A stretch of DNA of 64,000 bases from Flavobacteriales bacterium (GCA_002718895.1 PBGD01000019.1:29826-93825), one strand, 5' to 3'. Positions 1 to 64,000 are shown, counted from the stretch's first letter. Numbers and translations: made by a program. Notes: generated by a model from the sequence alone, not told the origin.

Positions 1-1388
1 GTGTAAGGATTCAAATCACCCCAACTTTCCAAATAATTTGATATCGGGCAAACATAGTCACAATAGACAGCTGTTTCATCAAGAGATTCGGAAAAAGAAA
101 TTTTAGTCTCAACATTTTCAAGTAGTTTTACAAATTCCTTTGAGTTCGGTAAAGTATACACAGGATTTGTATTTAAAAACATCAAAGCCCCTACTTGATT
201 GTTTTTAATATCCTCAATTAATGATGTAATATCACTATTTTTAGAAGAATAAACGTTGGAAAGAACAGAAGTGGAAATTGTATTTTCATAATTACCTAAC
301 AATTTATTTATTAAATTAATTATGATTTGCAGATTTGTATTGTCACTACCTGATACAACTAATGAAGCATTTTTACTATTCCAAAGTTGATTAGCTATAT
401 CTTTAATAAGAGCTTTATGTTTAACCTTAGGAACGTTAATTGATTTCCCATTTGCAATTCTCAATAACTCAGCATACAAATTTAAAACATAATTAATTTG
501 CTGGCTATTTTTAATAGGTACTCTTTTATCAGCATTAGCACCTGTTACAGACAACAAACTCTCAAATTGATAATGCCTTGACATTGTACCCTTCTCAGGA
601 TTTCTGTTCTTTGTGTATTGAGGTGCATGAGCTGGATCAATCCAGTCAGATAAAAAATCTGCTCCAAATGACACAATTATTTCAGCTTTATCAAAGCTGT
701 AAGTTGGTAAAAAACGCTTTCCAAAAGTATACTCGTTTGCCGAAAGCATTGAGTCTTTGGAAACTGTATCATAATTTACAATTTGAAATTTTTTGTATTT
801 AGTCTTAAACTCATTTAATAAATTAAGTGTTGAAGGACTAATAATAGTAGGTGTTAATAAAACGATTTTCTTGGAATTAGTATTAAGTAGACTCATTATT
901 TCTAAGTCTAGCTTATCCCATGAGTAATCCGATTTGTTTTTCAGGGGGCCTTTAAGTCTATTTGAGTCGTATAGAGACAAGACTGAAGCTTGACAGCGTG
1001 CATTTACACCTCCGCCATGTTCTGGGGTTTTGTTCGAACTCAATAAAATTGGACGACCTTCACGTGTTTTAACTAATAGACTAGCAAAAACATTTTCTGA
1101 GAAATAACTGCTTGCATAATACAAGGGGTTTCCAGGTGTTATAGATTCAGGTTTATTTAAATATGGTATTGATTTGACAACAGGTGCTTCACAAGAAGCT
1201 AAAGTAGCAGCCAAAGTCCCAAAACCAAGAAACTTTAAAAAATCCCTTCTACTAGTTGAAGAAGCTGAAAGTGTATCAGCATTTTCATACATAGCTTCAA
1301 GAGGAAGTTTTTCATGAAATTCATTAGATCTTTCTACATTAGAAGTTTCATGTCCCAAGCTAGTATAGTATTTTTTCTCTTCTTTCAT
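1..1388 (-). CDS. actB: Alternative complex III subunit ActB (molybdopterin-oxidoreductase-like/Fe-S subunit), N-terminal ~462 aa; the 3' end runs off the window
   Basis: My own translation of the minus strand from the ATG at 1386-1388 stays open to position 1; the ORF track omits it because it is truncated. Starts MKEEKKYYTSLGHE. Has a twin-arginine motif SRRDFLKF (about 1233-1257) followed by LASC. Later has DETAVYCDYVCPISNYLESWGD, typical of MopB-type subunits. Lies 7 nt downstream of the multihaem actA. Confidence 0.8.
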   Translation of the reverse strand, partial: MKEEKKYYTSLGHETSNVERSNEFHEKLPLEAMYENADTLSASSTSRRDFLKFLGFGTLAATLASCEAPVVKSIPYLNKPESITPGNPLYYASSYFSENVFASLLVKTREGRPILLSSNKTPEHGGGVNARCQASVLSLYDSNRLKGPLKNKSDYSWDKLDLEIMSLLNTNSKKIVLLTPTIISPSTLNLLNEFKTKYKKFQIVNYDTVSKDSMLSANEYTFGKRFLPTYSFDKAEIIVSFGADFLSDWIDPAHAPQYTKNRNPEKGTMSRHYQFESLLSVTGANADKRVPIKNSQQINYVLNLYAELLRIANGKSINVPKVKHKALIKDIANQLWNSKNASLVVSGSDNTNLQIIINLINKLLGNYENTISTSVLSNVYSSKNSDITSLIEDIKNNQVGALMFLNTNPVYTLPNSKEFVKLLENVETKISFSESLDETAVYCDYVCPISNYLESWGDLNPY

Positions 1389-1395
1389 AAATTTT

Positions 1396-2646
1396 TTAAT
1401 AATGACATTTTGCACATTCTCTCCCCCCAATCATATCAACAGTAATATCTTCTCCATGATATTTATCAATCCAATTTTCATGTAAATCATGATAATATGG
1501 ATTATCTACATCAACTTCTGTTTCTCTGTGACAATTTATACACCATCCCATGGTTAACTTCGAGTATTGATACACTTCGTCCATTTCATCAATAGAACCA
1601 TGACAAGTTTCACATTCAATTCCTGCTACATTAACATGTTGAGCATGATTAAAGTAGGCTAGATCGGGCAAATTATGGATTCTTACCCACTCAATAGGTT
1701 TTTGTTCATATCCAGGAATATATGATTTAGTATTGGGGTCAAAACCAAGAGCTGCATAAATTTTTTGGATTTCCTTTGTTCCTTCCTCTGTTTGTCCCTC
1801 ATTAATATAAGTGTGACAATTCATGCAAACATTTGCTGATGGTATACCAGAATGTTTACTATCTCTAGCAGAGTGGTGGCAATAATTACAATCAATTCCT
1901 TGCTCTCCGGCGTGAAGCTTGTGTGAAAAAGCAATGGGTTGTTCTGGCTGATAATTTTGCGCTACACCTACTTTAGACAAGGCGTCCCAACCAACTTTTA
2001 TGCCTGAAAAAACAATTAAAATGGATGCAAATACAATAAATGAAGGATTACTTCTTAACCAAATTAAACAACTTTGTAAAACACTTACATTTTCTTCACC
2101 AGAAGCGGTCTTTAATGTGTTTTTAACATAGCCCAATATAATTATATTGATTATAATCAAACAAATAACAATATATAACAAAGTGTTACTGTTAGTAGAG
2201 TCACCTTCTGCAACTACTGAAACTTCATTAACAATTTCTGCTATTTCCGAAGGACCTTCCTTAATGTATGCTAAAATATTATCAATATCATCATCCGAGA
2301 AGTATGGGAATGCTGTCATTACAGATTTGTTATACTCCTCATAAATTTCAATTGCTTGTTTATCTCCACTTTCAATAAGTTCGGAAGAATTTCTAATCCA
2401 TTTATATAACCAATCTAATGAATACTCTTCAAAAATTTCATCGTTAAGACCTGGACCAATTAGTTTTTTTTCTTCGGGACCTAAATAATGACAAGAGGCA
2501 CAATTACTTTTGAACAAGGACTCTCCCATTGCAACATCTTGAGAAAAAGATGGGTTTAGATTCAATAAAAAGGCAACCACCAGAACAAGGCACCTAAGTG
2601 AATAAAGAAATGATGAGATAATGTGTTTCATTACTACAAAAAACAA
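1396..2646 (-). CDS. actA: Alternative complex III multihaem cytochrome c subunit ActA with an extra N-terminal monohaem cytochrome c domain
   Basis: 416 aa with six CxxCH motifs: CASCH, CNYCH, CMNCH, CETCH, CINCH, CAKCH. Signal-like N-terminus, two hydrophobic segments between the first and second haem motifs, and actB immediately downstream. An alternative start at M6 (2631) is possible. Confidence 0.85.
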   Translation of the reverse strand: MFFVVMKHIISSFLYSLRCLVLVVAFLLNLNPSFSQDVAMGESLFKSNCASCHYLGPEEKKLIGPGLNDEIFEEYSLDWLYKWIRNSSELIESGDKQAIEIYEEYNKSVMTAFPYFSDDDIDNILAYIKEGPSEIAEIVNEVSVVAEGDSTNSNTLLYIVICLIIINIIILGYVKNTLKTASGEENVSVLQSCLIWLRSNPSFIVFASILIVFSGIKVGWDALSKVGVAQNYQPEQPIAFSHKLHAGEQGIDCNYCHHSARDSKHSGIPSANVCMNCHTYINEGQTEEGTKEIQKIYAALGFDPNTKSYIPGYEQKPIEWVRIHNLPDLAYFNHAQHVNVAGIECETCHGSIDEMDEVYQYSKLTMGWCINCHRETEVDVDNPYYHDLHENWIDKYHGEDITVDMIGGRECAKCHY

Positions 2647-2665
2647 TTATATATTCTTGGTGAAA

Positions 2666-2673
2666 CAAATATA
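2666..2673 (-). promoter_or_regulatory. Candidate Bacteroidetes -7 box (TATATTTG on the minus strand) for the actAB operon
   Basis: Plus strand caaatata is the reverse complement of TAnnTTTG, about 20 nt upstream of the actA ATG. I found no well-spaced -33 TTG. Confidence 0.3.
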
Positions 2674-2840
2674 TAATATATTATATTACGACTTGAGGTT
2701 TTAGTTGAATTATTTACTGCAAAATAGCTAATTTAGAATGCTTCAAAATAAGGCGGCTTAAAAAGTGCTTGATTATTATAGTTTTTGTCTGGAAAATGAA
2801 AAAATAATTATAATTTTATTTATATTAATCACTCAATACC

Positions 2841-3245
2841 ATGATAAAGAAAATACAAATTATTATCATTTTATTATCTGCACAATTTGTAAGCTCCCAA
2901 GATTCAATTAAAATTAATTATTCAGATACAACTTTAAATAAGTTGATACAGAAATATCAAAAACTAAATCATTATAAAAAAATACTTGTATATAGAATTC
3001 AGGTAGAGTCAAGTCACAATCCTGAAAAAATTAAAGATTGCAAAAAGAAATATGAGAGAAAATTTCCAGCTGAAAAAGTAGAGGAAGTCTTTGAACCACC
3101 ATTTTTTAAAGCAATCACGGGAGTTTTTTATGATAAAAAAAAAGCAGAGGAAAAACTTCTAGAAGTGAAAAAAATATTTAGAAATTCTTTTATATACCAA
3201 GATGAAATTACAATGGAAGTGTTTAAAGAAAATAAACTAAACTAA
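2841..3245 (+). CDS. Small secreted SPOR-like domain protein
   Basis: 134 aa with signal peptide [20 protein letters not shown]. The segment [26 protein letters not shown]...[19 protein letters not shown] resembles a SPOR peptidoglycan-binding repeat. Confidence 0.55.
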
Positions 3246-5857
3246 TTAGCAGTTTCTTCAAAAACTTCAACAAGATCTCCGACCTTAATATCATTAAAAT
3301 TCTTAATTGTCAAGCCACATTCGTACCCCTTTTGAACCTCTTTCACATCCTCCTTAAACCTTTTTAAAGTATCAAGCACCCCAGTATACACAACAATTCC
3401 ATTTCTAATCAACCTAACTTTTGAATTTCTTATAACACTACCATCTAGCACATAGCATCCCGCAACAATACCAGCTTTTGTTAATTTAAAAACATTTCTA
3501 ATTTCAATATTTCCAAGTATTTTTTCAATCATTTGAGGTTCATGCATACCCTCAATAGCATCTTTTATTGAATTAATCGTGTCGTAAATAATTGAATACA
3601 AACGAATATCAATACTTTCTTTTTCAGCTAATTTTCTAGCAGCCATAGAAGGTCTAACTTGAAAACCTATAATTATTGCATCGGAGGCAGAAGCAAGTAA
3701 AACATCTGATTCTGTAATTTGACCCACAGCTTTATGAATTACATTGATTTGAATTGTGTCAGTAGATAATTTTAGCAAGGAGTCTGATAAAGCTTCAATA
3801 GACCCATCTACATCACCTTTTAAAATAATATTAAGCTCTTTAAAATCGCCAATAGCTAATCTACGTCCAATCTCATCTAAAGTAATATGTTTATGAGTTC
3901 TAACACTTTGTTCTCGTTGCAACTGATCTCGTTTTGCAGCAATTGTCTTCGCTTCTTTTTCATCCTTTCTTATATAAAACACGTCACCTGCTTGAGGAGC
4001 ACCATTTAAACCTAAAAGAGTAACAGGGCTAGCGGGTTTTATATTATTTACTTTCTGATCACGTTCATTAAATAATGCTTTAACCTTACCAGTAAATCTT
4101 CCAGCTAACATAAAATCACCAATTTTTAAAGTACCTTCTTGGACAAGAACTGTTGTAACATATCCTTTACCCTTGTCCAATGATGCCTCAAGCACAGTTC
4201 CTTTTGCATTTTTGCTTGGATTCGCTTTCAAGTCTAACAATTCTGACTCAAGCAAAACCTTTTCTAATAATTCTTTAATACCTAAGCCTGTTTTTGCAGA
4301 GACTTCTTGACTTTGAAACTTACCCCCCCAATCTTCTACTAACATATTCATTTGAGATAATTGTTCTTTAATTTTATCAGGATTAGCACCATCTTTATCC
4401 ATTTTATTAAATGCAAAAATGATAGGAACATCTGCCGCTTGAGCATGAGATATTGCCTCTTTAGTTTGCGGCATAACATCATCATCAACCGCAATAACAA
4501 TGATAACTACATCAGTAACTTGAGCACCTCTAGCACGCATAGCAGTAAATGCCTCATGGCCTGGTGTGTCGATAAAAGTAATAGATTTATGATCACTTAA
4601 TAGAACTTCATATGCAGCAATATGTTGAGTAATGCCTCCCGCTTCACCAGCAATTACATTTGTTTTTCTGATGTAATCTAACAATGAAGTTTTACCGTGA
4701 TCTACATGACCCATAATTGTTACAATAGGTGATCGTGGACTTTGAAGTTCATCTAACTCTGACTCTTCTTCAGTTATAAACTCTTCTAATTCTGAACTAA
4801 CAAACTCTACTTGAAATTTAAATTCATCTGCTACAATACTTATTGTTTCTGCATCCAATCGCTGGTTCATAGTCACCATAATCCCTAACTGCATACAGCT
4901 AGAAATGACTTCATTTACACTAACATTCATCATGTTAGCAAATTCACTAACTGTAACAAACTCTGTAACTTTTATTACTGCAGAGGCCTCTTGTTGTTTG
5001 AGTTGGTCTTCTTTTGCCTTTTCTTTTCTTTCTTGTCTTTTTTCTCTTCTAATTTTAGCGCTTTTAGATTTTCCTTTGGAAGTAAGCTGCTCTAATGTCT
5101 GGGCTATTTTATCCTTAACGTCTTGATCATTAGGTAATGATTTATCGGGTTTTTTTAACTTTTTAACTTCACCAGTAATTCTTTTTCTTTTCTTTTTTGT
5201 CGCGACATGGGTTGAAGAAGCGACTTTCTGTTTAGATTTTTTTTCTGGTAAATTTATTGTACCTAATTTCTTTAATTTAATTGCGGGACTTTTAATGAAC
5301 GACTCGTCTTTTTTAATGCTTTTTTCTGAGACATCAGATGTTCCATTATCAACTTTTTGCTGACCCAAATTCTGGATGTTTTTTTCTTTTTCTAATTCAT
5401 CTGATTTGTTTGATAACGAAATCTCATCTGTAATTTCAAGATCTTCTTTTATATGAATTTGGTGATTATCATCTTTTTTGTTTTCATTTTTTAACTCACT
5501 AGTAAGTGTTTCTCCAATATTTTGCTTAACTATCTCAGTTTTATCTTTATCTTCATCTTTAGAAATAGGATTTGAATCTTTTAAATCAGTCTCATCAATA
5601 TTAAAAGTATTATTGGATAAATCAGTGTTTTGATTTTCAACTAAAGCTTCTTTCTTTTGTCGTTTTGATTCTAAAAAATCGACAGACTGTTGTTTCTGAT
5701 TAATGTCAGATTTGAATTCTTTAAGAAGTAAAGAATATAATTCTTCGCTAATTTTAGTGTTTGGAGACACAATAATATCATGACCATTTGTAACTAGAAA
5801 CTCTCCAATTCTTTGAATGGTTATATTTAATTCTTTAGCGGCCTTACTTAATCTCAT
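3242..5857 (-). CDS. infB: Translation initiation factor IF-2
   Basis: 871 aa. G-domain motifs [20 protein letters not shown] and NKMDK; Lys/Glu-rich N-terminal region; follows nusA after an 8-nt gap. Confidence 0.97.
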
Positions 5858-5865
5858 AAATATTT

Positions 5866-7101
5866 TTATTCTTCAAATTCAAGTCTTAAAATATTTTGAA
5901 CTTCTGATATAGTTTCCTCTTCTAAATCAGTTCTTCTACTCAATTCTTCTACACCTAATTCCAAAACAGATTTCGCTGTATCACATCCAATGGACTTAAA
6001 CACATCAATAATCCATTGATCAATTTCATCAGCAAATTCCGACAAAGCAACATCTTCATCTTCGTCAATATCTCTATAAACATCAATTTCATATCCTGTT
6101 AATTGACCCGCTAATCTAATATTGAACCCCCCTTTACCTATGGCTAAAGATACTTGATCTGGTTTTAAATAAACATCAACTTTATTGGTCTCTTCATTTA
6201 TATTAATACTTGTAATTTTTGCAGGACTTAAAGATCTTGATATAAATAACTTTAAATTATCTGTATAATTAATAACATCAATATTCTCATTTCCTAATTC
6301 CCTTACAATAGAGTGTATTCTAGATCCCTTCATACCAACACACGCTCCAACAGGATCTATTCTTTCATCATAGGATTCAACAGAAACTTTTGCCTTTTCA
6401 CCAGGAACTCTTTTAACGTCTTTTACAACAATCAATCCATCTGCAATTTCGGGAATCTCTAACTCAAATAATCTTTCAAGAAAAGCAGGAGAAGTTCTTG
6501 AAATAACAATTCTAGGTTTCCCTTTATTAAATAAAACATCTTTGATAACTGCACGAACTGTATCACCTTTTCTAAAAAAATCAGACGGAATTTGCTCATC
6601 CCTAGGTAAAATTAACTCAGTATCATTCTCGTCAATTAAGATAATCTCACGATGTCGTATGTGATGAACATCCCCTGAAATAATCTCATTTACTCTGTCC
6701 TTATATGATTTATGTATTATATCATAATCATGCTCTAGGACCTTTGAAATTAAATTTTGCTTTAATGTTTGAATCGCTCGTCTTCCAAAATCAACAATTT
6801 TTTTTTCAATTGCTACTTCGTCTCCAATTTCAAAATCATCTTCGATTTTGAGAGCGTCAGAAAGGGAAATTTCAGAATTTATATCAACAACCTTCTCATC
6901 TTCAACAACGATCTTATTATGAAAAATTTGTAGATCTCCTTTATTTGCATTTACGACAATATCAAAATTTTCATCTGAACCATACTGCTTTATTAAAAGA
7001 GCACGAAAAGATTGCTCTAAAAGTCCCATTAATGTTATTCTGTCAATATTCTTGTCATCTTTAAATTCAATAAATGAATCAATTATAGCTGATGTATCCA
7101 T
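5866..7101 (-). CDS. nusA: Transcription termination/antitermination factor NusA
   Basis: 411 aa with S1/KH architecture, e.g. [26 protein letters not shown]. Shows the conserved nusA-infB pairing. Confidence 0.95.
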
Positions 7102-7113
7102 ATCTTTTTTTTT

Positions 7114-7141
7114 ATAAAAAATAAAGGGCCTAAAGCCCCTT
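7114..7141 (-). terminator. Weak hairpin plus interrupted U-tract (intrinsic-terminator-like) between tRNA-Gln and the nusA start
   Basis: The minus-strand RNA reads AAGGGGC-UUUAG-GCCCUU followed by UAUUUUUUAU. The stem is about 6 bp (4 G-C pairs) with one bulged G. The U-tract ends about 12 nt before the nusA AUG (7099-7101). Confidence 0.45.
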
Positions 7142-7171
7142 AAACATTTATTACAATACGTTAAAGTAATG

Positions 7172-7179
7172 CAAATTTA
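7172..7179 (-). promoter_or_regulatory. Perfect -7 box TAAATTTG (minus strand) inside the tRNA-Gln/nusA spacer; possible internal nusA promoter
   Basis: Plus strand caaattta is the reverse complement of TAnnTTTG. There is no correctly spaced -33 TTG (spacers of 12 or 34 nt). It is flanked by the 8-nt direct repeat TAATGCAA at 7167-7174 and 7187-7194. Confidence 0.3.
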
Positions 7180-7230
7180 TAAAAAATAATGCAATCCTGT
7201 AGCTTAAATAAAACAAAAGATTGATCGTAG

Positions 7231-7303
7231 TTGTCCGACTAGGGCTCGAACCTAGACTCTTCTGGACCAAAACCAGACGTGTTGCCAGTTACACCATCGG
7301 ACA
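7231..7303 (-). tRNA. tRNA-Gln (anticodon UUG)
   Basis: Hand-folded cloverleaf: TGTCCGA-TG-GTGT-AACTGGCA-ACAC-G-TCTGG-TTTTGGT-CCAGA-AGAGT-CTAGG-TTCGAGC-CCTAG-TCGGACA-A. Has a U1:A72 pair and no encoded CCA. Confidence 0.9.
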
Positions 7304-7319
7304 ATAAATTTTAAAAAGG

Positions 7320-7350
7320 CTAAATTAAATATTATCAATTAACATACAAA
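7320..7350 (-). promoter_or_regulatory. Bacteroidetes-type promoter TTTG-N19-TAATTTAG upstream of tRNA-Gln (and possibly of nusA-infB)
   Basis: The minus strand reads TTTG (7347-7350), a 19-nt spacer, then TAATTTAG (7320-7327), with 16 nt to the mature tRNA 5' end. The spacing matches the TTTG-N19-21-TAnnTTTG consensus with one mismatch in the -7 box. Confidence 0.45.
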
Positions 7351-7467
7351 AAATTATAAATCAAAATGAAAATAAACTCTCATTAAGAGTTATAATTAGT
7401 AATCCGATTTTATATGTATTTTTACAAAAAAAAGCTTAATGATTAACCGAAAATAATTATCAATACT

Positions 7468-10400
7468 ATGAGAAATTTTTTTGAAAAAATAACTCCGTGG
7501 ATTGTTTTTTTAACAGCTCTTATAACCTATTCATTAACAATGGAACCAACTAATAGTTGGTGGGACTGTGGTGAATATATTGCCACTGCGTACAAGCTAC
7601 AAGTTGGTCATCCGCCAGGCGCACCTTTGTTCCTGTTGGTTGCTAATTTATTTTCTCAACTTGCATTTGGCAATGTTGAAAAGGTTGCGCTAATGATCAA
7701 CTTCATGTCTGTTGTTTGTAGTGCATTTACAATTTTATTTTTGTTTTGGACCATTAAGATATTATCGAAAAAAATTGTTCAAAATCAACACATTACAAGT
7801 TTATCAGCAGCAGTAGGTAGTTTAATTTATACTTTTTCAGATTCCTTTTGGTTTTCTGCAGTTGAAGGCGAAGTATACGCAATGTCTTCATTATTTACTG
7901 CTGTAGTTTTTTGGGCAATTATTAGATGGGAACAGGAAGTTGGAAAGAATCAAAAAGCAGATAAATGGCTGATTTTTATTGCCTATTTAATCGGATTATC
8001 CATTGGCGTGCATATGTTAAGTCTATTAGTAATTCCTGCAATAACATTAATTTATTATTTCAAAAAATATGATTTTTCAATTAAAGGTTTCATAGTTGCT
8101 AACTTTGCCTCTGTTGTTTTACTAGGATTAATTTATAATATAATTATTCCTCAATTTGTGAATTTAGCTGGAAAGTCCGAAATATTCTTTGTGAACAATT
8201 TATCTTTTCCATTTAATTCTGGAACAATATTTTTTTTCTTAACAACCTTTATTACAATAATCTCATTATTGATGTGGACTAAAAAAAATAACTTACAAAA
8301 TGCTAACACATCAATACTAGGTTTTACTTTTTTATTAATTGGATACATGTCTTTTTTCACGCTGATCATTCGATCTAATGCAAACACTCCAATCGATGAG
8401 AACAGTCCAGAAGATGCCGTAAGTTTACTATCGTACTTGAATAGAGAACAATATGGATATTCACCTCTATTATTTGGTCAATACTTCAATACAGAAGTAG
8501 AAAATTATGGAGATGGGAATCCTGTTTATGTACCAAAGTATATTGTGCAAGAAATAAAACAGATTGATTCTAAAGTTAATAAAAAACAAATAGGTATATT
8601 TTATCAGGAAGAGTTGTCAAATTTTAAGGATACAATTGTAGTAAAAGATAAAATTAAAGAAGTTGTTTCCTATGAATTCAAAGATCATTATGCAATTTCT
8701 GATGATAGAAAAAGTTCCGTTCCCGAGTATAAACAAAATCAAAGTGGATTTTTCCCTAGAATGTGGAGTAGAGACCAAAGGCATATTGAAGCTTATAAAG
8801 ATTGGGCCAAGATCAATAACCTTAACAAACAGCCTAATTTTATTCAAAACATGAGATTCTTTTTTAACTATCAAATTAACCACATGTATATAAGATATTT
8901 TATGTGGAATTTTGCTGGTAAACAAAACGATAAACAAGGACATGGAGAACTCAATAATGGAAATTGGATAAGCGGAATAAATTTAATAGACAATCTTAGA
9001 CTAGGTCCTCAAACAAATATTCCTGATCACATCAAAAACAATGCGGGAAGGAATAAGTACTATTTTTTACCACTTATTTTGGGTTTTTTAGGATTAGTCT
9101 TTCATATCAAAAACAATCCAAAAGATACTTGGTCAGTTTTCTTATTATTCATTTTTACAGGATTAGCAATTGTAATTGAACTTAACCAAACACCATTTCA
9201 ACCTCGTGAGAGAGACTATGCATATGTTGGTTCGTTTTATGCATTTTCCATTTGGGCTGGCATGGGCGTTTTAAGTATTTATAATACTTTAAAGGAACGG
9301 GGACTCAATAATAAAAAACTTTTAATGACAATATGTTCTATAACATTATTTGTTCCCCTTCTTATGGCTAATCAAGGTTGGGATGATCACGACAGATCTA
9401 ACAGGTTTACTGCTAGAGAGTTTGCGAAAAATTATCTAAAATCCTGTGAACCTAATGCAATACTTTTCACTATGGGTGATAATGACACGTTTCCATTGTG
9501 GTATGTGCAAGAAGTTGAGGGATATCGTACAGATGTGAGAATTGTAAATTTAAGTCTTTTAAATACTGATTGGTATATTGATCAAATGAAAAGAGACGCA
9601 TACGACGGTAAAGCAGTACCATTTAGTTTAAATAAAAATAAGTATAAACAAGGCACAAGAGATGTTGCAATTTATTTAGAAAAAGGGGAAGCGAGTCAAA
9701 AAAGACTTGAATTAACTGACTTTAATAAATGGATTAAAAGTGATAGAAAAGAAACAAAAATTGATTTTGGGAAAGATTACGACTATTACTATACAAAAAA
9801 AATTCGCATACCTGTTAACAAAGAAAATATCAAGCACTATAAATTTCAAAACGATAGCATTTTAGACTATTTAGATATAGAATTAAAGACAAGTCAATTA
9901 GAGAAAAAAGATATTATGATTTTAGATCTTTTAGAAAATAATGATTGGGAAAGACCAATTTATTTTGCTATAACAATTGGTAGCTCAGGACGACAATTTC
10001 TTTATCTAGAAAAATATTTTCGATTAGATGGAATGGTTTATAAATTAATGCCTATTGACTACTCAAATTCTTCTGAAGAAATAGGTGGAATTAACACGGA
10101 TATTTTATATCCTATTTTAATAGACGATGAACCATGTTCAGAACAATTAAGAATCCCAAAAAATTCTACTAACAGCTGTAATTATGCTTGGGGAAATTTA
10201 AATTCTAATATTTATTTAGATGAAACTAATATCAGAATGACTATGAACTTTAGAAATAACTTTAGCCGATTAGCACAAGAATTAATCAAAGAAAATAAGT
10301 TTAAAAAGGCTGAAAATGTTTTAGATTATTGTATGAAAACAATGCCTCCAAACAAAGTTCCTTTAAATTATTTTATTCATCCGATTATTGAAAGCTACTA

Positions 10401-10644
10401 CCAGTTAAATGCGAATGAAAAGGCTAATAATCTGACCTCTAAATTAGCTAATAAATACACATCTGAATTAGAATACTATTTTAGTTTTCCTACTAGAAAA
10501 ATTAATGGAGTACAATTAGAGATTTTGAAAAATTTGCAATTTTTTAATCAACTTGTAGAAATAGCTCAAAAAAACAAGCATGAAGACAACAACTTAATGC
10601 AACAAGATTTTGAGAAATATTATAGAAAGTTCCTAGTTTTATAA
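7468..10644 (+). CDS. DUF2723 family polytopic membrane protein (putative glycosyltransferase, PMT/TMEM260-like) with TPR-like C-terminus
   Basis: 1058 aa. N-terminal signature WWDCGEYIATAYKLQVGHPPGAPLF and many TM helices in the first ~640 aa. Confidence 0.8.
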   Translation: MRNFFEKITPWIVFLTALITYSLTMEPTNSWWDCGEYIATAYKLQVGHPPGAPLFLLVANLFSQLAFGNVEKVALMINFMSVVCSAFTILFLFWTIKILSKKIVQNQHITSLSAAVGSLIYTFSDSFWFSAVEGEVYAMSSLFTAVVFWAIIRWEQEVGKNQKADKWLIFIAYLIGLSIGVHMLSLLVIPAITLIYYFKKYDFSIKGFIVANFASVVLLGLIYNIIIPQFVNLAGKSEIFFVNNLSFPFNSGTIFFFLTTFITIISLLMWTKKNNLQNANTSILGFTFLLIGYMSFFTLIIRSNANTPIDENSPEDAVSLLSYLNREQYGYSPLLFGQYFNTEVENYGDGNPVYVPKYIVQEIKQIDSKVNKKQIGIFYQEELSNFKDTIVVKDKIKEVVSYEFKDHYAISDDRKSSVPEYKQNQSGFFPRMWSRDQRHIEAYKDWAKINNLNKQPNFIQNMRFFFNYQINHMYIRYFMWNFAGKQNDKQGHGELNNGNWISGINLIDNLRLGPQTNIPDHIKNNAGRNKYYFLPLILGFLGLVFHIKNNPKDTWSVFLLFIFTGLAIVIELNQTPFQPRERDYAYVGSFYAFSIWAGMGVLSIYNTLKERGLNNKKLLMTICSITLFVPLLMANQGWDDHDRSNRFTAREFAKNYLKSCEPNAILFTMGDNDTFPLWYVQEVEGYRTDVRIVNLSLLNTDWYIDQMKRDAYDGKAVPFSLNKNKYKQGTRDVAIYLEKGEASQKRLELTDFNKWIKSDRKETKIDFGKDYDYYYTKKIRIPVNKENIKHYKFQNDSILDYLDIELKTSQLEKKDIMILDLLENNDWERPIYFAITIGSSGRQFLYLEKYFRLDGMVYKLMPIDYSNSSEEIGGINTDILYPILIDDEPCSEQLRIPKNSTNSCNYAWGNLNSNIYLDETNIRMTMNFRNNFSRLAQELIKENKFKKAENVLDYCMKTMPPNKVPLNYFIHPIIESYYQLNANEKANNLTSKLANKYTSELEYYFSFPTRKINGVQLEILKNLQFFNQLVEIAQKNKHEDNNLMQQDFEKYYRKFLVL

Positions 10645-10646
10645 AG

Positions 10647-11624
10647 TTATTTTTTTCTTTTATAAATTGTATTGATAAAGTCTTTAAGTGTTTTTTTACT
10701 TTCTAAGTTGGAATGTGGCAATTCTCCAATTAACAAATTTATTTTTTGATAAATTTTATGCATTTCTTCTAACACTAGACCTTTAATTCCAATTTTATCA
10801 TATAATAATTTCACTTGATATATTTTATCGTCAAGATCAGAATTGTACAGTTGTGTAAATTTAACCATATTATCATTATCTAATGACTGCACAGCTTTTA
10901 AGTATAAAAATGTTTTTTTTCTTTCTATTACATCTTTTCCTATCAATTTACCAGTATCAGCATATTGACCATATATATCTATAAAATCATCTTGTATTTG
11001 AAATAGTTGACCTAATTTACTGCCAATTTTTTTAATTAATTTTATAACTTCTGTTTCTAAATTCAACATTAATGCAGGGGAAATCATTGAAAACTCAATC
11101 AATGCTCCTGTCTTTAAATCTATCATCTCCAAGTATTCTTGCAAACTTATAGATTTTTTTTTTGCAAAATCCATATCTAATTGCTGGCCCTCACAAATTT
11201 TTATAGAAGTTTCTGTAAAAATTTTTATAATAGAGTTGTTAAATTCTGATAAGTTTAAAAGGTGCCTATATGCATTAATAAGTAATACATCTCCAGAAAT
11301 AATTGCCTGACTATTAGACCATTTTTTATTAATTGTTAATTGCCCTCTCCTAGTGGATGCACAATCCATAATGTCATCATGAATTAAAGTAAATTCGTGG
11401 AGTGATTCAATTGCAGAAATGAGTGGCTTGCAATCAGTAATATTATCATTAAATAATTTGTATGATAATAAACATAAAATACTACGAGTTTTTTTTCCTT
11501 TATTTGATAAATGATAATGAATGGGTGCATACAATGTGTTTGGATATTTTTTTACACACAAATCATTTGTGGCTTCATCAATAAAAGAATTAAGTTTTGA
11601 AATATAAATTGAATTTTTACTCAT
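10647..11624 (-). CDS. Polyprenyl diphosphate synthase (trans-isoprenyl diphosphate synthase family)
   Basis: 325 aa. First and second Asp-rich motifs LIHDDIMD and QIQDDFID. Overlaps the end of rfbA by 8 nt. Confidence 0.85.
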   Translation of the reverse strand: MSKNSIYISKLNSFIDEATNDLCVKKYPNTLYAPIHYHLSNKGKKTRSILCLLSYKLFNDNITDCKPLISAIESLHEFTLIHDDIMDCASTRRGQLTINKKWSNSQAIISGDVLLINAYRHLLNLSEFNNSIIKIFTETSIKICEGQQLDMDFAKKKSISLQEYLEMIDLKTGALIEFSMISPALMLNLETEVIKLIKKIGSKLGQLFQIQDDFIDIYGQYADTGKLIGKDVIERKKTFLYLKAVQSLDNDNMVKFTQLYNSDLDDKIYQVKLLYDKIGIKGLVLEEMHKIYQKINLLIGELPHSNLESKKTLKDFINTIYKRKK

Positions 11625-12477
11625 TTATTAATGAATTAAGGTAGTCCCCATAACTATTCTTAAATTGATTAGCTATCTTTTTCAATTGTTGACTATTAAT
11701 ATAATTCATTAAATAAGCTTGTTCCTCAACACATCCAACCTTTAGTCCTTGTCTTTTTTCTAAAACTTGGACAAATTGAGCTGCGTTCATTAATGAGCTT
11801 ACTGTGCCTGTATCAAGCCATGCTGTTCCCTTATCCATTTTAATAACGTTAAGTTGATTATTATTGTGATATTTTAAAATCAAATCTGTAATTTCTAATT
11901 CTCCACGTTCGCTTGGCTTAAGTTGTTTTGCTAATGAAACAACATTAGAATCAAAAAAATAAAAACCTGGAATTGCATAGTTAGATTTAGGATTAATTGG
12001 CTTTTCTTCAATAGAAACAATTTGATTTAAATTAGTAAACTCCACTACGCCGTACCTAGATGGATTTGCTACATGATATGCAAATATTGATGCGCCACTT
12101 GCTTGCGTAAAGCTTGATATAATATTTTTTAAAGAGGGGAAATAAAAAATATTATCTCCTAGGATTAGTGACACATTATCATTACCGATAAACTCCTCAG
12201 CTATAATAAATGCTTCAGCAATACCATTAGGTTCATATTGAATTTTATACGAAATTTTACATCCCCATTGAGCACCATTTTTTAATAAATCTTGAAACAG
12301 GGGAAGGTCTTTTTGTGTAGTTATAACTAAAATATCATTAATGCCAGACGAAATAAGAGTTGACAAAGGATAGTATATCATTGGTTTATCATAAACAGGT
12401 ATAATTTGTTTACTTATTGAAAATGTCATTGGATATAGTCTTGTGCCAGAACCACCAGCTAAAAGAATTCCTTTCAT
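11617..12477 (-). CDS. rfbA: Glucose-1-phosphate thymidylyltransferase
   Basis: 286 aa. N-terminus MKGILLAGGSGTRLYPMT; the length and the remaining sequence are typical of RmlA. Confidence 0.9.
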   Translation of the reverse strand: MKGILLAGGSGTRLYPMTFSISKQIIPVYDKPMIYYPLSTLISSGINDILVITTQKDLPLFQDLLKNGAQWGCKISYKIQYEPNGIAEAFIIAEEFIGNDNVSLILGDNIFYFPSLKNIISSFTQASGASIFAYHVANPSRYGVVEFTNLNQIVSIEEKPINPKSNYAIPGFYFFDSNVVSLAKQLKPSERGELEITDLILKYHNNNQLNVIKMDKGTAWLDTGTVSSLMNAAQFVQVLEKRQGLKVGCVEEQAYLMNYINSQQLKKIANQFKNSYGDYLNSLINE

Positions 12478-12487
12478 ACCAAAAATA

Positions 12488-13051
12488 TTACACTGTAAGA
12501 ATATTTTTTTCTTTATTTAGAAAAATTGATTCTGCTTTATTTGTGTTATTATTAGTTAATGTTTGTATTCTATCTTCTGAACTTCGTAGTTCATCATCAG
12601 ATAAACCAATTTTATTTAATTTTTTTAATGCCTCATTTGAATCTCTTCTAATAGATCTTAAGCTCACTTTACAATTTTCTACTTCGGATTTCGCTTGCTT
12701 TACCAATTCTTTTCTTCTTTCTTCAGTCAAAACAGGGATATTAATAATTATTTTCTCTCCTGTGTCTTGAGGGGATAATCCCAAGTTTGCATTGTTAATG
12801 GCGGAAATAATTTCTGGCACTAAATTTTTTTCCCAAGGTTGAATGATAATAGTTCTAGCATCTGGGGTACTCATGCTAGCTGCATTAGCAATAGCAGTTT
12901 GATTTCCATAATAATCAATCATTACTGTATCTAATAATGATGTATTAGCTCTACCAGCACGAATTTTTCCTAGTTCTAATTCTAAATGATTTAAAGAATC
13001 TGCCATTTTAGTCTCAGCTAATAATATTATTTCCTCTACTTTTTCATCCAT
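12488..13051 (-). CDS. frr: Ribosome recycling factor
   Basis: 187 aa. Contains LDTVMIDYYGNQTAIANAASMSTPDARTIIIQPWEKN and follows pyrH as in most bacteria. Confidence 0.95.
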   Translation of the reverse strand: MDEKVEEIILLAETKMADSLNHLELELGKIRAGRANTSLLDTVMIDYYGNQTAIANAASMSTPDARTIIIQPWEKNLVPEIISAINNANLGLSPQDTGEKIIINIPVLTEERRKELVKQAKSEVENCKVSLRSIRRDSNEALKKLNKIGLSDDELRSSEDRIQTLTNNNTNKAESIFLNKEKNILTV

Positions 13052-13064
13052 TTATTAAAATAAT

Positions 13065-13772
13065 TTAATTATACACTTTTGTTCCGATATTTTCACCACT
13101 GACTAATTTAAGTAAATTTCCTGGCTTATTGACATTAAAAATACTAATTGGTAAATTGTTTTCCTTACATAATGTAAAAGCTGTCATATCCATTACAGAC
13201 AACTTATTTTTATATACCTCATCAAAAGAAATGGTATCATATTTTTTTGCTTTTGAATCTTTTTCAGGGTCAGCAGAAAATACACCATCTACTCTAGTGC
13301 CTTTGATAATAATATCAGCATTAATTTCAATTGCCCTTAATACTGCTGCGGTATCAGTACTAAAATATGGACGACCCGTACCAGCTGCAAAAATAACTAA
13401 TCTGCCTTTTTCTAAATGACGAATAGCTCTCCTTCTAATAAATGGCTCAGCAATTTCATCAATTTTTAAAGCTGACATAAGACGTGTTTGAATACTATTT
13501 TTTTCTAAAACAGATTGTAGAGCTAATCCATTTACAACTGTAGCCAACATTCCCATATGGTCTCCCTGCACACGTTCAATAACCTTAGATAAAGATTGTG
13601 TTCCACGAAAAATGTTACCTCCTCCAATTACTAGTGCGACTTGAACACCTTCTGTAATTATAGCTTGTATTTCATTAACATATGACAACAATGAGCCCTC
13701 ATGTATACCATATTGGTTTTGACCAGCAAGTGATTCACCGCTAAGTTTTAATAAAATTCTTTTATATTTCAT
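13065..13772 (-). CDS. pyrH: UMP kinase
   Basis: 235 aa. Contains [13 protein letters not shown] and [10 protein letters not shown]. Confidence 0.95.
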
Positions 13773-13797
13773 GTAATAAGAAACTATTTCTTTACTA

Positions 13798-14631
13798 CTA
13801 TGCTAAATTAACTCTTTTAAAACTGTTAATAGTTAAATCAGAACTATTAGAAGCAAGGTATTGCTTTATAGTTAATTTTGAATCTTTAATATACACTTGA
13901 TTTATAAGGGTATTTTCCTTAAAAAACTTTTTCAATCTTCCCATTGAAATTTTGTCAAGCATTTCTTCTGGCTTACCTTCCTGACGAGCCAAGTCTTTTC
14001 CAATTTCGATTTCTTTTTCAACAATTTCTTGTGATATATCAGTTTCTACTAATCCTAGTGGATTCATCGCTGCAATTTGCATAGCAATATTTTTTCCAAC
14101 TTCTTCTATATTGTCTAATACTTTATTAAAACCCACTAAAGAAACTAACTTGTTTCCGGGGTGTATATAACTAGCAACAAAGGGTCCTTGAACAGTGTGA
14201 AAATTTGATATCTCTAGTTTTTCTCCAATAACTCCAGTTTGCTCAACTAATTTTTCAGCAATAGTGATCATAGAATCAAACTTTAAAGACTTTAAAGTTT
14301 CTAAATTTTGACAATTTGATTCAACTGCCAAAGTTAAAAAAGACTTAGCTAAAGCAATAAAGTCGGCATTTTTGGCAACAAAATCTGTTTCACAGTTTAA
14401 TGACAAGATGGCTCCAACTGTATTTGAATCATTTACATGTGCTAACACCACACCTTCAGATGTTTCTCTATCAGCTCGCTGGGAGGCTACCTTTTGGCCT
14501 TTTTTTCTTAATACATCTATGGCTTGTTGAAAATTTCCGTTAGTCTCTAGCAAAGCTTTTTTACAATCCATCATACCAGCACCGGTTTGCTTTCTTAAAT
14601 TATTTACTTCTGTTGCTGAAATTTTAGTCAT
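13798..14631 (-). CDS. tsf: Elongation factor Ts
   Basis: 277 aa. Contains the UBA-like N-terminus [16 protein letters not shown] and follows rpsB. Confidence 0.95.
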
Positions 14632-14637
14632 TGTAAA

Positions 14638-15396
14638 TTATTTTTTTTGTATACGTTTTTTTTTCTCTTTATCTATTTTAGTGTCATCTTGACTTTTCTT
14701 TTCTATATCCCTTTCATTCAATGCTTGAGTCAGAGAGCTGGACACATAAGATAAAATTGTATCTATACTTTTTGATGCATCATCATTCGATGGTATTGGA
14801 AAATCTACTAAATCAGGATTAGAATTAGTATCAACCATAGCAAATGTGGGAATACCTAATTTTTTTGCTTCCAACACTGCAATTTTCTCTTTTACAATAT
14901 CTATAACAAAAAGAGCACCAGGTAAACGATTCATATCAGAAATGCTTCCCAAATCTTTTTCAAGTTTTTCACGTTTTCTATCTAATTGTAATCGTTCTTT
15001 TTTTGATAGGGTGGAAATTGTACCATCTTCTTTCATTTTATCAATTGCCGCCATTTTTTTAACTGCCTTTCTAATTGTAACAAAATTTGTTAACATCCCC
15101 CCTGGCCATCGCTCAGTAATATATGGCATTTTCAAAGGTTTTATATGTTTAACTAAAATATCCTTTGCTTGTTTTTTTGTTGCTACAAATAGAATTCTTC
15201 TTCCTGATTTAGCTATTTTTTTTAGTGCTGTTATACTTTCTTCTAACTTCTCTACAGTTTGATTCAAGTCTAAAATATGTGTGCCATTTTTCTCCATAAA
15301 AATATATGGGGACATATTTGGATGTCTTTTTCTGGTTAAATGTCCAAAATGAACACCCGAATTTAATAATGTTTTTATATCTATTTTCATATTCAT
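14638..15396 (-). CDS. rpsB: 30S ribosomal protein S2
   Basis: 252 aa. Contains LLNSGVHFGHLTRKRHPNMSPYIF and a Lys-rich C-terminal tail. Confidence 0.96.
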   Translation of the reverse strand: MNMKIDIKTLLNSGVHFGHLTRKRHPNMSPYIFMEKNGTHILDLNQTVEKLEESITALKKIAKSGRRILFVATKKQAKDILVKHIKPLKMPYITERWPGGMLTNFVTIRKAVKKMAAIDKMKEDGTISTLSKKERLQLDRKREKLEKDLGSISDMNRLPGALFVIDIVKEKIAVLEAKKLGIPTFAMVDTNSNPDLVDFPIPSNDDASKSIDTILSYVSSSLTQALNERDIEKKSQDDTKIDKEKKKRIQKK

Positions 15397-15398
15397 CT

Positions 15399-15785
15399 CT
15401 ATCTTTTTGAAAATTGTGTTTTTTTACGTGCCTTCCTCTGACCTGGTTTTTTCCTTTCAACCATTCTTGGATCTCTTGTGAGAAGACCATTTTTTCTTAG
15501 GTGAGTTTTATTTTGTTCATCTAGTTTAACTAAAGCTCTCGCAATACCGAGACGTATAGCTTCCGCCTGACCTGTTAACCCGCCACCAAAAACATTAACC
15601 CAAATATCAAAATCTTTAGATTTACCTATTAAGTTTTGTGATTGTTCTAATTTGTATTGTAGAAGAATTGTAGGAAAATAATCTTTGTAATCTTTATTAT
15701 TAATTTGAATCTTTCCTTTTCCTGATTTTAAATACACCCTAGCTACAGAGTGTTTTCTTCTTCCTATTGCGTGAATTTTATCCAT
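15399..15785 (-). CDS. rpsI: 30S ribosomal protein S9
   Basis: 128 aa. Contains GGGLTGQAEAIRLGIARAL and ends in ...KR. Confidence 0.96.
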   Translation of the reverse strand: MDKIHAIGRRKHSVARVYLKSGKGKIQINNKDYKDYFPTILLQYKLEQSQNLIGKSKDFDIWVNVFGGGLTGQAEAIRLGIARALVKLDEQNKTHLRKNGLLTRDPRMVERKKPGQRKARKKTQFSKR

Positions 15786-15790
15786 GTTTG

Positions 15791-16252
15791 TTATTTAATA
15801 TCTTCAAGTTTAATTAATTGAGGCTTTTGAGCTTCTTGGTTATGCTCACTTCCTGAGTACACATATAAATTCTTATATAGAGAACGTCCAAGTCTATTTT
15901 TAGGTAACATCCCCTTAACAGCTTTTTCAACTAAACGCGTTGGATGCTTTTCAATTAAATCTTTCGCAAGAATTGACTTACGACCGCCAGGATAACCTGT
16001 ATGACTTATATACTCTTTTGAATTCATTTTATCACCAGAAAGTTTAATTTTTTCTGCATTTATTACAACCACATTATCACCACAATCTAAATGTGGGGTG
16101 TAATATGGTTTGTGCTTACCACGGATAATTTTTGCAACTTTAGAGGCCATTCGACCCAACAAGACACCACTTGCATCAACAAGCAACCAACTCTTTTTAA
16201 TTTCTGCTATTTTAACAGACCTAGTTATATCATTACTCTTGCTTAATTTCAT
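15791..16252 (-). CDS. rplM: 50S ribosomal protein L13
   Basis: 153 aa. Contains SWLLVDASGVLLGRMASKVAKIIRGKHKPYYTPHLDCGDNVVVINAEKI. Confidence 0.96.
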   Translation of the reverse strand: MKLSKSNDITRSVKIAEIKKSWLLVDASGVLLGRMASKVAKIIRGKHKPYYTPHLDCGDNVVVINAEKIKLSGDKMNSKEYISHTGYPGGRKSILAKDLIEKHPTRLVEKAVKGMLPKNRLGRSLYKNLYVYSGSEHNQEAQKPQLIKLEDIK

Positions 16253-16334
16253 TACTCAATTTTTTAAAAAAATTACTCCACATTTTGAATTATAAAATAT
16301 TATACTAAAAAGTAAAATATTTCAAAATGGTTTG

Positions 16335-16365
16335 CAAATTTAACATTTTTTCATTCACAATCAAT
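16335..16365 (-). promoter_or_regulatory. Candidate promoter TTG-N19-TAAATTTG for the rplM-rpsI-rpsB-tsf... block
   Basis: The minus strand has a perfect TAnnTTTG (plus strand caaattta, 16335-16342) with ATTG ending 19 nt upstream. This predicts a leader of about 75 nt. Confidence 0.4.
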
Positions 16366-16398
16366 AAACTTATTTCTTTTTTATAATAAGATGTATTC

Positions 16399-17580
16399 TT
16401 AAATTATTTCTAGATCTTGACCAACAATTCTAAATGCATCTATTGCTCGTTCTAATTGATCTAATGAATGAGCAGCGGAAATTTGAACTCTAATTCGCGC
16501 AAGATTTTTAGGGACTACAGGGTAAAAAAAGCCGATAACATATATTCCTTTATCTAATAATTTATTTGCAAATTCTTGCGCTAATTTAGCATCATATAAC
16601 ATGAGAGGTATAATGGGATGCTCACCTGGAAGCACATCAAAACCTAAATTTTCTAACGAAGATCTAAAGTATCTAGTGTTTGAATTAAGTTGATCTCTTA
16701 AATCACTTGATTTGTCTAAAAGTTCAAATGCTTTAATACTTGCCGTAACAATTGATGGAGCTAATGAATTAGAGAAGAGATAAGGTCTAGATTTTTGACG
16801 TAGTAATTCAATAATTTCCCTTTTTGAACTTGTAAATCCACCCATTGCCCCGCCCATAGCCTTTCCTAAAGTTCCAGTTATTATATCTACTCTATTCAAA
16901 ACATTACAATACTCAGCTGAACCTCGACCCTCAGGTCCAATAAAACCCGTTGCATGACAATCATCTACCATAACAAGAGCAGAATATTTATCTGCTAAAT
17001 CACATATTTTATCTAACCTAGCTATGGAGCCATCCATTGAAAAAACTCCGTCAGTGACAATTAATTTGATAGACTGACTTTTTGCTTCTTCTAATTTCAA
17101 TTCCAAATCGTTCATATCAGAATTTTTATATCTGTATCTTTGTGCCTTACACAGTCTTATACCGTCAATAATAGAAGCATGATTTAGTTCATCAGATATA
17201 ATTGCATCATCCGGACCTAACAATGGCTCAAAAAGTCCACCATTCGCATCAAAAGCTGCGGCATAGAGGATAGTGTCATCCTTAGATAAAAAATTTGAAA
17301 TTTTTAATTCTAACTGTTTGTGAATATCTTGAGTTCCACATATAAACCTAACAGAGGACATGCCAAAACCATGCAAATCTAATCCAGATTTTGCAGCCCG
17401 AATTATTTCAGGATGAGACGATAATCCTAGATAATTATTAGAGCATAAATTAATAACCTGGTGGTTTTTAACAGTTATTTCAGAAGACTGAGCTGACTTA
17501 ATTAATCTTTCAGATTTATATAAACCATCATTCTTAATTTTCATTATTTGATTAGCAAACTGTTTTATTGCAGGCTTCAT
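16399..17580 (-). CDS. kbl: Glycine C-acetyltransferase (2-amino-3-ketobutyrate CoA ligase)
   Basis: 393 aa. Contains [22 protein letters not shown] and the PLP-lysine region GTLGKAMGG. Confidence 0.85.
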
Positions 17581-17595
17581 ATTCTGTTTTTTAAA

Positions 17596-18930
<1,335 letters not shown>

Positions 18931-19028
18931 CTAATTATTATTGAGTTTTTAAATAACATTATTGATTTTGATTAACAAATCTAAGTATTATTTTGATAAA
19001 ACATACTGAAATTAATAAAGTTTAAAAT

Positions 19029-21512
19029 ATGATTATATTTACTGCTAATTATAAACGATTTTTAATGAAAAAGCTTGTTATTTTTATTTTATTATTTGTA
19101 CATCACCTAACATTCTCTCAAACCACAATTTTATCAGGAAAGATTATTGATTCAAAAGACAAATCCCCTCTCATAGGAGTTAATATCTCCGTCAATTCTA
19201 GCTATGGAACAGCTAGTGATTTCAATGGTGAATATACAATAGAACTGAATAACGGTGAGAACGCTATAAATTTTCAATATATAGGTTATGAAACACAGAA
19301 GCTCATTATTGATGCAGAATCTGGGCAAAACTACATAAAAAACATATCACTTAACAGTACTTCCACAGAAATGGATTTGGTTGTAGTTTCTGCAGGTAAA
19401 TTTGAACAAAAACTTGAGGAGGTTACCGTTTCAATGGATGTAATAAAACCTTCACTAATTGAAAACAAGAACTCAACTGATCTAGAAGTATTAATGAATC
19501 AAAGTCCAGGGGTCCAGGTCGTAGATGGCCAAGCTAATATTAGGGGTGGAAGCGGTTGGAGTTACAATACTGGTAGTAGAGTGTTGGTTATGATTGATGA
19601 CATGCCATTACTGAGCGGAGATAGAGGAACAGTAAACTGGAACATGATTCCAATGGAAAACATCTCTCAAATTGAAGTTATAAAAGGTGCTTCTTCTGTA
19701 CTATTTGGATCTTCAGCCATGAATGGAGTTATCAATGTTCGAACAGCTTATCCTAAGGGAGAACCCGAAACTAAAGTCGCATTATTTTCAGGAATTTATG
19801 ATCGTCCATCTAGAGATGGCTTACACTGGTGGGGAGACGACACAAGAAGCTTTCAAGGAATGTCTTTCAGTTATGCTCAACAAAAAAATAACACTGGTAT
19901 TGTTTTCGGGGGAAATATTTATTCTAATGACGGCTATCGTGGCGGATATGTAACTAATACTGAATCAAGTAAGTTTCCAGGTGCATTGCCAGTTAGTGAG
20001 AAGTGGGCAAGATTCAATTTCAATAGTCATCATAATTCAAAAAAAATATCTGGCTTATCATATGGATTAAACGCAAATGTTACTTATTTACACCAATTTC
20101 AATCACTGATCTTTCAAAATGATGAAATAGGTTACACGCCTATCGGTGTACCAGACGGATCAAAGCCAGCATTATTTACTCAATTTATGCTCAATGTGGA
20201 TCCTTTTATAAAATTCCGTAATACAAATAATAATACTCTGCACTCATATAAATCTAGATTCTATCGAGATAACCATGCTCCATTTTTATCTGAAAGAGCA
20301 TTTTCCGATGTTGTTTTTCAAGAATATCAATTCCAAAAAACAAGACCAGAATATAAATTTAAAAAACCAAATCGCAAACAAGTTTTCACCATCGGTCTTG
20401 CTTCAAATTATGTTAAAGGAGATTATAAAGATGTATATGGTCATGATATGATATACAATGGTCAACTACAAGAATATACTGCTATAGATGCACCAGAAAT
20501 AAAGCAATTATTTAATTATAGCTTATATGGACAATATGATCTTAAATTTAATAAATTGAATGTATCATTAGGAACACGACTTGAGCATTTTAATTCCTAT
20601 AAAGACAATTATTTAGTTCCTGTAATTAGATCTGGTATAAATTATCAATTACTTAAAGGTACTTTTTTAAGGAGTTCGTTTGGACAGGGTTATAGATATC
20701 CAACAATAATGGAAATGTTTGTTGAAACAGACTATGACCCTATGTATATATATCCCAATCCTGACTTAGATCCAGAATCAGGTTGGAGTGCTGAACTTGG
20801 TATTAAACAGTTGATAAAAATTGGAGAATGGAAAGGCATGATTGATTTAGCTGGCTTTATTATGCACTATGATGATATGATTGAATTTAGTTTTGGCAAT
20901 TGGGGTGCTCCAACAGACGGTTTAGTAGGATTTGGTTTTAAATGTATAAATATAGGTGCAACTGAAATTAGTGGTTTTGAATTTTCTTTAATGGGAGAGG
21001 GTAAAATTGGAATTGTAGATGTTACATTATTAGGTAGTTATACAAAAGTTAATCCAATTATTTTAGACCCTGAGGCTTCTTATGGAAAATTTTATGTTTT
21101 GGGTATCGAAAATGATATTAACTATATTAACTCAAGCTATGACCAAAGTGGAGTGTTAAAATATAGGCATGAAAACATTTTAAAGTTTGATGTAAACTTA
21201 GATTATAAACGTATCATGACGGGATTAAGCTTCAGATATAATAGTCTTATGAGAAACATGGATTTAGTATTTGGATCTGACCAATTTAATGGCGGATCAG
21301 GACCTGGCGCAGTAGATATTGGTATTTTAGATTCTAGAGAAAGAATGTTAAATGGAGATAAAATTATTGACTTTAGAATTGGTTATCACATTAATGATGA
21401 ACTTACGTTTTCTTTGATAGTTGATAATCTTTTAAATAGGGAATATCAACATAGGCCTGCTGATTTAGGACCACCAAGAGCGTTTACAATTAAATTAAAC
21501 GCTAAAATATAA
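19029..21512 (+). CDS. TonB-dependent receptor (CarboxypepD_reg-like domain + plug + barrel), substrate unknown
   Basis: 827 aa. The likely true start is M13 (19065), giving signal peptide MKKLVIFILLFVHHLTFSQ. Contains GKIIDSKDKSPLIGVNISV and the plug motif ISQIEVIKGASSVLFGSSAMNGVINVRT. Confidence 0.88.
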   Translation: MIIFTANYKRFLMKKLVIFILLFVHHLTFSQTTILSGKIIDSKDKSPLIGVNISVNSSYGTASDFNGEYTIELNNGENAINFQYIGYETQKLIIDAESGQNYIKNISLNSTSTEMDLVVVSAGKFEQKLEEVTVSMDVIKPSLIENKNSTDLEVLMNQSPGVQVVDGQANIRGGSGWSYNTGSRVLVMIDDMPLLSGDRGTVNWNMIPMENISQIEVIKGASSVLFGSSAMNGVINVRTAYPKGEPETKVALFSGIYDRPSRDGLHWWGDDTRSFQGMSFSYAQQKNNTGIVFGGNIYSNDGYRGGYVTNTESSKFPGALPVSEKWARFNFNSHHNSKKISGLSYGLNANVTYLHQFQSLIFQNDEIGYTPIGVPDGSKPALFTQFMLNVDPFIKFRNTNNNTLHSYKSRFYRDNHAPFLSERAFSDVVFQEYQFQKTRPEYKFKKPNRKQVFTIGLASNYVKGDYKDVYGHDMIYNGQLQEYTAIDAPEIKQLFNYSLYGQYDLKFNKLNVSLGTRLEHFNSYKDNYLVPVIRSGINYQLLKGTFLRSSFGQGYRYPTIMEMFVETDYDPMYIYPNPDLDPESGWSAELGIKQLIKIGEWKGMIDLAGFIMHYDDMIEFSFGNWGAPTDGLVGFGFKCINIGATEISGFEFSLMGEGKIGIVDVTLLGSYTKVNPIILDPEASYGKFYVLGIENDINYINSSYDQSGVLKYRHENILKFDVNLDYKRIMTGLSFRYNSLMRNMDLVFGSDQFNGGSGPGAVDIGILDSRERMLNGDKIIDFRIGYHINDELTFSLIVDNLLNREYQHRPADLGPPRAFTIKLNAKI

Positions 21513-21513
21513 A

Positions 21514-22218
21514 ATGAAAACTGTTGGAATAATCCCTGCTCGTTATAATTCTTCAAGAATAATTAACAAGCCACTTATAAAAATTAACAACAAAACTTTA
21601 ATACAATGTACATATGAAGCTGTAATTGATGCAAAAATATTTGACTCTGTGTACTTAACAACAGATTCTAAAAAAATTCAAAGAGTGGCAGAAAGTTTCG
21701 GTGGTCAATGTATTATTACTTCTAAAAAACACAGAAATGGGACTGAGAGGTGCGCGCAAGTTATTAAATCAATAGGGGATATTGATGCAGAGGATTTAAT
21801 TGTAAATATACAATGTGATGAGCCATATTTAAAAAAAATACACTTTAAAAAAATTTTATCACTATTTGAAAAAAATGTAGAAATTGGCACCTTAATTTGT
21901 CCCCTTAATGATGATGAAATAAAAGATAGTTCTGTCGTAAAAGTTAAAATTAATAATGAAAATTGTGCTAAATATTTTAAAAGAAAAGTAATAAAAGAAA
22001 ATAAATTATATAAACACATCGGAGTTTATGCATACAAAACAAAAACACTTCAACAAATTTGTCAACTTCCTGTATTAGAAAAGGAAATAAATCAGTCGTT
22101 AGAACAATTGAGATGGCTCCTGAGTGGTTATAAAATTTATTGCGCATTAATTAAAGATAATTTAACATCAATAAATACCTACGAGGATATTAAAAAAATT
22201 ACTAAAAAATCACTATAA
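21514..22218 (+). CDS. kdsB: 3-deoxy-manno-octulosonate cytidylyltransferase (CMP-Kdo synthetase)
   Basis: 234 aa. Contains GIIPARYNSSRIINKPL and NIQCDEP. Starts 1 nt after the receptor's stop codon. Confidence 0.88.
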   Translation: MKTVGIIPARYNSSRIINKPLIKINNKTLIQCTYEAVIDAKIFDSVYLTTDSKKIQRVAESFGGQCIITSKKHRNGTERCAQVIKSIGDIDAEDLIVNIQCDEPYLKKIHFKKILSLFEKNVEIGTLICPLNDDEIKDSSVVKVKINNENCAKYFKRKVIKENKLYKHIGVYAYKTKTLQQICQLPVLEKEINQSLEQLRWLLSGYKIYCALIKDNLTSINTYEDIKKITKKSL

Positions 22219-22258
22219 ATTTTTTTATTGTCTATATTTATAGGTTAGTAATCGTGAA

Positions 22259-23647
22259 ATGGAAAAACCTATAGAAAATTATATTTTTGATTTACTTAAA
22301 CAACATGACTGTGTGGTTATTACGGGCTTTGGTGGATTTCTATTAAACCCAAGGCCCTCTTATATAAATGATGTTACTAATCAAATTTTTCCACCATCTA
22401 AATCTATATCATTTAATCAAAATCTTTGTCAAAATGATGGGCTTTTAGCGAATTACATCTCCACAAATGAAAATATTAGTTACAATGAAGCTTGTGTTGA
22501 AATACTTAAATTTTCTAGAAAATCAAAACTCAAAATTTCAAATGGAAAATCAGTTTTATTCAATGGAATTGGTGAGATTTTCCAAAGCGGAGATGGGCAA
22601 TTATTATTCAAGTGCACTTCTTCATACAACTTTAACAAGCATTCATATGGTTTAAACCACTTTCAGTTAACTGAAATTAAAAATAATCAAAAAATAAATC
22701 TTAAAACAATTACCTCATCAGCAGCGGTCATCCTATTATTTATTTCGCTTTCTATCTTTTCGCTTAATAATAGAAATTTTGATGACACTTCATTTTTAAA
22801 TATTGGACCGTCTATTTCAACATCAAATTACTCACCTAGAGAACCCATCCTAAATAATAATGATCACTTAAAAGAGACTCCAGGAATTTACAATGTTAAA
22901 GTATCACAAGTTGATTTTGACTTATATAAAATAAATGGAACAAATTATCATATTGCTACAAAAAAATGTTTCAAATTAGGCTTTGGAAGAGATGTACAAA
23001 TAAAAATATGGAAAAACAAAAAAGATAAAATTGAGCGGCAAGTATGTTTTTTAAATGTGTCTGAAACAGAATATAACGATTGCTATAAGATAACCCAAGT
23101 TTACAATCAACTGGCTTCAAATTCTCAAAAGGTCATGGTCCTAACAAAGAGGGGAAAGATGAAAGAAGCAACACTAGTGCTTGAAGAATCATATATTGAT
23201 CCTTATATAATAGCAAATAGTAACCCTGATGAAGCATTACCAGAGAACACAAAAAAAGAAGATTCTTTAAATATTAAAAATATAGGTCAACGTTTTATAA
23301 ATGCGATACAGTCTGTCACTTCAAATGAAACAAATACATCTTCCCAAACCTCATCACAAGAAAATATTAAACAAGAAAATATTAAATTAAATAGTGAATC
23401 AATCAACAACGAAAATGTAAAAAAAGTTTTCATCATTGTGGGAAGTTTTTCAAACATTGAAAATGCACAAGCACTAACTAAACAATTAAAGAAAAGAGGT
23501 TTCCCTAATGCCGAAATAATTGGTAAAAATGAAAGTGGATTAATTAGAGTTTCTGTAGATAGTTTTTTTACAGAAGAAGAGGCACATTTAGTATTAAAAA
23601 ACACAAAAAATAGTATAGCAAGTGCATGGGTTTTAAACACTAACTAA
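22259..23647 (+). CDS. HU-CCDC81-like N-terminal domains, TM segment, unknown central region and C-terminal SPOR domain
   Basis: 462 aa. N-terminus has HDCVVITGFGGFLLNPRPSY...FPPSKSISFNQNLCQNDGLLANYIS. C-terminus has VFIIVGSFSNIENAQALTKQLKKRGFPNAEIIGKNESGLIRVSVDSF, which is SPOR-like. Confidence 0.7.
   Translation: MEKPIENYIFDLLKQHDCVVITGFGGFLLNPRPSYINDVTNQIFPPSKSISFNQNLCQNDGLLANYISTNENISYNEACVEILKFSRKSKLKISNGKSVLFNGIGEIFQSGDGQLLFKCTSSYNFNKHSYGLNHFQLTEIKNNQKINLKTITSSAAVILLFISLSIFSLNNRNFDDTSFLNIGPSISTSNYSPREPILNNNDHLKETPGIYNVKVSQVDFDLYKINGTNYHIATKKCFKLGFGRDVQIKIWKNKKDKIERQVCFLNVSETEYNDCYKITQVYNQLASNSQKVMVLTKRGKMKEATLVLEESYIDPYIIANSNPDEALPENTKKEDSLNIKNIGQRFINAIQSVTSNETNTSSQTSSQENIKQENIKLNSESINNENVKKVFIIVGSFSNIENAQALTKQLKKRGFPNAEIIGKNESGLIRVSVDSFFTEEEAHLVLKNTKNSIASAWVLNTN
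23357..23386 (+). repeat. Perfect 15-bp tandem duplication (caagaaaatattaaa x2) inside a CDS, encoding QENIK-QENIK
   Basis: Read directly: 23357-23371 is identical to 23372-23386. It lies in a low-complexity Ser/Asn/Gln linker before the SPOR domain. Confidence 0.9.
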
Positions 23648-24612
23648 ATTGATTCCAAAAGAATTTCATTTAAATTATTAATAATTAACTCTGGTTTAAT
23701 ATTCTTTACACACCCTGATTTCGACCACTTACATCTCTTACCATATTTAGAACAAGGGGCATAACTTGGTTGATAAACAATTTCTCTGGAACTTTCATCC
23801 GCCATATACGGTCGAAAGCCTTGGTTAGGCTTTGTACAACCCCAAAAAGATAAAATGATTTTTTTAAATGAACTAGCAATATGCATGAGTCCTGTATCAT
23901 TAGTCAAAACCAACAAACTATTTTTAATAAAAAAAGCAGATTGATCAATTGATAATTTTCCTGCAAGATTATGAATTGATTTGTGTTTAGATTTATTTCT
24001 AATTTTTTCAACTTTAATCTCTTCTTTTGTACCACCCAAAAAAACAATTGGAATTGATAAAGAATCACACACACTTGATATTTGATCAACCGACAACTGT
24101 TTGTTATCATAGGATCCGCCGATGCTCCAAGCAATATAATTTGGCGGAATGTCAAAATCAAATTTTATTTTTTTTTCTAAAAAAAAATCAAGACCCTTAT
24201 TATCATTAATTGTTTTTAAGCTACTCAAAACTTTAAAGTATCTATCTACAACATGACTATTTAATAAATTGATATTAAAATATATGAATAATAACTTTTT
24301 TATTGTTTCTTTTTTTATAGTGAATGCTTTTTTCTTTAATTTATATTTGAGTAAACTTGAAATCAAGTTGCCTTGTAAATCAACTATAAAATCATATTCT
24401 TCAGATTTTAATTTTAATACTATTTCACTAAAAGATCTAGAATATGGAATAATTCTATCTACATAGGGATTGTTTTTTAAAACATCTGAATATTGAGGTC
24501 TCAATAAATAATGAATCTCAGCGCGTTGTTGTAGTTTGAGAGACCTAATTATTGGACTTGTTAAAACAATATCCCCCATTGAACTTAATCTTATTATCAA
24601 TATTTTTTGCAT
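23644..24612 (-). CDS. Glycosyltransferase family 9 (heptosyltransferase-like, LPS core)
   Basis: 322 aa. N-terminus KILIIRLSSMGDIVLTSPIIRSLK, and later TNDTGLMHIA. Confidence 0.8.
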   Translation of the reverse strand: MQKILIIRLSSMGDIVLTSPIIRSLKLQQRAEIHYLLRPQYSDVLKNNPYVDRIIPYSRSFSEIVLKLKSEEYDFIVDLQGNLISSLLKYKLKKKAFTIKKETIKKLLFIYFNINLLNSHVVDRYFKVLSSLKTINDNKGLDFFLEKKIKFDFDIPPNYIAWSIGGSYDNKQLSVDQISSVCDSLSIPIVFLGGTKEEIKVEKIRNKSKHKSIHNLAGKLSIDQSAFFIKNSLLVLTNDTGLMHIASSFKKIILSFWGCTKPNQGFRPYMADESSREIVYQPSYAPCSKYGKRCKWSKSGCVKNIKPELIINNLNEILLESI

Positions 24613-24660
24613 TAATTAAAAATAAAACATAAATACTATACTATGGACTTAAATAAAGTT

Positions 24661-24668
24661 TAATTTTG
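24661..24668 (+). promoter_or_regulatory. Perfect -7 box TAATTTTG only 8 nt upstream of the tatD ATG
   Basis: taattttg at 24661-24668, with the ATG at 24677. This implies a very short or absent 5' UTR. I found no clear -33 TTG. Confidence 0.35.
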
Positions 24669-24676
24669 AATTTGAA

Positions 24677-25459
24677 ATGCTTACTGACTCACATACACAT
24701 CTGTATCTTAAAAATTTTGAAAATGACATAGATATTGTAATACAAGAAGCAAAAAAAGAAGGGATTAACAGATTTATTTTACCAAATATTGATGAAACCA
24801 CAATTAATAAGTTAATAGATTTACATAAGAGATATAAAAATATCACTTATCCACTAATAGGCCTACACCCATGTAGTGTGAATAAAAACTACCCAAAACA
24901 GATAGAAAAATTATTCCAAAAAGTTAAAAATACTCAATTTATAGGCATTGGTGAAATTGGTATTGATTTACACTGGGATAAAACTTTGATAGAGGAGCAA
25001 AAAAGTGCATTTCGTACGCAAATACAATGGGCAAAAAAACTAGAAATACCTATAGTTATTCATTGCAGAAAAGCTTTTAATGAAATATATACAATTTTAA
25101 AGGAAGAAAATGTTAAAGATGTCGGTGGAATATTTCATTGTTTTTCTGGTACAATTAAAGAAGCTGAAAAAATTATTGACTTAGGATTCTTGTTAGGTAT
25201 TGGAGGTGTAATAACGTTTAAAAATTCGAATTTATCCAATATAATCAAAGATATTCCAATTGAAAAAATAGTTTTAGAGACGGATGCTCCATACTTAGCT
25301 CCTCACCCAATGCGAGGTCATAGAAATGAACCCAAATACCTCTCAATTATTGCTAAACAAATAGCCTCAATAAAGAGTATCGATATTCATAAAATAGCTG
25401 AAATCACATCTAAAAATATAGACAATCTATTTTTTAAGAAGAATCAAAATATAATTTAA
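24677..25459 (+). CDS. TatD family metal-dependent hydrolase (DNase-like)
   Basis: 260 aa. Starts MLTDSHTHLY, with GEIGIDLHW and VLETDAPYL later. Confidence 0.9.
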   Translation: MLTDSHTHLYLKNFENDIDIVIQEAKKEGINRFILPNIDETTINKLIDLHKRYKNITYPLIGLHPCSVNKNYPKQIEKLFQKVKNTQFIGIGEIGIDLHWDKTLIEEQKSAFRTQIQWAKKLEIPIVIHCRKAFNEIYTILKEENVKDVGGIFHCFSGTIKEAEKIIDLGFLLGIGGVITFKNSNLSNIIKDIPIEKIVLETDAPYLAPHPMRGHRNEPKYLSIIAKQIASIKSIDIHKIAEITSKNIDNLFFKKNQNII

Positions 25460-25496
25460 CATTAATAAATGTATTGTTAAATTGTTAACTATAGTT

Positions 25497-25520
25497 ACAA
25501 AAAAAATTGTTTTTTTTTGT
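25497..25520. repeat. Perfect 10-bp inverted repeat, almost pure A/T (ACAAAAAAAA-TTGT-TTTTTTTTGT); possible weak or bidirectional terminator
   Basis: Read directly. The arms are 25497-25506 and 25511-25520 with a 4-nt loop. It lies 38 nt after the tatD stop and 38 nt before tRNA-Ser. Confidence 0.3.
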
Positions 25521-25558
25521 AATTTCGTTTCGCGTAATTCGTATGAGAGTTGAAAAGA

Positions 25559-25643
25559 GGAGAGGTGGCCGAGTGGCTTAAGGCGCACGCTTGGAAAGCG
25601 TGTATATGGAAACATATCGGGGGTTCGAATCCCTTTCTCTCCG
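25559..25643 (+). tRNA. tRNA-Ser (anticodon GGA), long variable arm
   Basis: GGAGAGG acceptor, GCCGAGTGG D-loop, anticodon stem-loop CACGC-TTGGAAA-GCGTG, long extra arm, T-arm GGGGG-TTCGAAT-CCCTT. 85 nt with no encoded CCA. The 77-aa ORF at 25427-25660 on the opposite strand is an artefact. Confidence 0.92.
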
Positions 25644-25692
25644 CGATTTACAGAATACAAGTATTACTGAACAATAACTTAAAATAAATAAA

Positions 25693-26517
25693 ATGACCAC
25701 TAGATTCTTAATTTTTATATCATTATTTCTATTAAATATTGATAAAACATTTGCTCAAGATGAAGTACTTGAGGATTCTTTAAATACCGAAATAACAGAC
25801 ACTGCCAAATATGATTCAGAAACTAATGTTGAAACTACTGAAACTAAAGAAGATGTAATTATAGAAAATGATATTATTTCTAATGAAAACCCTTCATTCC
25901 ACCAAGTACTAAAAACAAAATTTATTGAAGGTGGAGCAGGTTTTATGGGTATTGTTTTATTAACACTTATCTTAGGCTTAGCATTATGTATAGAAAGAAT
26001 TTTATATTTACACGCAGCTGGCTCAACTAACCATGAAAAATTATTGATAGAAATAGAAGATGCAATTAATAATGGAGGTATAGATAAAGCAAAAGAAATT
26101 TGCAAAAACACACCTGGTCCAATTGCTAGTATTTTTTATCAAGGTTTAGAAAGATCTAATAAAGGAGTTGATGTAGTTGAAAAGTCAATTGTTGCGTATG
26201 GATCAGTTCAAATGGGCTTATTGGAAAGAGGAACGACCTGGATATCCTTATTCATAGCTCTAGCACCAATGCTTGGTTTCATGGGTACGGTCATAGGTAT
26301 GATTGGAGCTTTTGATGCAATTGAAGCAGCTGGTGATATTTCACCTTCACTAGTAGCAGGTGGTATCAAAGTAGCACTTCTTACAACAGTATTTGGTCTA
26401 ATAGTTGCTATCATTCTTCAAGTATTTTATAATTATATTGTTTCAAAAATAGACGATATAGTAAACAAAATGGAAGATGCATCTATCGCATTAGTAGATA
26501 TTTTATCAAGTAAATAA
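25693..26517 (+). CDS. exbB: MotA/TolQ/ExbB proton-channel protein with signal peptide and acidic N-terminal extension
   Basis: 274 aa. C-terminal channel region GMIGAFDAIEAAGDISPSLVAGGIKVALLTTVFGLIVAI. Confidence 0.88.
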   Translation: MTTRFLIFISLFLLNIDKTFAQDEVLEDSLNTEITDTAKYDSETNVETTETKEDVIIENDIISNENPSFHQVLKTKFIEGGAGFMGIVLLTLILGLALCIERILYLHAAGSTNHEKLLIEIEDAINNGGIDKAKEICKNTPGPIASIFYQGLERSNKGVDVVEKSIVAYGSVQMGLLERGTTWISLFIALAPMLGFMGTVIGMIGAFDAIEAAGDISPSLVAGGIKVALLTTVFGLIVAIILQVFYNYIVSKIDDIVNKMEDASIALVDILSSK

Positions 26518-26527
26518 AAGAAATAGC

Positions 26528-26869
26528 ATGACTGATTTAGGACTTATTCTAGTATATATAATGATTGGCATTGCAGTGATAATCTGCATAGCTTCTCCTA
26601 TTATTCAAATAAAAAACCAACCTGGGAAAATGAAAGAGATGATTCTACCTATTGCTCTTTTAGTTTTACTATTTGTTTTTTCTATTGTAATATCATCAAA
26701 TGAAGTTCTTCCCTCTTATACTAGTACAGATGGGAATTTAATTTCCTCATTGACATCGAAAATAGTGGGAGGTAGTTTAATTACGTTTTACTTATTAGCT
26801 ATAATTGCAATTGGAACCGTGATGTATAGTGAATTTCTAAAGAAATTATTTAAAAATGGCAAGAAGTAA
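26528..26869 (+). CDS. Small three-TM membrane protein of unknown function, embedded between exbB and exbD
   Basis: 113 aa with three hydrophobic helices. It starts 10 nt after exbB and overlaps exbD by 14 nt. I recognise no motif. Confidence 0.55.
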   Translation: MTDLGLILVYIMIGIAVIICIASPIIQIKNQPGKMKEMILPIALLVLLFVFSIVISSNEVLPSYTSTDGNLISSLTSKIVGGSLITFYLLAIIAIGTVMYSEFLKKLFKNGKK

Positions 26870-27392
26870 AAGATCTACACCAGAAATAAATGCTGGATCA
26901 ATGGCAGATATTGCATTTCTGTTATTAATTTTTTTCTTAGTAACTACTACAATGGATGTTGATACTGGAATTGCACGAAAATTACCTGTACTTGATGATA
27001 CACAAGAGCCTGAAGATATGCAAGGGAACGCACGAAATATATATGAAGTATATGTAAATAAAAGAGATAAATTACTTGTAGAAGACTTAGAGATTGAAAT
27101 TGATGATTTAAGAGAAGGGGCCAAATCATTCATTAATAATAGAGGAGTTAACCCAGAGTCATCAGATAGTCCTGATAAAGCAATTATTTCTTTAATAAAT
27201 AGTCGTGGTACATCTTATGAAATGTATATTTCAGTTCAAAATGAACTAACTGCAGCATACAATGAGTTAAGAAACGAGGAATCAATTAAAAAATATAGTG
27301 TAAAGTATTCTGAATTACCAAAATCTAAACAAAAAGAAATAAGAAAAATATATCCCATGAAGATATCTGAAGCTCCTCCAGGTGAATTCTAA
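26856..27392 (+). CDS. exbD: Biopolymer transport protein ExbD/TolR (paralogue 1)
   Basis: 178 aa. Contains EINAGSMADIAFLLLIFFLVTT. Confidence 0.85.
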   Translation: MARSKRSTPEINAGSMADIAFLLLIFFLVTTTMDVDTGIARKLPVLDDTQEPEDMQGNARNIYEVYVNKRDKLLVEDLEIEIDDLREGAKSFINNRGVNPESSDSPDKAIISLINSRGTSYEMYISVQNELTAAYNELRNEESIKKYSVKYSELPKSKQKEIRKIYPMKISEAPPGEF

Positions 27393-27873
27393 TTATAGAA
27401 ATATGTCAAAGTTTAAAAAAAATAATAAAGGTGGAACACCACCAATTTCAACAGCATCACTGCCAGATATTGTCTTCATGTTATTATTCTTCTTTATGGT
27501 AACAACAGTTATGCGTGAAACAGAAATGTTGGTAGAAAATCAGTTGCCGCAAGCAACAGAAGTTAAAAAACTTGAACGAAAATCCCTTGTTTCATACATT
27601 TATGTTGGAGCTCCCCGCGGTAATAATCGCAAAACAAAATATGGCACAAAATCTAAAATTCAACTTAATGATGCTTATGCAAAAGTGGCTGATATACAAT
27701 CCTTTATTATTGCGGAGAGAGAAAGTAGAGCAGAAGAAGAGATTCCACTATTAACCACGTCCATTAAAGCTGATATTGATGTGAAAATGGGAATTGTTTC
27801 TGACATAAAACAAGAGCTGCGAAAAGCACAAGCCTATAAAATAAATTACTCTACCAGAAAAGAACAAGACTAA
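27382..27873 (+). CDS. exbD: Biopolymer transport protein ExbD/TolR (paralogue 2)
   Basis: 163 aa. Contains ISTASLPDIVFMLLFFFMVTT. An alternative start at M8 (27403) would remove the overlap. Confidence 0.85.
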   Translation: MNSNYRNMSKFKKNNKGGTPPISTASLPDIVFMLLFFFMVTTVMRETEMLVENQLPQATEVKKLERKSLVSYIYVGAPRGNNRKTKYGTKSKIQLNDAYAKVADIQSFIIAERESRAEEEIPLLTTSIKADIDVKMGIVSDIKQELRKAQAYKINYSTRKEQD

Positions 27874-27893
27874 CAATTTCCTTAGTTTGTAAG

Positions 27894-28877
27894 ATGATTA
27901 AAATAGGAAATGTTGAACTTGGAGAATTCCCACTATTATTGGCACCAATGGAAGATGTGAGCGATCCTCCATTTAGAAAATTATGTAAAGAAGGTGGAGC
28001 TGATTTAATGTTTACAGAATTTATATCATCTGAAGGTCTTATAAGAAATGCGTATAAGAGTGTTCAAAAATTAGATATTTTTGAATATGAAAGACCAATT
28101 GGTATACAAATTTTTGGAAATGACATTAGATCAATGAAGCAAGCTACAGAAATTGCTAGCAGTGTCAAACCTGATATTATTGATATTAATTACGGTTGTC
28201 CTGTTAAAAAAGTGGCATGTAAAGGAGCTGGGGCTGGAATTTTGCAAGATATTCCTAAAATGGTTAAAATGACTGCAGAAATAGTAAAATCAACAAACCT
28301 CCCAGTAACTGTAAAAACAAGATTGGGATGGGATGATAATAGCAAATTTATTGTAGAAGTTGCAGAGAGACTTCAAGATGTTGGTATCAAAGCAATATCT
28401 ATTCATGGTAGAACTAGGAAACAAATGTATAAAGGTGAGGCAGATTGGACATTAATTAGAAAAATTAAAGATAATCCGAGAATGAAAATTCCTATTTTTG
28501 GAAATGGAGATGTAACTTGTGAACATAGTGCTAAAGAAAAAAAAAGAAAATATAATGTAGATGGTATTATGATTGGAAGAGCTGCAATTGGCAATCCATG
28601 GATTTTTAATCAAATAAAAACTTATCTAAATACGGGTAAAGTAGAAAGTGGAATCAATCTAATTGATAAACTTAAAATGGTAGAAAGACACATAGATTTG
28701 TCAGTACAATGGAAAGGTGAAAAACTTGGTGTCTTAGAAATGAGAAGGCATTATAACAACTATTTTAGAGGCCTTCCAAATATAAAAAAACACAGATCTG
28801 AATTAGTTGAAATAGATGATTATAAAAATGTAATGAAGAAAATTAAAGAAATTAAAGTAGAGTATAAAGTGTATTAA
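27894..28877 (+). CDS. dusB: tRNA-dihydrouridine synthase
   Basis: 327 aa. Contains LLAPMEDVSDPPFR, DINYGCPVKKV and SIHGRTR. Confidence 0.9.
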   Translation: MIKIGNVELGEFPLLLAPMEDVSDPPFRKLCKEGGADLMFTEFISSEGLIRNAYKSVQKLDIFEYERPIGIQIFGNDIRSMKQATEIASSVKPDIIDINYGCPVKKVACKGAGAGILQDIPKMVKMTAEIVKSTNLPVTVKTRLGWDDNSKFIVEVAERLQDVGIKAISIHGRTRKQMYKGEADWTLIRKIKDNPRMKIPIFGNGDVTCEHSAKEKKRKYNVDGIMIGRAAIGNPWIFNQIKTYLNTGKVESGINLIDKLKMVERHIDLSVQWKGEKLGVLEMRRHYNNYFRGLPNIKKHRSELVEIDDYKNVMKKIKEIKVEYKVY

Positions 28878-30070
28878 TTAAATAAATTATTTCTTGATAC
28901 TAAAAAAGATACAATAGCTCCAATAGTTAAAACAATCAATTGAATAAAGAATATATCTATTAAATTTATTTTGATTGGATATGCTGAAGTGAAAAAACCA
29001 GAGTCACTAGCCAACTTTATTAATCCAAATTTTTGTTGAAAAAAACAAAACAAAAAACCAAGTATAGTGCCTAAGAACACTCCAACACTAGTAATTAATA
29101 TACCCACGTATAAAAAAATATTTTGAATATCTACTTTATTAAATCCTAAAACTTTTAGAGTGTATATATCTTTTTGTTTTTCGATATATAATATAGTAAG
29201 GCTAGCAATTAAACTGAGCATAGATATAAGTAAAATAAAAGTGAAAATGATGTAGACCATTAATTTTTCTGTTTGAATCATTTTATTCACGAATGGACGT
29301 TGCTGAAACCTGTTTTTAATTAAATATTCAGGTCCTAAAATATTTAACATTTTTTTTTGCACTTCATCAATATTTGTATTTGCTATTAAATGAACATTTA
29401 AGGATGAACATAATTTATCTAATGATAGAAATTCACGTAGATTATTGATGTCGATAATTATATCTTGATAATCTAAATCACTTTGTGTTGCAAAAACTCC
29501 TGTAGCATAGAATGCTTTTGATTTAATTAGGTTAGATATTTTTTGTGGATCAGTATGATTAAAGAATGACAAATTTAATAGGTTTTCAAAGTCAAATAAT
29601 TGCAAAGACAAGTGATTAAAAACACCTCTTCCTACCAAACAAAAGTTAGATCCTAAAAATTCTTTATTTCCTAAAACTAAGTGGTTTTTAAAATTAGTAG
29701 ATTCTATGAAAGAATGATCAACTCCTTTTACATTTATAATGTGTTGATAGTCTTTGTACTGAGCTAACATTTTATATTCTAAAATTTCTGAAAAAAAATT
29801 CACCTCTTTGATTTCCTTAATTTGTTGAATAGTATTTTTTTCTAAACTAAATAAAGCACCTTCTTTATACTCTACTTTAATATCGGCATCAATGTCTTTA
29901 TAGATTTTCTGAATAATTTCATCAAATCCGTTAAATACTGATAATACAACAATCAGTGCCATTGTGCCAAGTAAAACTCCTGCCATAGAAATACTGGTGA
30001 TTAGATTGGATATATTTCTGTTTTTTTGAAAAAAAAAATACTTAATAGCTATTTTAACTGTAGGATTCAA
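28874..30070 (-). CDS. FtsX-like ABC permease (LolC/E-like)
   Basis: 398 aa. One N-terminal TM, a large periplasmic loop and three C-terminal TMs. Immediately downstream of rbfA, as is common in Bacteroidetes. Confidence 0.75.
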   Translation of the reverse strand: MNPTVKIAIKYFFFQKNRNISNLITSISMAGVLLGTMALIVVLSVFNGFDEIIQKIYKDIDADIKVEYKEGALFSLEKNTIQQIKEIKEVNFFSEILEYKMLAQYKDYQHIINVKGVDHSFIESTNFKNHLVLGNKEFLGSNFCLVGRGVFNHLSLQLFDFENLLNLSFFNHTDPQKISNLIKSKAFYATGVFATQSDLDYQDIIIDINNLREFLSLDKLCSSLNVHLIANTNIDEVQKKMLNILGPEYLIKNRFQQRPFVNKMIQTEKLMVYIIFTFILLISMLSLIASLTILYIEKQKDIYTLKVLGFNKVDIQNIFLYVGILITSVGVFLGTILGFLFCFFQQKFGLIKLASDSGFFTSAYPIKINLIDIFFIQLIVLTIGAIVSFLVSRNNLFN

Positions 30071-30072
30071 TT

Positions 30073-30408
30073 TTAAATATCTTTTAAAATAGATGAGATG
30101 TTATCATAATGCTCTTGTGAATTATCAAGATAAAAGAAAAGATCTGGAGTTTTACGTAATTGATTTTTTAATTTTGAAGATAGTTGGTGACGGATTTGTG
30201 AACTTCTTGATTTAAGAAATTCGAAAACATTACTTTTTTTTGGAAATAAACTTAAATATACTTTAGCTTGGGATAAATCTTTAGTAATCATTACATGTGT
30301 TACAGAAACCATGACACCACTATAATGAATCGAAGAATCCTTAAGAAAAATATGAGATAAATCTTTCTGTATTAATCTTCCAACTTTTTTTTGCCTATTT
30401 GATTCCAC
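30073..30408 (-). CDS. rbfA: Ribosome-binding factor A
   Basis: 111 aa. Contains RQKKVGRLIQKDLSHIF and KVYLSLF. Confidence 0.88.
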   Translation of the reverse strand: MESNRQKKVGRLIQKDLSHIFLKDSSIHYSGVMVSVTHVMITKDLSQAKVYLSLFPKKSNVFEFLKSRSSQIRHQLSSKLKNQLRKTPDLFFYLDNSQEHYDNISSILKDI

Positions 30409-30465
30409 TTAATCAAAGATACAATTATATACGATTTATATATAACTTGTAGTTATATTTGAATT

Positions 30466-32277
30466 ATGAATAATGTTTTTAAAATTTTGAAATTTGCAAG
30501 GCCGTATTTGTCAAATGTACTTTTAAATTCTTTGTTTAACCTTTTATCCGTAATTTTTTCGCTATTTTCTATTTCATTAATTATTCCGATTCTAGGTTTA
30601 TTATTTGGAACTATTGAAACATCTACAATTGAAAGTCAAAATATTTCTATATCTAATATTAAAGCAAGTCTTTACCACATCATTAACAATATATTAATCC
30701 AATATGGTGTTGTCACTGCTCTAGGATTCATTTGTGGACTTGTAGCTGTGGGGACAATTTTAAAAAATACATTTAGATATCTTGCCTTATATTTTTTAAC
30801 TCCTATGAGAAATAATGTTATAAGAGATATAAGGAAAAAACTTTACACAAAAATTTTACACCTGCCTTTAAAATTTATTAATCAGTTTAAAAAAGGGGAT
30901 ATTGTAGCACGTATGACACATGATTTACATGAGATAGAATGGTCTATTATGAGTGTGTTAGAGTTATTTATAAAAGATCCTATTCATATCATAATTTTCT
31001 TAATAAGCTTATTGTATATCAGCCCTCAATTAACATTGATTGGTTTAATTTTTTTACCAATCACAGCGATTATTATCGTGCAAATAAGCAAATCCTTAAA
31101 AAAATCTTCCTTGGAAAGCCAAAATAAAATAGGTGAATTAATTTCAATTATTGAACAGTCTATAACAAATATTAAAATCATTAAAGTTTTTAATAATTAC
31201 TTGTTTGTTTCAAAAAACTTTAATGTGCATAATGAAAAACTTAAAAAAATAAATAACAAAGTACTTTGGCGAAAAGATTTAGCCTCACCAATGAGTGAAA
31301 TGTTAAGTACATTAGTTTTAGTTGTAATAATATGGTTTGGTGGGAAAATTGTGTTAGAAACTGAACTAGACCCAGACTCTTTTATAGGTTTTTTAGCTAT
31401 TTTTTCTCAAATTTTACCACCTGCGAAGTCATTAACTAGTGCATTTTATTCTATTCAAAAGGGGTCTGCTGCTGTTGAACGATTACTTGTTCTTTTAGAA
31501 AGTCCCAATGAAATAAATGAAAAATTACAAAGCACACATCAATTTAATGATAAAATAGAATTCAAAAATGTAGGCTTCAGTTATAATAATGATTTAAATA
31601 TATCAGACGTCAATTTAACAATTACAAAAGGTGATAGGTTGGGAATTGTGGGCGAATCTGGTTCTGGGAAGTCAACATTAATTGAGTTGCTTTTAAATTT
31701 TCATGAAATTTCAAAAGGTGAAATCAAAATTGACGGTCACTCAATAACAGACACTAATTGCCGCCCACTATTCGCATTAGTATCTCAAGAAACTTTACTA
31801 TTTAATGATACTGTACTAAATAATCTTTTAATAGGTAATTCCGACGCATCTGAAGAAGACATCCAAAATGCCACAAAATCTGCTCTAATACATAAAGTAA
31901 TAATGAATCTTGAAGAGGGATATAATACTATTATTGGTCCACAGGGAAATAATCTTTCAGGAGGTGAAAGGCAACGAATTGGAATTGCAAGAGCTCTATT
32001 AAGTGGATCACCTATATTAATTCTTGATGAACCAACATCATCCTTAGACTCTGAAGCTAATAATTATATAAATCAAGCACTGAATAATTTAAGTGATGAA
32101 AAAACAATTATCATTATATCTCACAAATTAAGTTTTCTTCAAGAATATAATAAAATTATTGTTATGCAAAATGGGAAAATAATTGAGGAAGGATCACATA
32201 ATTTATTAATAAATAAAAATGGGATCTACAAACAGCTTTACGATAATGAAAAAAATATAAAAAATGAAAAAAATTGA
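30466..32277 (+). CDS. ABC transporter, fused permease/ATPase (MsbA-like exporter)
   Basis: 603 aa with six N-terminal TMs. Walker A GESGSGKSTL, signature LSGGERQRIGIARAL, Walker B ILILDEPTSSLD. Confidence 0.88.
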   Translation: MNNVFKILKFARPYLSNVLLNSLFNLLSVIFSLFSISLIIPILGLLFGTIETSTIESQNISISNIKASLYHIINNILIQYGVVTALGFICGLVAVGTILKNTFRYLALYFLTPMRNNVIRDIRKKLYTKILHLPLKFINQFKKGDIVARMTHDLHEIEWSIMSVLELFIKDPIHIIIFLISLLYISPQLTLIGLIFLPITAIIIVQISKSLKKSSLESQNKIGELISIIEQSITNIKIIKVFNNYLFVSKNFNVHNEKLKKINNKVLWRKDLASPMSEMLSTLVLVVIIWFGGKIVLETELDPDSFIGFLAIFSQILPPAKSLTSAFYSIQKGSAAVERLLVLLESPNEINEKLQSTHQFNDKIEFKNVGFSYNNDLNISDVNLTITKGDRLGIVGESGSGKSTLIELLLNFHEISKGEIKIDGHSITDTNCRPLFALVSQETLLFNDTVLNNLLIGNSDASEEDIQNATKSALIHKVIMNLEEGYNTIIGPQGNNLSGGERQRIGIARALLSGSPILILDEPTSSLDSEANNYINQALNNLSDEKTIIIISHKLSFLQEYNKIIVMQNGKIIEEGSHNLLINKNGIYKQLYDNEKNIKNEKN

Positions 32278-32662
32278 ACACATAGGTATTGCAGTTAAGA
32301 ACCTAGATACTGCAAATAAATTATATTCAAAAATACTTGGCATAGAGCCTTACAAAGAGGAAAAGGTAGATTCAGAAGGAGTGATTACTTCTTTTTTTAA
32401 TAGAAATGGCACTAAAATTGAACTGCTTCAAGGTGTAAAAAAAGATAATTCAATTGATAAATTCATTGAAAAACGGGGTGAAGGAATTCATCATATAGCA
32501 TTTGAAGTAGAAGATATTTTAATTGAGATAAAAAGATTAAAAAAACTTGGATTTAAAATTATTAATGAACAACCTAAAAAAGGTGCAGATAATAATTTAA
32601 TTGCGTTTATTCACCCAAAAGAAACAAACCAAGTGCTAATTGAACTTTGTCAAAAAATTTAA
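32264..32662 (+). CDS. mce: Methylmalonyl-CoA epimerase (VOC/glyoxalase fold)
   Basis: 132 aa. Contains IEHIGIAVKNLD and GEGIHHIAFEV. Overlaps the ABC gene by 14 nt. Confidence 0.8.
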   Translation: MKKIEHIGIAVKNLDTANKLYSKILGIEPYKEEKVDSEGVITSFFNRNGTKIELLQGVKKDNSIDKFIEKRGEGIHHIAFEVEDILIEIKRLKKLGFKIINEQPKKGADNNLIAFIHPKETNQVLIELCQKI

Positions 32663-33030
32663 TACAAATAATTATGCAATTTAGAACTAGAAAACTGATA
32701 AAACCCGAAGATTTAAATGCGGGTGGTAGTCTTTTTGGAGGTCAACTTTTGAGGTGGATAGACGAAGAAGCAGCTATTTATGCAATGTGCCAGTTAGATA
32801 ATCAAAAAGTAACAACTAAATATATGTCTGAAATTGATTTTATTTCTCCAGCCAAAGTTGGGGATGTTGTTGAAATCGGATTAGAAATGGTGAAAATAGG
32901 AACTACTTCAATCACTTTTAGATGTGAAGCGAGAGTTAAAAAAACTGAAAAAACAATCATAAAAATTGAAAAGATTGTATTTGTTAATTTAAATGCAAAC
33001 TTAAGGCCAACACCACACAATAAAGGTTGA
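32647..33030 (+). CDS. Acyl-CoA thioesterase (hotdog fold)
   Basis: 127 aa. Contains GGSLFGGQLLRWIDE. The more likely start is M10 (32674, MQFRTRKLIKPEDLN). Ends with a TGA stop. Confidence 0.75.
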   Translation: MSKNLIQIIMQFRTRKLIKPEDLNAGGSLFGGQLLRWIDEEAAIYAMCQLDNQKVTTKYMSEIDFISPAKVGDVVEIGLEMVKIGTTSITFRCEARVKKTEKTIIKIEKIVFVNLNANLRPTPHNKG

Positions 33031-33034
33031 TTAC

Positions 33035-33065
33035 TTGTGACATATTGAATCTTTCATTAATATTG
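33035..33065 (+). promoter_or_regulatory. Candidate promoter TTG-N20-TAATATTG for the CAU tRNA
   Basis: TTG at 33035-33037 and TAATATTG at 33058-33065 (one mismatch to TAnnTTTG), with 12 nt to the tRNA 5' end. Confidence 0.35.
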
Positions 33066-33077
33066 CATCTTAATTTA

Positions 33078-33151
33078 GGGCCCATAGCTCAGCTGGTTAG
33101 AGCACTTGACTCATAATCAAGGGGTCGCAGGTTCAAGCCCTGCTGGGCCCA
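33078..33151 (+). tRNA. tRNA with anticodon CAU: elongator Met or lysidine-modified Ile2 (I favour Ile2)
   Basis: GGGCCCA acceptor, anticodon stem-loop CTTGA-CTCATAA-TCAAG, and GGTCGCAGGTTCAAGCCCTGC. From memory, the latter resembles the E. coli ileX T-arm region. 74 nt with no encoded CCA. Confidence 0.85.
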
Positions 33152-33194
33152 CTTTAATTAATTTTTGCTTTTGCATGATATTAATTTATTTAGC

Positions 33195-34475
33195 CTACTG
33201 TGCACAGATAATACTATAATGCTTTTTTCCTTTTTGGAATAATAAATATTTGCCGTTTAAAAGATTAGCTTTCAATATTAAACAATCAGATTTACATTTT
33301 ATCTTATTAATACTTATTGCATTAGAGTCCAACAGTCTGCGTGTTTCCCCCTTAGATTTAAAAATACCTGTATGAGTAGTTAAGAGTTCGACTACATTTA
33401 AACCTGATTGAAGAATTGACTTGTCTATATCATATTGATCAACCCCTTCAAAAACCATTAAAAAATCTTCTTCTGATATTTCCTGTAATAAATGAGATGT
33501 GTTTTTACCAAATAGTATATTTGATACCTTTAAAGATTGTGCATATGCATCTCCACCGTGAACCCTAGAAGTAATTCTCTTAGATAGTTCATTTTGAAGA
33601 ATTCTCAAATGGGGCTCCTTTTCATGTAATTTAAATAAATTGTTAATTTCAGCTTCATTTAATACAGTGAAAATTTTAATCATTTTTTTTGCATCATCAT
33701 CACTTACATTCATCCAATATTGGTAAAATTTGTAAGGTGATGATTTTTTAGGATCTAACCATATATTCCCTGACTCTGTTTTGCCAAATTTAGAACCATC
33801 AGATTTTGTAAGCAAGCTTGTGGTAAAGGCATGAACTTTATTGTTAGTGGTTTTTTTTATCAACTCTATGCCTGCAGTAATGTTACCCCATTGATCTGAA
33901 CCACCAATTTGCAATTTACAACCCATTGTCTTGTTTAAATGATGAAAGTCATACGCTTGTATTAATTGATAGGAGAATTCTGTGAATGAAATACCAGATT
34001 GCATACGATTTTGAACAGAATCCTTTGCAAGCATATAATTTAATGTAAGGTGTTTACCATAATCTCTAAAAAAAGAGATTGTATTAATATTCTTAAACCA
34101 ATCTATATTATTAACAATTTTCGCAGATTTTTTACCTGAATCAAAATCTAAAAAAAGTTCTAATTGGGGTTTAATTCTTGATATATTATACTCAACTTTA
34201 TCTAAAGTTAATAACTTGCGTTCTGTATTTTTTCCAGACGGATCTCCAATTAATCCTGTAGCTCCTCCAATTAATGCAATTGGTTGATGGCCACAATTTT
34301 GATAATGTACCAATAACATAATTGGAACTAAATTTCCAATATGTAGTGAATCGGCAGTTGGATCAAATCCAACGTAAGCAGGTGTAATACCAGAACCTAG
34401 AACTTCTTGTAAGCCAGGAGTTGAATCGTGAATCATATCACGCCACTTCATTTCATTGATAAAATCCATATACAA
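33195..34475 (-). CDS. tyrS: Tyrosine--tRNA ligase
   Basis: 426 aa. HIGH-type motif DSLHIGNLVP, KMSKS-type motif KFGKTESG, and a C-terminal S4-like domain. The start may be M3 (34469). Confidence 0.93.
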   Translation of the reverse strand: MYMDFINEMKWRDMIHDSTPGLQEVLGSGITPAYVGFDPTADSLHIGNLVPIMLLVHYQNCGHQPIALIGGATGLIGDPSGKNTERKLLTLDKVEYNISRIKPQLELFLDFDSGKKSAKIVNNIDWFKNINTISFFRDYGKHLTLNYMLAKDSVQNRMQSGISFTEFSYQLIQAYDFHHLNKTMGCKLQIGGSDQWGNITAGIELIKKTTNNKVHAFTTSLLTKSDGSKFGKTESGNIWLDPKKSSPYKFYQYWMNVSDDDAKKMIKIFTVLNEAEINNLFKLHEKEPHLRILQNELSKRITSRVHGGDAYAQSLKVSNILFGKNTSHLLQEISEEDFLMVFEGVDQYDIDKSILQSGLNVVELLTTHTGIFKSKGETRRLLDSNAISINKIKCKSDCLILKANLLNGKYLLFQKGKKHYSIICAQ

Positions 34476-34534
34476 CTAATTTATGTACTCTAAATGTACT
34501 AATAAATAATGGAAAGATATATATTTAGAATATT

Positions 34535-35542
34535 ATGAAACAAATACTTGTTACAGGCGGAACAGGGTTAGTCGGTTCACACCTTTTATTTCAATTAACT
34601 AGTAAGGGTGAAAAACCAATTGCCATAAAAAGAAAAAATAGTGACACTAAAAATGTTAAAAATATTTTTAGCTACTACTCCCCAAAATTTGAAAAACTAT
34701 TTAGTCAAATCAAATGGATAGAATGTGATATTCTAGACATATTGGAACTAGATAAAGTAATTCAATTAGCAACCCATATTTATCATACAGCTGCATTAGT
34801 GTCGTTTAATAATTCTTTAAAACAAGAAATGATTGAAAATAATGCTACTGGAACATCGAATGTTGTTGATTGTGCTTTAAAAAATAATATTAAAAAAATA
34901 TGTTACGTTAGCTCTATTGCCACATTGGGTTCAAGTGAAAAAAATATTGTTGATGAAAATTGTTTTTGGGATTGGACTAATAAATCAGCTTATGCCATCT
35001 CTAAGTATTTAGCTGAAATGGAAGTTTGGCGAGCATTTGGAGAAGGATTAGAGGGGGTTATTGTAAATCCTTCTCTCATTATAGGGCCCGGATTTTGGGA
35101 ATCAGGAATTGGTACTATAATTAATAGTTCGAAAAAAATGGGGCCATTCTATCCTCAAGGTAATTGCGGAGTAATTAGTGTCATAGATCTGGTAGAAATA
35201 ATGATTAAATTAATGAATAGTAATGTCTCAAACAATCGATTTATTATTAATGCAGAACACATTAGCTATAGAGACATGTTAGCTATAATTAATAAAAAGC
35301 TAAACCGAACTCTACCATCAATAAAACTACCAAAATATTTAATGCTAATTTTTATATACTTAGATATAATATATTGCAAATTGACTGGAAAAAAGATTAA
35401 TTTAAGTAGTGATGCGATAAAATATACAGCTCAGAAAACAACTTTAAATTCTTCAAAAATCAACAAATTAATCAAATTTAAATATAGTGACACAAGAAAA
35501 TCATTAGATCAGTCTGTAAGTTTATATCTTGATGAACAATAA
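34535..35542 (+). CDS. NAD-dependent epimerase/dehydratase family protein (extended SDR)
   Basis: 335 aa. Rossmann motif VTGGTGLVGSHL and catalytic YxxxK in YAISKYLAE. Confidence 0.8.
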   Translation: MKQILVTGGTGLVGSHLLFQLTSKGEKPIAIKRKNSDTKNVKNIFSYYSPKFEKLFSQIKWIECDILDILELDKVIQLATHIYHTAALVSFNNSLKQEMIENNATGTSNVVDCALKNNIKKICYVSSIATLGSSEKNIVDENCFWDWTNKSAYAISKYLAEMEVWRAFGEGLEGVIVNPSLIIGPGFWESGIGTIINSSKKMGPFYPQGNCGVISVIDLVEIMIKLMNSNVSNNRFIINAEHISYRDMLAIINKKLNRTLPSIKLPKYLMLIFIYLDIIYCKLTGKKINLSSDAIKYTAQKTTLNSSKINKLIKFKYSDTRKSLDQSVSLYLDEQ

Positions 35543-35628
35543 TATTTTAAATACCATTTAATTTTTTCAATATTTTTTAAATAATAAATACTTGATACTT
35601 TTCTTGATCTAAAAAGTTGAACAAAAAA

Positions 35629-36960
35629 CTAATTATCAAAAGTCAATGCTTGTCCATTTTCTATTTCAATTAAATTTCCGTTTTTGTATACTAAGTTACC
35701 ATTGACAAATGTGTGAGAGACTCTAAAGTCAAAAGATTTTCCCTCTAAAGGAGACCATTTACATCCATATAAAATATTATCCTTAGAGACTGTCCATGGC
35801 TTTGTTTTTCTAACTACTACTAAATCTGCATAATATCCTTCTCTAATAAAACCTCGTTTTTTAATTTTAAAACAATTTGCAGGAGCATGACACATTTTTT
35901 CAACAACTTTTTCAATTGTAATTTTGTCACTTAATGAATGTTGCAACATCAAAGGTAAGGCATGTTGAACCATTGGAGCTCCTGAAGGACACTGAAAATA
36001 CAAATTATTTTTCTCACTAATTGTATGAGGAGCATGATCTGTAGCAATAATATCTAATTTGTCATTTAAAAGTCCGTCCCACAAGGCTTGTTGATCATCA
36101 CTAGTTTTGACAGCAGGATTCCATTTTATTAAAGCCCCTTTTTCATAATAATCCGAATCTGTAAATGAGAGGTGATGAATGCAAACTTCTGAAGTTATTT
36201 TTTTATTTTCCAAAGAAATCTTATTAGAAAACAATTCTAATTCTTTTGCAGTAGAAATATGTAGCACATGTAATCTACTTGAATACTTCTTGGCAAGATT
36301 TACAGCTAAAGAACTAGATTTATAACATGCATTATGAGATCTAATATTAGGATGTTCGAAAATAGGTACATTGTCTCCATATTTTTGCTTTGCTAAAAAA
36401 CTATTTTTTTTAATTGTTTCCTCATCTTCACAATGTACAGCAATCAAGCCCTCAGTATTTGAAAAAATATTATTTAATGTTTGAAAATCATCCACTAACA
36501 TATCCCCAGTGGAAGAGCCCATAAATATCTTTAACCCAGGAACTCTAGTGAAATCTGTTTTTAAAACTTCATGGATATTATCATTTGATACACCCATGAA
36601 AAAAGAAAAATTAGCAAGGGAGGTGTTTTGGGCGATATTAAACTTGTCTTTTAAAAGAGATTGAGTTAAAGCATGGGGAATTGTATTAGGCATTTCCATA
36701 AATGATGTAATACCTCCCGCAACAGCAGCACGTGATTCTGAATAAATATTGCCCTTGTGAGTTAGTCCTGGTTCTCTGAAGTGAACCTGATCATCAATAA
36801 CACCAGGAATTAAATAGGCTCCATCTATATCTATCACTTGATGATTATTAACTGAAATACATTTTTCAATCACGGTAATGTGATGATTTTCAACTAAAAC
36901 ATCAACTTCTTCAATTGTACCTTCATTTACCTTTAATGCATTTTTAATAACTATACCCAT
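35629..36960 (-). CDS. pyrC: Dihydroorotase (cyclic amidohydrolase superfamily)
   Basis: 443 aa. Contains LIPGVIDDQVHFREPG and IIATDHAPH. Confidence 0.8.
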   Translation of the reverse strand: MGIVIKNALKVNEGTIEEVDVLVENHHITVIEKCISVNNHQVIDIDGAYLIPGVIDDQVHFREPGLTHKGNIYSESRAAVAGGITSFMEMPNTIPHALTQSLLKDKFNIAQNTSLANFSFFMGVSNDNIHEVLKTDFTRVPGLKIFMGSSTGDMLVDDFQTLNNIFSNTEGLIAVHCEDEETIKKNSFLAKQKYGDNVPIFEHPNIRSHNACYKSSSLAVNLAKKYSSRLHVLHISTAKELELFSNKISLENKKITSEVCIHHLSFTDSDYYEKGALIKWNPAVKTSDDQQALWDGLLNDKLDIIATDHAPHTISEKNNLYFQCPSGAPMVQHALPLMLQHSLSDKITIEKVVEKMCHAPANCFKIKKRGFIREGYYADLVVVRKTKPWTVSKDNILYGCKWSPLEGKSFDFRVSHTFVNGNLVYKNGNLIEIENGQALTFDN

Positions 36961-36964
36961 AATT

Positions 36965-37696
36965 TTATTTATACGCGTTTGTAAAAAGACTCTTCAACTT
37001 CATCTTTAAAACTCCTAAAATAGCCTCTTTAATTATACTTTTATTTAACTTGGATACTCCCCTTTCCCTATCTTTAAACACAATTGGTAATTCAAAAATA
37101 TTAAACCCCTTTTTCCATGTACGAAATTTCATTTCAATTTGAAAAGCATAGCCAACAAATTCAATGTCATCTAAGGAGATACTTTCTATCACTTTTCTTG
37201 TGTATCCATTAAAACCTGCAGTGGGGTCCTTAATCGTCATGCATGTTATTATCCTAACATAATAGGAAGCAAAATATGACAATAAAATTCTACTAATTGG
37301 CCAATTGACTACATTAATGCCAGATATATATCTAGATCCAATGCATAAGTCTACACTGTTTGCACATAAAGTATTATGCAATCTCAATAAATCTTTTGGA
37401 TCATGTGAAAAATCACAATCAATTTGGAAAAAATAATTATAGTTTTTTTTTAGCCCCCATTTAAATCCAGAAATATAAGCTTTACCCAACCCTTTTTTGC
37501 CATTTCTTTTTAATAAAAATAACCTGCCTGCATATCGGTTTTGTAGTCTTGCTACTTCTTCGGATGTTCCATCTGGAGATGAATCATCAACAACTAATAC
37601 ATGAAGATCCTTTGAAACTAAAAAAACCTCTTTTAACATAAGAGAAATGTTTAAGATCTCATTATAAGTTGGAATAATAACTAGACTAGACTTCAT
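36965..37696 (-). CDS. Family 2 glycosyltransferase, polyprenol-phosphate mannosyltransferase-like
   Basis: 243 aa. Contains VIIPTYNE and VVDDSSPDGT. Confidence 0.8.
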   Translation of the reverse strand: MKSSLVIIPTYNEILNISLMLKEVFLVSKDLHVLVVDDSSPDGTSEEVARLQNRYAGRLFLLKRNGKKGLGKAYISGFKWGLKKNYNYFFQIDCDFSHDPKDLLRLHNTLCANSVDLCIGSRYISGINVVNWPISRILLSYFASYYVRIITCMTIKDPTAGFNGYTRKVIESISLDDIEFVGYAFQIEMKFRTWKKGFNIFELPIVFKDRERGVSKLNKSIIKEAILGVLKMKLKSLFTNAYK

Positions 37697-37723
37697 AGCA
37701 TGAATTTATCTCAATTTCATTTG

Positions 37724-37731
37724 CAAAAATA
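37724..37731 (-). promoter_or_regulatory. Candidate -7 box TATTTTTG (minus strand) for the GT2-pyrC operon
   Basis: Plus strand caaaaata, about 27 nt upstream of the ATG at 37694-37696. I found no -33 TTG. Confidence 0.3.
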
Positions 37732-37835
37732 ATTAATAAAAGATAGATGGGAAAAGTGTTTAGAATATATAGTAATTTTAAAAAATAAAAAGCTGTATTT
37801 TTTTTTAATTTAGTCATAAATTAACTTAAATTTCA

Positions 37836-37843
37836 GATATTTG
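37836..37843 (+). promoter_or_regulatory. Weak candidate -7 box GATATTTG for the LTD/receptor/nuclease operon
   Basis: A 7/8 match to TAnnTTTG, 39 nt upstream of the ATG at 37883. No -33 element seen. Confidence 0.2.
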
Positions 37844-37882
37844 CACAACTACTTAAAATTAAATAACTAAATCTATTTATAC

Positions 37883-38980
37883 ATGAAAAATCTTTTTACT
37901 ATTCTAATTATCCTCTTTACTTCTCACTTTGTACAAGCACAATGTAGTGATATTTTTATATCAGAATATGTTGAGGGCTGGGGAAATAATAAAGCTCTAG
38001 AATTATATAATCCAACTGCTAATAGTATTGACTTATCTGCATATACAATCGCAAGGTATTCTAATGGTTCATTCCAAGAAAGTGCCCCTCAACAACTTTC
38101 AGGCATAATTCTACCTTACTCAACTTATGTAATAGGTTTAGATAAAAGAGACCCGAATGGATCAGGTTTTGATGCGCCAGTTTGGGACGGATATTACACA
38201 TTTACTGACACTCTGTGTCCTGAAACATTAGGGCAGGAAATAACTATTTATAATGAAGATAATGATCTTCAAAGCAAAGTAGATTTTTGGGCAAATGGAA
38301 CGTATTACAGCGGAACAGATCCAGCAGAACAAGCACTCTATCCGCAAACAATGTTTTTTAATGGGAATGATGCAATAGTTCTGTCGCTAGTTGGACTAGG
38401 TGCTCCAGTTGATATTTTTGGTGAAGTTGGTGTAGATCCAGGTGCCGCATGGACTGATGCCATAGGAAATTATTGGACTAAAGATCATACTTTAGTAAGA
38501 AAACCCTCAACTGATTTAGGTGTAACTATGAATCCAAGTCCTTTTGATCCAACAATTAGTTGGGATTCACTGCCCGCTAACACATTTGCTAATTTAGGTT
38601 GGCATAACTGTATTTGTGATCCCGATTTTAATGGAGCCACAGAAAATGTGTATGGATGTATGAATACTTCAGCGAATAATTATAATTCTAACGCTACAAT
38701 TGATGATAATTCATGCGAATATGATAATTGTAGTACTTCAATTGAAGAGCAAAAAAATAAATTTGCCTTATATAATCTTTCTCAAGGTAAAATTCAAATT
38801 TCTAATAATTTGATTATTAAGCATATTAGTGTGTACAACGAGATTGGTAAACTAGTCTTATCCAAAAAAGTCAGTAATCTGAAACACACAGAATTTAGTG
38901 TTGGAAATAAAAGGGGTATTTTCTTTGTGTCTATTGAAGATACTGATGGACTAAAAACTAAATCTATTCTTGTAAAATAA
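37883..38980 (+). CDS. Secreted non-catalytic lamin-tail-domain (LTD)-like protein with a Cys-containing linker module and a T9SS C-terminal sorting domain
   Basis: 365 aa. Signal peptide ends in HFVQA/QC. LTD-like pattern IFISEYVEGWGNNKALELYNPTANSIDLSAY...NGNDAIVL...PVDIFGEVG. Module GCMNTSANNYNSNATIDDNSCEYDNC at 38654-38731. Last ~80 aa (IKHISVYNEIGKLVL...GIFFVSIEDTDGLKTKSILVK) resemble a Por/T9SS type-A CTD. Confidence 0.75.
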   Translation: MKNLFTILIILFTSHFVQAQCSDIFISEYVEGWGNNKALELYNPTANSIDLSAYTIARYSNGSFQESAPQQLSGIILPYSTYVIGLDKRDPNGSGFDAPVWDGYYTFTDTLCPETLGQEITIYNEDNDLQSKVDFWANGTYYSGTDPAEQALYPQTMFFNGNDAIVLSLVGLGAPVDIFGEVGVDPGAAWTDAIGNYWTKDHTLVRKPSTDLGVTMNPSPFDPTISWDSLPANTFANLGWHNCICDPDFNGATENVYGCMNTSANNYNSNATIDDNSCEYDNCSTSIEEQKNKFALYNLSQGKIQISNNLIIKHISVYNEIGKLVLSKKVSNLKHTEFSVGNKRGIFFVSIEDTDGLKTKSILVK

Positions 38981-41784
38981 TGTCAAGAATTTGGGTCTAT
39001 TATTTTTGTTTATTTACATCTTCCTTGTTTATCGGTCAAAATTCAATTAAGGGAATAGTTGTAGACGAAAGAACAAATGAAACATTAATTGGCGCTAATA
39101 TTTTAATTAATGACAAAATAGATACAAACAATAAATTTGGCACAGCAACTGATATTAATGGTTATTTTGAATTCAAAGAATTAAGTGGAAAATTTTATGA
39201 CTTAAGTGTTTCATATATTGGATATGGCCCAAAAATTATTTCGATTTCATTTGAAAAAAATCATCTCATTGATACAACTTTTAAACTTTCTCCCGATGTT
39301 GTCTTAGATGCAGTGGTCGTTAGTAGTGATCAAGCGCAATTTAGAAAGACACCTGTATCTCTTAGCAATGTAAAATTAGAAAAAATAGAAAGAGAATTAG
39401 GCGGTCAAGAAATTCCAATGTTATTAAACTCAACTCCTGGTGTCTATGCAACTCAACAAGGCGGTGGAGATGGAGACGTAAGGATAAATATTAGAGGTTT
39501 TAATCAAAGAAATGTAGCAGTTATGATTGATGGTGTTCCAATGAACGATATGGAAAATGGATGGGTTTATTGGTCTAACTGGTTTGGTCTTGATGCACTC
39601 ACAAGAACAATTCAAGTTCAACGTGGCCTAGGGGCATCTAAACTAGCACTACCCTCTGTTGGAGGAACTATAAATATTTTAACAAAGGGTATAGATAGTC
39701 AAGAGGGAGGAAGTATAAAGACTGAGTGGGGTTCAGGAAACTATGTCAGAACTACACTAGCATATACAACCCCCAACCTAAATATTGGAAAGTTTAATTT
39801 TGCTACTTCTTTTAAACAATCTAATGGAATTATTGAGCAAACTGGATCCCATGGAATGTTTTACTATGCAAAATGGCAGAAACAATTTAATAATCATTTA
39901 TTTGCTCTTTCAATCTTTGGTGCTCCGCAAGAACATGATCAAAGAAAATACCAAACAGGTATAGCAGTTTATGACAAACAATTTGCTTCTGATTTAGGGG
40001 TTGATACCGCATCATTAGAAGGTGGATATGGATTAAACTATAATCCAAACTGGGGTACATATAATGATTATAAAGTTGTTTTTGAGAATGGAACAGCTAT
40101 TGACACCATTTTTGGTGTTAACAGAAAAATAAATAAGCATAAAAACTTTTACCATAAACCGAATCTTAATTTTCAGCATCTTTGGAAGATAAACGAAAAA
40201 AATACTTTAACTAATATTATATATCATTCCAAAGGACAAGGTGGGGGAACAAATTATTATGGTCAGGCAATAAATTATACTAATAATAATCAAATTGATT
40301 TTCAAGAAATATATGACTTAAATTCCGGAAATAGAGTGCATCCATGGTTTGGAGACTTATCTATAAACACAACATATAGTGATAGTTTGCATAAATCAAG
40401 TGGTATATTATATGCTAGTAGAAACAATCACTATTGGACCGGACTCCTTTCTACCTTCACTCATGTGACAAACAAAAATGTAGATATTTCAACAGGTTTA
40501 GATATTCGCACATACAAAGGTGAACATTATGCAGAAGTATATGACTTACTAGGTGGTGACTATTATCTAGGCACAACTGGCATCGGCTCTAAAAATGCAA
40601 TTGGAGAAAATTCAATAAAATTAATGCTTGAAGAAGGTGATAAAATTTATTATCATAACGATGGACTAGTTAGATGGGCGGGTGTTTTTCAACAAATGGA
40701 ATATAATTATGGTAATATATCAGCATTTATAAATATTACTGGATCTAAATCAAGCTACAGAAGGATTGATTATTTTCGAAAAAAAGACATAGTAATTTCC
40801 GACACAATATTAGTAGAAGCAGTAGGAATAAATGACACTGTTAATTATAACGGGTTTGAATACACTTCAAGCTCTCCAGAAGCTAGATATACTAGAACAA
40901 ATTGGGAGAATTTTTTAGGCTACACAGCTAAATGTGGAGCAAATTGGAATATAGATGAATATAATAATATTTTTGTAAATACTGGTCTTTTATCTAAAGC
41001 ACCAAGGTTTTCAAATGTCTTTGATTATGATAATCAAACTTACCAAAACACCAAAAATGAAATAGTAAAAGCAGTAGAATTTGGCTACGGACATAAATCA
41101 ACAAAATTTGCTTTAAATCTTAATGCATATTATACTATTTGGGAAAACAAGCCTCAAACTGGAACTACACAAGGTGCTGGAGGTGAAACATTAATTTATA
41201 ATATTAATGGAATAAATGCACTTCACAAAGGTGTTGAGTTAGATTTTGCTGTTAAATTAACTAAAGGTTTAAAATATGAATTTCTTTGTTCTGTTGGAGA
41301 TTGGCAGTGGACATCTGGAGATACTGTGAATTTCTACTTAAATCAAGAACTTTATTCAAGTGATTATTTTGATGCCAAAGGGGTATATGTAGGAGACTCC
41401 CCCCAAAAGCAAATTGGATCAAGTATAAGCTATAATTTTAAGTCTAAAGCTAATACATATTCTTACATAACATTAAAAGGCATGTACTTTTCTAAATTCT
41501 TTTCAGATTATGATCCATTTTATTTAGATGAAAATAAAAAAGTTTGGAAAATACCGCCTTACCATTTATTTAGCTTACATTTAGGAAGATCTATTTATCG
41601 AGAAAAACTTGAATATAAATTTAAATTAAATGTCTTAAACTTATTTAACACTGTTTACATCAGTGACGCTGAAAACAATTCTACTTATGTTGAAGATTCA
41701 CCACTAAATTCTGACGCTGCATCTGCTTCAATATTTTTTGGTTTAGGGAGAAAAATAACAGCCTCTATTCAAATAAATTTTTAA
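38980..41784 (+). CDS. TonB-dependent receptor (CarboxypepD_reg-like + plug + 22-strand-size barrel), no adjacent SusD-like gene
   Basis: 934 aa. Contains IKGIVVDERTNETLIGANILIND and the plug DVRINIRGFNQRNVAVMIDGVPMND...IQVQRGLGASKLALPSVGGTINILTK, and ends in ...IQINF. Its ATG shares 1 nt with the upstream TAA. Confidence 0.88.
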   Translation: MSRIWVYYFCLFTSSLFIGQNSIKGIVVDERTNETLIGANILINDKIDTNNKFGTATDINGYFEFKELSGKFYDLSVSYIGYGPKIISISFEKNHLIDTTFKLSPDVVLDAVVVSSDQAQFRKTPVSLSNVKLEKIERELGGQEIPMLLNSTPGVYATQQGGGDGDVRINIRGFNQRNVAVMIDGVPMNDMENGWVYWSNWFGLDALTRTIQVQRGLGASKLALPSVGGTINILTKGIDSQEGGSIKTEWGSGNYVRTTLAYTTPNLNIGKFNFATSFKQSNGIIEQTGSHGMFYYAKWQKQFNNHLFALSIFGAPQEHDQRKYQTGIAVYDKQFASDLGVDTASLEGGYGLNYNPNWGTYNDYKVVFENGTAIDTIFGVNRKINKHKNFYHKPNLNFQHLWKINEKNTLTNIIYHSKGQGGGTNYYGQAINYTNNNQIDFQEIYDLNSGNRVHPWFGDLSINTTYSDSLHKSSGILYASRNNHYWTGLLSTFTHVTNKNVDISTGLDIRTYKGEHYAEVYDLLGGDYYLGTTGIGSKNAIGENSIKLMLEEGDKIYYHNDGLVRWAGVFQQMEYNYGNISAFINITGSKSSYRRIDYFRKKDIVISDTILVEAVGINDTVNYNGFEYTSSSPEARYTRTNWENFLGYTAKCGANWNIDEYNNIFVNTGLLSKAPRFSNVFDYDNQTYQNTKNEIVKAVEFGYGHKSTKFALNLNAYYTIWENKPQTGTTQGAGGETLIYNINGINALHKGVELDFAVKLTKGLKYEFLCSVGDWQWTSGDTVNFYLNQELYSSDYFDAKGVYVGDSPQKQIGSSISYNFKSKANTYSYITLKGMYFSKFFSDYDPFYLDENKKVWKIPPYHLFSLHLGRSIYREKLEYKFKLNVLNLFNTVYISDAENNSTYVEDSPLNSDAASASIFFGLGRKITASIQINF

Positions 41785-41787
41785 ACT

Positions 41788-44007
41788 ATGAAAAAATTAA
41801 ACATTATATTAATACTATTAATATCAAACTTTACATTTGGCCAAACAACAAGTTATTATACTAATACATTTGGTTTAACTGGAGAAAATTTAAAAGCAAC
41901 GCTGCATGATATAATAAAAGATCACACTTCTTACTCTTATACAACAACAAAAAGTATTTTAAGAGATGCAGATGAAGATCCTAATAATCCAGCAAATATC
42001 ATACTAGTATACAGTGGTAATTCCATTGATAAATTTGATTTTGCTTCTAATTTTGAACCAGATTTTTGGAACCGAGAACATGTATGGCCAAAATCTCATG
42101 GTGACTTTGATGCAGGAGATCCATTTGAAGTGCCACTTTACACTGATGCCCATAATTTAAAACCGGTAGATCATAGTATGAATACATTAAGAGGTGAAAA
42201 AGACTTCGATAATGGTGGAACATCAGTGTACAATGGTTCCATTATGACTGAATGTTTTTCTACTAGCTCAACCTTTGAACCTAGAGATGCAGTTAAGGGA
42301 GACATTGCTAGAATAATTCTTTATATGGACGTGAGATATGAGGGCGGAAATAACGAACCAAACTTAGTACCCTTAGATGGTCTTACTACATATCCTAATC
42401 CCCAAATAGGGGTATTATCTACTTTACTTGAATGGCACGAACAAGATCCCCCAGATGCGTTTGAAAAAAGAAGAAATGATGTTATTTATGAGTGGCAAGG
42501 AAACCGAAATCCATTTATTGATTATCCAGAATTTGCGGATATTATTTATGGTAATACTAGCCCTAATTCTGTGGAAATCTCAATACAAGATATTCCTGAA
42601 ACAATTAATGGCGGCGAGGGTTTCGGTGTCTCAGTAAATGTAAACAGCTTAGCAAATTGTGGCCCTATAGAATCAGTAGTTATTAATTATGGGAACAGTT
42701 GGTTTGATTTAAATAATAATATAAGTATGGATTATGAGGATACTTGGATTGCCTCTATTACTGAACAACCTTATAATACTATGTTTTGCTATGAAATAAT
42801 TGCAACTGATTGTGAAGGTAATACAAATACACTGTATGGATCTGAAGTTATACCACCGTTTCCTTTTGAGGGTGTTATAACATCTATATCAGAAATTCAG
42901 GGGCAACAAGAATTCTCACCTTTTGAGGGTCAGACAGTTAATACAACAGGAATTGTAACAGGAGCATTTGCAAATAGTTTTTATATACAAGATGGTTCTG
43001 AACCCTGGTCTGGAATATATATCTACAGTGGAGGTGCGTTGCCATCAATGGGAGATAGTGTGATAGTAACAGGTGAAATAAGTGAATTCTGCTGGAACGG
43101 AAGCCCTTGTGATTGTAGTTCTTGTGGAGGTGCAGGGGTAACAGAGTTTTATCAACCAGAAGATATTTATATAATTAGCAGTAATAACCCTCTACCTGAA
43201 CCAATATTAGTCCCAAGTGGAGAGGCATTGTCTGAACAATACGAAGGTGTGTTAGTTAGAATGGAAAATGTAGAATGTACCTCAATGCCCGGGGGTTTTG
43301 GCGTATGGCAAGTAGATGATGGATCTGGAACATGTGGTATTCACAATACCCCTGATGGTTATGAGCATAATCCAACTATAGGCGATGTCTATAATATAAC
43401 TGGAATTGTTACATCTACATTTAATGAATGGAAAGTTGATTTAAGAATGGAGTCAGATGTAGAGAGTGGAGATGATGTAACTGCCCCATTTATTTTATCT
43501 AGTAATTGTTATCAAGTGGGGGAAAACTACTATGTATATCTATATTTTAATGAACCTATCGATCAGTCATTTCTAGATGTAAACAACTTTTTAATTACAA
43601 ATGCTCAAATTACAAATGTGGTTGCTGATTTTTTTGATCCCACAAAAGCTACACTAACATTAAGTAATGTGGTCTCTAACTCTTTAGGATTAATCATATT
43701 TCAAATGGGAGATTTAAACCAAAATATTGGAACTAACATAACCTATGCACTAAATTGTAATTTTAATTTTGACTTTAGTTTAAATGAAGAGACTGTTAAC
43801 TTGAAGGTTTTTCCAAACCCTAATAGTGGTGAATTTAGTATAGAAATCGACAGCCAAGATCAAACTGCCTATATATATGATTTAAAAGGTCAAGCTATTT
43901 TAACCCGAAATCTTAAAAAAGGAATTAATAATTTTAGTGTAAAAAAACCAGGTTTTTATTTTCTACAAATAAATAATTTTGAATATATACCACTTTTAGT
44001 TAAGTAA
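41788..44007 (+). CDS. Secreted multidomain Endonuclease I family nuclease with ExeM/NucH-like beta modules, an Ig-like domain and a T9SS C-terminal sorting domain
   Basis: 739 aa with signal peptide MKKLNIILILLISNFTFGQ. Endonuclease I signatures WNREHVWPKSHG (His98 codon at 42079-42081), TDAHNLKPVDHSMNTLRG, GDIARIILYM and GNRNPFIDYPE. Then SISEIQG...FYIQDGSEPWSGIYIY...GDSVIVTGEISEF. CTD LKVFPNPNSGEFSIEI...FYFLQINNFEYIPLLVK. Confidence 0.88.
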   Translation: MKKLNIILILLISNFTFGQTTSYYTNTFGLTGENLKATLHDIIKDHTSYSYTTTKSILRDADEDPNNPANIILVYSGNSIDKFDFASNFEPDFWNREHVWPKSHGDFDAGDPFEVPLYTDAHNLKPVDHSMNTLRGEKDFDNGGTSVYNGSIMTECFSTSSTFEPRDAVKGDIARIILYMDVRYEGGNNEPNLVPLDGLTTYPNPQIGVLSTLLEWHEQDPPDAFEKRRNDVIYEWQGNRNPFIDYPEFADIIYGNTSPNSVEISIQDIPETINGGEGFGVSVNVNSLANCGPIESVVINYGNSWFDLNNNISMDYEDTWIASITEQPYNTMFCYEIIATDCEGNTNTLYGSEVIPPFPFEGVITSISEIQGQQEFSPFEGQTVNTTGIVTGAFANSFYIQDGSEPWSGIYIYSGGALPSMGDSVIVTGEISEFCWNGSPCDCSSCGGAGVTEFYQPEDIYIISSNNPLPEPILVPSGEALSEQYEGVLVRMENVECTSMPGGFGVWQVDDGSGTCGIHNTPDGYEHNPTIGDVYNITGIVTSTFNEWKVDLRMESDVESGDDVTAPFILSSNCYQVGENYYVYLYFNEPIDQSFLDVNNFLITNAQITNVVADFFDPTKATLTLSNVVSNSLGLIIFQMGDLNQNIGTNITYALNCNFNFDFSLNEETVNLKVFPNPNSGEFSIEIDSQDQTAYIYDLKGQAILTRNLKKGINNFSVKKPGFYFLQINNFEYIPLLVK

Positions 44008-45244
44008 CAGAAAATTGCATCAAAATACCACATAACCATGCTGCATATGTGCCTAAAGCATAGCCTAATACAGCTAACAAAACACCTACTGGTGCTAAAG
44101 ATGGATGAAATGCAGAAGCCACTACTGGAGCTGATGCAGCGCCACCTACATTCGCTTGGCTGCCAACTGCAACAAAAAAGAATGGGGCCTTGATTATTTT
44201 AGCAACTATAAGTAGAAGTGAAACATGAACTAGCATCCAGATTGCACCTAACACAAATACACCAGGAGAATCAAGAATAGATAATGCATTCATTTTCATT
44301 CCTATTGTAGCAACTAAAATATATAAGAATATTGATCCTATGGTTGAGGCACCAACACCTTCATATTTTTTAAACTTAGTAAAAGATAAAATTAATCCGC
44401 CTGTAGTTGCTAATACAATGAGCCAAAAAAACTTTGAAGTTAAGCTAAACTTACTTAATGATGGAAAATTATTTTGAATATACGGAGCAATATAATCAGA
44501 ACATGCATGAGAAAATCCAGTAATACCAAATGCAATAGCTAAGATAACCATATAGTCTGTAAAAGAAGCAATCCTTTGATTCTCTTGTTTAAATTTTATT
44601 AACTTATTTTTTAATTTTTCAATAGCAGATGAGTCTGCTTTTAACCAAGCATCCATTTTTTTATTAATTCCTGCTCCATATAATAAAAAACCCATCCATA
44701 TATTTGCTACAACAACATCAACAGTAATCATAGAACTAAAAATATCATCATTCACATTAAACATTTCTTTCATAGCTGCTTGATTTGCACCTCCTCCGAT
44801 CCAGCTCCCTGCTACAGTTGTTAAACCACGCCATAAATCATCTGTTGAAATAGGTATTAAATTAGGAGCTAACTTTGAAACAATTATTAAACTTAGTGGC
44901 CCACCAATCAGAATTCCAAAAGTTCCAGTTAGAAACATAATAATAGCCTTGGGTCCAAGATTAATGATTTTCTGTAAATCTATACTTAATGTTAATAAAA
45001 CTAAACTAGCAGGCAATAAGTACCTAGAAGCAATGTAATATAAATTTGAAGCTTCCCCAGAAATAATGCCTAGACTATTAAAAATTGAGGGGATGAAATA
45101 ACAAAGCAATAAAGCAGGTACATATTTAAAAAAGGACTTTAAATAATAATTTTCACTTTTTTCCATTACAAAAATTAATGCAAGCATCGTTATAAGTAAT
45201 CCTAGAACAGTGGCATCATTGCTAAAAAGTGTTAAGTAATTCAT
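44000..45244 (-). CDS. DUF819-like polytopic membrane protein (putative transporter)
   Basis: 414 aa with about 12 hydrophobic segments. The family assignment is from memory of the overall pattern; no catalytic motif. Confidence 0.55.
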   Translation of the reverse strand: MNYLTLFSNDATVLGLLITMLALIFVMEKSENYYLKSFFKYVPALLLCYFIPSIFNSLGIISGEASNLYYIASRYLLPASLVLLTLSIDLQKIINLGPKAIIMFLTGTFGILIGGPLSLIIVSKLAPNLIPISTDDLWRGLTTVAGSWIGGGANQAAMKEMFNVNDDIFSSMITVDVVVANIWMGFLLYGAGINKKMDAWLKADSSAIEKLKNKLIKFKQENQRIASFTDYMVILAIAFGITGFSHACSDYIAPYIQNNFPSLSKFSLTSKFFWLIVLATTGGLILSFTKFKKYEGVGASTIGSIFLYILVATIGMKMNALSILDSPGVFVLGAIWMLVHVSLLLIVAKIIKAPFFFVAVGSQANVGGAASAPVVASAFHPSLAPVGVLLAVLGYALGTYAAWLCGILMQFSVT

Positions 45245-45249
45245 TTGTT

Positions 45250-46017
45250 TTAATTTAAAATTGTTTTAATAGTATCTAAAAAGTAATCTTTAGCGTCATA
45301 ATGAACCCAATGGCCTGCATTGGGAATCTCTAAAATTTGACATTCTGGAAATAAGTTATAAATATTTTTCTTGTCATCAGCATTAATATAATGAGATTTT
45401 TGACCATATATAAAATAAGTGAGTCCCGCAAATACTCTTGGAGAGGGAATTTGATCTAAGATAATACATATATTCTTCTCTAATGCATCAACATTAAACT
45501 TAAACATAGCATTTTCATCATCTGAAAATGATAAGCTCTTTAATAAAAAATTGATTGTTACTATGTCATCTATATATTCCATCATTATTTGAATACCTTG
45601 TTTTCTAGATTTAGCATTACTTGAAACTTTGTTTAATCCCTTGAAAATATTTAAGTTATCCTCTTTATATGGATATCTTTTCGGTGCTATGTCAACTACA
45701 ATTAACTTATTTAATTTTTCAGGATATTTCATAGCAAATTGCATAGCTACTTTACCCCCCATAGAATGACCAATAATAGAAACCTTTTCAAGTTTTTTAT
45801 CTTCAATATAATTAAATATATCAAATGCTAGAATTAAATAATTGTGATCTGAATGGTGGAAAGAATTACCATGATTTCTTTGGTCTATAACATGCACTTC
45901 ATGATCGAGGGAAAGAGATTTTGCAATTGTCATCCAATTCTTTGCCTCACCAAATAAACCATGTAAAATTAAAACAGGCGAACCACAACCCAATATAGTA
46001 GAATTTAAGATCATCAA
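45250..46017 (-). CDS. Alpha/beta hydrolase
   Basis: 255 aa. Nucleophile elbow GHSMGG, HG oxyanion motif LILHGLFG and a C-terminal GHWVH. Confidence 0.8.
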   Translation of the reverse strand: MMILNSTILGCGSPVLILHGLFGEAKNWMTIAKSLSLDHEVHVIDQRNHGNSFHHSDHNYLILAFDIFNYIEDKKLEKVSIIGHSMGGKVAMQFAMKYPEKLNKLIVVDIAPKRYPYKEDNLNIFKGLNKVSSNAKSRKQGIQIMMEYIDDIVTINFLLKSLSFSDDENAMFKFNVDALEKNICIILDQIPSPRVFAGLTYFIYGQKSHYINADDKKNIYNLFPECQILEIPNAGHWVHYDAKDYFLDTIKTILN

Positions 46018-46754
46018 GCTAGTATTCTTTTATACATATTAATTGTATTTTCTAAACCTAGATAAAGAGATTCTGAAATTAATGCATGACCAATTGAAAC
46101 TTCTTCTAAGTATGGCATTTTATCTATAAACAGTGGAAGGTTTTTTAAATCTAGATCATGTCCTGCATTTACACCTAATCCAATTTTATGTGCACGCACA
46201 CCACATTCCACATAATCAACAATACAATTATTATTTGCTGCATATTTACCAGTAAATAATTCTATTCTGTCGGCGCCGATTTTAGAAACACTGTCTAACA
46301 TTTTTAAGTCTGGATGAATAAATACTGCTGTACGGATATTATTTCTTTTTAACTCCTTGATAACATCATTTAGAAATGATTCTTCTTTTACAGTATCCCA
46401 ACCCTCCAGTGAAGTTAGAACATTGTCATCATCTGGGACTAATGTAACTTGAGTCGGCTTGACACTAATAACCATATCTATAAAACGATCAGAGGGAAAT
46501 CCTTCAATATTGAACTCTACCGAGTTATTAACTATTGGAGCTAAATTAAATACATCTTCTTTTTTTATGTGCCTTTCATCTGGTCTTGGGTGAATCGTAA
46601 TACCATTTGCACCAAATTTGATAATTGATTTTGTAACAGATTTTAAATCAGGTAGATTATTACCCCTTGAATTCCTTAAAGTAGCAATTTTGTTAACATT
46701 AACGCTAAGATTTACCATAACTTGATTATAATTTTCATAATTTAATGAATACAA
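46014..46754 (-). CDS. pdxJ: Pyridoxine 5'-phosphate synthase
   Basis: 246 aa. Contains LSVNVNKIATLRNSRG and EVSIGHALI. The likely true start is M13 (46718). Confidence 0.9.
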   Translation of the reverse strand: MYSLNYENYNQVMVNLSVNVNKIATLRNSRGNNLPDLKSVTKSIIKFGANGITIHPRPDERHIKKEDVFNLAPIVNNSVEFNIEGFPSDRFIDMVISVKPTQVTLVPDDDNVLTSLEGWDTVKEESFLNDVIKELKRNNIRTAVFIHPDLKMLDSVSKIGADRIELFTGKYAANNNCIVDYVECGVRAHKIGLGVNAGHDLDLKNLPLFIDKMPYLEEVSIGHALISESLYLGLENTINMYKRILA

Positions 46755-46776
46755 AACTAATCTTTTAATACTAAAA

Positions 46777-47433
46777 ATGATTTCTGATGTAATTAAAAAT
46801 AATATACAACCATTGTTTGTTTCAGAAACAGGAATTAATGCATTATCCTATATTGGTGAGTCTGGTTATGACGCACTTCCTGTTATAAATGAAAAATGTC
46901 AATTTATTGGTATTATTCAAGAAAAGCATATTTTAGCGATGAATAATATAGAAGTTTCTATTTCATCTATTCAAAATTATTTTCAAAGGGTTTTTGCAGA
47001 AACAGATACACACTTGTTTGAAATAATAAATATTTTTTCAACAAATGATTTTCATTTGCTTCCCGTAGTAAATAAAAGTCATAATTATATTGGCTACATT
47101 ACATCAAGTGATATTTTTGCAAAATTGGATAGCCCACAACATTTTAATTCTATCAAATGTATTGTTACCGTCTCTATGGCCATAAAAGATTACTCACTAA
47201 ATCACATTTCCAGATTAATTGAAGAAAATAATGGGAAAATTGTTTCTTTGTTGAGTGAAATAAATAAGAAAAAAATACACCTCCACTTATTAATTGACTG
47301 TCTAAACCCTCAAAGAGTAATTCAAACTTTGGAAAGACACAGCTATTCAGTAGAAGAAAAATTACTTAACAAATCTTTTTCAAGCCATTTAGATGAAAGA
47401 TTTGAATCTTTTTTAAAATACCTCAACACTTAA
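46777..47433 (+). CDS. CBS-pair domain protein with ACT-like C-terminal half
   Basis: 218 aa. Two CBS-like repeats (ALPVINEKCQFIGIIQEKHIL and LLPVVNKSHNYIGYITSSDI). Sits in the conserved position between pdxJ and nadK. Confidence 0.7.
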   Translation: MISDVIKNNIQPLFVSETGINALSYIGESGYDALPVINEKCQFIGIIQEKHILAMNNIEVSISSIQNYFQRVFAETDTHLFEIINIFSTNDFHLLPVVNKSHNYIGYITSSDIFAKLDSPQHFNSIKCIVTVSMAIKDYSLNHISRLIEENNGKIVSLLSEINKKKIHLHLLIDCLNPQRVIQTLERHSYSVEEKLLNKSFSSHLDERFESFLKYLNT

Positions 47434-47437
47434 TAAT

Positions 47438-48322
47438 ATGACTATTTTACTCCATGGCAAATTGTTTTCGAAAGATGTTAAAAAGCACATATTGAGTTTG
47501 ATTAATGAATTAATAAAACAAAAAGTAAATTTGATTTTCACAAAAAGTTTTTACCAAATTTTAAAAAAAACAAAATCTTTAAACAATAAAAAAGATCATA
47601 TTACGATTAGCAGGATAGATGTAATAAATAGTAAAATTGATTACCTAATTTGTTTCGGTGGAGATGGAACGATATTAAATGCAGCAACAATTGTAAAAGA
47701 CTCTGGTATACCAATAATTGGTATCAATACAGGTCGACTAGGATTTTTAGCTACTATTGCAAAAAATGAAATTTCTTCTTTGATTGAAAAAATAAAAAAA
47801 AATGAATTTTCAGTTAGTAAGCGAGCAGTTTTAAATGTGGATAGTGACAAAATTAAACTTCCCTTTGCTCTAAACGAAATATCTGTTCTTTCAAAAGAAA
47901 AAACCTCAATGATGAATATAAAAGTATTTATAAACTCTGAATACCTTAATACTTATTGGGCTGACGGAATTATTATATCTACACCTACTGGATCTACTGG
48001 TTACTCACTTAGTTGTGGAGGCCCCATAGTGATGCCCGAATCAAAAAACTTAATAATTACTCCAATTGCACCACATAATTTAAATGTACGACCATTAGTG
48101 GTGTCTGATGAAAATACTATTCGTGTAGAAATTATAGATAATCCAAATAAAAAATACTTGCTTTCAATGGACTCACGTCATTACAACTTATTAAACAATG
48201 TGAATTTAACAATTAAAAAAGCCCATTATAATATAAATTTACTTCAACTTAATTCATCAACATACTCCAAAACTCTTAGAGAAAAGTTACTTTGGGGTTT
48301 AGACAAAAGAAATTATGAATAA
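47438..48322 (+). CDS. nadK: NAD kinase
   Basis: 294 aa. Contains LICFGGDGTILNAA and STPTGSTGYSLSCGGPI. Confidence 0.92.
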   Translation: MTILLHGKLFSKDVKKHILSLINELIKQKVNLIFTKSFYQILKKTKSLNNKKDHITISRIDVINSKIDYLICFGGDGTILNAATIVKDSGIPIIGINTGRLGFLATIAKNEISSLIEKIKKNEFSVSKRAVLNVDSDKIKLPFALNEISVLSKEKTSMMNIKVFINSEYLNTYWADGIIISTPTGSTGYSLSCGGPIVMPESKNLIITPIAPHNLNVRPLVVSDENTIRVEIIDNPNKKYLLSMDSRHYNLLNNVNLTIKKAHYNINLLQLNSSTYSKTLREKLLWGLDKRNYE

Positions 48323-49133
48323 GAAACTTATATTACATTTTCTAATTTACTTCATTATACCTACTTTAAATTTCAGTCAAACAAATGAGTTCGGAGTGTT
48401 TATTGGCGGATCATTATTTCACGGAGATGTAGGTTATCAAAATGCTGAACTTAGTATACTAAACTCTAAAAAAAGCCTAGGTGTAGAATATAAACGTAAT
48501 TTCAATTATCATTTTGGAGTTAAAATATCTATAATCAACGGAGAGGTTTACGCTAACAACAAAGAAAGCGGCAATATTTTTAGAGAACAACAAAATTTAA
48601 ATTTTAAATCTAAAATTACAGAAATAGGTGTTTTATTTGAGATGAATTTTAGACCATACATTTCAAGAGAAGAGGATTATAACCACACCCCTTTTGTTTT
48701 CACAGGAGTTACTAATTTTTATTTTAATCCCTTGTCTAATTATGATGGAAAATGGTATAATTTAAGACCCTTAACAACCGAAGGTCAAGGGTTAGATGAT
48801 TATCCTGCAAGAGAGTTATATAAACTAAATGGTATTGCTATACCAATTGGAGTTGGATATAAATTTAATTTATATAATGCCTTTACTATTTCATTTAATT
48901 TAGGATGGAGAATTACTTTTACTGACTATATTGACGATGTAAGTACTACTTATATTGATCCCTCCTTACTCAATTCAATTGGACAAGACTTATCAAATCC
49001 ATCAGACAATATGTTTATTGAGGGTTTTCAACGAGGTGACCCTTATGACAATGATAAGTATGGCTTCCTAGGAATAAGTATACTATATTCATTTAAAGAC
49101 AAAGCAAAAGAATGTAAAGACATTATTTATTGA
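48315..49133 (+). CDS. Outer-membrane beta-barrel protein (DUF6089-like, from memory)
   Basis: 272 aa with a signal peptide and alternating beta-strand pattern. Sits in the conserved flavobacterial position between nadK and uppS. Confidence 0.5.
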   Translation: MNKKLILHFLIYFIIPTLNFSQTNEFGVFIGGSLFHGDVGYQNAELSILNSKKSLGVEYKRNFNYHFGVKISIINGEVYANNKESGNIFREQQNLNFKSKITEIGVLFEMNFRPYISREEDYNHTPFVFTGVTNFYFNPLSNYDGKWYNLRPLTTEGQGLDDYPARELYKLNGIAIPIGVGYKFNLYNAFTISFNLGWRITFTDYIDDVSTTYIDPSLLNSIGQDLSNPSDNMFIEGFQRGDPYDNDKYGFLGISILYSFKDKAKECKDIIY

Positions 49134-49149
49134 TAATAAAATAATAACA

Positions 49150-49896
49150 ATGAGTATATATAATAATCTGAATAAAAAATTGTTACCAAAACATATAGCT
49201 ATTATTATGGATGGAAATGGTAGATGGGCAAAAGAATTGGGGAAAAATAGATACTATGGACATGTTCAAGGCATTAAATCTATAAAAAAAACTGTTGATG
49301 CTATAATTAAATTAAAAATTCCGTATTTAACATTATTTGCATTTTCAAAAGAGAACTGGAACAGACCTAAAAAAGAAGTAAATTTATTAATGAACTTATT
49401 TATGTCTACAATTATTGAAAACCAAGATCATTTTTATAATAAAAAAATTAAAATAACCACTATAGGTGAATTAAATGATCTACCCAAACAATGCCAAAAA
49501 GCTTTAATTGAGATGATGAATAAAACAAAAAATAATGCTGTGTTAAATTTAACCCTTGCTTTAAGTTACAGTAGTAGAACTGAAATCACCCAGGCTGTTC
49601 AAAAAATGCTTAATGAAGAAAAACCAAAAAATAGCGCTGAAATTTCTGAAGCATTATTGTCAAGTTATTTACAAACAAAAGGAATACCGGACCCAGAATT
49701 ACTTATAAGAACAAGTGGTGAAAGAAGAGTTAGCAACTTTTTACTTTGGCAAATTGCTTTTTCAGAATTATATTTTAGTGAAAAAAAATGGCCTGATTTT
49801 AATGAAGAAGAGTTATATATGGCTATTTTTGAATTTCAAAAAAGAGAAAGAAGATTTGGGAAAACAACAGATCAGTTAAAAAATGAGATTAATTAA
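49150..49896 (+). CDS. uppS: Undecaprenyl diphosphate synthase (cis-prenyltransferase)
   Basis: 248 aa. Contains HIAIIMDGNGRWA and RTSGERRVSNFLLWQ. Confidence 0.95.
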   Translation: MSIYNNLNKKLLPKHIAIIMDGNGRWAKELGKNRYYGHVQGIKSIKKTVDAIIKLKIPYLTLFAFSKENWNRPKKEVNLLMNLFMSTIIENQDHFYNKKIKITTIGELNDLPKQCQKALIEMMNKTKNNAVLNLTLALSYSSRTEITQAVQKMLNEEKPKNSAEISEALLSSYLQTKGIPDPELLIRTSGERRVSNFLLWQIAFSELYFSEKKWPDFNEEELYMAIFEFQKRERRFGKTTDQLKNEIN

Positions 49897-52315
49897 ACTT
49901 ATAATATTTATATTTTTTTCTGTACTAATTTGCAATGGTCAAGAGCAATTTGTGTCTAAAACATATATATTAAGCGAAGTGCAAATAAGTGGGGAAAATA
50001 ATTTAAGTCCAAAATCAGTGATGACTTTAATGGGTCTCGAAATTGGGAAAAAAATCACAATTCCAAGTGAAGATTTGTCTAAAAGTATTAAAAAACTGTG
50101 GGAGCAAAATATATTTGCAGATATTCAAATTTCAAAAATTGAAAAGAATGAAAAAGAAATTATCCTAGATATTTACCTTAAGACAAACCCAATACTAACT
50201 AAATTTAAATTTGAGGGGATTAAAAAAAGTGAAGAAGACAATCTACGTGAAGAGTTAAAGTTTAAAATAGGAATGCCAATTAGTGAAAGTATTATCCAAA
50301 CATCTAAAAATAAAATAAGATCCTACTTTATAGAAAAAGGTTATCTAAATACTACTTGTTCTGCTTATTTAGAGGAAGACTCATTAAGTGGGGACAGAGT
50401 GAAAGTAGATTTCAAAATAAATAAAAATCAAAGAACTAAAATAGGAGAAATTCGATTTAGTGGCAATAATAGTGTCAAATCAAATAAGCTTAAAAAATTG
50501 ATGAAGGACACAAGGGAACAAAGTGTACGATTCCTTTTTTCATCGTCTAAATTAATTAATGAAAAATATAAACTTGACCTCAATAACATTATCAATTATT
50601 ACCACACACAAGGTTATCGAGATGCTAATATTAAACAAGATTCTATCTATATGACTGAAGATGAAAAACTTCTTTTAGAAATTAAAATTGATGAAGGTAG
50701 TCAATACTTGTTTGGTAATATATCATGGCTTGGAAATAAAAAATATGATTCAAAAAAACTAAGTCAAATGTTAGGCATTAAAAGAGGAGATGTATTTGAC
50801 ACAACCCTTTTAGACGAACGTTTAAATATGAGCAGGAATGGAGATGACATAAGTGCTTTATATATGGATGATGGTTATCTTTTTTTTCAAATTAATCCAA
50901 TAGAAACATCAGTAGATGAAAAGAATTATATAGACCTAGAAATGAGAATAAATGAGGGGAAACAAGCGATCATTAATAATGTTAAAGTTCAAGGAAATAC
51001 AAAAACAAATGACCATGTAATTATGCGAGAAGTCCGATCACTTCCCGGAGATTTATTTAAACGCTCAAATATTATTAGAACACAAGAAGAATTTAATAGA
51101 TTAGGTTTTTTTAACCCTGAAACTCTTGGTGTAAACCCTGTTCCCGATCCTAAATCAGGTAATGTAGATATAATTTATACAGTCGAAGAAAAACCCGCAG
51201 ACCAAATAGAATTACAAGGCGGATGGGGCAATGGTATGTTTGTAGGGTCATTCGGAATTAGCTTTAGCAACTTTTCAACATCTGGCATTTTTGATAAAAG
51301 TACCTGGGACCCATTACCAACTGGAGATGGTCAAAAAATAAGATTGAGAGCCCAATCTAATGGTACATATTATCAAAATTATAGCATCTCATTTGAAGAG
51401 CCATGGTTAGGTGGCAAAAAGGCAAATGCGTTTTCAATCGCACTATGGAAATCAATTCAGTCTTTTTCAGACGAAAATAAAATGCAAATATTCGGTGGAA
51501 GTATTGGCCTTGGAAAAAGATTAAAGTGGCCTGATGATTATTTTACTATTCAAAATAGCTTGAATATTCAACGATATGAAGTAACTGGATATGAATTTGG
51601 TGTATTTAATTTTATTGAAGGATACTCAAACAATATTAATTTATCAACTAGTATTATTCGTAGCTCAATTTTTAATCCTATATATCCAAGGTACGGCTCA
51701 AAGTTTTTAATTAATATTGAACTAACACCACCATATTCATTATTAAATAATAAAGACTATGAGCTATTAGAAGACTCTGAAAAATATAAGTTCCTAGAAT
51801 ACAAAAAAATTAAAGGAAAAGGTACATGGTTCAACCCTATTGTCGGAGACTTAGTGCTGAGATCCCATTTTGAATTTGGATTTCTATCAGGTTACAATGA
51901 TATTCTTGGGGCTCCTCCTTTTCAAAGATTCTATGTTGGTGGAGATGGACTTAGTGGGTACTCAATTGATGGTCGTGAAATAATTGCTTTAAGAGGATAT
52001 GAAAACAACTCATTGAGTGCTGATGGTGGCTCACCAATATACACTAAATATAATTTTGAATTAAGATATCCTATATCCTTGAATCCAAGTTCTACAATTT
52101 ATGCATTATGTTTTGCAGAAGCTGGTAATACTTGGAATAACCTAGAGGAATTTAATCCTTTTCAAGTTAAGAGATCTATGGGAATGGGTATTAGAATCTT
52201 TATGCCAATGTTTGGTATGTTAGGTGTAGATTTTGGACACGGTTTTGATAATAAGCCTGGATTTACCGAAAAAAGTGGGTGGCAAACACACTTTACTATT
52301 GGTCAACAATTTTAA
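49883..52315 (+). CDS. bamA: Outer membrane protein assembly factor BamA
   Basis: 810 aa with POTRA repeats and an Omp85 barrel; ends in ...HFTIGQQF. Shows uppS-bamA-skp synteny. Confidence 0.92.
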   Translation: MRLIKLIIFIFFSVLICNGQEQFVSKTYILSEVQISGENNLSPKSVMTLMGLEIGKKITIPSEDLSKSIKKLWEQNIFADIQISKIEKNEKEIILDIYLKTNPILTKFKFEGIKKSEEDNLREELKFKIGMPISESIIQTSKNKIRSYFIEKGYLNTTCSAYLEEDSLSGDRVKVDFKINKNQRTKIGEIRFSGNNSVKSNKLKKLMKDTREQSVRFLFSSSKLINEKYKLDLNNIINYYHTQGYRDANIKQDSIYMTEDEKLLLEIKIDEGSQYLFGNISWLGNKKYDSKKLSQMLGIKRGDVFDTTLLDERLNMSRNGDDISALYMDDGYLFFQINPIETSVDEKNYIDLEMRINEGKQAIINNVKVQGNTKTNDHVIMREVRSLPGDLFKRSNIIRTQEEFNRLGFFNPETLGVNPVPDPKSGNVDIIYTVEEKPADQIELQGGWGNGMFVGSFGISFSNFSTSGIFDKSTWDPLPTGDGQKIRLRAQSNGTYYQNYSISFEEPWLGGKKANAFSIALWKSIQSFSDENKMQIFGGSIGLGKRLKWPDDYFTIQNSLNIQRYEVTGYEFGVFNFIEGYSNNINLSTSIIRSSIFNPIYPRYGSKFLINIELTPPYSLLNNKDYELLEDSEKYKFLEYKKIKGKGTWFNPIVGDLVLRSHFEFGFLSGYNDILGAPPFQRFYVGGDGLSGYSIDGREIIALRGYENNSLSADGGSPIYTKYNFELRYPISLNPSSTIYALCFAEAGNTWNNLEEFNPFQVKRSMGMGIRIFMPMFGMLGVDFGHGFDNKPGFTEKSGWQTHFTIGQQF

Positions 52316-52352
52316 TTTACTAAATTTGCTTTGATTTATTAAAAATCATTTT

Positions 52353-52853
52353 ATGAGACTAATTACCTTTTTATTTTTAATATGTTCGTATTGCCTCAAA
52401 AGCCAGAATGTCGCCTATGTAGATAGCAGGTACATTTTAGATAATATACCCGAATTCAATATAGCGCAAGACGAACTAAACAATTTGTCACTAAAATGGC
52501 AAGAGGAAATTGATTTACTAAAGTCTGAACTTGATCAGAAATATCGAAATTATCAAGCAGAAAAATATTTGCTTCCCGAAAATAAAAAAGAGGAACGAGA
52601 AAATCTTATTATTCAAAAAGAACAAGAAATTAAAACATTAACAAAAAAGAGATTTGGTCCTGAAGGAGATCTATATCAAAAACAACAAGAACTAATACAA
52701 CCTATACAGGATTTAATTTATGGTGCAGTAAAAGAATTTTCAGATGAAGCTAAATATGATCTTATTTTCGACAAATCATCTGATTTAATAATGCTATTTG
52801 CAAACCCAGAATTAGATAAAAGTCAACAAATTTTAGAAAAACTAGGCTATTAA
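52353..52853 (+). CDS. OmpH/Skp-like periplasmic chaperone (copy 1)
   Basis: 166 aa with a signal peptide and a coiled-coil-rich OmpH pattern (YVDSRYILDNIPEF...). Downstream of bamA. Confidence 0.85.
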   Translation: MRLITFLFLICSYCLKSQNVAYVDSRYILDNIPEFNIAQDELNNLSLKWQEEIDLLKSELDQKYRNYQAEKYLLPENKKEERENLIIQKEQEIKTLTKKRFGPEGDLYQKQQELIQPIQDLIYGAVKEFSDEAKYDLIFDKSSDLIMLFANPELDKSQQILEKLGY

Positions 52854-52872
52854 TATTTTAAATAACATAAAA

Positions 52873-53379
52873 ATGAAGACATACATACTTACTATTTTTT
52901 TATTTCTATCAATAAATTACATTGGTTTATCACAACAACTATTTGGTCATATCAATTCACAAGAAATTATTTCAATTATGCCAGAAGCTGCAACAGCTCA
53001 ACTTGCGCTACAACAAGAACTAGAAGACTTACAAGAACAAGGGAAAATTATGGCAGAAGAATATGAATCTCAACTCAAAGATTTTCAAATTAACCAAGAG
53101 AATATGTCTGAAGCGATTAGAAATGATAAACTTAAGAGTCTTCAAGATTTAGAGGAAAGAATAACATTATTTCAGCAGTCAGCTCAACAAAGTATTCAAC
53201 TAAAAGAAGCAGAATTATTTGAACCTATACTAACTAAAATACAAAATGCGATTGATGAAGTAGCAAAAGATAAAGGCTATGCTTACGTATTTGATATTGG
53301 AGGCAATGCAGGCGGATTAGTTTATAAAAATGATTCATATGATATGACTAATTTGGTAAAATCTAAACTTAACTTATAA
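52873..53379 (+). CDS. OmpH/Skp-like periplasmic chaperone (copy 2)
   Basis: 168 aa with a signal peptide. Contains GHINSQEIISIMPE and GYAYVFD. Confidence 0.85.
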   Translation: MKTYILTIFLFLSINYIGLSQQLFGHINSQEIISIMPEAATAQLALQQELEDLQEQGKIMAEEYESQLKDFQINQENMSEAIRNDKLKSLQDLEERITLFQQSAQQSIQLKEAELFEPILTKIQNAIDEVAKDKGYAYVFDIGGNAGGLVYKNDSYDMTNLVKSKLNL

Positions 53380-53401
53380 ATACACTGCTTAAATTTACCA
53401 T

Positions 53402-54214
53402 TTGAATAAATTAAATCCCATAGGAATATTTGATTCAGGGATTGGTGGTTTAACTGTGGCACACGCGATTAACAAAGTTCTTCCAAATGAAGAAATTATA
53501 TATTTTGGAGATACTAAGCACTTGCCATACGGAAATAAAACTGAAAGCAAAATCAGATCCTACTCAAATCAAATCACTAATTTTCTAATAAGACAAAAAT
53601 GCAAAGCCATTATTATTGGTTGTAATAGTGCATCTGCTATTGCATTTAATTCTATTAAAGAAAGTAAAGGCAACGATGCTTTGATTATTAATGTTATTGA
53701 CCCTGTTATAAGATATGTTCAAAATGATTTAAGCATACGCAACATAGGAATTATTGGTACAAATGCTACAATTAAATCTATGACATACGAAAAAAAAATC
53801 TTAAATCTAAGGAATGATCTAAGAGTATCATCAATAGCTACCCCTTTACTAGCAAGTTTAATTGAAGGAAATAATAAAAATTGTGATATCAATAAAATTA
53901 TAAAAAGGTATCTTTATAACAAAAAATTTGCTAAAATAGATAGCTTGATTCTTGGTTGTACACACTACCCTATTATTCAAAATCAAATTAATGTATTCTA
54001 TAAAAATAGAATCAGGTTGATTAGTTCAGTAAACGTTATTGGGCAAGAAGTTAAAAAACAACTAAAAAAAAATGCACTTTTAAACCCCAATATTATTAAA
54101 AAAAACACAAAGCACAAGTTTTACGTATCTAATCTAACAGAGCCTTTTCAAGAAAAAACAAAATTATTTTTTCCACATTCTATTATTCTACAAGAAGAAA
54201 ATATTTTCTCGTAA
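53402..54214 (+). CDS. murI: Glutamate racemase (TTG start)
   Basis: 270 aa. Contains IGIFDSGIGGLTV and LGCTHYP. The frame opens only after the TAA at 53390-53392, so the TTG at 53402 is the only conventional start upstream of the conserved N-terminal motif. Confidence 0.92.
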   Translation: MNKLNPIGIFDSGIGGLTVAHAINKVLPNEEIIYFGDTKHLPYGNKTESKIRSYSNQITNFLIRQKCKAIIIGCNSASAIAFNSIKESKGNDALIINVIDPVIRYVQNDLSIRNIGIIGTNATIKSMTYEKKILNLRNDLRVSSIATPLLASLIEGNNKNCDINKIIKRYLYNKKFAKIDSLILGCTHYPIIQNQINVFYKNRIRLISSVNVIGQEVKKQLKKNALLNPNIIKKNTKHKFYVSNLTEPFQEKTKLFFPHSIILQEENIFS

Positions 54215-54252
54215 AAATATATTATATTACATGTATAATTATCATATAAATT

Positions 54253-54936
54253 ATGATGTCTATTTCAAAAGAAGAATTACAAAAAAAAGAAGAAGAATTA
54301 AAGACTCTTCAAGAAAAATATATTAAAGCCAAAAAAGAACTGGAAAACTATAAAGGACATAATCCATTACCAGATAAATACCCTTATTCTATTTACTCAG
54401 AATCGACTCCAAATCCTCTTGTTATGAAATTTGTTTCTAATAAGTTATTAGCTGATCACACCAAAGAATGTAAATCAATTAAAGATACTGGTGCTAATAC
54501 ATTACTTAGAAAACTTTTTTCATTTCCATTCATTCAGGAGATTTTCATTTCTAAAAACTATATTTCAATAAAAAAACATTCAAGCATAGAATGGCATGAT
54601 GTTACAAATCAATTGCGGATGTTTATTCAAGACGAGTTAAACAATAATATTAAAATTTATACTCCACCAATAGAAAAAGTAAAATTCACCAAAAATGACA
54701 GTAAAATAATTCAAGAAATAAATACTATCATAGAAAAAGAAATACGTCCTAACATCCAAATGGATGGAGGAGATATAGAAATTGTTTCTTTAGACAAAGG
54801 AGTTTTGAAAGTCATTCTAAAGGGTGCGTGTAGTGGTTGCCCCTCTTCACAAATAACTTTAAAAGATGGTATTATGAGATTACTTAAAGAAAAATGCCCT
54901 CGTCAAATATCTGAAGTAATTGCATTAAATGATTAA
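54253..54936 (+). CDS. NifU/Nfu-type Fe-S cluster scaffold/carrier with N-terminal coiled-coil extension
   Basis: 227 aa. Nfu_N-like PNPLVMKFV and C-terminal GACSGCPSSQITLK. Confidence 0.8.
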   Translation: MMSISKEELQKKEEELKTLQEKYIKAKKELENYKGHNPLPDKYPYSIYSESTPNPLVMKFVSNKLLADHTKECKSIKDTGANTLLRKLFSFPFIQEIFISKNYISIKKHSSIEWHDVTNQLRMFIQDELNNNIKIYTPPIEKVKFTKNDSKIIQEINTIIEKEIRPNIQMDGGDIEIVSLDKGVLKVILKGACSGCPSSQITLKDGIMRLLKEKCPRQISEVIALND

Positions 54937-56476
54937 AAATAAATCCGTGAAAAAAATTAAAAAAGTACTTGTCTCAGTATACAATAAATCTCAAATCATA
55001 CCATTTATCAAGATTCTAAATGAGAATAATATAGAAATTATTTCTACAGGTGGCACAAAAAAAATACTTGAAGAAAATAAAATAAGAGTTACTTCCGTTG
55101 AAAGCATAACGCAATATCCATCAATTTTAGGTGGTAGAGTAAAAACATTACATCCCAAAATTTTTGGAGGCATTTTAAATAGATCTGAGATACAAGCTGA
55201 TGTTGATGAACTTAAAAAACATGAGATTTCAACTATAGATATGGTTATAGTAGATTTATATCCTTTCTTAGAAACTACAAAGCAAACGAAAGATCATGAT
55301 AAAATAATTGAAAAGATAGATATTGGTGGAGTTTCGTTAATACGAGCTAGTGCGAAAAACTACAAGGAAGTTTTAATTATACCATCAATATCCTCCTCAA
55401 CTGAAATTTTACAAAAATTGATAAATCAAAATTTCTTTACTAGTTTAGAAGATAGACTATTTTATGCTAAAAAAGCTTTTGAAATAACTTCACAATATGA
55501 GATAGATATAGCAAAATACTTTGATAAATATAATACTGACACTAATAAATTAAGTAAAACATTTACTCATTACATCTCAAAATCACAAAAATTAAGATAC
55601 GGTGAGAATCCTCACCAGAAAGGAAGGTATTATGGCGATCTAGAAAAACTTTTCACCCAATTAAATGGTAAAGAATTATCATATAATAATTTATTAGATT
55701 TAGATGCTGCCATTAACTTAATGGAAGAATTTGATGAAACATCTTTTGGTATTTTAAAACATAATAATGCATGTGGATTTGCTACATGTGAAAACATTTT
55801 AAGTTCTTGGAATAAAGCACTAGCCGGAGATCCGATATCAGCATTTGGAGGGGTTCTAGTTACAAATTCACATGTTGACATTCATGTTGCAAAAGAAATA
55901 AATAAATTGTTTTTTGAAATTCTAATTGCTCCTTCATTTTGCGAAGAAAGTTTAGAGTTATTAAAAACTAAAAAAAACCGTATTATACTAAAGAAAAAAA
56001 ATATTAACTTAGGAGAAGTATCATTTCGCTCTGTGCTGAATGGTGTGTTAAGTCAAGATAAGGATCATATAACAGACGATGAAAATATAGAAACTGTGAC
56101 AGAAATAAATGCTTCAAAAAAACAAATGGAAGATTTAAAATTTGCAAGTAAAATTTGTAAACACACAAAATCAAATGCAATTGTTTTGGTTAAAAACAAA
56201 CAATTAATTGGATTAGGTTGCGGACAAACTTCAAGAGTAGATGCGCTAAATCAAGCTATTTTAAAAGCAGAAAAATTTGGATTTATACTTGATGGTTCCG
56301 TAATGGCATCGGATGCTTTTTTCCCCTTCCCAGATTGTGTTCAAATTGCTCAAACTAAGGGTGTTTCAGCAGTTATACAACCAGGAGGTTCAAAAAATGA
56401 TAATCTTTCAATAGATTATTGCAACAAAAATGATATGGCAATGGTATTTACTGGAAATAGACATTTTAAACATTAA
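54929..56476 (+). CDS. purH: Bifunctional AICAR transformylase / IMP cyclohydrolase
   Basis: 515 aa. Has an MGS-like N-terminus and contains YGENPHQKG and IQPGGSKND. Confidence 0.95.
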   Translation: MIKNKSVKKIKKVLVSVYNKSQIIPFIKILNENNIEIISTGGTKKILEENKIRVTSVESITQYPSILGGRVKTLHPKIFGGILNRSEIQADVDELKKHEISTIDMVIVDLYPFLETTKQTKDHDKIIEKIDIGGVSLIRASAKNYKEVLIIPSISSSTEILQKLINQNFFTSLEDRLFYAKKAFEITSQYEIDIAKYFDKYNTDTNKLSKTFTHYISKSQKLRYGENPHQKGRYYGDLEKLFTQLNGKELSYNNLLDLDAAINLMEEFDETSFGILKHNNACGFATCENILSSWNKALAGDPISAFGGVLVTNSHVDIHVAKEINKLFFEILIAPSFCEESLELLKTKKNRIILKKKNINLGEVSFRSVLNGVLSQDKDHITDDENIETVTEINASKKQMEDLKFASKICKHTKSNAIVLVKNKQLIGLGCGQTSRVDALNQAILKAEKFGFILDGSVMASDAFFPFPDCVQIAQTKGVSAVIQPGGSKNDNLSIDYCNKNDMAMVFTGNRHFKH

Positions 56477-56480
56477 AATT

Positions 56481-57521
56481 TTGAGAATATTTGATTTTTT
56501 TACAGAAGATATTGCAATTGACTTAGGAACAGCAAATACTTTAATTATTCATAATGATAAAGTAGTTGTAGATGAACCTTCCATTGTAGCAACTGAACTT
56601 AGAACAGGCAAGGTTATTGCTGTGGGAAATAAAGCGCAACAAATGCATGGAAAAGCACATAAAGGAATTGAAACTAATCGTCCTTTAAAAGATGGTGTTA
56701 TTGCAGACTTTGATGCGGCAGAACAAATGATTAAAGAATTTATTAAAAGCATTCCTTCATTACAAAATAAATTTTGGACTCCAAGCCTAAGAATGGTAAT
56801 TTGTATCCCTTCAGGAATTACTGAAGTTGAAAAAAGAGCTGTGCGAGATTCTGCTGAAATATCTGGAGCAAAAGAAGTGTACTTAATTCACGAACCCATG
56901 GCTGCAGCAATTGGTATGGGAATTGAAGTTCAAGAACCAAGAGGAAATATGATTATTGATATAGGCGGAGGGACAACAGAGATTGCGGTTCTTTCCCTTG
57001 GTGGTATTGTTAAGGATAAGTCTATTAAAGTAGCAGGTGATATTTTTACATCTGACATAGAATACTTTATGCGGAAAACACATAATTTAGTAATTGGTGA
57101 AAGATCTGCTGAAAGAATAAAAATTGAGGTCGGATCTGCCCTTGAAAACCTAGAAGATACTGATAAGGAAATACCTAATAATTGGGAAGTTCAAGGTCGT
57201 GACCAAACTACAGGGAAACCTAAATCTGTTGAAGTAACTTATAAAGAAATTGCCAGAGCATTAGATGCCTCGATCAAACAGATAGAAGACGCTATTATGC
57301 AAGCACTAGCTATGACACCACCAGAACTTGCAGCCGATATATATAATAGTGGCATTTATTTAGCAGGTGGTGGCGCTATGTTAAGAGGTTTAGATGCTAG
57401 AATAAAAAATAAAACTGATTTACCAGTTTATGTAGGTGAAGACCCCTTAAGAGCTGTAGTTAGGGGAACAGGTATTGCATTAAAAAATATAGATCAATAC
57501 GATGGTGTCTTAATGCGATAA
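56481..57521 (+). CDS. mreB: Rod shape-determining protein MreB (start re-assigned to the TTG at 56481)
   Basis: The ORF track starts at ATG 56430, inside purH. The TTG at 56481 gives (M)RIFDFFTEDIAIDLGTANTLI, matching the usual MreB N-terminus and length (~346 aa), and lies 4 nt after the purH stop. Confidence 0.9.
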   Translation: MRIFDFFTEDIAIDLGTANTLIIHNDKVVVDEPSIVATELRTGKVIAVGNKAQQMHGKAHKGIETNRPLKDGVIADFDAAEQMIKEFIKSIPSLQNKFWTPSLRMVICIPSGITEVEKRAVRDSAEISGAKEVYLIHEPMAAAIGMGIEVQEPRGNMIIDIGGGTTEIAVLSLGGIVKDKSIKVAGDIFTSDIEYFMRKTHNLVIGERSAERIKIEVGSALENLEDTDKEIPNNWEVQGRDQTTGKPKSVEVTYKEIARALDASIKQIEDAIMQALAMTPPELAADIYNSGIYLAGGGAMLRGLDARIKNKTDLPVYVGEDPLRAVVRGTGIALKNIDQYDGVLMR

Positions 57522-57525
57522 CAAA

Positions 57526-58344
57526 ATGAGTAGAATAATTCAATTACTCATAAAAAATCATGTTCTAATTTTATTTTTTTTCTTGCAAATAATATCATTT
57601 CAAATAATGAATTCAAAAAATTTCATTGTTGAATCTACATTGTCAAAAAAAATATCTGAGATTCGTGGTTTTATTTTCTTACAAAAGAAGAAAATAAATA
57701 CATATTTTCTATTAGAAAAAGAAAATAAAAGTCTAATAGAAAGAAACCGGGAATTAATTCACGAAAATTTCAAATTAAAACATCTTATTGAAGAAGAGAA
57801 AAACAATAAGATTGACAGTTTGAATCACACCAACATTACTTATCAAGCAAAAGTGGTGCAAAATACTTGGAAAAAAAAACAAAACCATATTATTATTCGT
57901 AAAAATCTAGAAAGTAATGTGAGGAAGAATATGGGAGTAATCGAAGGAAATAAATTAGTAGGTATTGTTCATAGCGTTAGTAATAATTTTGCAACTGTTA
58001 TTAGTTTATTGAACACAGACTTGATGATTAGCTCTAAATTAAAAAAAACAGGTCACTACGGCAGCATGAATTGGATGGGTGAAAATTTTCAAGAAATGCT
58101 ATTACTGGATATACCCAAACATGCAAAAATTGAAATAGGAGATACTATTATTACAAGTGGATACTCAAACATATTTCCAGAGGGAATAGATATTGGCACT
58201 GTTAAAAGTTATAAAGTTCAAGAAAACACAAATTTTTACCAAATAAAAGTAAATTTATTTGTTGACTTTACTAATATTAATTATGTGTATATTATAGAAA
58301 ATTCTGATAAAGAAGAACGTAAAATAATTGAAAAAAACCTATAA
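57526..58344 (+). CDS. mreC: Rod shape-determining protein MreC
   Basis: 272 aa with an N-terminal TM, a coiled coil and then beta-rich domains. Positioned between mreB and mreD. Confidence 0.88.
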   Translation: MSRIIQLLIKNHVLILFFFLQIISFQIMNSKNFIVESTLSKKISEIRGFIFLQKKKINTYFLLEKENKSLIERNRELIHENFKLKHLIEEEKNNKIDSLNHTNITYQAKVVQNTWKKKQNHIIIRKNLESNVRKNMGVIEGNKLVGIVHSVSNNFATVISLLNTDLMISSKLKKTGHYGSMNWMGENFQEMLLLDIPKHAKIEIGDTIITSGYSNIFPEGIDIGTVKSYKVQENTNFYQIKVNLFVDFTNINYVYIIENSDKEERKIIEKNL

Positions 58345-58834
58345 ATTGAAACGCTTTATATTTTTTTTATTTGTTATAATTATACAAATTTTTGTTCTGA
58401 ATAATATTCAACTCAGTGGCTATATTAACCCTTATTACTATATCATTTTTATTTTAACTATCCCTGCTCACACAAGCAAAGGTTTTTTTTTAATTCAAAG
58501 TTTTGTTATTGGATTTGTTATTGATATTTTCTCAAATTCATATGGTATACATTCATTTGCTTGTGTGCTTGGCAGCTATGCCCTATTAATACTTAAAAAT
58601 AGATCTAACAATTTAAAAGATGTTGAAGGAAATGTAATAACAACTGATCTGCCGATGAATAAATTTATATTTACATCAATGATATTTATTTTCACACATC
58701 ATTTTTCTCTTTTTTTCTTGGACACATTTTCATATCAATATATTTTTAAGCTAATGACAACTACATTATTAAGTAGTATTTTCACATTAATATTAATATT
58801 AACTCACAAGATATTTACAACAAGCAAAAAATGA
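58328..58834 (+). CDS. mreD: Rod shape-determining protein MreD
   Basis: 168 aa, polytopic. Sits in the conserved mreBCD position and overlaps both neighbours. Confidence 0.8.
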   Translation: MKKTYKLKRFIFFLFVIIIQIFVLNNIQLSGYINPYYYIIFILTIPAHTSKGFFLIQSFVIGFVIDIFSNSYGIHSFACVLGSYALLILKNRSNNLKDVEGNVITTDLPMNKFIFTSMIFIFTHHFSLFFLDTFSYQYIFKLMTTTLLSSIFTLILILTHKIFTTSKK

Positions 58835-60624
58835 AGCGGTATGATCTATATGCACACAGAAAATATCCAATTATAATAATAATAATAATATGTATTTTTT
58901 TAATTATAGTTAAGTTATTTATAATTCAAATTATTGATAAATCTTACAAATTATCTGCAGAAAATAATACTATAAGAAAAATAATTCAATACCCTGAAAG
59001 AGGATGGATTTATGATAGAAATAACACTTTACTAGTGTCAAACCAAAGAGGTCATGATATCATGATTTCACCTTATCAAGTTGAAAGTCAAATTGACACT
59101 TCTTTTTTTTGTGAAATTTTTCAAATCAGCAAATCTGATTTTCTCAGAAGAATTAAACAAGCAAAACAATATTCGTATTATAAACCATCCATCTTTATAA
59201 AGAATATTGAAAAAAATAAATTTGCTGACATTCAAGAGTACCTATATAGATTTAAGGGGTTTTTCTCACAACCTAGGTATATTAGGGAATATAATACAAA
59301 TTCTGGGGGAAATATTTTTGGTTACACCAGTCTGATTTCGTATGAAGAACTTTTAAACAACAAAGCTTATGATAGAAATGATATGATAGGTGTGACAGGA
59401 ATTGAAAAAGTTTTTGAAACAAAACTAAAAGGGGAAAAAGGGGTGCAGAGAAAAATAGTTGATGTATTTGGCAAATATCAAGGTGATTTCCAAAATGGGA
59501 AATATGATACGCTACCGAAAAAAGGACAAGACATTAAAATTACTATTGATATAATATTACAAGAATATGCAGAAAAACTTATGAGCAATAAGCGCGGAAG
59601 TATAGTTGCGATTGAACCTGAATCTGGTGAGATATTGTGTCTATTATCTAGCCCAAGTTATAGTCCTAAAATGTTTATAGGTAAAAATCGAAGTAAAAAT
59701 TTTAGGGATCTATTTATTCATCCAGGCAAACCTCTATATGATAGATCTACTTCAGCACTATATCCGCCTGGTTCTATATTTAAACTTTTGAATGCTTTAA
59801 TTGGGCTCCAAGAAAAGAAAATTAATCCAGAACAACTTATAAAATGTAATCTAGGTTGGAATTATAAATCTAGACTCAATATTGGGTGTCACGAACACAA
59901 ATCACCGCTAAATTTAAATCAAGCAATTGCCCAATCATGCAATGCATACTTTTGTGAAACATTTATTAAAATAATTCAAGATTCACCAAGCAAAAATCTG
60001 GATAAATGGAAAAATTACATTGAGTCATTTGGCCTTAATCAAACATTTCAAAATGATTTATACAATGAAAAAAAAGGATTTATACCTAATGCTAAATACT
60101 ATGATAATCTATATGGCAAAAAAAGATGGGGAGCACCTACATGTGTTTCATTAGCTATTGGTCAAGATGCCATATTAATGACACCAATACAAATGGCTAA
60201 TTTAACAGCAACTATAGCTAATAAAGGATTTTATCGAATTCCACACATCGTCAAACAAGATAGTTTAGTAGAAAAAATGAAATGCTTAATAGACTCTAAT
60301 TACTTTGAACCAGTGATTTATGGTATGGTAAATGCTATAGAAGATCAGTATGGAACTGCTAAGCTAGGTGTGATAAATGATTTAGAAATCGGTGGAAAAA
60401 CAGGAACGGCACAAAATCCACATGGTTCAGACCATTCAGTTTTTATTGCTTTTGCTCCTATAAGTAAACCGAAAATAGCTATTGCGGTATTTGTAGAAAA
60501 TGGTGGTTGGGGAAGTGAAATGGCCGTGCCAATAGGTAGCCTTTGTATTGAAAAATATTTATTAAAAAATATTCAAAGAAAAAAGTTAGAAGATAGAATG
60601 ATTAAGACTAAAATCAATTACTAA
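58831..60624 (+). CDS. mrdA: Penicillin-binding protein 2 (elongasome transpeptidase)
   Basis: 597 aa. SxxK in PPGSIFK and KTG in GGKTGTAQ. Followed by rodA. Confidence 0.92.
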   Translation: MKRYDLYAHRKYPIIIIIIICIFLIIVKLFIIQIIDKSYKLSAENNTIRKIIQYPERGWIYDRNNTLLVSNQRGHDIMISPYQVESQIDTSFFCEIFQISKSDFLRRIKQAKQYSYYKPSIFIKNIEKNKFADIQEYLYRFKGFFSQPRYIREYNTNSGGNIFGYTSLISYEELLNNKAYDRNDMIGVTGIEKVFETKLKGEKGVQRKIVDVFGKYQGDFQNGKYDTLPKKGQDIKITIDIILQEYAEKLMSNKRGSIVAIEPESGEILCLLSSPSYSPKMFIGKNRSKNFRDLFIHPGKPLYDRSTSALYPPGSIFKLLNALIGLQEKKINPEQLIKCNLGWNYKSRLNIGCHEHKSPLNLNQAIAQSCNAYFCETFIKIIQDSPSKNLDKWKNYIESFGLNQTFQNDLYNEKKGFIPNAKYYDNLYGKKRWGAPTCVSLAIGQDAILMTPIQMANLTATIANKGFYRIPHIVKQDSLVEKMKCLIDSNYFEPVIYGMVNAIEDQYGTAKLGVINDLEIGGKTGTAQNPHGSDHSVFIAFAPISKPKIAIAVFVENGGWGSEMAVPIGSLCIEKYLLKNIQRKKLEDRMIKTKINY

Positions 60625-61878
60625 ATGGATGTGTTGAAAAAAAATAGAATTGATTTAACGACTATTTTAATGTATTTAATATTGATTTTTTTTGGGTGCC
60701 TTAGTATCTACTCAAGTAGTTATAACAATATAAATGATCACTTATTATTGTTAGAAAGTGCATCTGGTAAACAAATATTATTCATTGGTATTTCTATTTT
60801 TTTAAGTTGTTTTATATTATTAATTGATGTGAGAATTATCTACAGATTATCATATTTGATTTATTTCATTTCTATCATATCTCTTTTTTTGGTATTAATC
60901 TTTGGCAAAGAAGTAGGAGGTGCAAAAGCGTGGTTTAGTTTAGGGCCATTCAGTCTTCAGCCAGCTGAATTTGCAAAAATAGGAACTGTAATTGCTATAG
61001 CAAAAGTGATAAATGACCAAAATATATACTTAGACAGTTTCAAGAATTTAATCAAAATAGTCTTAATTATAATGATACCTTGTTCTTTAATATTGTTGCA
61101 GCCTGATGCAGGGTCTTGTTTAGTTTTTGGATCTTTATTTTTTGTTTTTTACAGAGAAGGCCTAAGTAGTAAATATGTTATTGTTGTAATTTCTATAGCT
61201 ATAATTTCGTTATGCACAATAATTTTTGGTCAGGTTACAACTTTATTAATTTTATTTTTATTAACATTTATTATCATCCATTTATTTAAAAAAAATAAAA
61301 ATCGTTTTTTTATTTCACTCATATTCTTCATTACGTTTACAATAATAAGTAGTATTGTTAATTTTACATATGAAAACTTATTGGGACAGCATCAAAAAGA
61401 AAGAATTGATTTGATAATAGGCAAAGAGAAAAATACCCTTGGATCAGGCTATAATTTAAATCAGTCCCTTATTGCAATTGGATCAGGCCAATACTTCGGT
61501 AAAGGCTATCTAAAAGGAACACAGACAAAAGGAAATTTCATACCTGAACAAAATACAGACTTTATCTTTTGCACAATTGGAGAAGAATTTGGATTTTTAG
61601 GAAGTATAGTCACTTTAAGCTTATTTCTTTCTCTAATTTTGAGAATTGTTATACTTAGTGAGAAACAAACATCAAGATTCAGTAGAATTTTTGGTTATTC
61701 ATTGGCATCAATTTTATTTGCACATACCTTGATAAATATTGGAATGACTATTGGCCTAGTCCCAGTCATAGGAATACCATTACCCTTTTTTAGTTATGGT
61801 GGTTCATCTATGTTAGCCTTCTCTATTTTTCTTGCTATATTTTTAAAATTAGATTCTTGCAGACTGGAAAGATTTTAA
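60625..61878 (+). CDS. rodA: Peptidoglycan glycosyltransferase RodA (SEDS family)
   Basis: 417 aa and polytopic. Contains IPEQNTDFIF and GIPLPFFSYGGSS. Starts on the nucleotide after the mrdA stop. Confidence 0.92.
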   Translation: MDVLKKNRIDLTTILMYLILIFFGCLSIYSSSYNNINDHLLLLESASGKQILFIGISIFLSCFILLIDVRIIYRLSYLIYFISIISLFLVLIFGKEVGGAKAWFSLGPFSLQPAEFAKIGTVIAIAKVINDQNIYLDSFKNLIKIVLIIMIPCSLILLQPDAGSCLVFGSLFFVFYREGLSSKYVIVVISIAIISLCTIIFGQVTTLLILFLLTFIIIHLFKKNKNRFFISLIFFITFTIISSIVNFTYENLLGQHQKERIDLIIGKEKNTLGSGYNLNQSLIAIGSGQYFGKGYLKGTQTKGNFIPEQNTDFIFCTIGEEFGFLGSIVTLSLFLSLILRIVILSEKQTSRFSRIFGYSLASILFAHTLINIGMTIGLVPVIGIPLPFFSYGGSSMLAFSIFLAIFLKLDSCRLERF

Positions 61879-63728
61879 TAAAAATTAAATCTATTATCTT
61901 TGATTTTCTTATCTGACTTTAAAGATTCAATTAGTTGTTCATCTATATCTTGATGATGTGTTCTTTCTATTACTGATTTATATCTATCTAAATTGGTGGG
62001 GAAGTTCAACTTACTCTCTTTTGTTTTATAAAAAACAAAAACACCACTTTGACTAATATATGGTTTAGAAACCTGATCTATTTGGGAGCTAAAAAAACTT
62101 CCTATTACACCTGGATCAACTGATAAATCTCCAATAGAATTCTGATTAATTTTTAATTGACTCGCTTTTTTTAATGGGTAATTTAACTCTCTAGATAAAT
62201 CTTCTATTGATTCATATTTAGAATTGTTAATTTTCTCTACTATTGAAAAAGATTTATTTCTCACATATAATTCATTAAAAATATCACTATATACATCATT
62301 AAAATCTTTTGTCTCTTCTTCTGATATATTAGATAAAAATGCTACAACGTATTTATTTTGAAAATCAAAAAACTTGGCCTCATTGAGTTGGGTGTTTTCA
62401 TCAAATAACCATCTGACAACTTGTCTACTTGATCCAAGACCAGATACAGACTCATCCATTTTTTCTAAGCTTACAACCCTGGGTCTTAATTTTGTTTTTT
62501 CTAGCACTTCATCAATACTTTGAGACTGATTATTATTTTCAATAAAATCATAAACTTGTGAATATATCTCATTTAAGGTTTCATCACTTGCATATAGCTC
62601 TCTTTCTAAAAAAACAATTGTGACACTATCAGAATTAGAACTTATCACTCGTCCCATTTTACAAAATCCATCTTCAAAAAATGGTTTAATTATAGTCCCA
62701 GCTCCACCAATACCATTTTCAAAGTTGTAGTTATTTAGATACTTTTCACCTAAATCAATTAGTGACATTTTAATCTCTGAATATCTATTATCTCCAAATT
62801 CATTAATAAAATTATTGAGATTATCCGAATTTTGAAATCCTAATTGCAATTCTTTTTGTGAAGTTTTTTTATTATAAATCTCTCTATCTAAAATTAAATC
62901 ACTCATTTCCTTCTGGATAATAGACTTGTCATTATCGCTAGGTTCAAGATTAAAAATAAAATATGTTAATTCTCTAGATGGAATATTAGAATATTTAGAT
63001 TTATTTTTTTTGTAAAAATTTTTAATTTCATCTTCAGATGGGTTAAATGTTTCATCTTCAGTTAAAAGACAGGGGATATAAATAAATTTTCCGTCAATTG
63101 ACTTTGTTTGATCTTCATAATAACTTTTGGCATCTATGGTAGTTGAGTTTACTCCTTTTTTGACTGCAGTATAATATTTTTCAAAAGCCCTATCTCTAAC
63201 AGTATTATCTTTAAAATATAAATATCTGGGCCATTGTGGATTATCTGTACCCATGCTAATCCAATCATCAATTAAATCTGGAGTATACTGATTCCATTCG
63301 CCATTTTCAGTTTGCTCTCTAAAAAAAAAGCTAAATAATTGAGCTTGACCATTGTGAATCTCTCCTGAAATCATATCCCATATTTCAGATTTACTCACAG
63401 TAACTCCTGACTGATCAAATTTTTCTTCTAAAATGATTTCTTTGATTTTTTGATCCCATAATAAGTTTCGCTCACTTGTTCTTTGTTGATCTGTGACATT
63501 TACAGTGCCAAAATTTGACATGAACTTGATATTAAGAGAGTTTTCTAATTCCTTTTCAAAGTTTGTAAAAGTAACATCAATATCATCTATCTCTAATAAT
63601 ATATTTTGCTCTTTTTGAAACAAAGAACTTCCTGAGTTCATTAAATCAGTTAAAATAAAACCAAGCATAGCAACTCCTATTACTAGGATCAATAAGCCTG
63701 ATTTTTTTCTTATATCATTTAAGGTCAT
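61875..63728 (-). CDS. PpiD/SurA-like periplasmic chaperone; I could not recognise a parvulin PPIase signature
   Basis: 617 aa. N-terminal anchor KKSGLLILVIGVAMLGFILTDL, followed by SurA_N-like and PpiD-like regions. Confidence 0.7.
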   Translation of the reverse strand: MTLNDIRKKSGLLILVIGVAMLGFILTDLMNSGSSLFQKEQNILLEIDDIDVTFTNFEKELENSLNIKFMSNFGTVNVTDQQRTSERNLLWDQKIKEIILEEKFDQSGVTVSKSEIWDMISGEIHNGQAQLFSFFFREQTENGEWNQYTPDLIDDWISMGTDNPQWPRYLYFKDNTVRDRAFEKYYTAVKKGVNSTTIDAKSYYEDQTKSIDGKFIYIPCLLTEDETFNPSEDEIKNFYKKNKSKYSNIPSRELTYFIFNLEPSDNDKSIIQKEMSDLILDREIYNKKTSQKELQLGFQNSDNLNNFINEFGDNRYSEIKMSLIDLGEKYLNNYNFENGIGGAGTIIKPFFEDGFCKMGRVISSNSDSVTIVFLERELYASDETLNEIYSQVYDFIENNNQSQSIDEVLEKTKLRPRVVSLEKMDESVSGLGSSRQVVRWLFDENTQLNEAKFFDFQNKYVVAFLSNISEEETKDFNDVYSDIFNELYVRNKSFSIVEKINNSKYESIEDLSRELNYPLKKASQLKINQNSIGDLSVDPGVIGSFFSSQIDQVSKPYISQSGVFVFYKTKESKLNFPTNLDRYKSVIERTHHQDIDEQLIESLKSDKKIKDNRFNFY

Positions 63729-63758
63729 AGTTTTAATTTTAAGGATACGAATATACGA

Positions 63759-64000
63759 CTATTTCTCTAAAGAGACATTAAGAATTACCTCTTCAATAAA
63801 ATTATCAACAATTTTAATAACTTTAAATTCATAGTTTTTAAAACGTATAATTTCTTTATTCTTTGGTATTCTATCAATTTGATTAATGATATAACCATTT
63901 AATGTGTCATAGTCTTCGGATAATTCAAAATCTAAATTATATAATTCATTTAATTGTTCTATTTTAGATTTGCCAAGAAAAAAATATTTATTTTCATCTA
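63759..64000 (-). CDS. C-terminal CorC_HlyC (transporter-associated) domain of a CNNM/CorC/GldE-type CBS protein; the 5' part lies outside the window
   Basis: My own translation of the minus strand gives ...DENKYFFLGKSKIEQLNELYNLDFELSEDYDTLNGYIINQIDRIPKNKEIIRFKNYEFKVIKIVDNFIEEVILNVSLEK, with a TAG stop at 63759-63761. It is not in the ORF track because it is truncated. Confidence 0.6.
   Translation of the reverse strand, partial: DENKYFFLGKSKIEQLNELYNLDFELSEDYDTLNGYIINQIDRIPKNKEIIRFKNYEFKVIKIVDNFIEEVILNVSLEK

Follow-up and report, generated by a model that had tools for sequence, protein, structure and literature searches.

The locus consists of three genes encoded in the same direction on the plus strand, g1 (37883..38980), g2 (38980..41784) and g3 (41788..44007), within a window of 64 kb, by which is meant the whole stretch of DNA that was analysed. 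The host is an uncultured, free-living marine flavobacterium of a small-genome lineage. In the ORF table g1 and g2 overlap by 1 nt and g2 and g3 are separated by 3 nt; an earlier note on this DNA gave precisely these coordinates, this strand and this spacing. No plus-strand terminator-like sites occur inside the trio, and the stop codon of g3 overlaps a convergent DUF819 gene by 8 nt. The trio is preceded by a divergent, AT-rich intergenic region of 186 bp (37697..37882, plus strand), which presumably contains its promoter. A TAnnTTTG-like element (ATATTTGC) can be read from the sequence ~38 nt 5' of the g1 ATG. A sigma-70-type scan of the region gave no signal above background, and no Rfam family matched it. 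This spacer had been described as the second longest in the window, but by a rough gene call it ranks about fourth or fifth.

The trio is flanked by GT2, dihydroorotase-like and TyrRS genes, and its position beside them is syntenic in distant Flavobacteriales. The locus had been viewed as accessory, and as the only accessory-looking one in the window. Its position is instead core, and the window carries further transport-related genes, with another TonB-dependent receptor at 19029-21512 and a cluster of ExbB/ExbD/ExbD at 25693-27873. The receptor has no SusD-like partner, as the earlier note had it: no SusD-like gene lies within 10 kb on either side of the trio. No com genes were found in the 64-kb window.

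Domain composition of the three proteins

Profile searches agree with the protein types that had been proposed from the sequence, with an LTD in g1, CarbopepD_reg and Plug domains in g2, and Endonuclease_1 and a type IX secretion (T9SS) tail in g3. The product of g1 is a secreted protein of 365 aa with a signal peptide and an LTD, then a linker rich in Cys and, at the C-terminus, a T9SS sorting domain that has diverged. It contains no catalytic motif. Its single LTD (PF00932, 49 bits against a Pfam cut-off of 34, E = 7.7e-13) spans residues ~20-215 and is interrupted by an insertion of ~70 aa. The sorting domain had also been claimed earlier. In the window copy it falls under the curated cut-offs (TIGR04183, 21.0 bits against 23; PF18962, E = 0.037), but residues 289-355 are matched by a locally iterated tail profile (2e-12), and among 71 genes at the orthologous position Por_Secre_tail is found in 70 (E <= 0.001) and LTD in all. 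Judged by this family evidence, the g1 tail is genuine. No lipobox was seen by eye in either g1 or g3, which carry T9SS sorting domains instead. The mature part of g1 is acidic (pI ~4, net charge -29). The protein weakly resembles the N-terminus of ExeM, with an NCBIfam score far under the cut-off. Binding of DNA by the LTD protein is pure conjecture.

The second gene encodes an outer-membrane transporter of the TonB-dependent kind, 934 aa long, with a signal peptide, a CarbopepD_reg_2 domain (residues 23-114, 4e-17), a Plug domain (residues 122-220, 8e-14; both Pfam) and a barrel. It includes a TonB-box-like LDAVVVSS. The Pfam beta-barrel model matches several of its orthologues and leaves the window copy unmatched, and none of the SusC/RagA NCBIfam models match g2. 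Orthologues are found across Bacteroidota at 38-77% identity.

The third protein is a multidomain T9SS cargo of 739 aa. Its N-terminal part (41788..42534) comprises a signal peptide and an Endonuclease I domain of the Vvn/EndA/Dns type (residues 31-248; PF04231, 144 bits against a Pfam cut-off of 25, 8e-42), which weakly matches Vvn (PDB 1OUP) and is 35% identical to a stand-alone 'endonuclease' from the Ddb-like locus of Aureibacter. The catalytic signatures are intact, as previously noted: among the Endonuclease I domains of such loci, 41/41 have R96, E97, H98 and N132 unchanged. E97-H98 and N132 align with active-site positions of Vvn, which include the catalytic His and a metal-binding Asn. 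The nuclease is followed by a predicted Ig-like beta-sandwich spacer (residues ~250-361, 42535..42870), a tandem OB-fold (HIN-like) module (residues 362-562, 42871..43473), and a second Ig-like domain with a T9SS type A C-terminal sorting domain (residues ~563-739, 43474..44007; sorting domain at 674-730). This tail exceeds both cut-offs (TIGR04183, 29.7 bits against 23; PF18962, Por_Secre_tail, 29.1 against 27). In an AlphaFold2 model of residues 250-665 (mean pLDDT 91.3) the first Ig-like domain is all-beta (model strands 13-106).

By profile comparison the tandem-OB module, at residues ~362-562, is a member of the DUF5689 family, as is DdbD, and this is a new assignment. The Pfam DUF5689 model falls below threshold in g3 itself (E = 0.028), but of 60 proteins at the same position 35 match it with E <= 0.001. 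Whether begun from the g3 segment or from a DUF5689 certified by Pfam, jackhmmer searches arrive at one set of 67 proteins, and hhalign gives 100% probability (E = 1e-53 and 6.5e-49). The AlphaFold2 model of the module (pLDDT 92.3, pTM 0.89) finds the HIN domains of IFI16, MNDA, p204 and p202, together with SSB and RPA, as top Foldseek matches in the PDB, with modest TM-scores of 0.35-0.39 for the HIN domains. The ExeM/NucH-like modules attributed to g3 survive as a weak match at residues 387-493. No conserved basic residues were seen in the OB module, and strong acidity (pI 4.0-4.5, net charge -18 to -29) is common to the OB, nuclease and LTD modules. HIN domains have basic DNA-binding surfaces, so binding of DNA by the acidic OB module would need a metal bridge or a local site.

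Conservation of the trio in Bacteroidota

For a survey of the arrangement, 80 species genomes were taken from several lineages of Bacteroidota. Upstream sequence is available for 77 species loci, and in 74 of these the LTD gene immediately precedes the transporter. In the reverse direction, a search from the LTD protein finds the transporter next in 63/66 metagenome loci. Median intergenic gaps are 54 bp and 26 bp. Recurrence in 74 of 77 independent loci puts the arrangement far beyond chance; the pairing of g1 with g2 is obligate.

The third position is more variable. In the 71 loci with downstream sequence, the next gene on the same strand encodes an Endonuclease I in 32, an OB module with a PLD in 29 and an OB module alone in 3 complete and 4 partial ORFs. 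Pfam matches among 60 proteins at this position are the T9SS tail (57), DUF5689 (35), Endonuclease_1 (30) and PLDc_2 (27). Mapped on the transporter tree, the enzyme type has switched at least 11 times (shuffled mean 25, minimum 18). Elsewhere, fusions of the same OB module with nucleases of the Endonuclease I, PLD and EEP types occur. In 10 of the 80 loci a 5'-nucleotidase_C-like gene directly follows the nuclease. Taken together, the two-way synteny, the repeated replacement of Endonuclease I by PLD and the 5'-nucleotidase-like neighbours support the three genes as one conserved functional unit and point to nucleic acid as its target.

Part of the conserved order reflects genome history, since synteny across Flavobacteriales extends to the GT2, dihydroorotase-like and TyrRS genes on the flanks. 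This would fit unrelated surface genes kept side by side by ancestral synteny with no functional meaning, a reading to which we give hardly any credence. The trio stays whole in loci with other flanks (L008, L011, and loci labelled Bacteroidales, Saprospiraceae and Chitinophaga), the pairing is found in both search directions with short gaps, and only functional analogues take the place of the third gene. Meaningless adjacency is contradicted by the two-way synteny and by this type of replacement.

Relation to known systems

The earlier note considered a unit of this sort uncharacterised, which is outdated. DNA-utilisation loci were first characterised in gut Bacteroides in 2025 (PNAS; PMC12478041), where ddbABCDEF are needed for DNA depletion by Bacteroides thetaiotaomicron and DdbD, a DUF5689 protein, is the proposed lid of the DNA transporter DdbC. 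The same locus had been described in 2022 as BT3560-3563, with a role for BT3563 in bile-dependent biofilm formation (PMC8851478). In Riemerella anatipestifer, RA0C_RS04915 (a CarbopepD_reg transporter) and RA0C_RS04920 (DUF5689 and DUF5017) were each found in 2021 to be essential for transformation (PMC8459023). Import of oligonucleotides by DdbC-type transporters is itself only inferred in the literature.

Like ddb, the trio joins a CarbopepD_reg TonB-dependent transporter to a DUF5689 tandem-OB module and a secreted nuclease in a locus devoid of SusD. The transporter comparisons were made with proxies for DdbC (WP_008762511.1) and RA0C_RS04915, taken from PGAP-annotated loci of transporter, DUF5689 protein and nucleases. 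Against these proxies g2 is 21.4% identical to the transporter of B. finegoldii (870 columns, E = 3e-17), 23.6% to that of Aureibacter (902 columns, E = 2e-37) and 33.8%, over the full length, to that of Phocaeicola massiliensis, which is likely of the Pv type. These values are comparable to the ~25% identity between the Bt and Pv transporter types of the Ddb study (PMC12478041). The B. finegoldii and Aureibacter transporters, each followed by PGAP-annotated DUF5689 proteins and nucleases, align with 84-87% of the length of g2, whereas an unrelated receptor from the same window aligns with the N-terminal 25% only. The g3 OB profile likewise matches the DUF5689 proteins of B. finegoldii (5.5e-12) and Aureibacter (1e-29 and 9e-15). 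Together, the full-length homology of g2 to the proxy transporters and these profile matches (5.5e-12 to 1e-29) link the trio to the known systems, and on sequence grounds g2 is probably a member of the DdbC-like superfamily in an LTD-associated clade of its own. The OB module is presumed to be the counterpart of DdbD and RA0C_RS04920, serving as the DNA-binding or transporter-docking part. It had been suggested that the LTD protein occupies the place of SusD. This is unproven, as the equivalent of the proposed lid, the DUF5689 module, is found within g3 rather than in the LTD protein.

The differences from ddb are also clear. DUF5689 is fused to the nuclease in the trio and is a separate lipoprotein in ddb; the surface proteins appear to be anchored by T9SS rather than by lipoprotein signal peptides (SPII), while the partner proteins of B. 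finegoldii and Aureibacter have lipobox-like N-termini; the enzyme is an Endonuclease I or PLD where ddb has mainly EEP; the loci of B. finegoldii and Aureibacter lack the obligate upstream LTD protein; transporter identity is only 21-24% with the Bt-like clade and 33% with what is likely the Pv type; and the host is a free-living marine flavobacterium rather than a gut anaerobe. The LTD/T9SS type is hitherto undescribed, while the kind to which it belongs, the DdbC-anchored DNA loci, is already known.

The Riemerella pair resembles the trio in belonging to Flavobacteriales and in the order of a CarbopepD_reg-type transporter and a DUF5689 surface protein with a nuclease gene adjacent. It differs in its demonstrated transformation function, in a DUF5689+DUF5017 partner with no fused nuclease and in that an LTD gene is not reported. 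ExeM/NucH of Shewanella and Aeromonas (PMC6085458) share the LTD, an OB fold like that of YhcR and a nuclease domain, but there a single polypeptide holds all the parts, the nuclease is of the EEP type and a transporter of their own is lacking, whereas here the LTD and the Endonuclease I protein are separate and a TonB-dependent importer lies between them. The NCBIfam cut-offs for ExeM/NucH are missed accordingly (NF033680, 60 bits against 1300; NF033681, 21 against 300), and no EEP domain was found. With Vvn, EndA and Dns, g3 shares the PF04231 domain and the conserved R-E-H and N metal-ligand positions; those enzymes are small, single-domain periplasmic or secreted proteins of ~230 aa, unlike the acidic, multidomain, tandem-OB protein of 739 aa. 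The proposed parallel to polysaccharide utilisation loci holds in that a surface binding protein, a surface enzyme and a TonB-dependent importer are encoded together as in SusC/SusD loci, but the trio has no SusD-like gene, g2 has no SusC/RagA match and nucleases replace glycoside hydrolases.

A candidate system for uptake of extracellular nucleic acid

Extracellular nucleic acid is almost certainly the target of the trio, as suggested by the switching of the enzyme between unrelated phosphodiesterase folds, the invariant catalytic residues and the HIN/SSB-like fold. In the reading that we favour, with a probability of roughly 0.6, the trio is a T9SS-displayed, TonB-dependent system that captures, cuts and imports such polymers, and represents an LTD-associated third type of DdbC-anchored DNA locus. 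Judging from their domains, g1 and g3 would be exported by Sec, secreted by the type IX system and anchored at the surface through their sorting domains. The DUF5689 module of g3 may hold DNA, dock on the transporter or do both, as proposed for DdbD, while the Endonuclease I domain would cut DNA, and probably RNA, to oligonucleotides at the mouth of the channel. By homology to DdbC, g2 would then move the fragments into the periplasm with energy from TonB/ExbBD, a supply supported by the ExbB/ExbD genes of the window. The obligate third surface subunit, g1, is probably co-translated with g2 and may aid polymer capture or assembly of the complex, though its role is a guess. Periplasmic nucleotidases or phosphatases would free nucleosides and phosphate, consistent with the 5'-nucleotidase-like gene of 10 related loci.

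Endonuclease I enzymes also cut RNA, and the trio could conceivably act on RNA only, on another phosphodiester polymer or lipid (teichoic-acid-like or phospholipid), or mainly on matrix DNA of the cell's own biofilm, while the transporter takes up some other substrate. This seems improbable. The two-HKD PLD-type enzyme of 29/71 loci with downstream sequence, annotated in its source as cardiolipin-synthase-like, the strong acidity of all modules, which argues against simple DNA binding, and the biofilm role of BT3563 (PMC8851478) would be in its favour. However, the PLD alternates with a dedicated nuclease family while the tandem-OB module stays, that module is elsewhere joined to EEP nucleases, and obligate pairing with a TonB-dependent importer is hard to fit with matrix remodelling alone. 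Counted against the uptake reading are the possible action of PLD-type enzymes on phospholipids or other phosphodiesters, the acidity of the modules, the want of a conserved basic OB residue, the modest HIN TM-scores and the low identity to the Bt-like transporters.

The trio might instead serve natural transformation, as the step that takes DNA across the outer membrane, with the surface proteins catching double-stranded DNA, the nuclease trimming it or creating ends and the transporter passing long DNA to ComEC, DprA and RecA. In Vibrio, transformation is suppressed by Dns, a homologue of Endonuclease I, and a non-specific Endonuclease I fused to a DNA-binding module would destroy incoming DNA. 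Each Riemerella gene is essential for transformation (PMC8459023), its proposed route crosses the outer membrane without type IV pili, and g3 shares its DUF5689 module; two loci of the g2 type (L053 and L062) encode DUF5017+DUF5689+T9SS proteins resembling RA0C_RS04920; and the Ddb study notes an evolutionary link between its loci and these competence genes (PMC12478041). Conservation in the sampled Bacteroidota, including a small-genome marine lineage, would also suit a basic DNA-uptake machine. Nonetheless, the 5'-nucleotidase-like neighbours point to catabolism, the window holds no com genes, and g2 is distant from the Bt-like/Aureibacter clade, in which Riemerella is tentatively placed by shared PGAP names and the homology given in PMC12478041. 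In addition, the best matches of RS04915 in marine Flavobacteriaceae, at 32-36% (Huang et al.), suggest a separate, closer homologue beside the trio type. On balance, a role in transformation appears unlikely.

Nutrition is the most likely purpose of uptake, as supported by the 5'-nucleotidase-like neighbours and by the ~17- to 25-fold induction of Endonuclease I+LTD nucleases of Flavobacterium johnsoniae upon phosphate depletion (PMC8115612). A function in feeding is unproven even in the model system, as DNA is a poor sole source of C, N or P for B. thetaiotaomicron (PMC12478041). For this uncultured marine flavobacterium the main gain would probably be the scavenging of phosphorus, nitrogen and nucleotides. 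A wider reading, which is tentative and less likely than not, is that Bacteroidota possess an ancestral machine, spread through the whole phylum, for DNA import across the outer membrane. It would consist of the LTD protein, the DdbC-like transporter and the DUF5689 tandem-OB module and would feed both nutrition and gene transfer, with a nuclease 'cassette' swapped freely among three enzyme superfamilies. If so, the LTD protein would be a newly recognised core subunit, and the machine would stand in for the type IV pilus/ComEA route that other bacteria use.

The three genes and their surroundings

The trio is encoded on the plus strand. The first gene, g1 (37883–38980), is read as an ORF of 365 aa with a lamin tail domain (LTD). 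It shares 1 nt with g2 (38980–41784; 934 aa), a TonB-dependent transporter with CarbopepD_reg_2 and Plug domains, and a gap of 3 nt separates g2 from g3 (41788–44007; 739 aa), which carries an Endonuclease_1 domain (8e-42) and a T9SS sorting tail, with a weak ExeM/NucH-like match at residues 387–493. Positions, strand and spacing are exactly those of an earlier note, and its domain content (LTD, receptor, Endonuclease I with a T9SS tail) is confirmed by both Pfam and NCBIfam. It had also reported the lack of a SusD-like partner, and no SusD-like gene was found within 10 kb of the trio. There is no plus-strand terminator-like site within the three genes, and the scan for sigma-70 promoters and terminators gave background level only. 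No Rfam matches and no meaningful repeats or mobile-element ends were found, and GC content gives no hint of a horizontally acquired island. The source genome (GC ~30%) is that of an uncultured marine (Tara Oceans) Flavobacteriales.

The 186-bp spacer before g1 had been described as the second longest of the window, which it is not. A second TonB-dependent receptor (19029–21512, plus strand; 827 aa, CarboxypepD_reg, Plug and barrel), a TatD-family gene (24677–25459, plus strand) and an ExbB/ExbD/ExbD energy-transduction cluster (25693–27873, plus strand) lie 10–19 kb upstream. Given this receptor and the Exb cluster, the trio is not the sole transport locus of the window. Downstream, a DUF819 membrane-protein gene (44000–45244, minus strand) is convergent with g3, and its end overlaps the g3 stop region by 8 nt (44000–44007). 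It adjoins the trio in close relatives only (L001–L007) and is outside the module. The window also encodes a 1058-aa TMEM260-like protein (7468–10644, plus strand; TMEM260_N, DUF8416 and TMEM260_2 in Pfam) in otherwise housekeeping surroundings.

A conserved module with an exchangeable nuclease

Contigs with g2 orthologues at 66%, 50%, 47% and 44% identity all carry an LTD gene, the transporter and a T9SS-tailed gene, and this order persists where the downstream flank differs. A scan with the transporter alignment, using one genome per GTDB species, yielded at least 591 confirmed relatives, of which the best 80 (38–67% identity) were kept. Their records are labelled Flavobacteriales, Bacteroidales, Marinilabiliales, Saprospiraceae, Chitinophaga, Arcticibacter, Crocinitomicaceae and Lentimicrobiaceae. 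Among these best 80 of at least 591, 77 loci have upstream sequence, and in 74 of them the gene immediately before the transporter, in the same orientation, encodes an LTD protein. Of the downstream same-strand genes, 32 encode Endonuclease I, 29 combine a tandem-OB module with PLD domains, and three have only the OB module, as do four more in truncated ORFs. The intergenic gaps have medians of 54 bp (upstream) and 26 bp (downstream). By curated Pfam models, the upstream protein set has an LTD in 71/71 and a T9SS tail in 70/71, and the downstream set has a T9SS tail in 57/60, DUF5689 in 35/60, Endonuclease_1 in 30/60 and PLDc_2 in 27/60. In the reverse test, where metagenome contigs were scanned from the LTD protein, 63 of the 66 loci long enough to contain it had the transporter as the next gene, and the product of the third gene was again Endonuclease I (20), PLD (12) or the OB module only (2). 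The neighbourhood check that the earlier note had called for thus finds the triplet recurring in both directions, and the association of LTD protein, transporter and third gene is obligate. These counts describe a conserved module rather than an accessory island, and the trio's description as the only accessory-looking locus of the window does not hold. Species genomes with the T9SS/LTD form number at least 74 and come from several lineages of Bacteroidota.

Enzyme type was mapped onto a neighbour-joining tree of 69 transporters and compared with shuffled labels. It switches at least 11 times, as against a mean of 25 and a minimum of 18 with shuffling. The neighbour and tree results separate a constant set, made up of LTD protein, transporter and OB module, from a phosphodiesterase domain that is an interchangeable cassette. 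The pairing in both search directions, together with the non-random switching, rules out chance adjacency. All 41 distinct Endonuclease I domains from these loci share the signature R96-E97-H98 and N132 without variation. One locus encodes a 1030-aa nuclease with an additional fused LTD (L013:10774–13866), in the order Endonuclease I, OB, LTD, tail.

The T9SS tail of g1 (residues 289–365; 38747–38980), which the earlier note had proposed, scores under the curated cut-offs in the window copy, and of 71 LTD partners this one alone misses E <= 0.001 in Pfam. Family evidence nevertheless supports it, indicating a real tail that has diverged in the lineage of the window. An exhaustive representative search with g1 returned 427 matches at E <= 1e-30, a count that does not measure the g1 family since giant multi-LTD proteins dominate it. 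These proteins of 2000–3000 aa (P0361–P0379 of the representative library) contain 8–11 g1-type units each, so this LTD subtype also serves very large repetitive surface proteins. PDB sequence searches with g1 and with g2 found no relatives.

A family-2 glycosyltransferase gene (36965–37696, minus strand) adjoins the trio, and one is near the module in 23 of the 80 other species (L012–L091; best 80 of at least 591). In 14 of these loci, mostly labelled Flavobacteriales, it is found two or three genes upstream and in opposite orientation; in eight, several of them with Bacteroidales labels, it is downstream and co-directional; in the remaining one it is five genes downstream, again in opposite orientation. 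Such proximity might reflect no more than ancestral synteny, or it might be connected with the anchoring of T9SS cargo.

The OB module and the relation to Ddb loci

Residues ~362–562 of g3 are assigned on profile evidence to the DUF5689 family. The Pfam model itself gives only E = 0.028 in the window copy. Jackhmmer searches from the g3 segment and from a Pfam-certified DUF5689 protein converged on the same 67 proteins, and profile-profile comparison gave 100% probability (E 1e-53 and 6.5e-49). Fusions of homologous modules with Endonuclease I, PLD and EEP nucleases, and with LTDs, occur in Bacteroidota as well as in MAG records labelled Chlorobi, Fermentibacteria/Aegiribacteria and Cloacimonetes. 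Modelled alone with AlphaFold2, the module is predicted with confidence (pLDDT 92.3, pTM 0.89) and has its best PDB matches in the tandem-OB HIN domains of IFI16, MNDA (with dsDNA), p204 and p202, followed by SSB and RPA. TM-scores against the HIN domains are modest (0.35–0.39) because the orientation of the two OB halves differs. The same HIN-like resemblance is reported for DdbD, the proposed lid of the Bacteroides DNA transporter DdbC (PMC12478041). With the whole 416-residue middle of g3, Foldseek returned generic tandem Ig/FN3 matches only (TM ~0.2), and the predicted structure has Ig-like spacer domains at residues 250–361 and 563–665. All secreted modules, including the nuclease domain, are strongly acidic (pI about 4), and the OB module shows no evident conserved basic residue. 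DNA binding, which is a prediction here, must accordingly be local or metal-mediated.

The ddbABCDEF locus of B. thetaiotaomicron, also described as BT3560-3563 (PMC8851478), comprises genes for secreted nucleases, for the TonB-dependent transporter DdbC and for the DUF5689 protein DdbD; it is needed for depletion of exogenous DNA, and its organisation has been likened to a polysaccharide-utilisation locus (PMC12478041). DdbC and DdbD have relatives in Riemerella anatipestifer, RA0C_RS04915 and RA0C_RS04920, and this flavobacterium needs each of the two for natural transformation (PMC8459023). When g2 and a Bacteroidaceae orthologue were used in protein searches, the matches were unnamed or MAG proteins only. 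Chromosomal contigs filed as plasmids in PLSDB, two with PGAP annotation, served as stand-ins for the DdbC and Riemerella sequences. A Bacteroides finegoldii locus among them has the BT3560-3562 layout (TonB-dependent receptor, DUF5689 protein, EEP nuclease). The g2 transporter aligns with that of Aureibacter at 23.6% identity (902 columns, E 2e-37), with that of B. finegoldii at 21.4% (870 columns, E 3e-17), and over its full length with that of Phocaeicola massiliensis, which is followed by a DUF5017 lipoprotein, at 33.8% (E 4e-135). The control, the other receptor of the window, gave 27.6% over the N-terminal quarter only (E 7e-15). The B. finegoldii and P. massiliensis transporters share 24% identity, which fits the ~25% between the Bt and Pv types of the Ddb paper. 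The OB profile of g3 matches the B. finegoldii DUF5689 protein at 5.5e-12 and those of Aureibacter at 1e-29 and 9e-15, and the nuclease domain is 35% identical to an Aureibacter endonuclease. No DUF5689 was detectable in the downstream proteins of P. massiliensis and Persicobacter. Two relatives encode an extra surface protein that combines DUF5017, DUF5689 and a T9SS tail (L053:2566–5880, L062:3638–6376) and so has the domain pair of RA0C_RS04920.

These comparisons with stand-in sequences show the transporter and the OB module to be homologous with those of Ddb-like loci. No LTD was found in the B. finegoldii and Aureibacter loci, and lamin tail domains are not mentioned in the Ddb (PMC12478041) or Riemerella (PMC8459023) papers. 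Within the open literature that was searched, only the Ddb work (paper and preprint) and the Riemerella paper mention DUF5689; a paper on 'lids' of Bacteroides transporters mentions neither DUF5689, DNA nor LTD. Based on this homology and the absence of LTDs, the locus is best filed as a putative third type of DdbC-anchored DNA locus, LTD-associated and T9SS-displayed.

Proposed role and significance

In the proposed mechanism, T9SS would place g1 and g3 on the cell surface, where the OB module may bind DNA and/or cap the transporter and Endonuclease I would cleave the polymer beside the channel. Powered by TonB/ExbBD, g2 would bring the fragments in, and periplasmic enzymes would complete breakdown. 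Any role for the LTD protein is a guess. Among the best 80 of at least 591 relatives, the nuclease gene is followed immediately by a co-directional 5'-nucleotidase_C-like gene in ten loci (L047, L050, L052, L057, L067, L072, L073, L077, L082 and L085), several of them labelled Crocinitomicaceae. This second gene after the transporter is 234–239 aa long, has a 5'-nucleotidase C-terminal domain, and is a possible fourth component for nucleotide breakdown. Endonuclease I+LTD nucleases of Flavobacterium johnsoniae are induced by phosphate depletion (PMC8115612); no tie of Fjoh_4721/4723 to a transporter was found. Based on these neighbours and this induction, a nutritional role is favoured. DNA is a poor sole nutrient even for B. 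thetaiotaomicron (PMC12478041).

DNA uptake for natural transformation is a serious alternative, to which we give a smaller but real share of the probability, as the related Riemerella pair does exactly that (PMC8459023). However, a non-specific nuclease is fused in g3, nucleotidase genes occur as neighbours, and g2 has low identity to the Bt-like/Aureibacter clade, in which Riemerella is placed by inference only. In addition, the best marine Flavobacteriaceae matches to RS04915, at 32–36% (PMC8459023), suggest a separate, closer homologue. One relative has a NamZ/DUF1343 gene five genes downstream of the module (L011:18252–19409), and the DUF1343 protein RA0C_RS09020 is essential for Riemerella transformation (PMC8459023); this neighbour is probably a coincidence. 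Another phosphodiester substrate, or matrix remodelling only, is unlikely.

The earlier reading of the trio as a system for capturing, degrading and importing extracellular DNA is therefore largely right. Its claim of an uncharacterised unit is outdated by the 2025 Ddb paper, and its placement of the LTD protein in the 'SusD position' is unsupported. To a specialist familiar with that paper the system would come as no great surprise. What is new, and testable, is that the T9SS/LTD form spans the phylum, that the LTD partner is universal, that the proposed lid is fused to the nuclease and that nucleases have been swapped repeatedly. These points can be applied directly to the interpretation of marine metagenomes.

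Dissolved DNA is a large marine pool of organic phosphorus and nitrogen, and Flavobacteriia are major polymer consumers in the sea. We know of no molecular-level account of their nucleic-acid uptake. The DNA loci recently characterised in gut Bacteroides are now linked to an abundant uncultured marine flavobacterium, and the distinction between constant parts and exchangeable nuclease offers a gene marker for DNA-foraging potential in metagenomes. From the trio also comes a model with three components, open to test, of how a polyanionic polymer could be imported through a TonB-dependent channel. Within it, stand-alone LTD proteins of bacteria receive a first candidate function.
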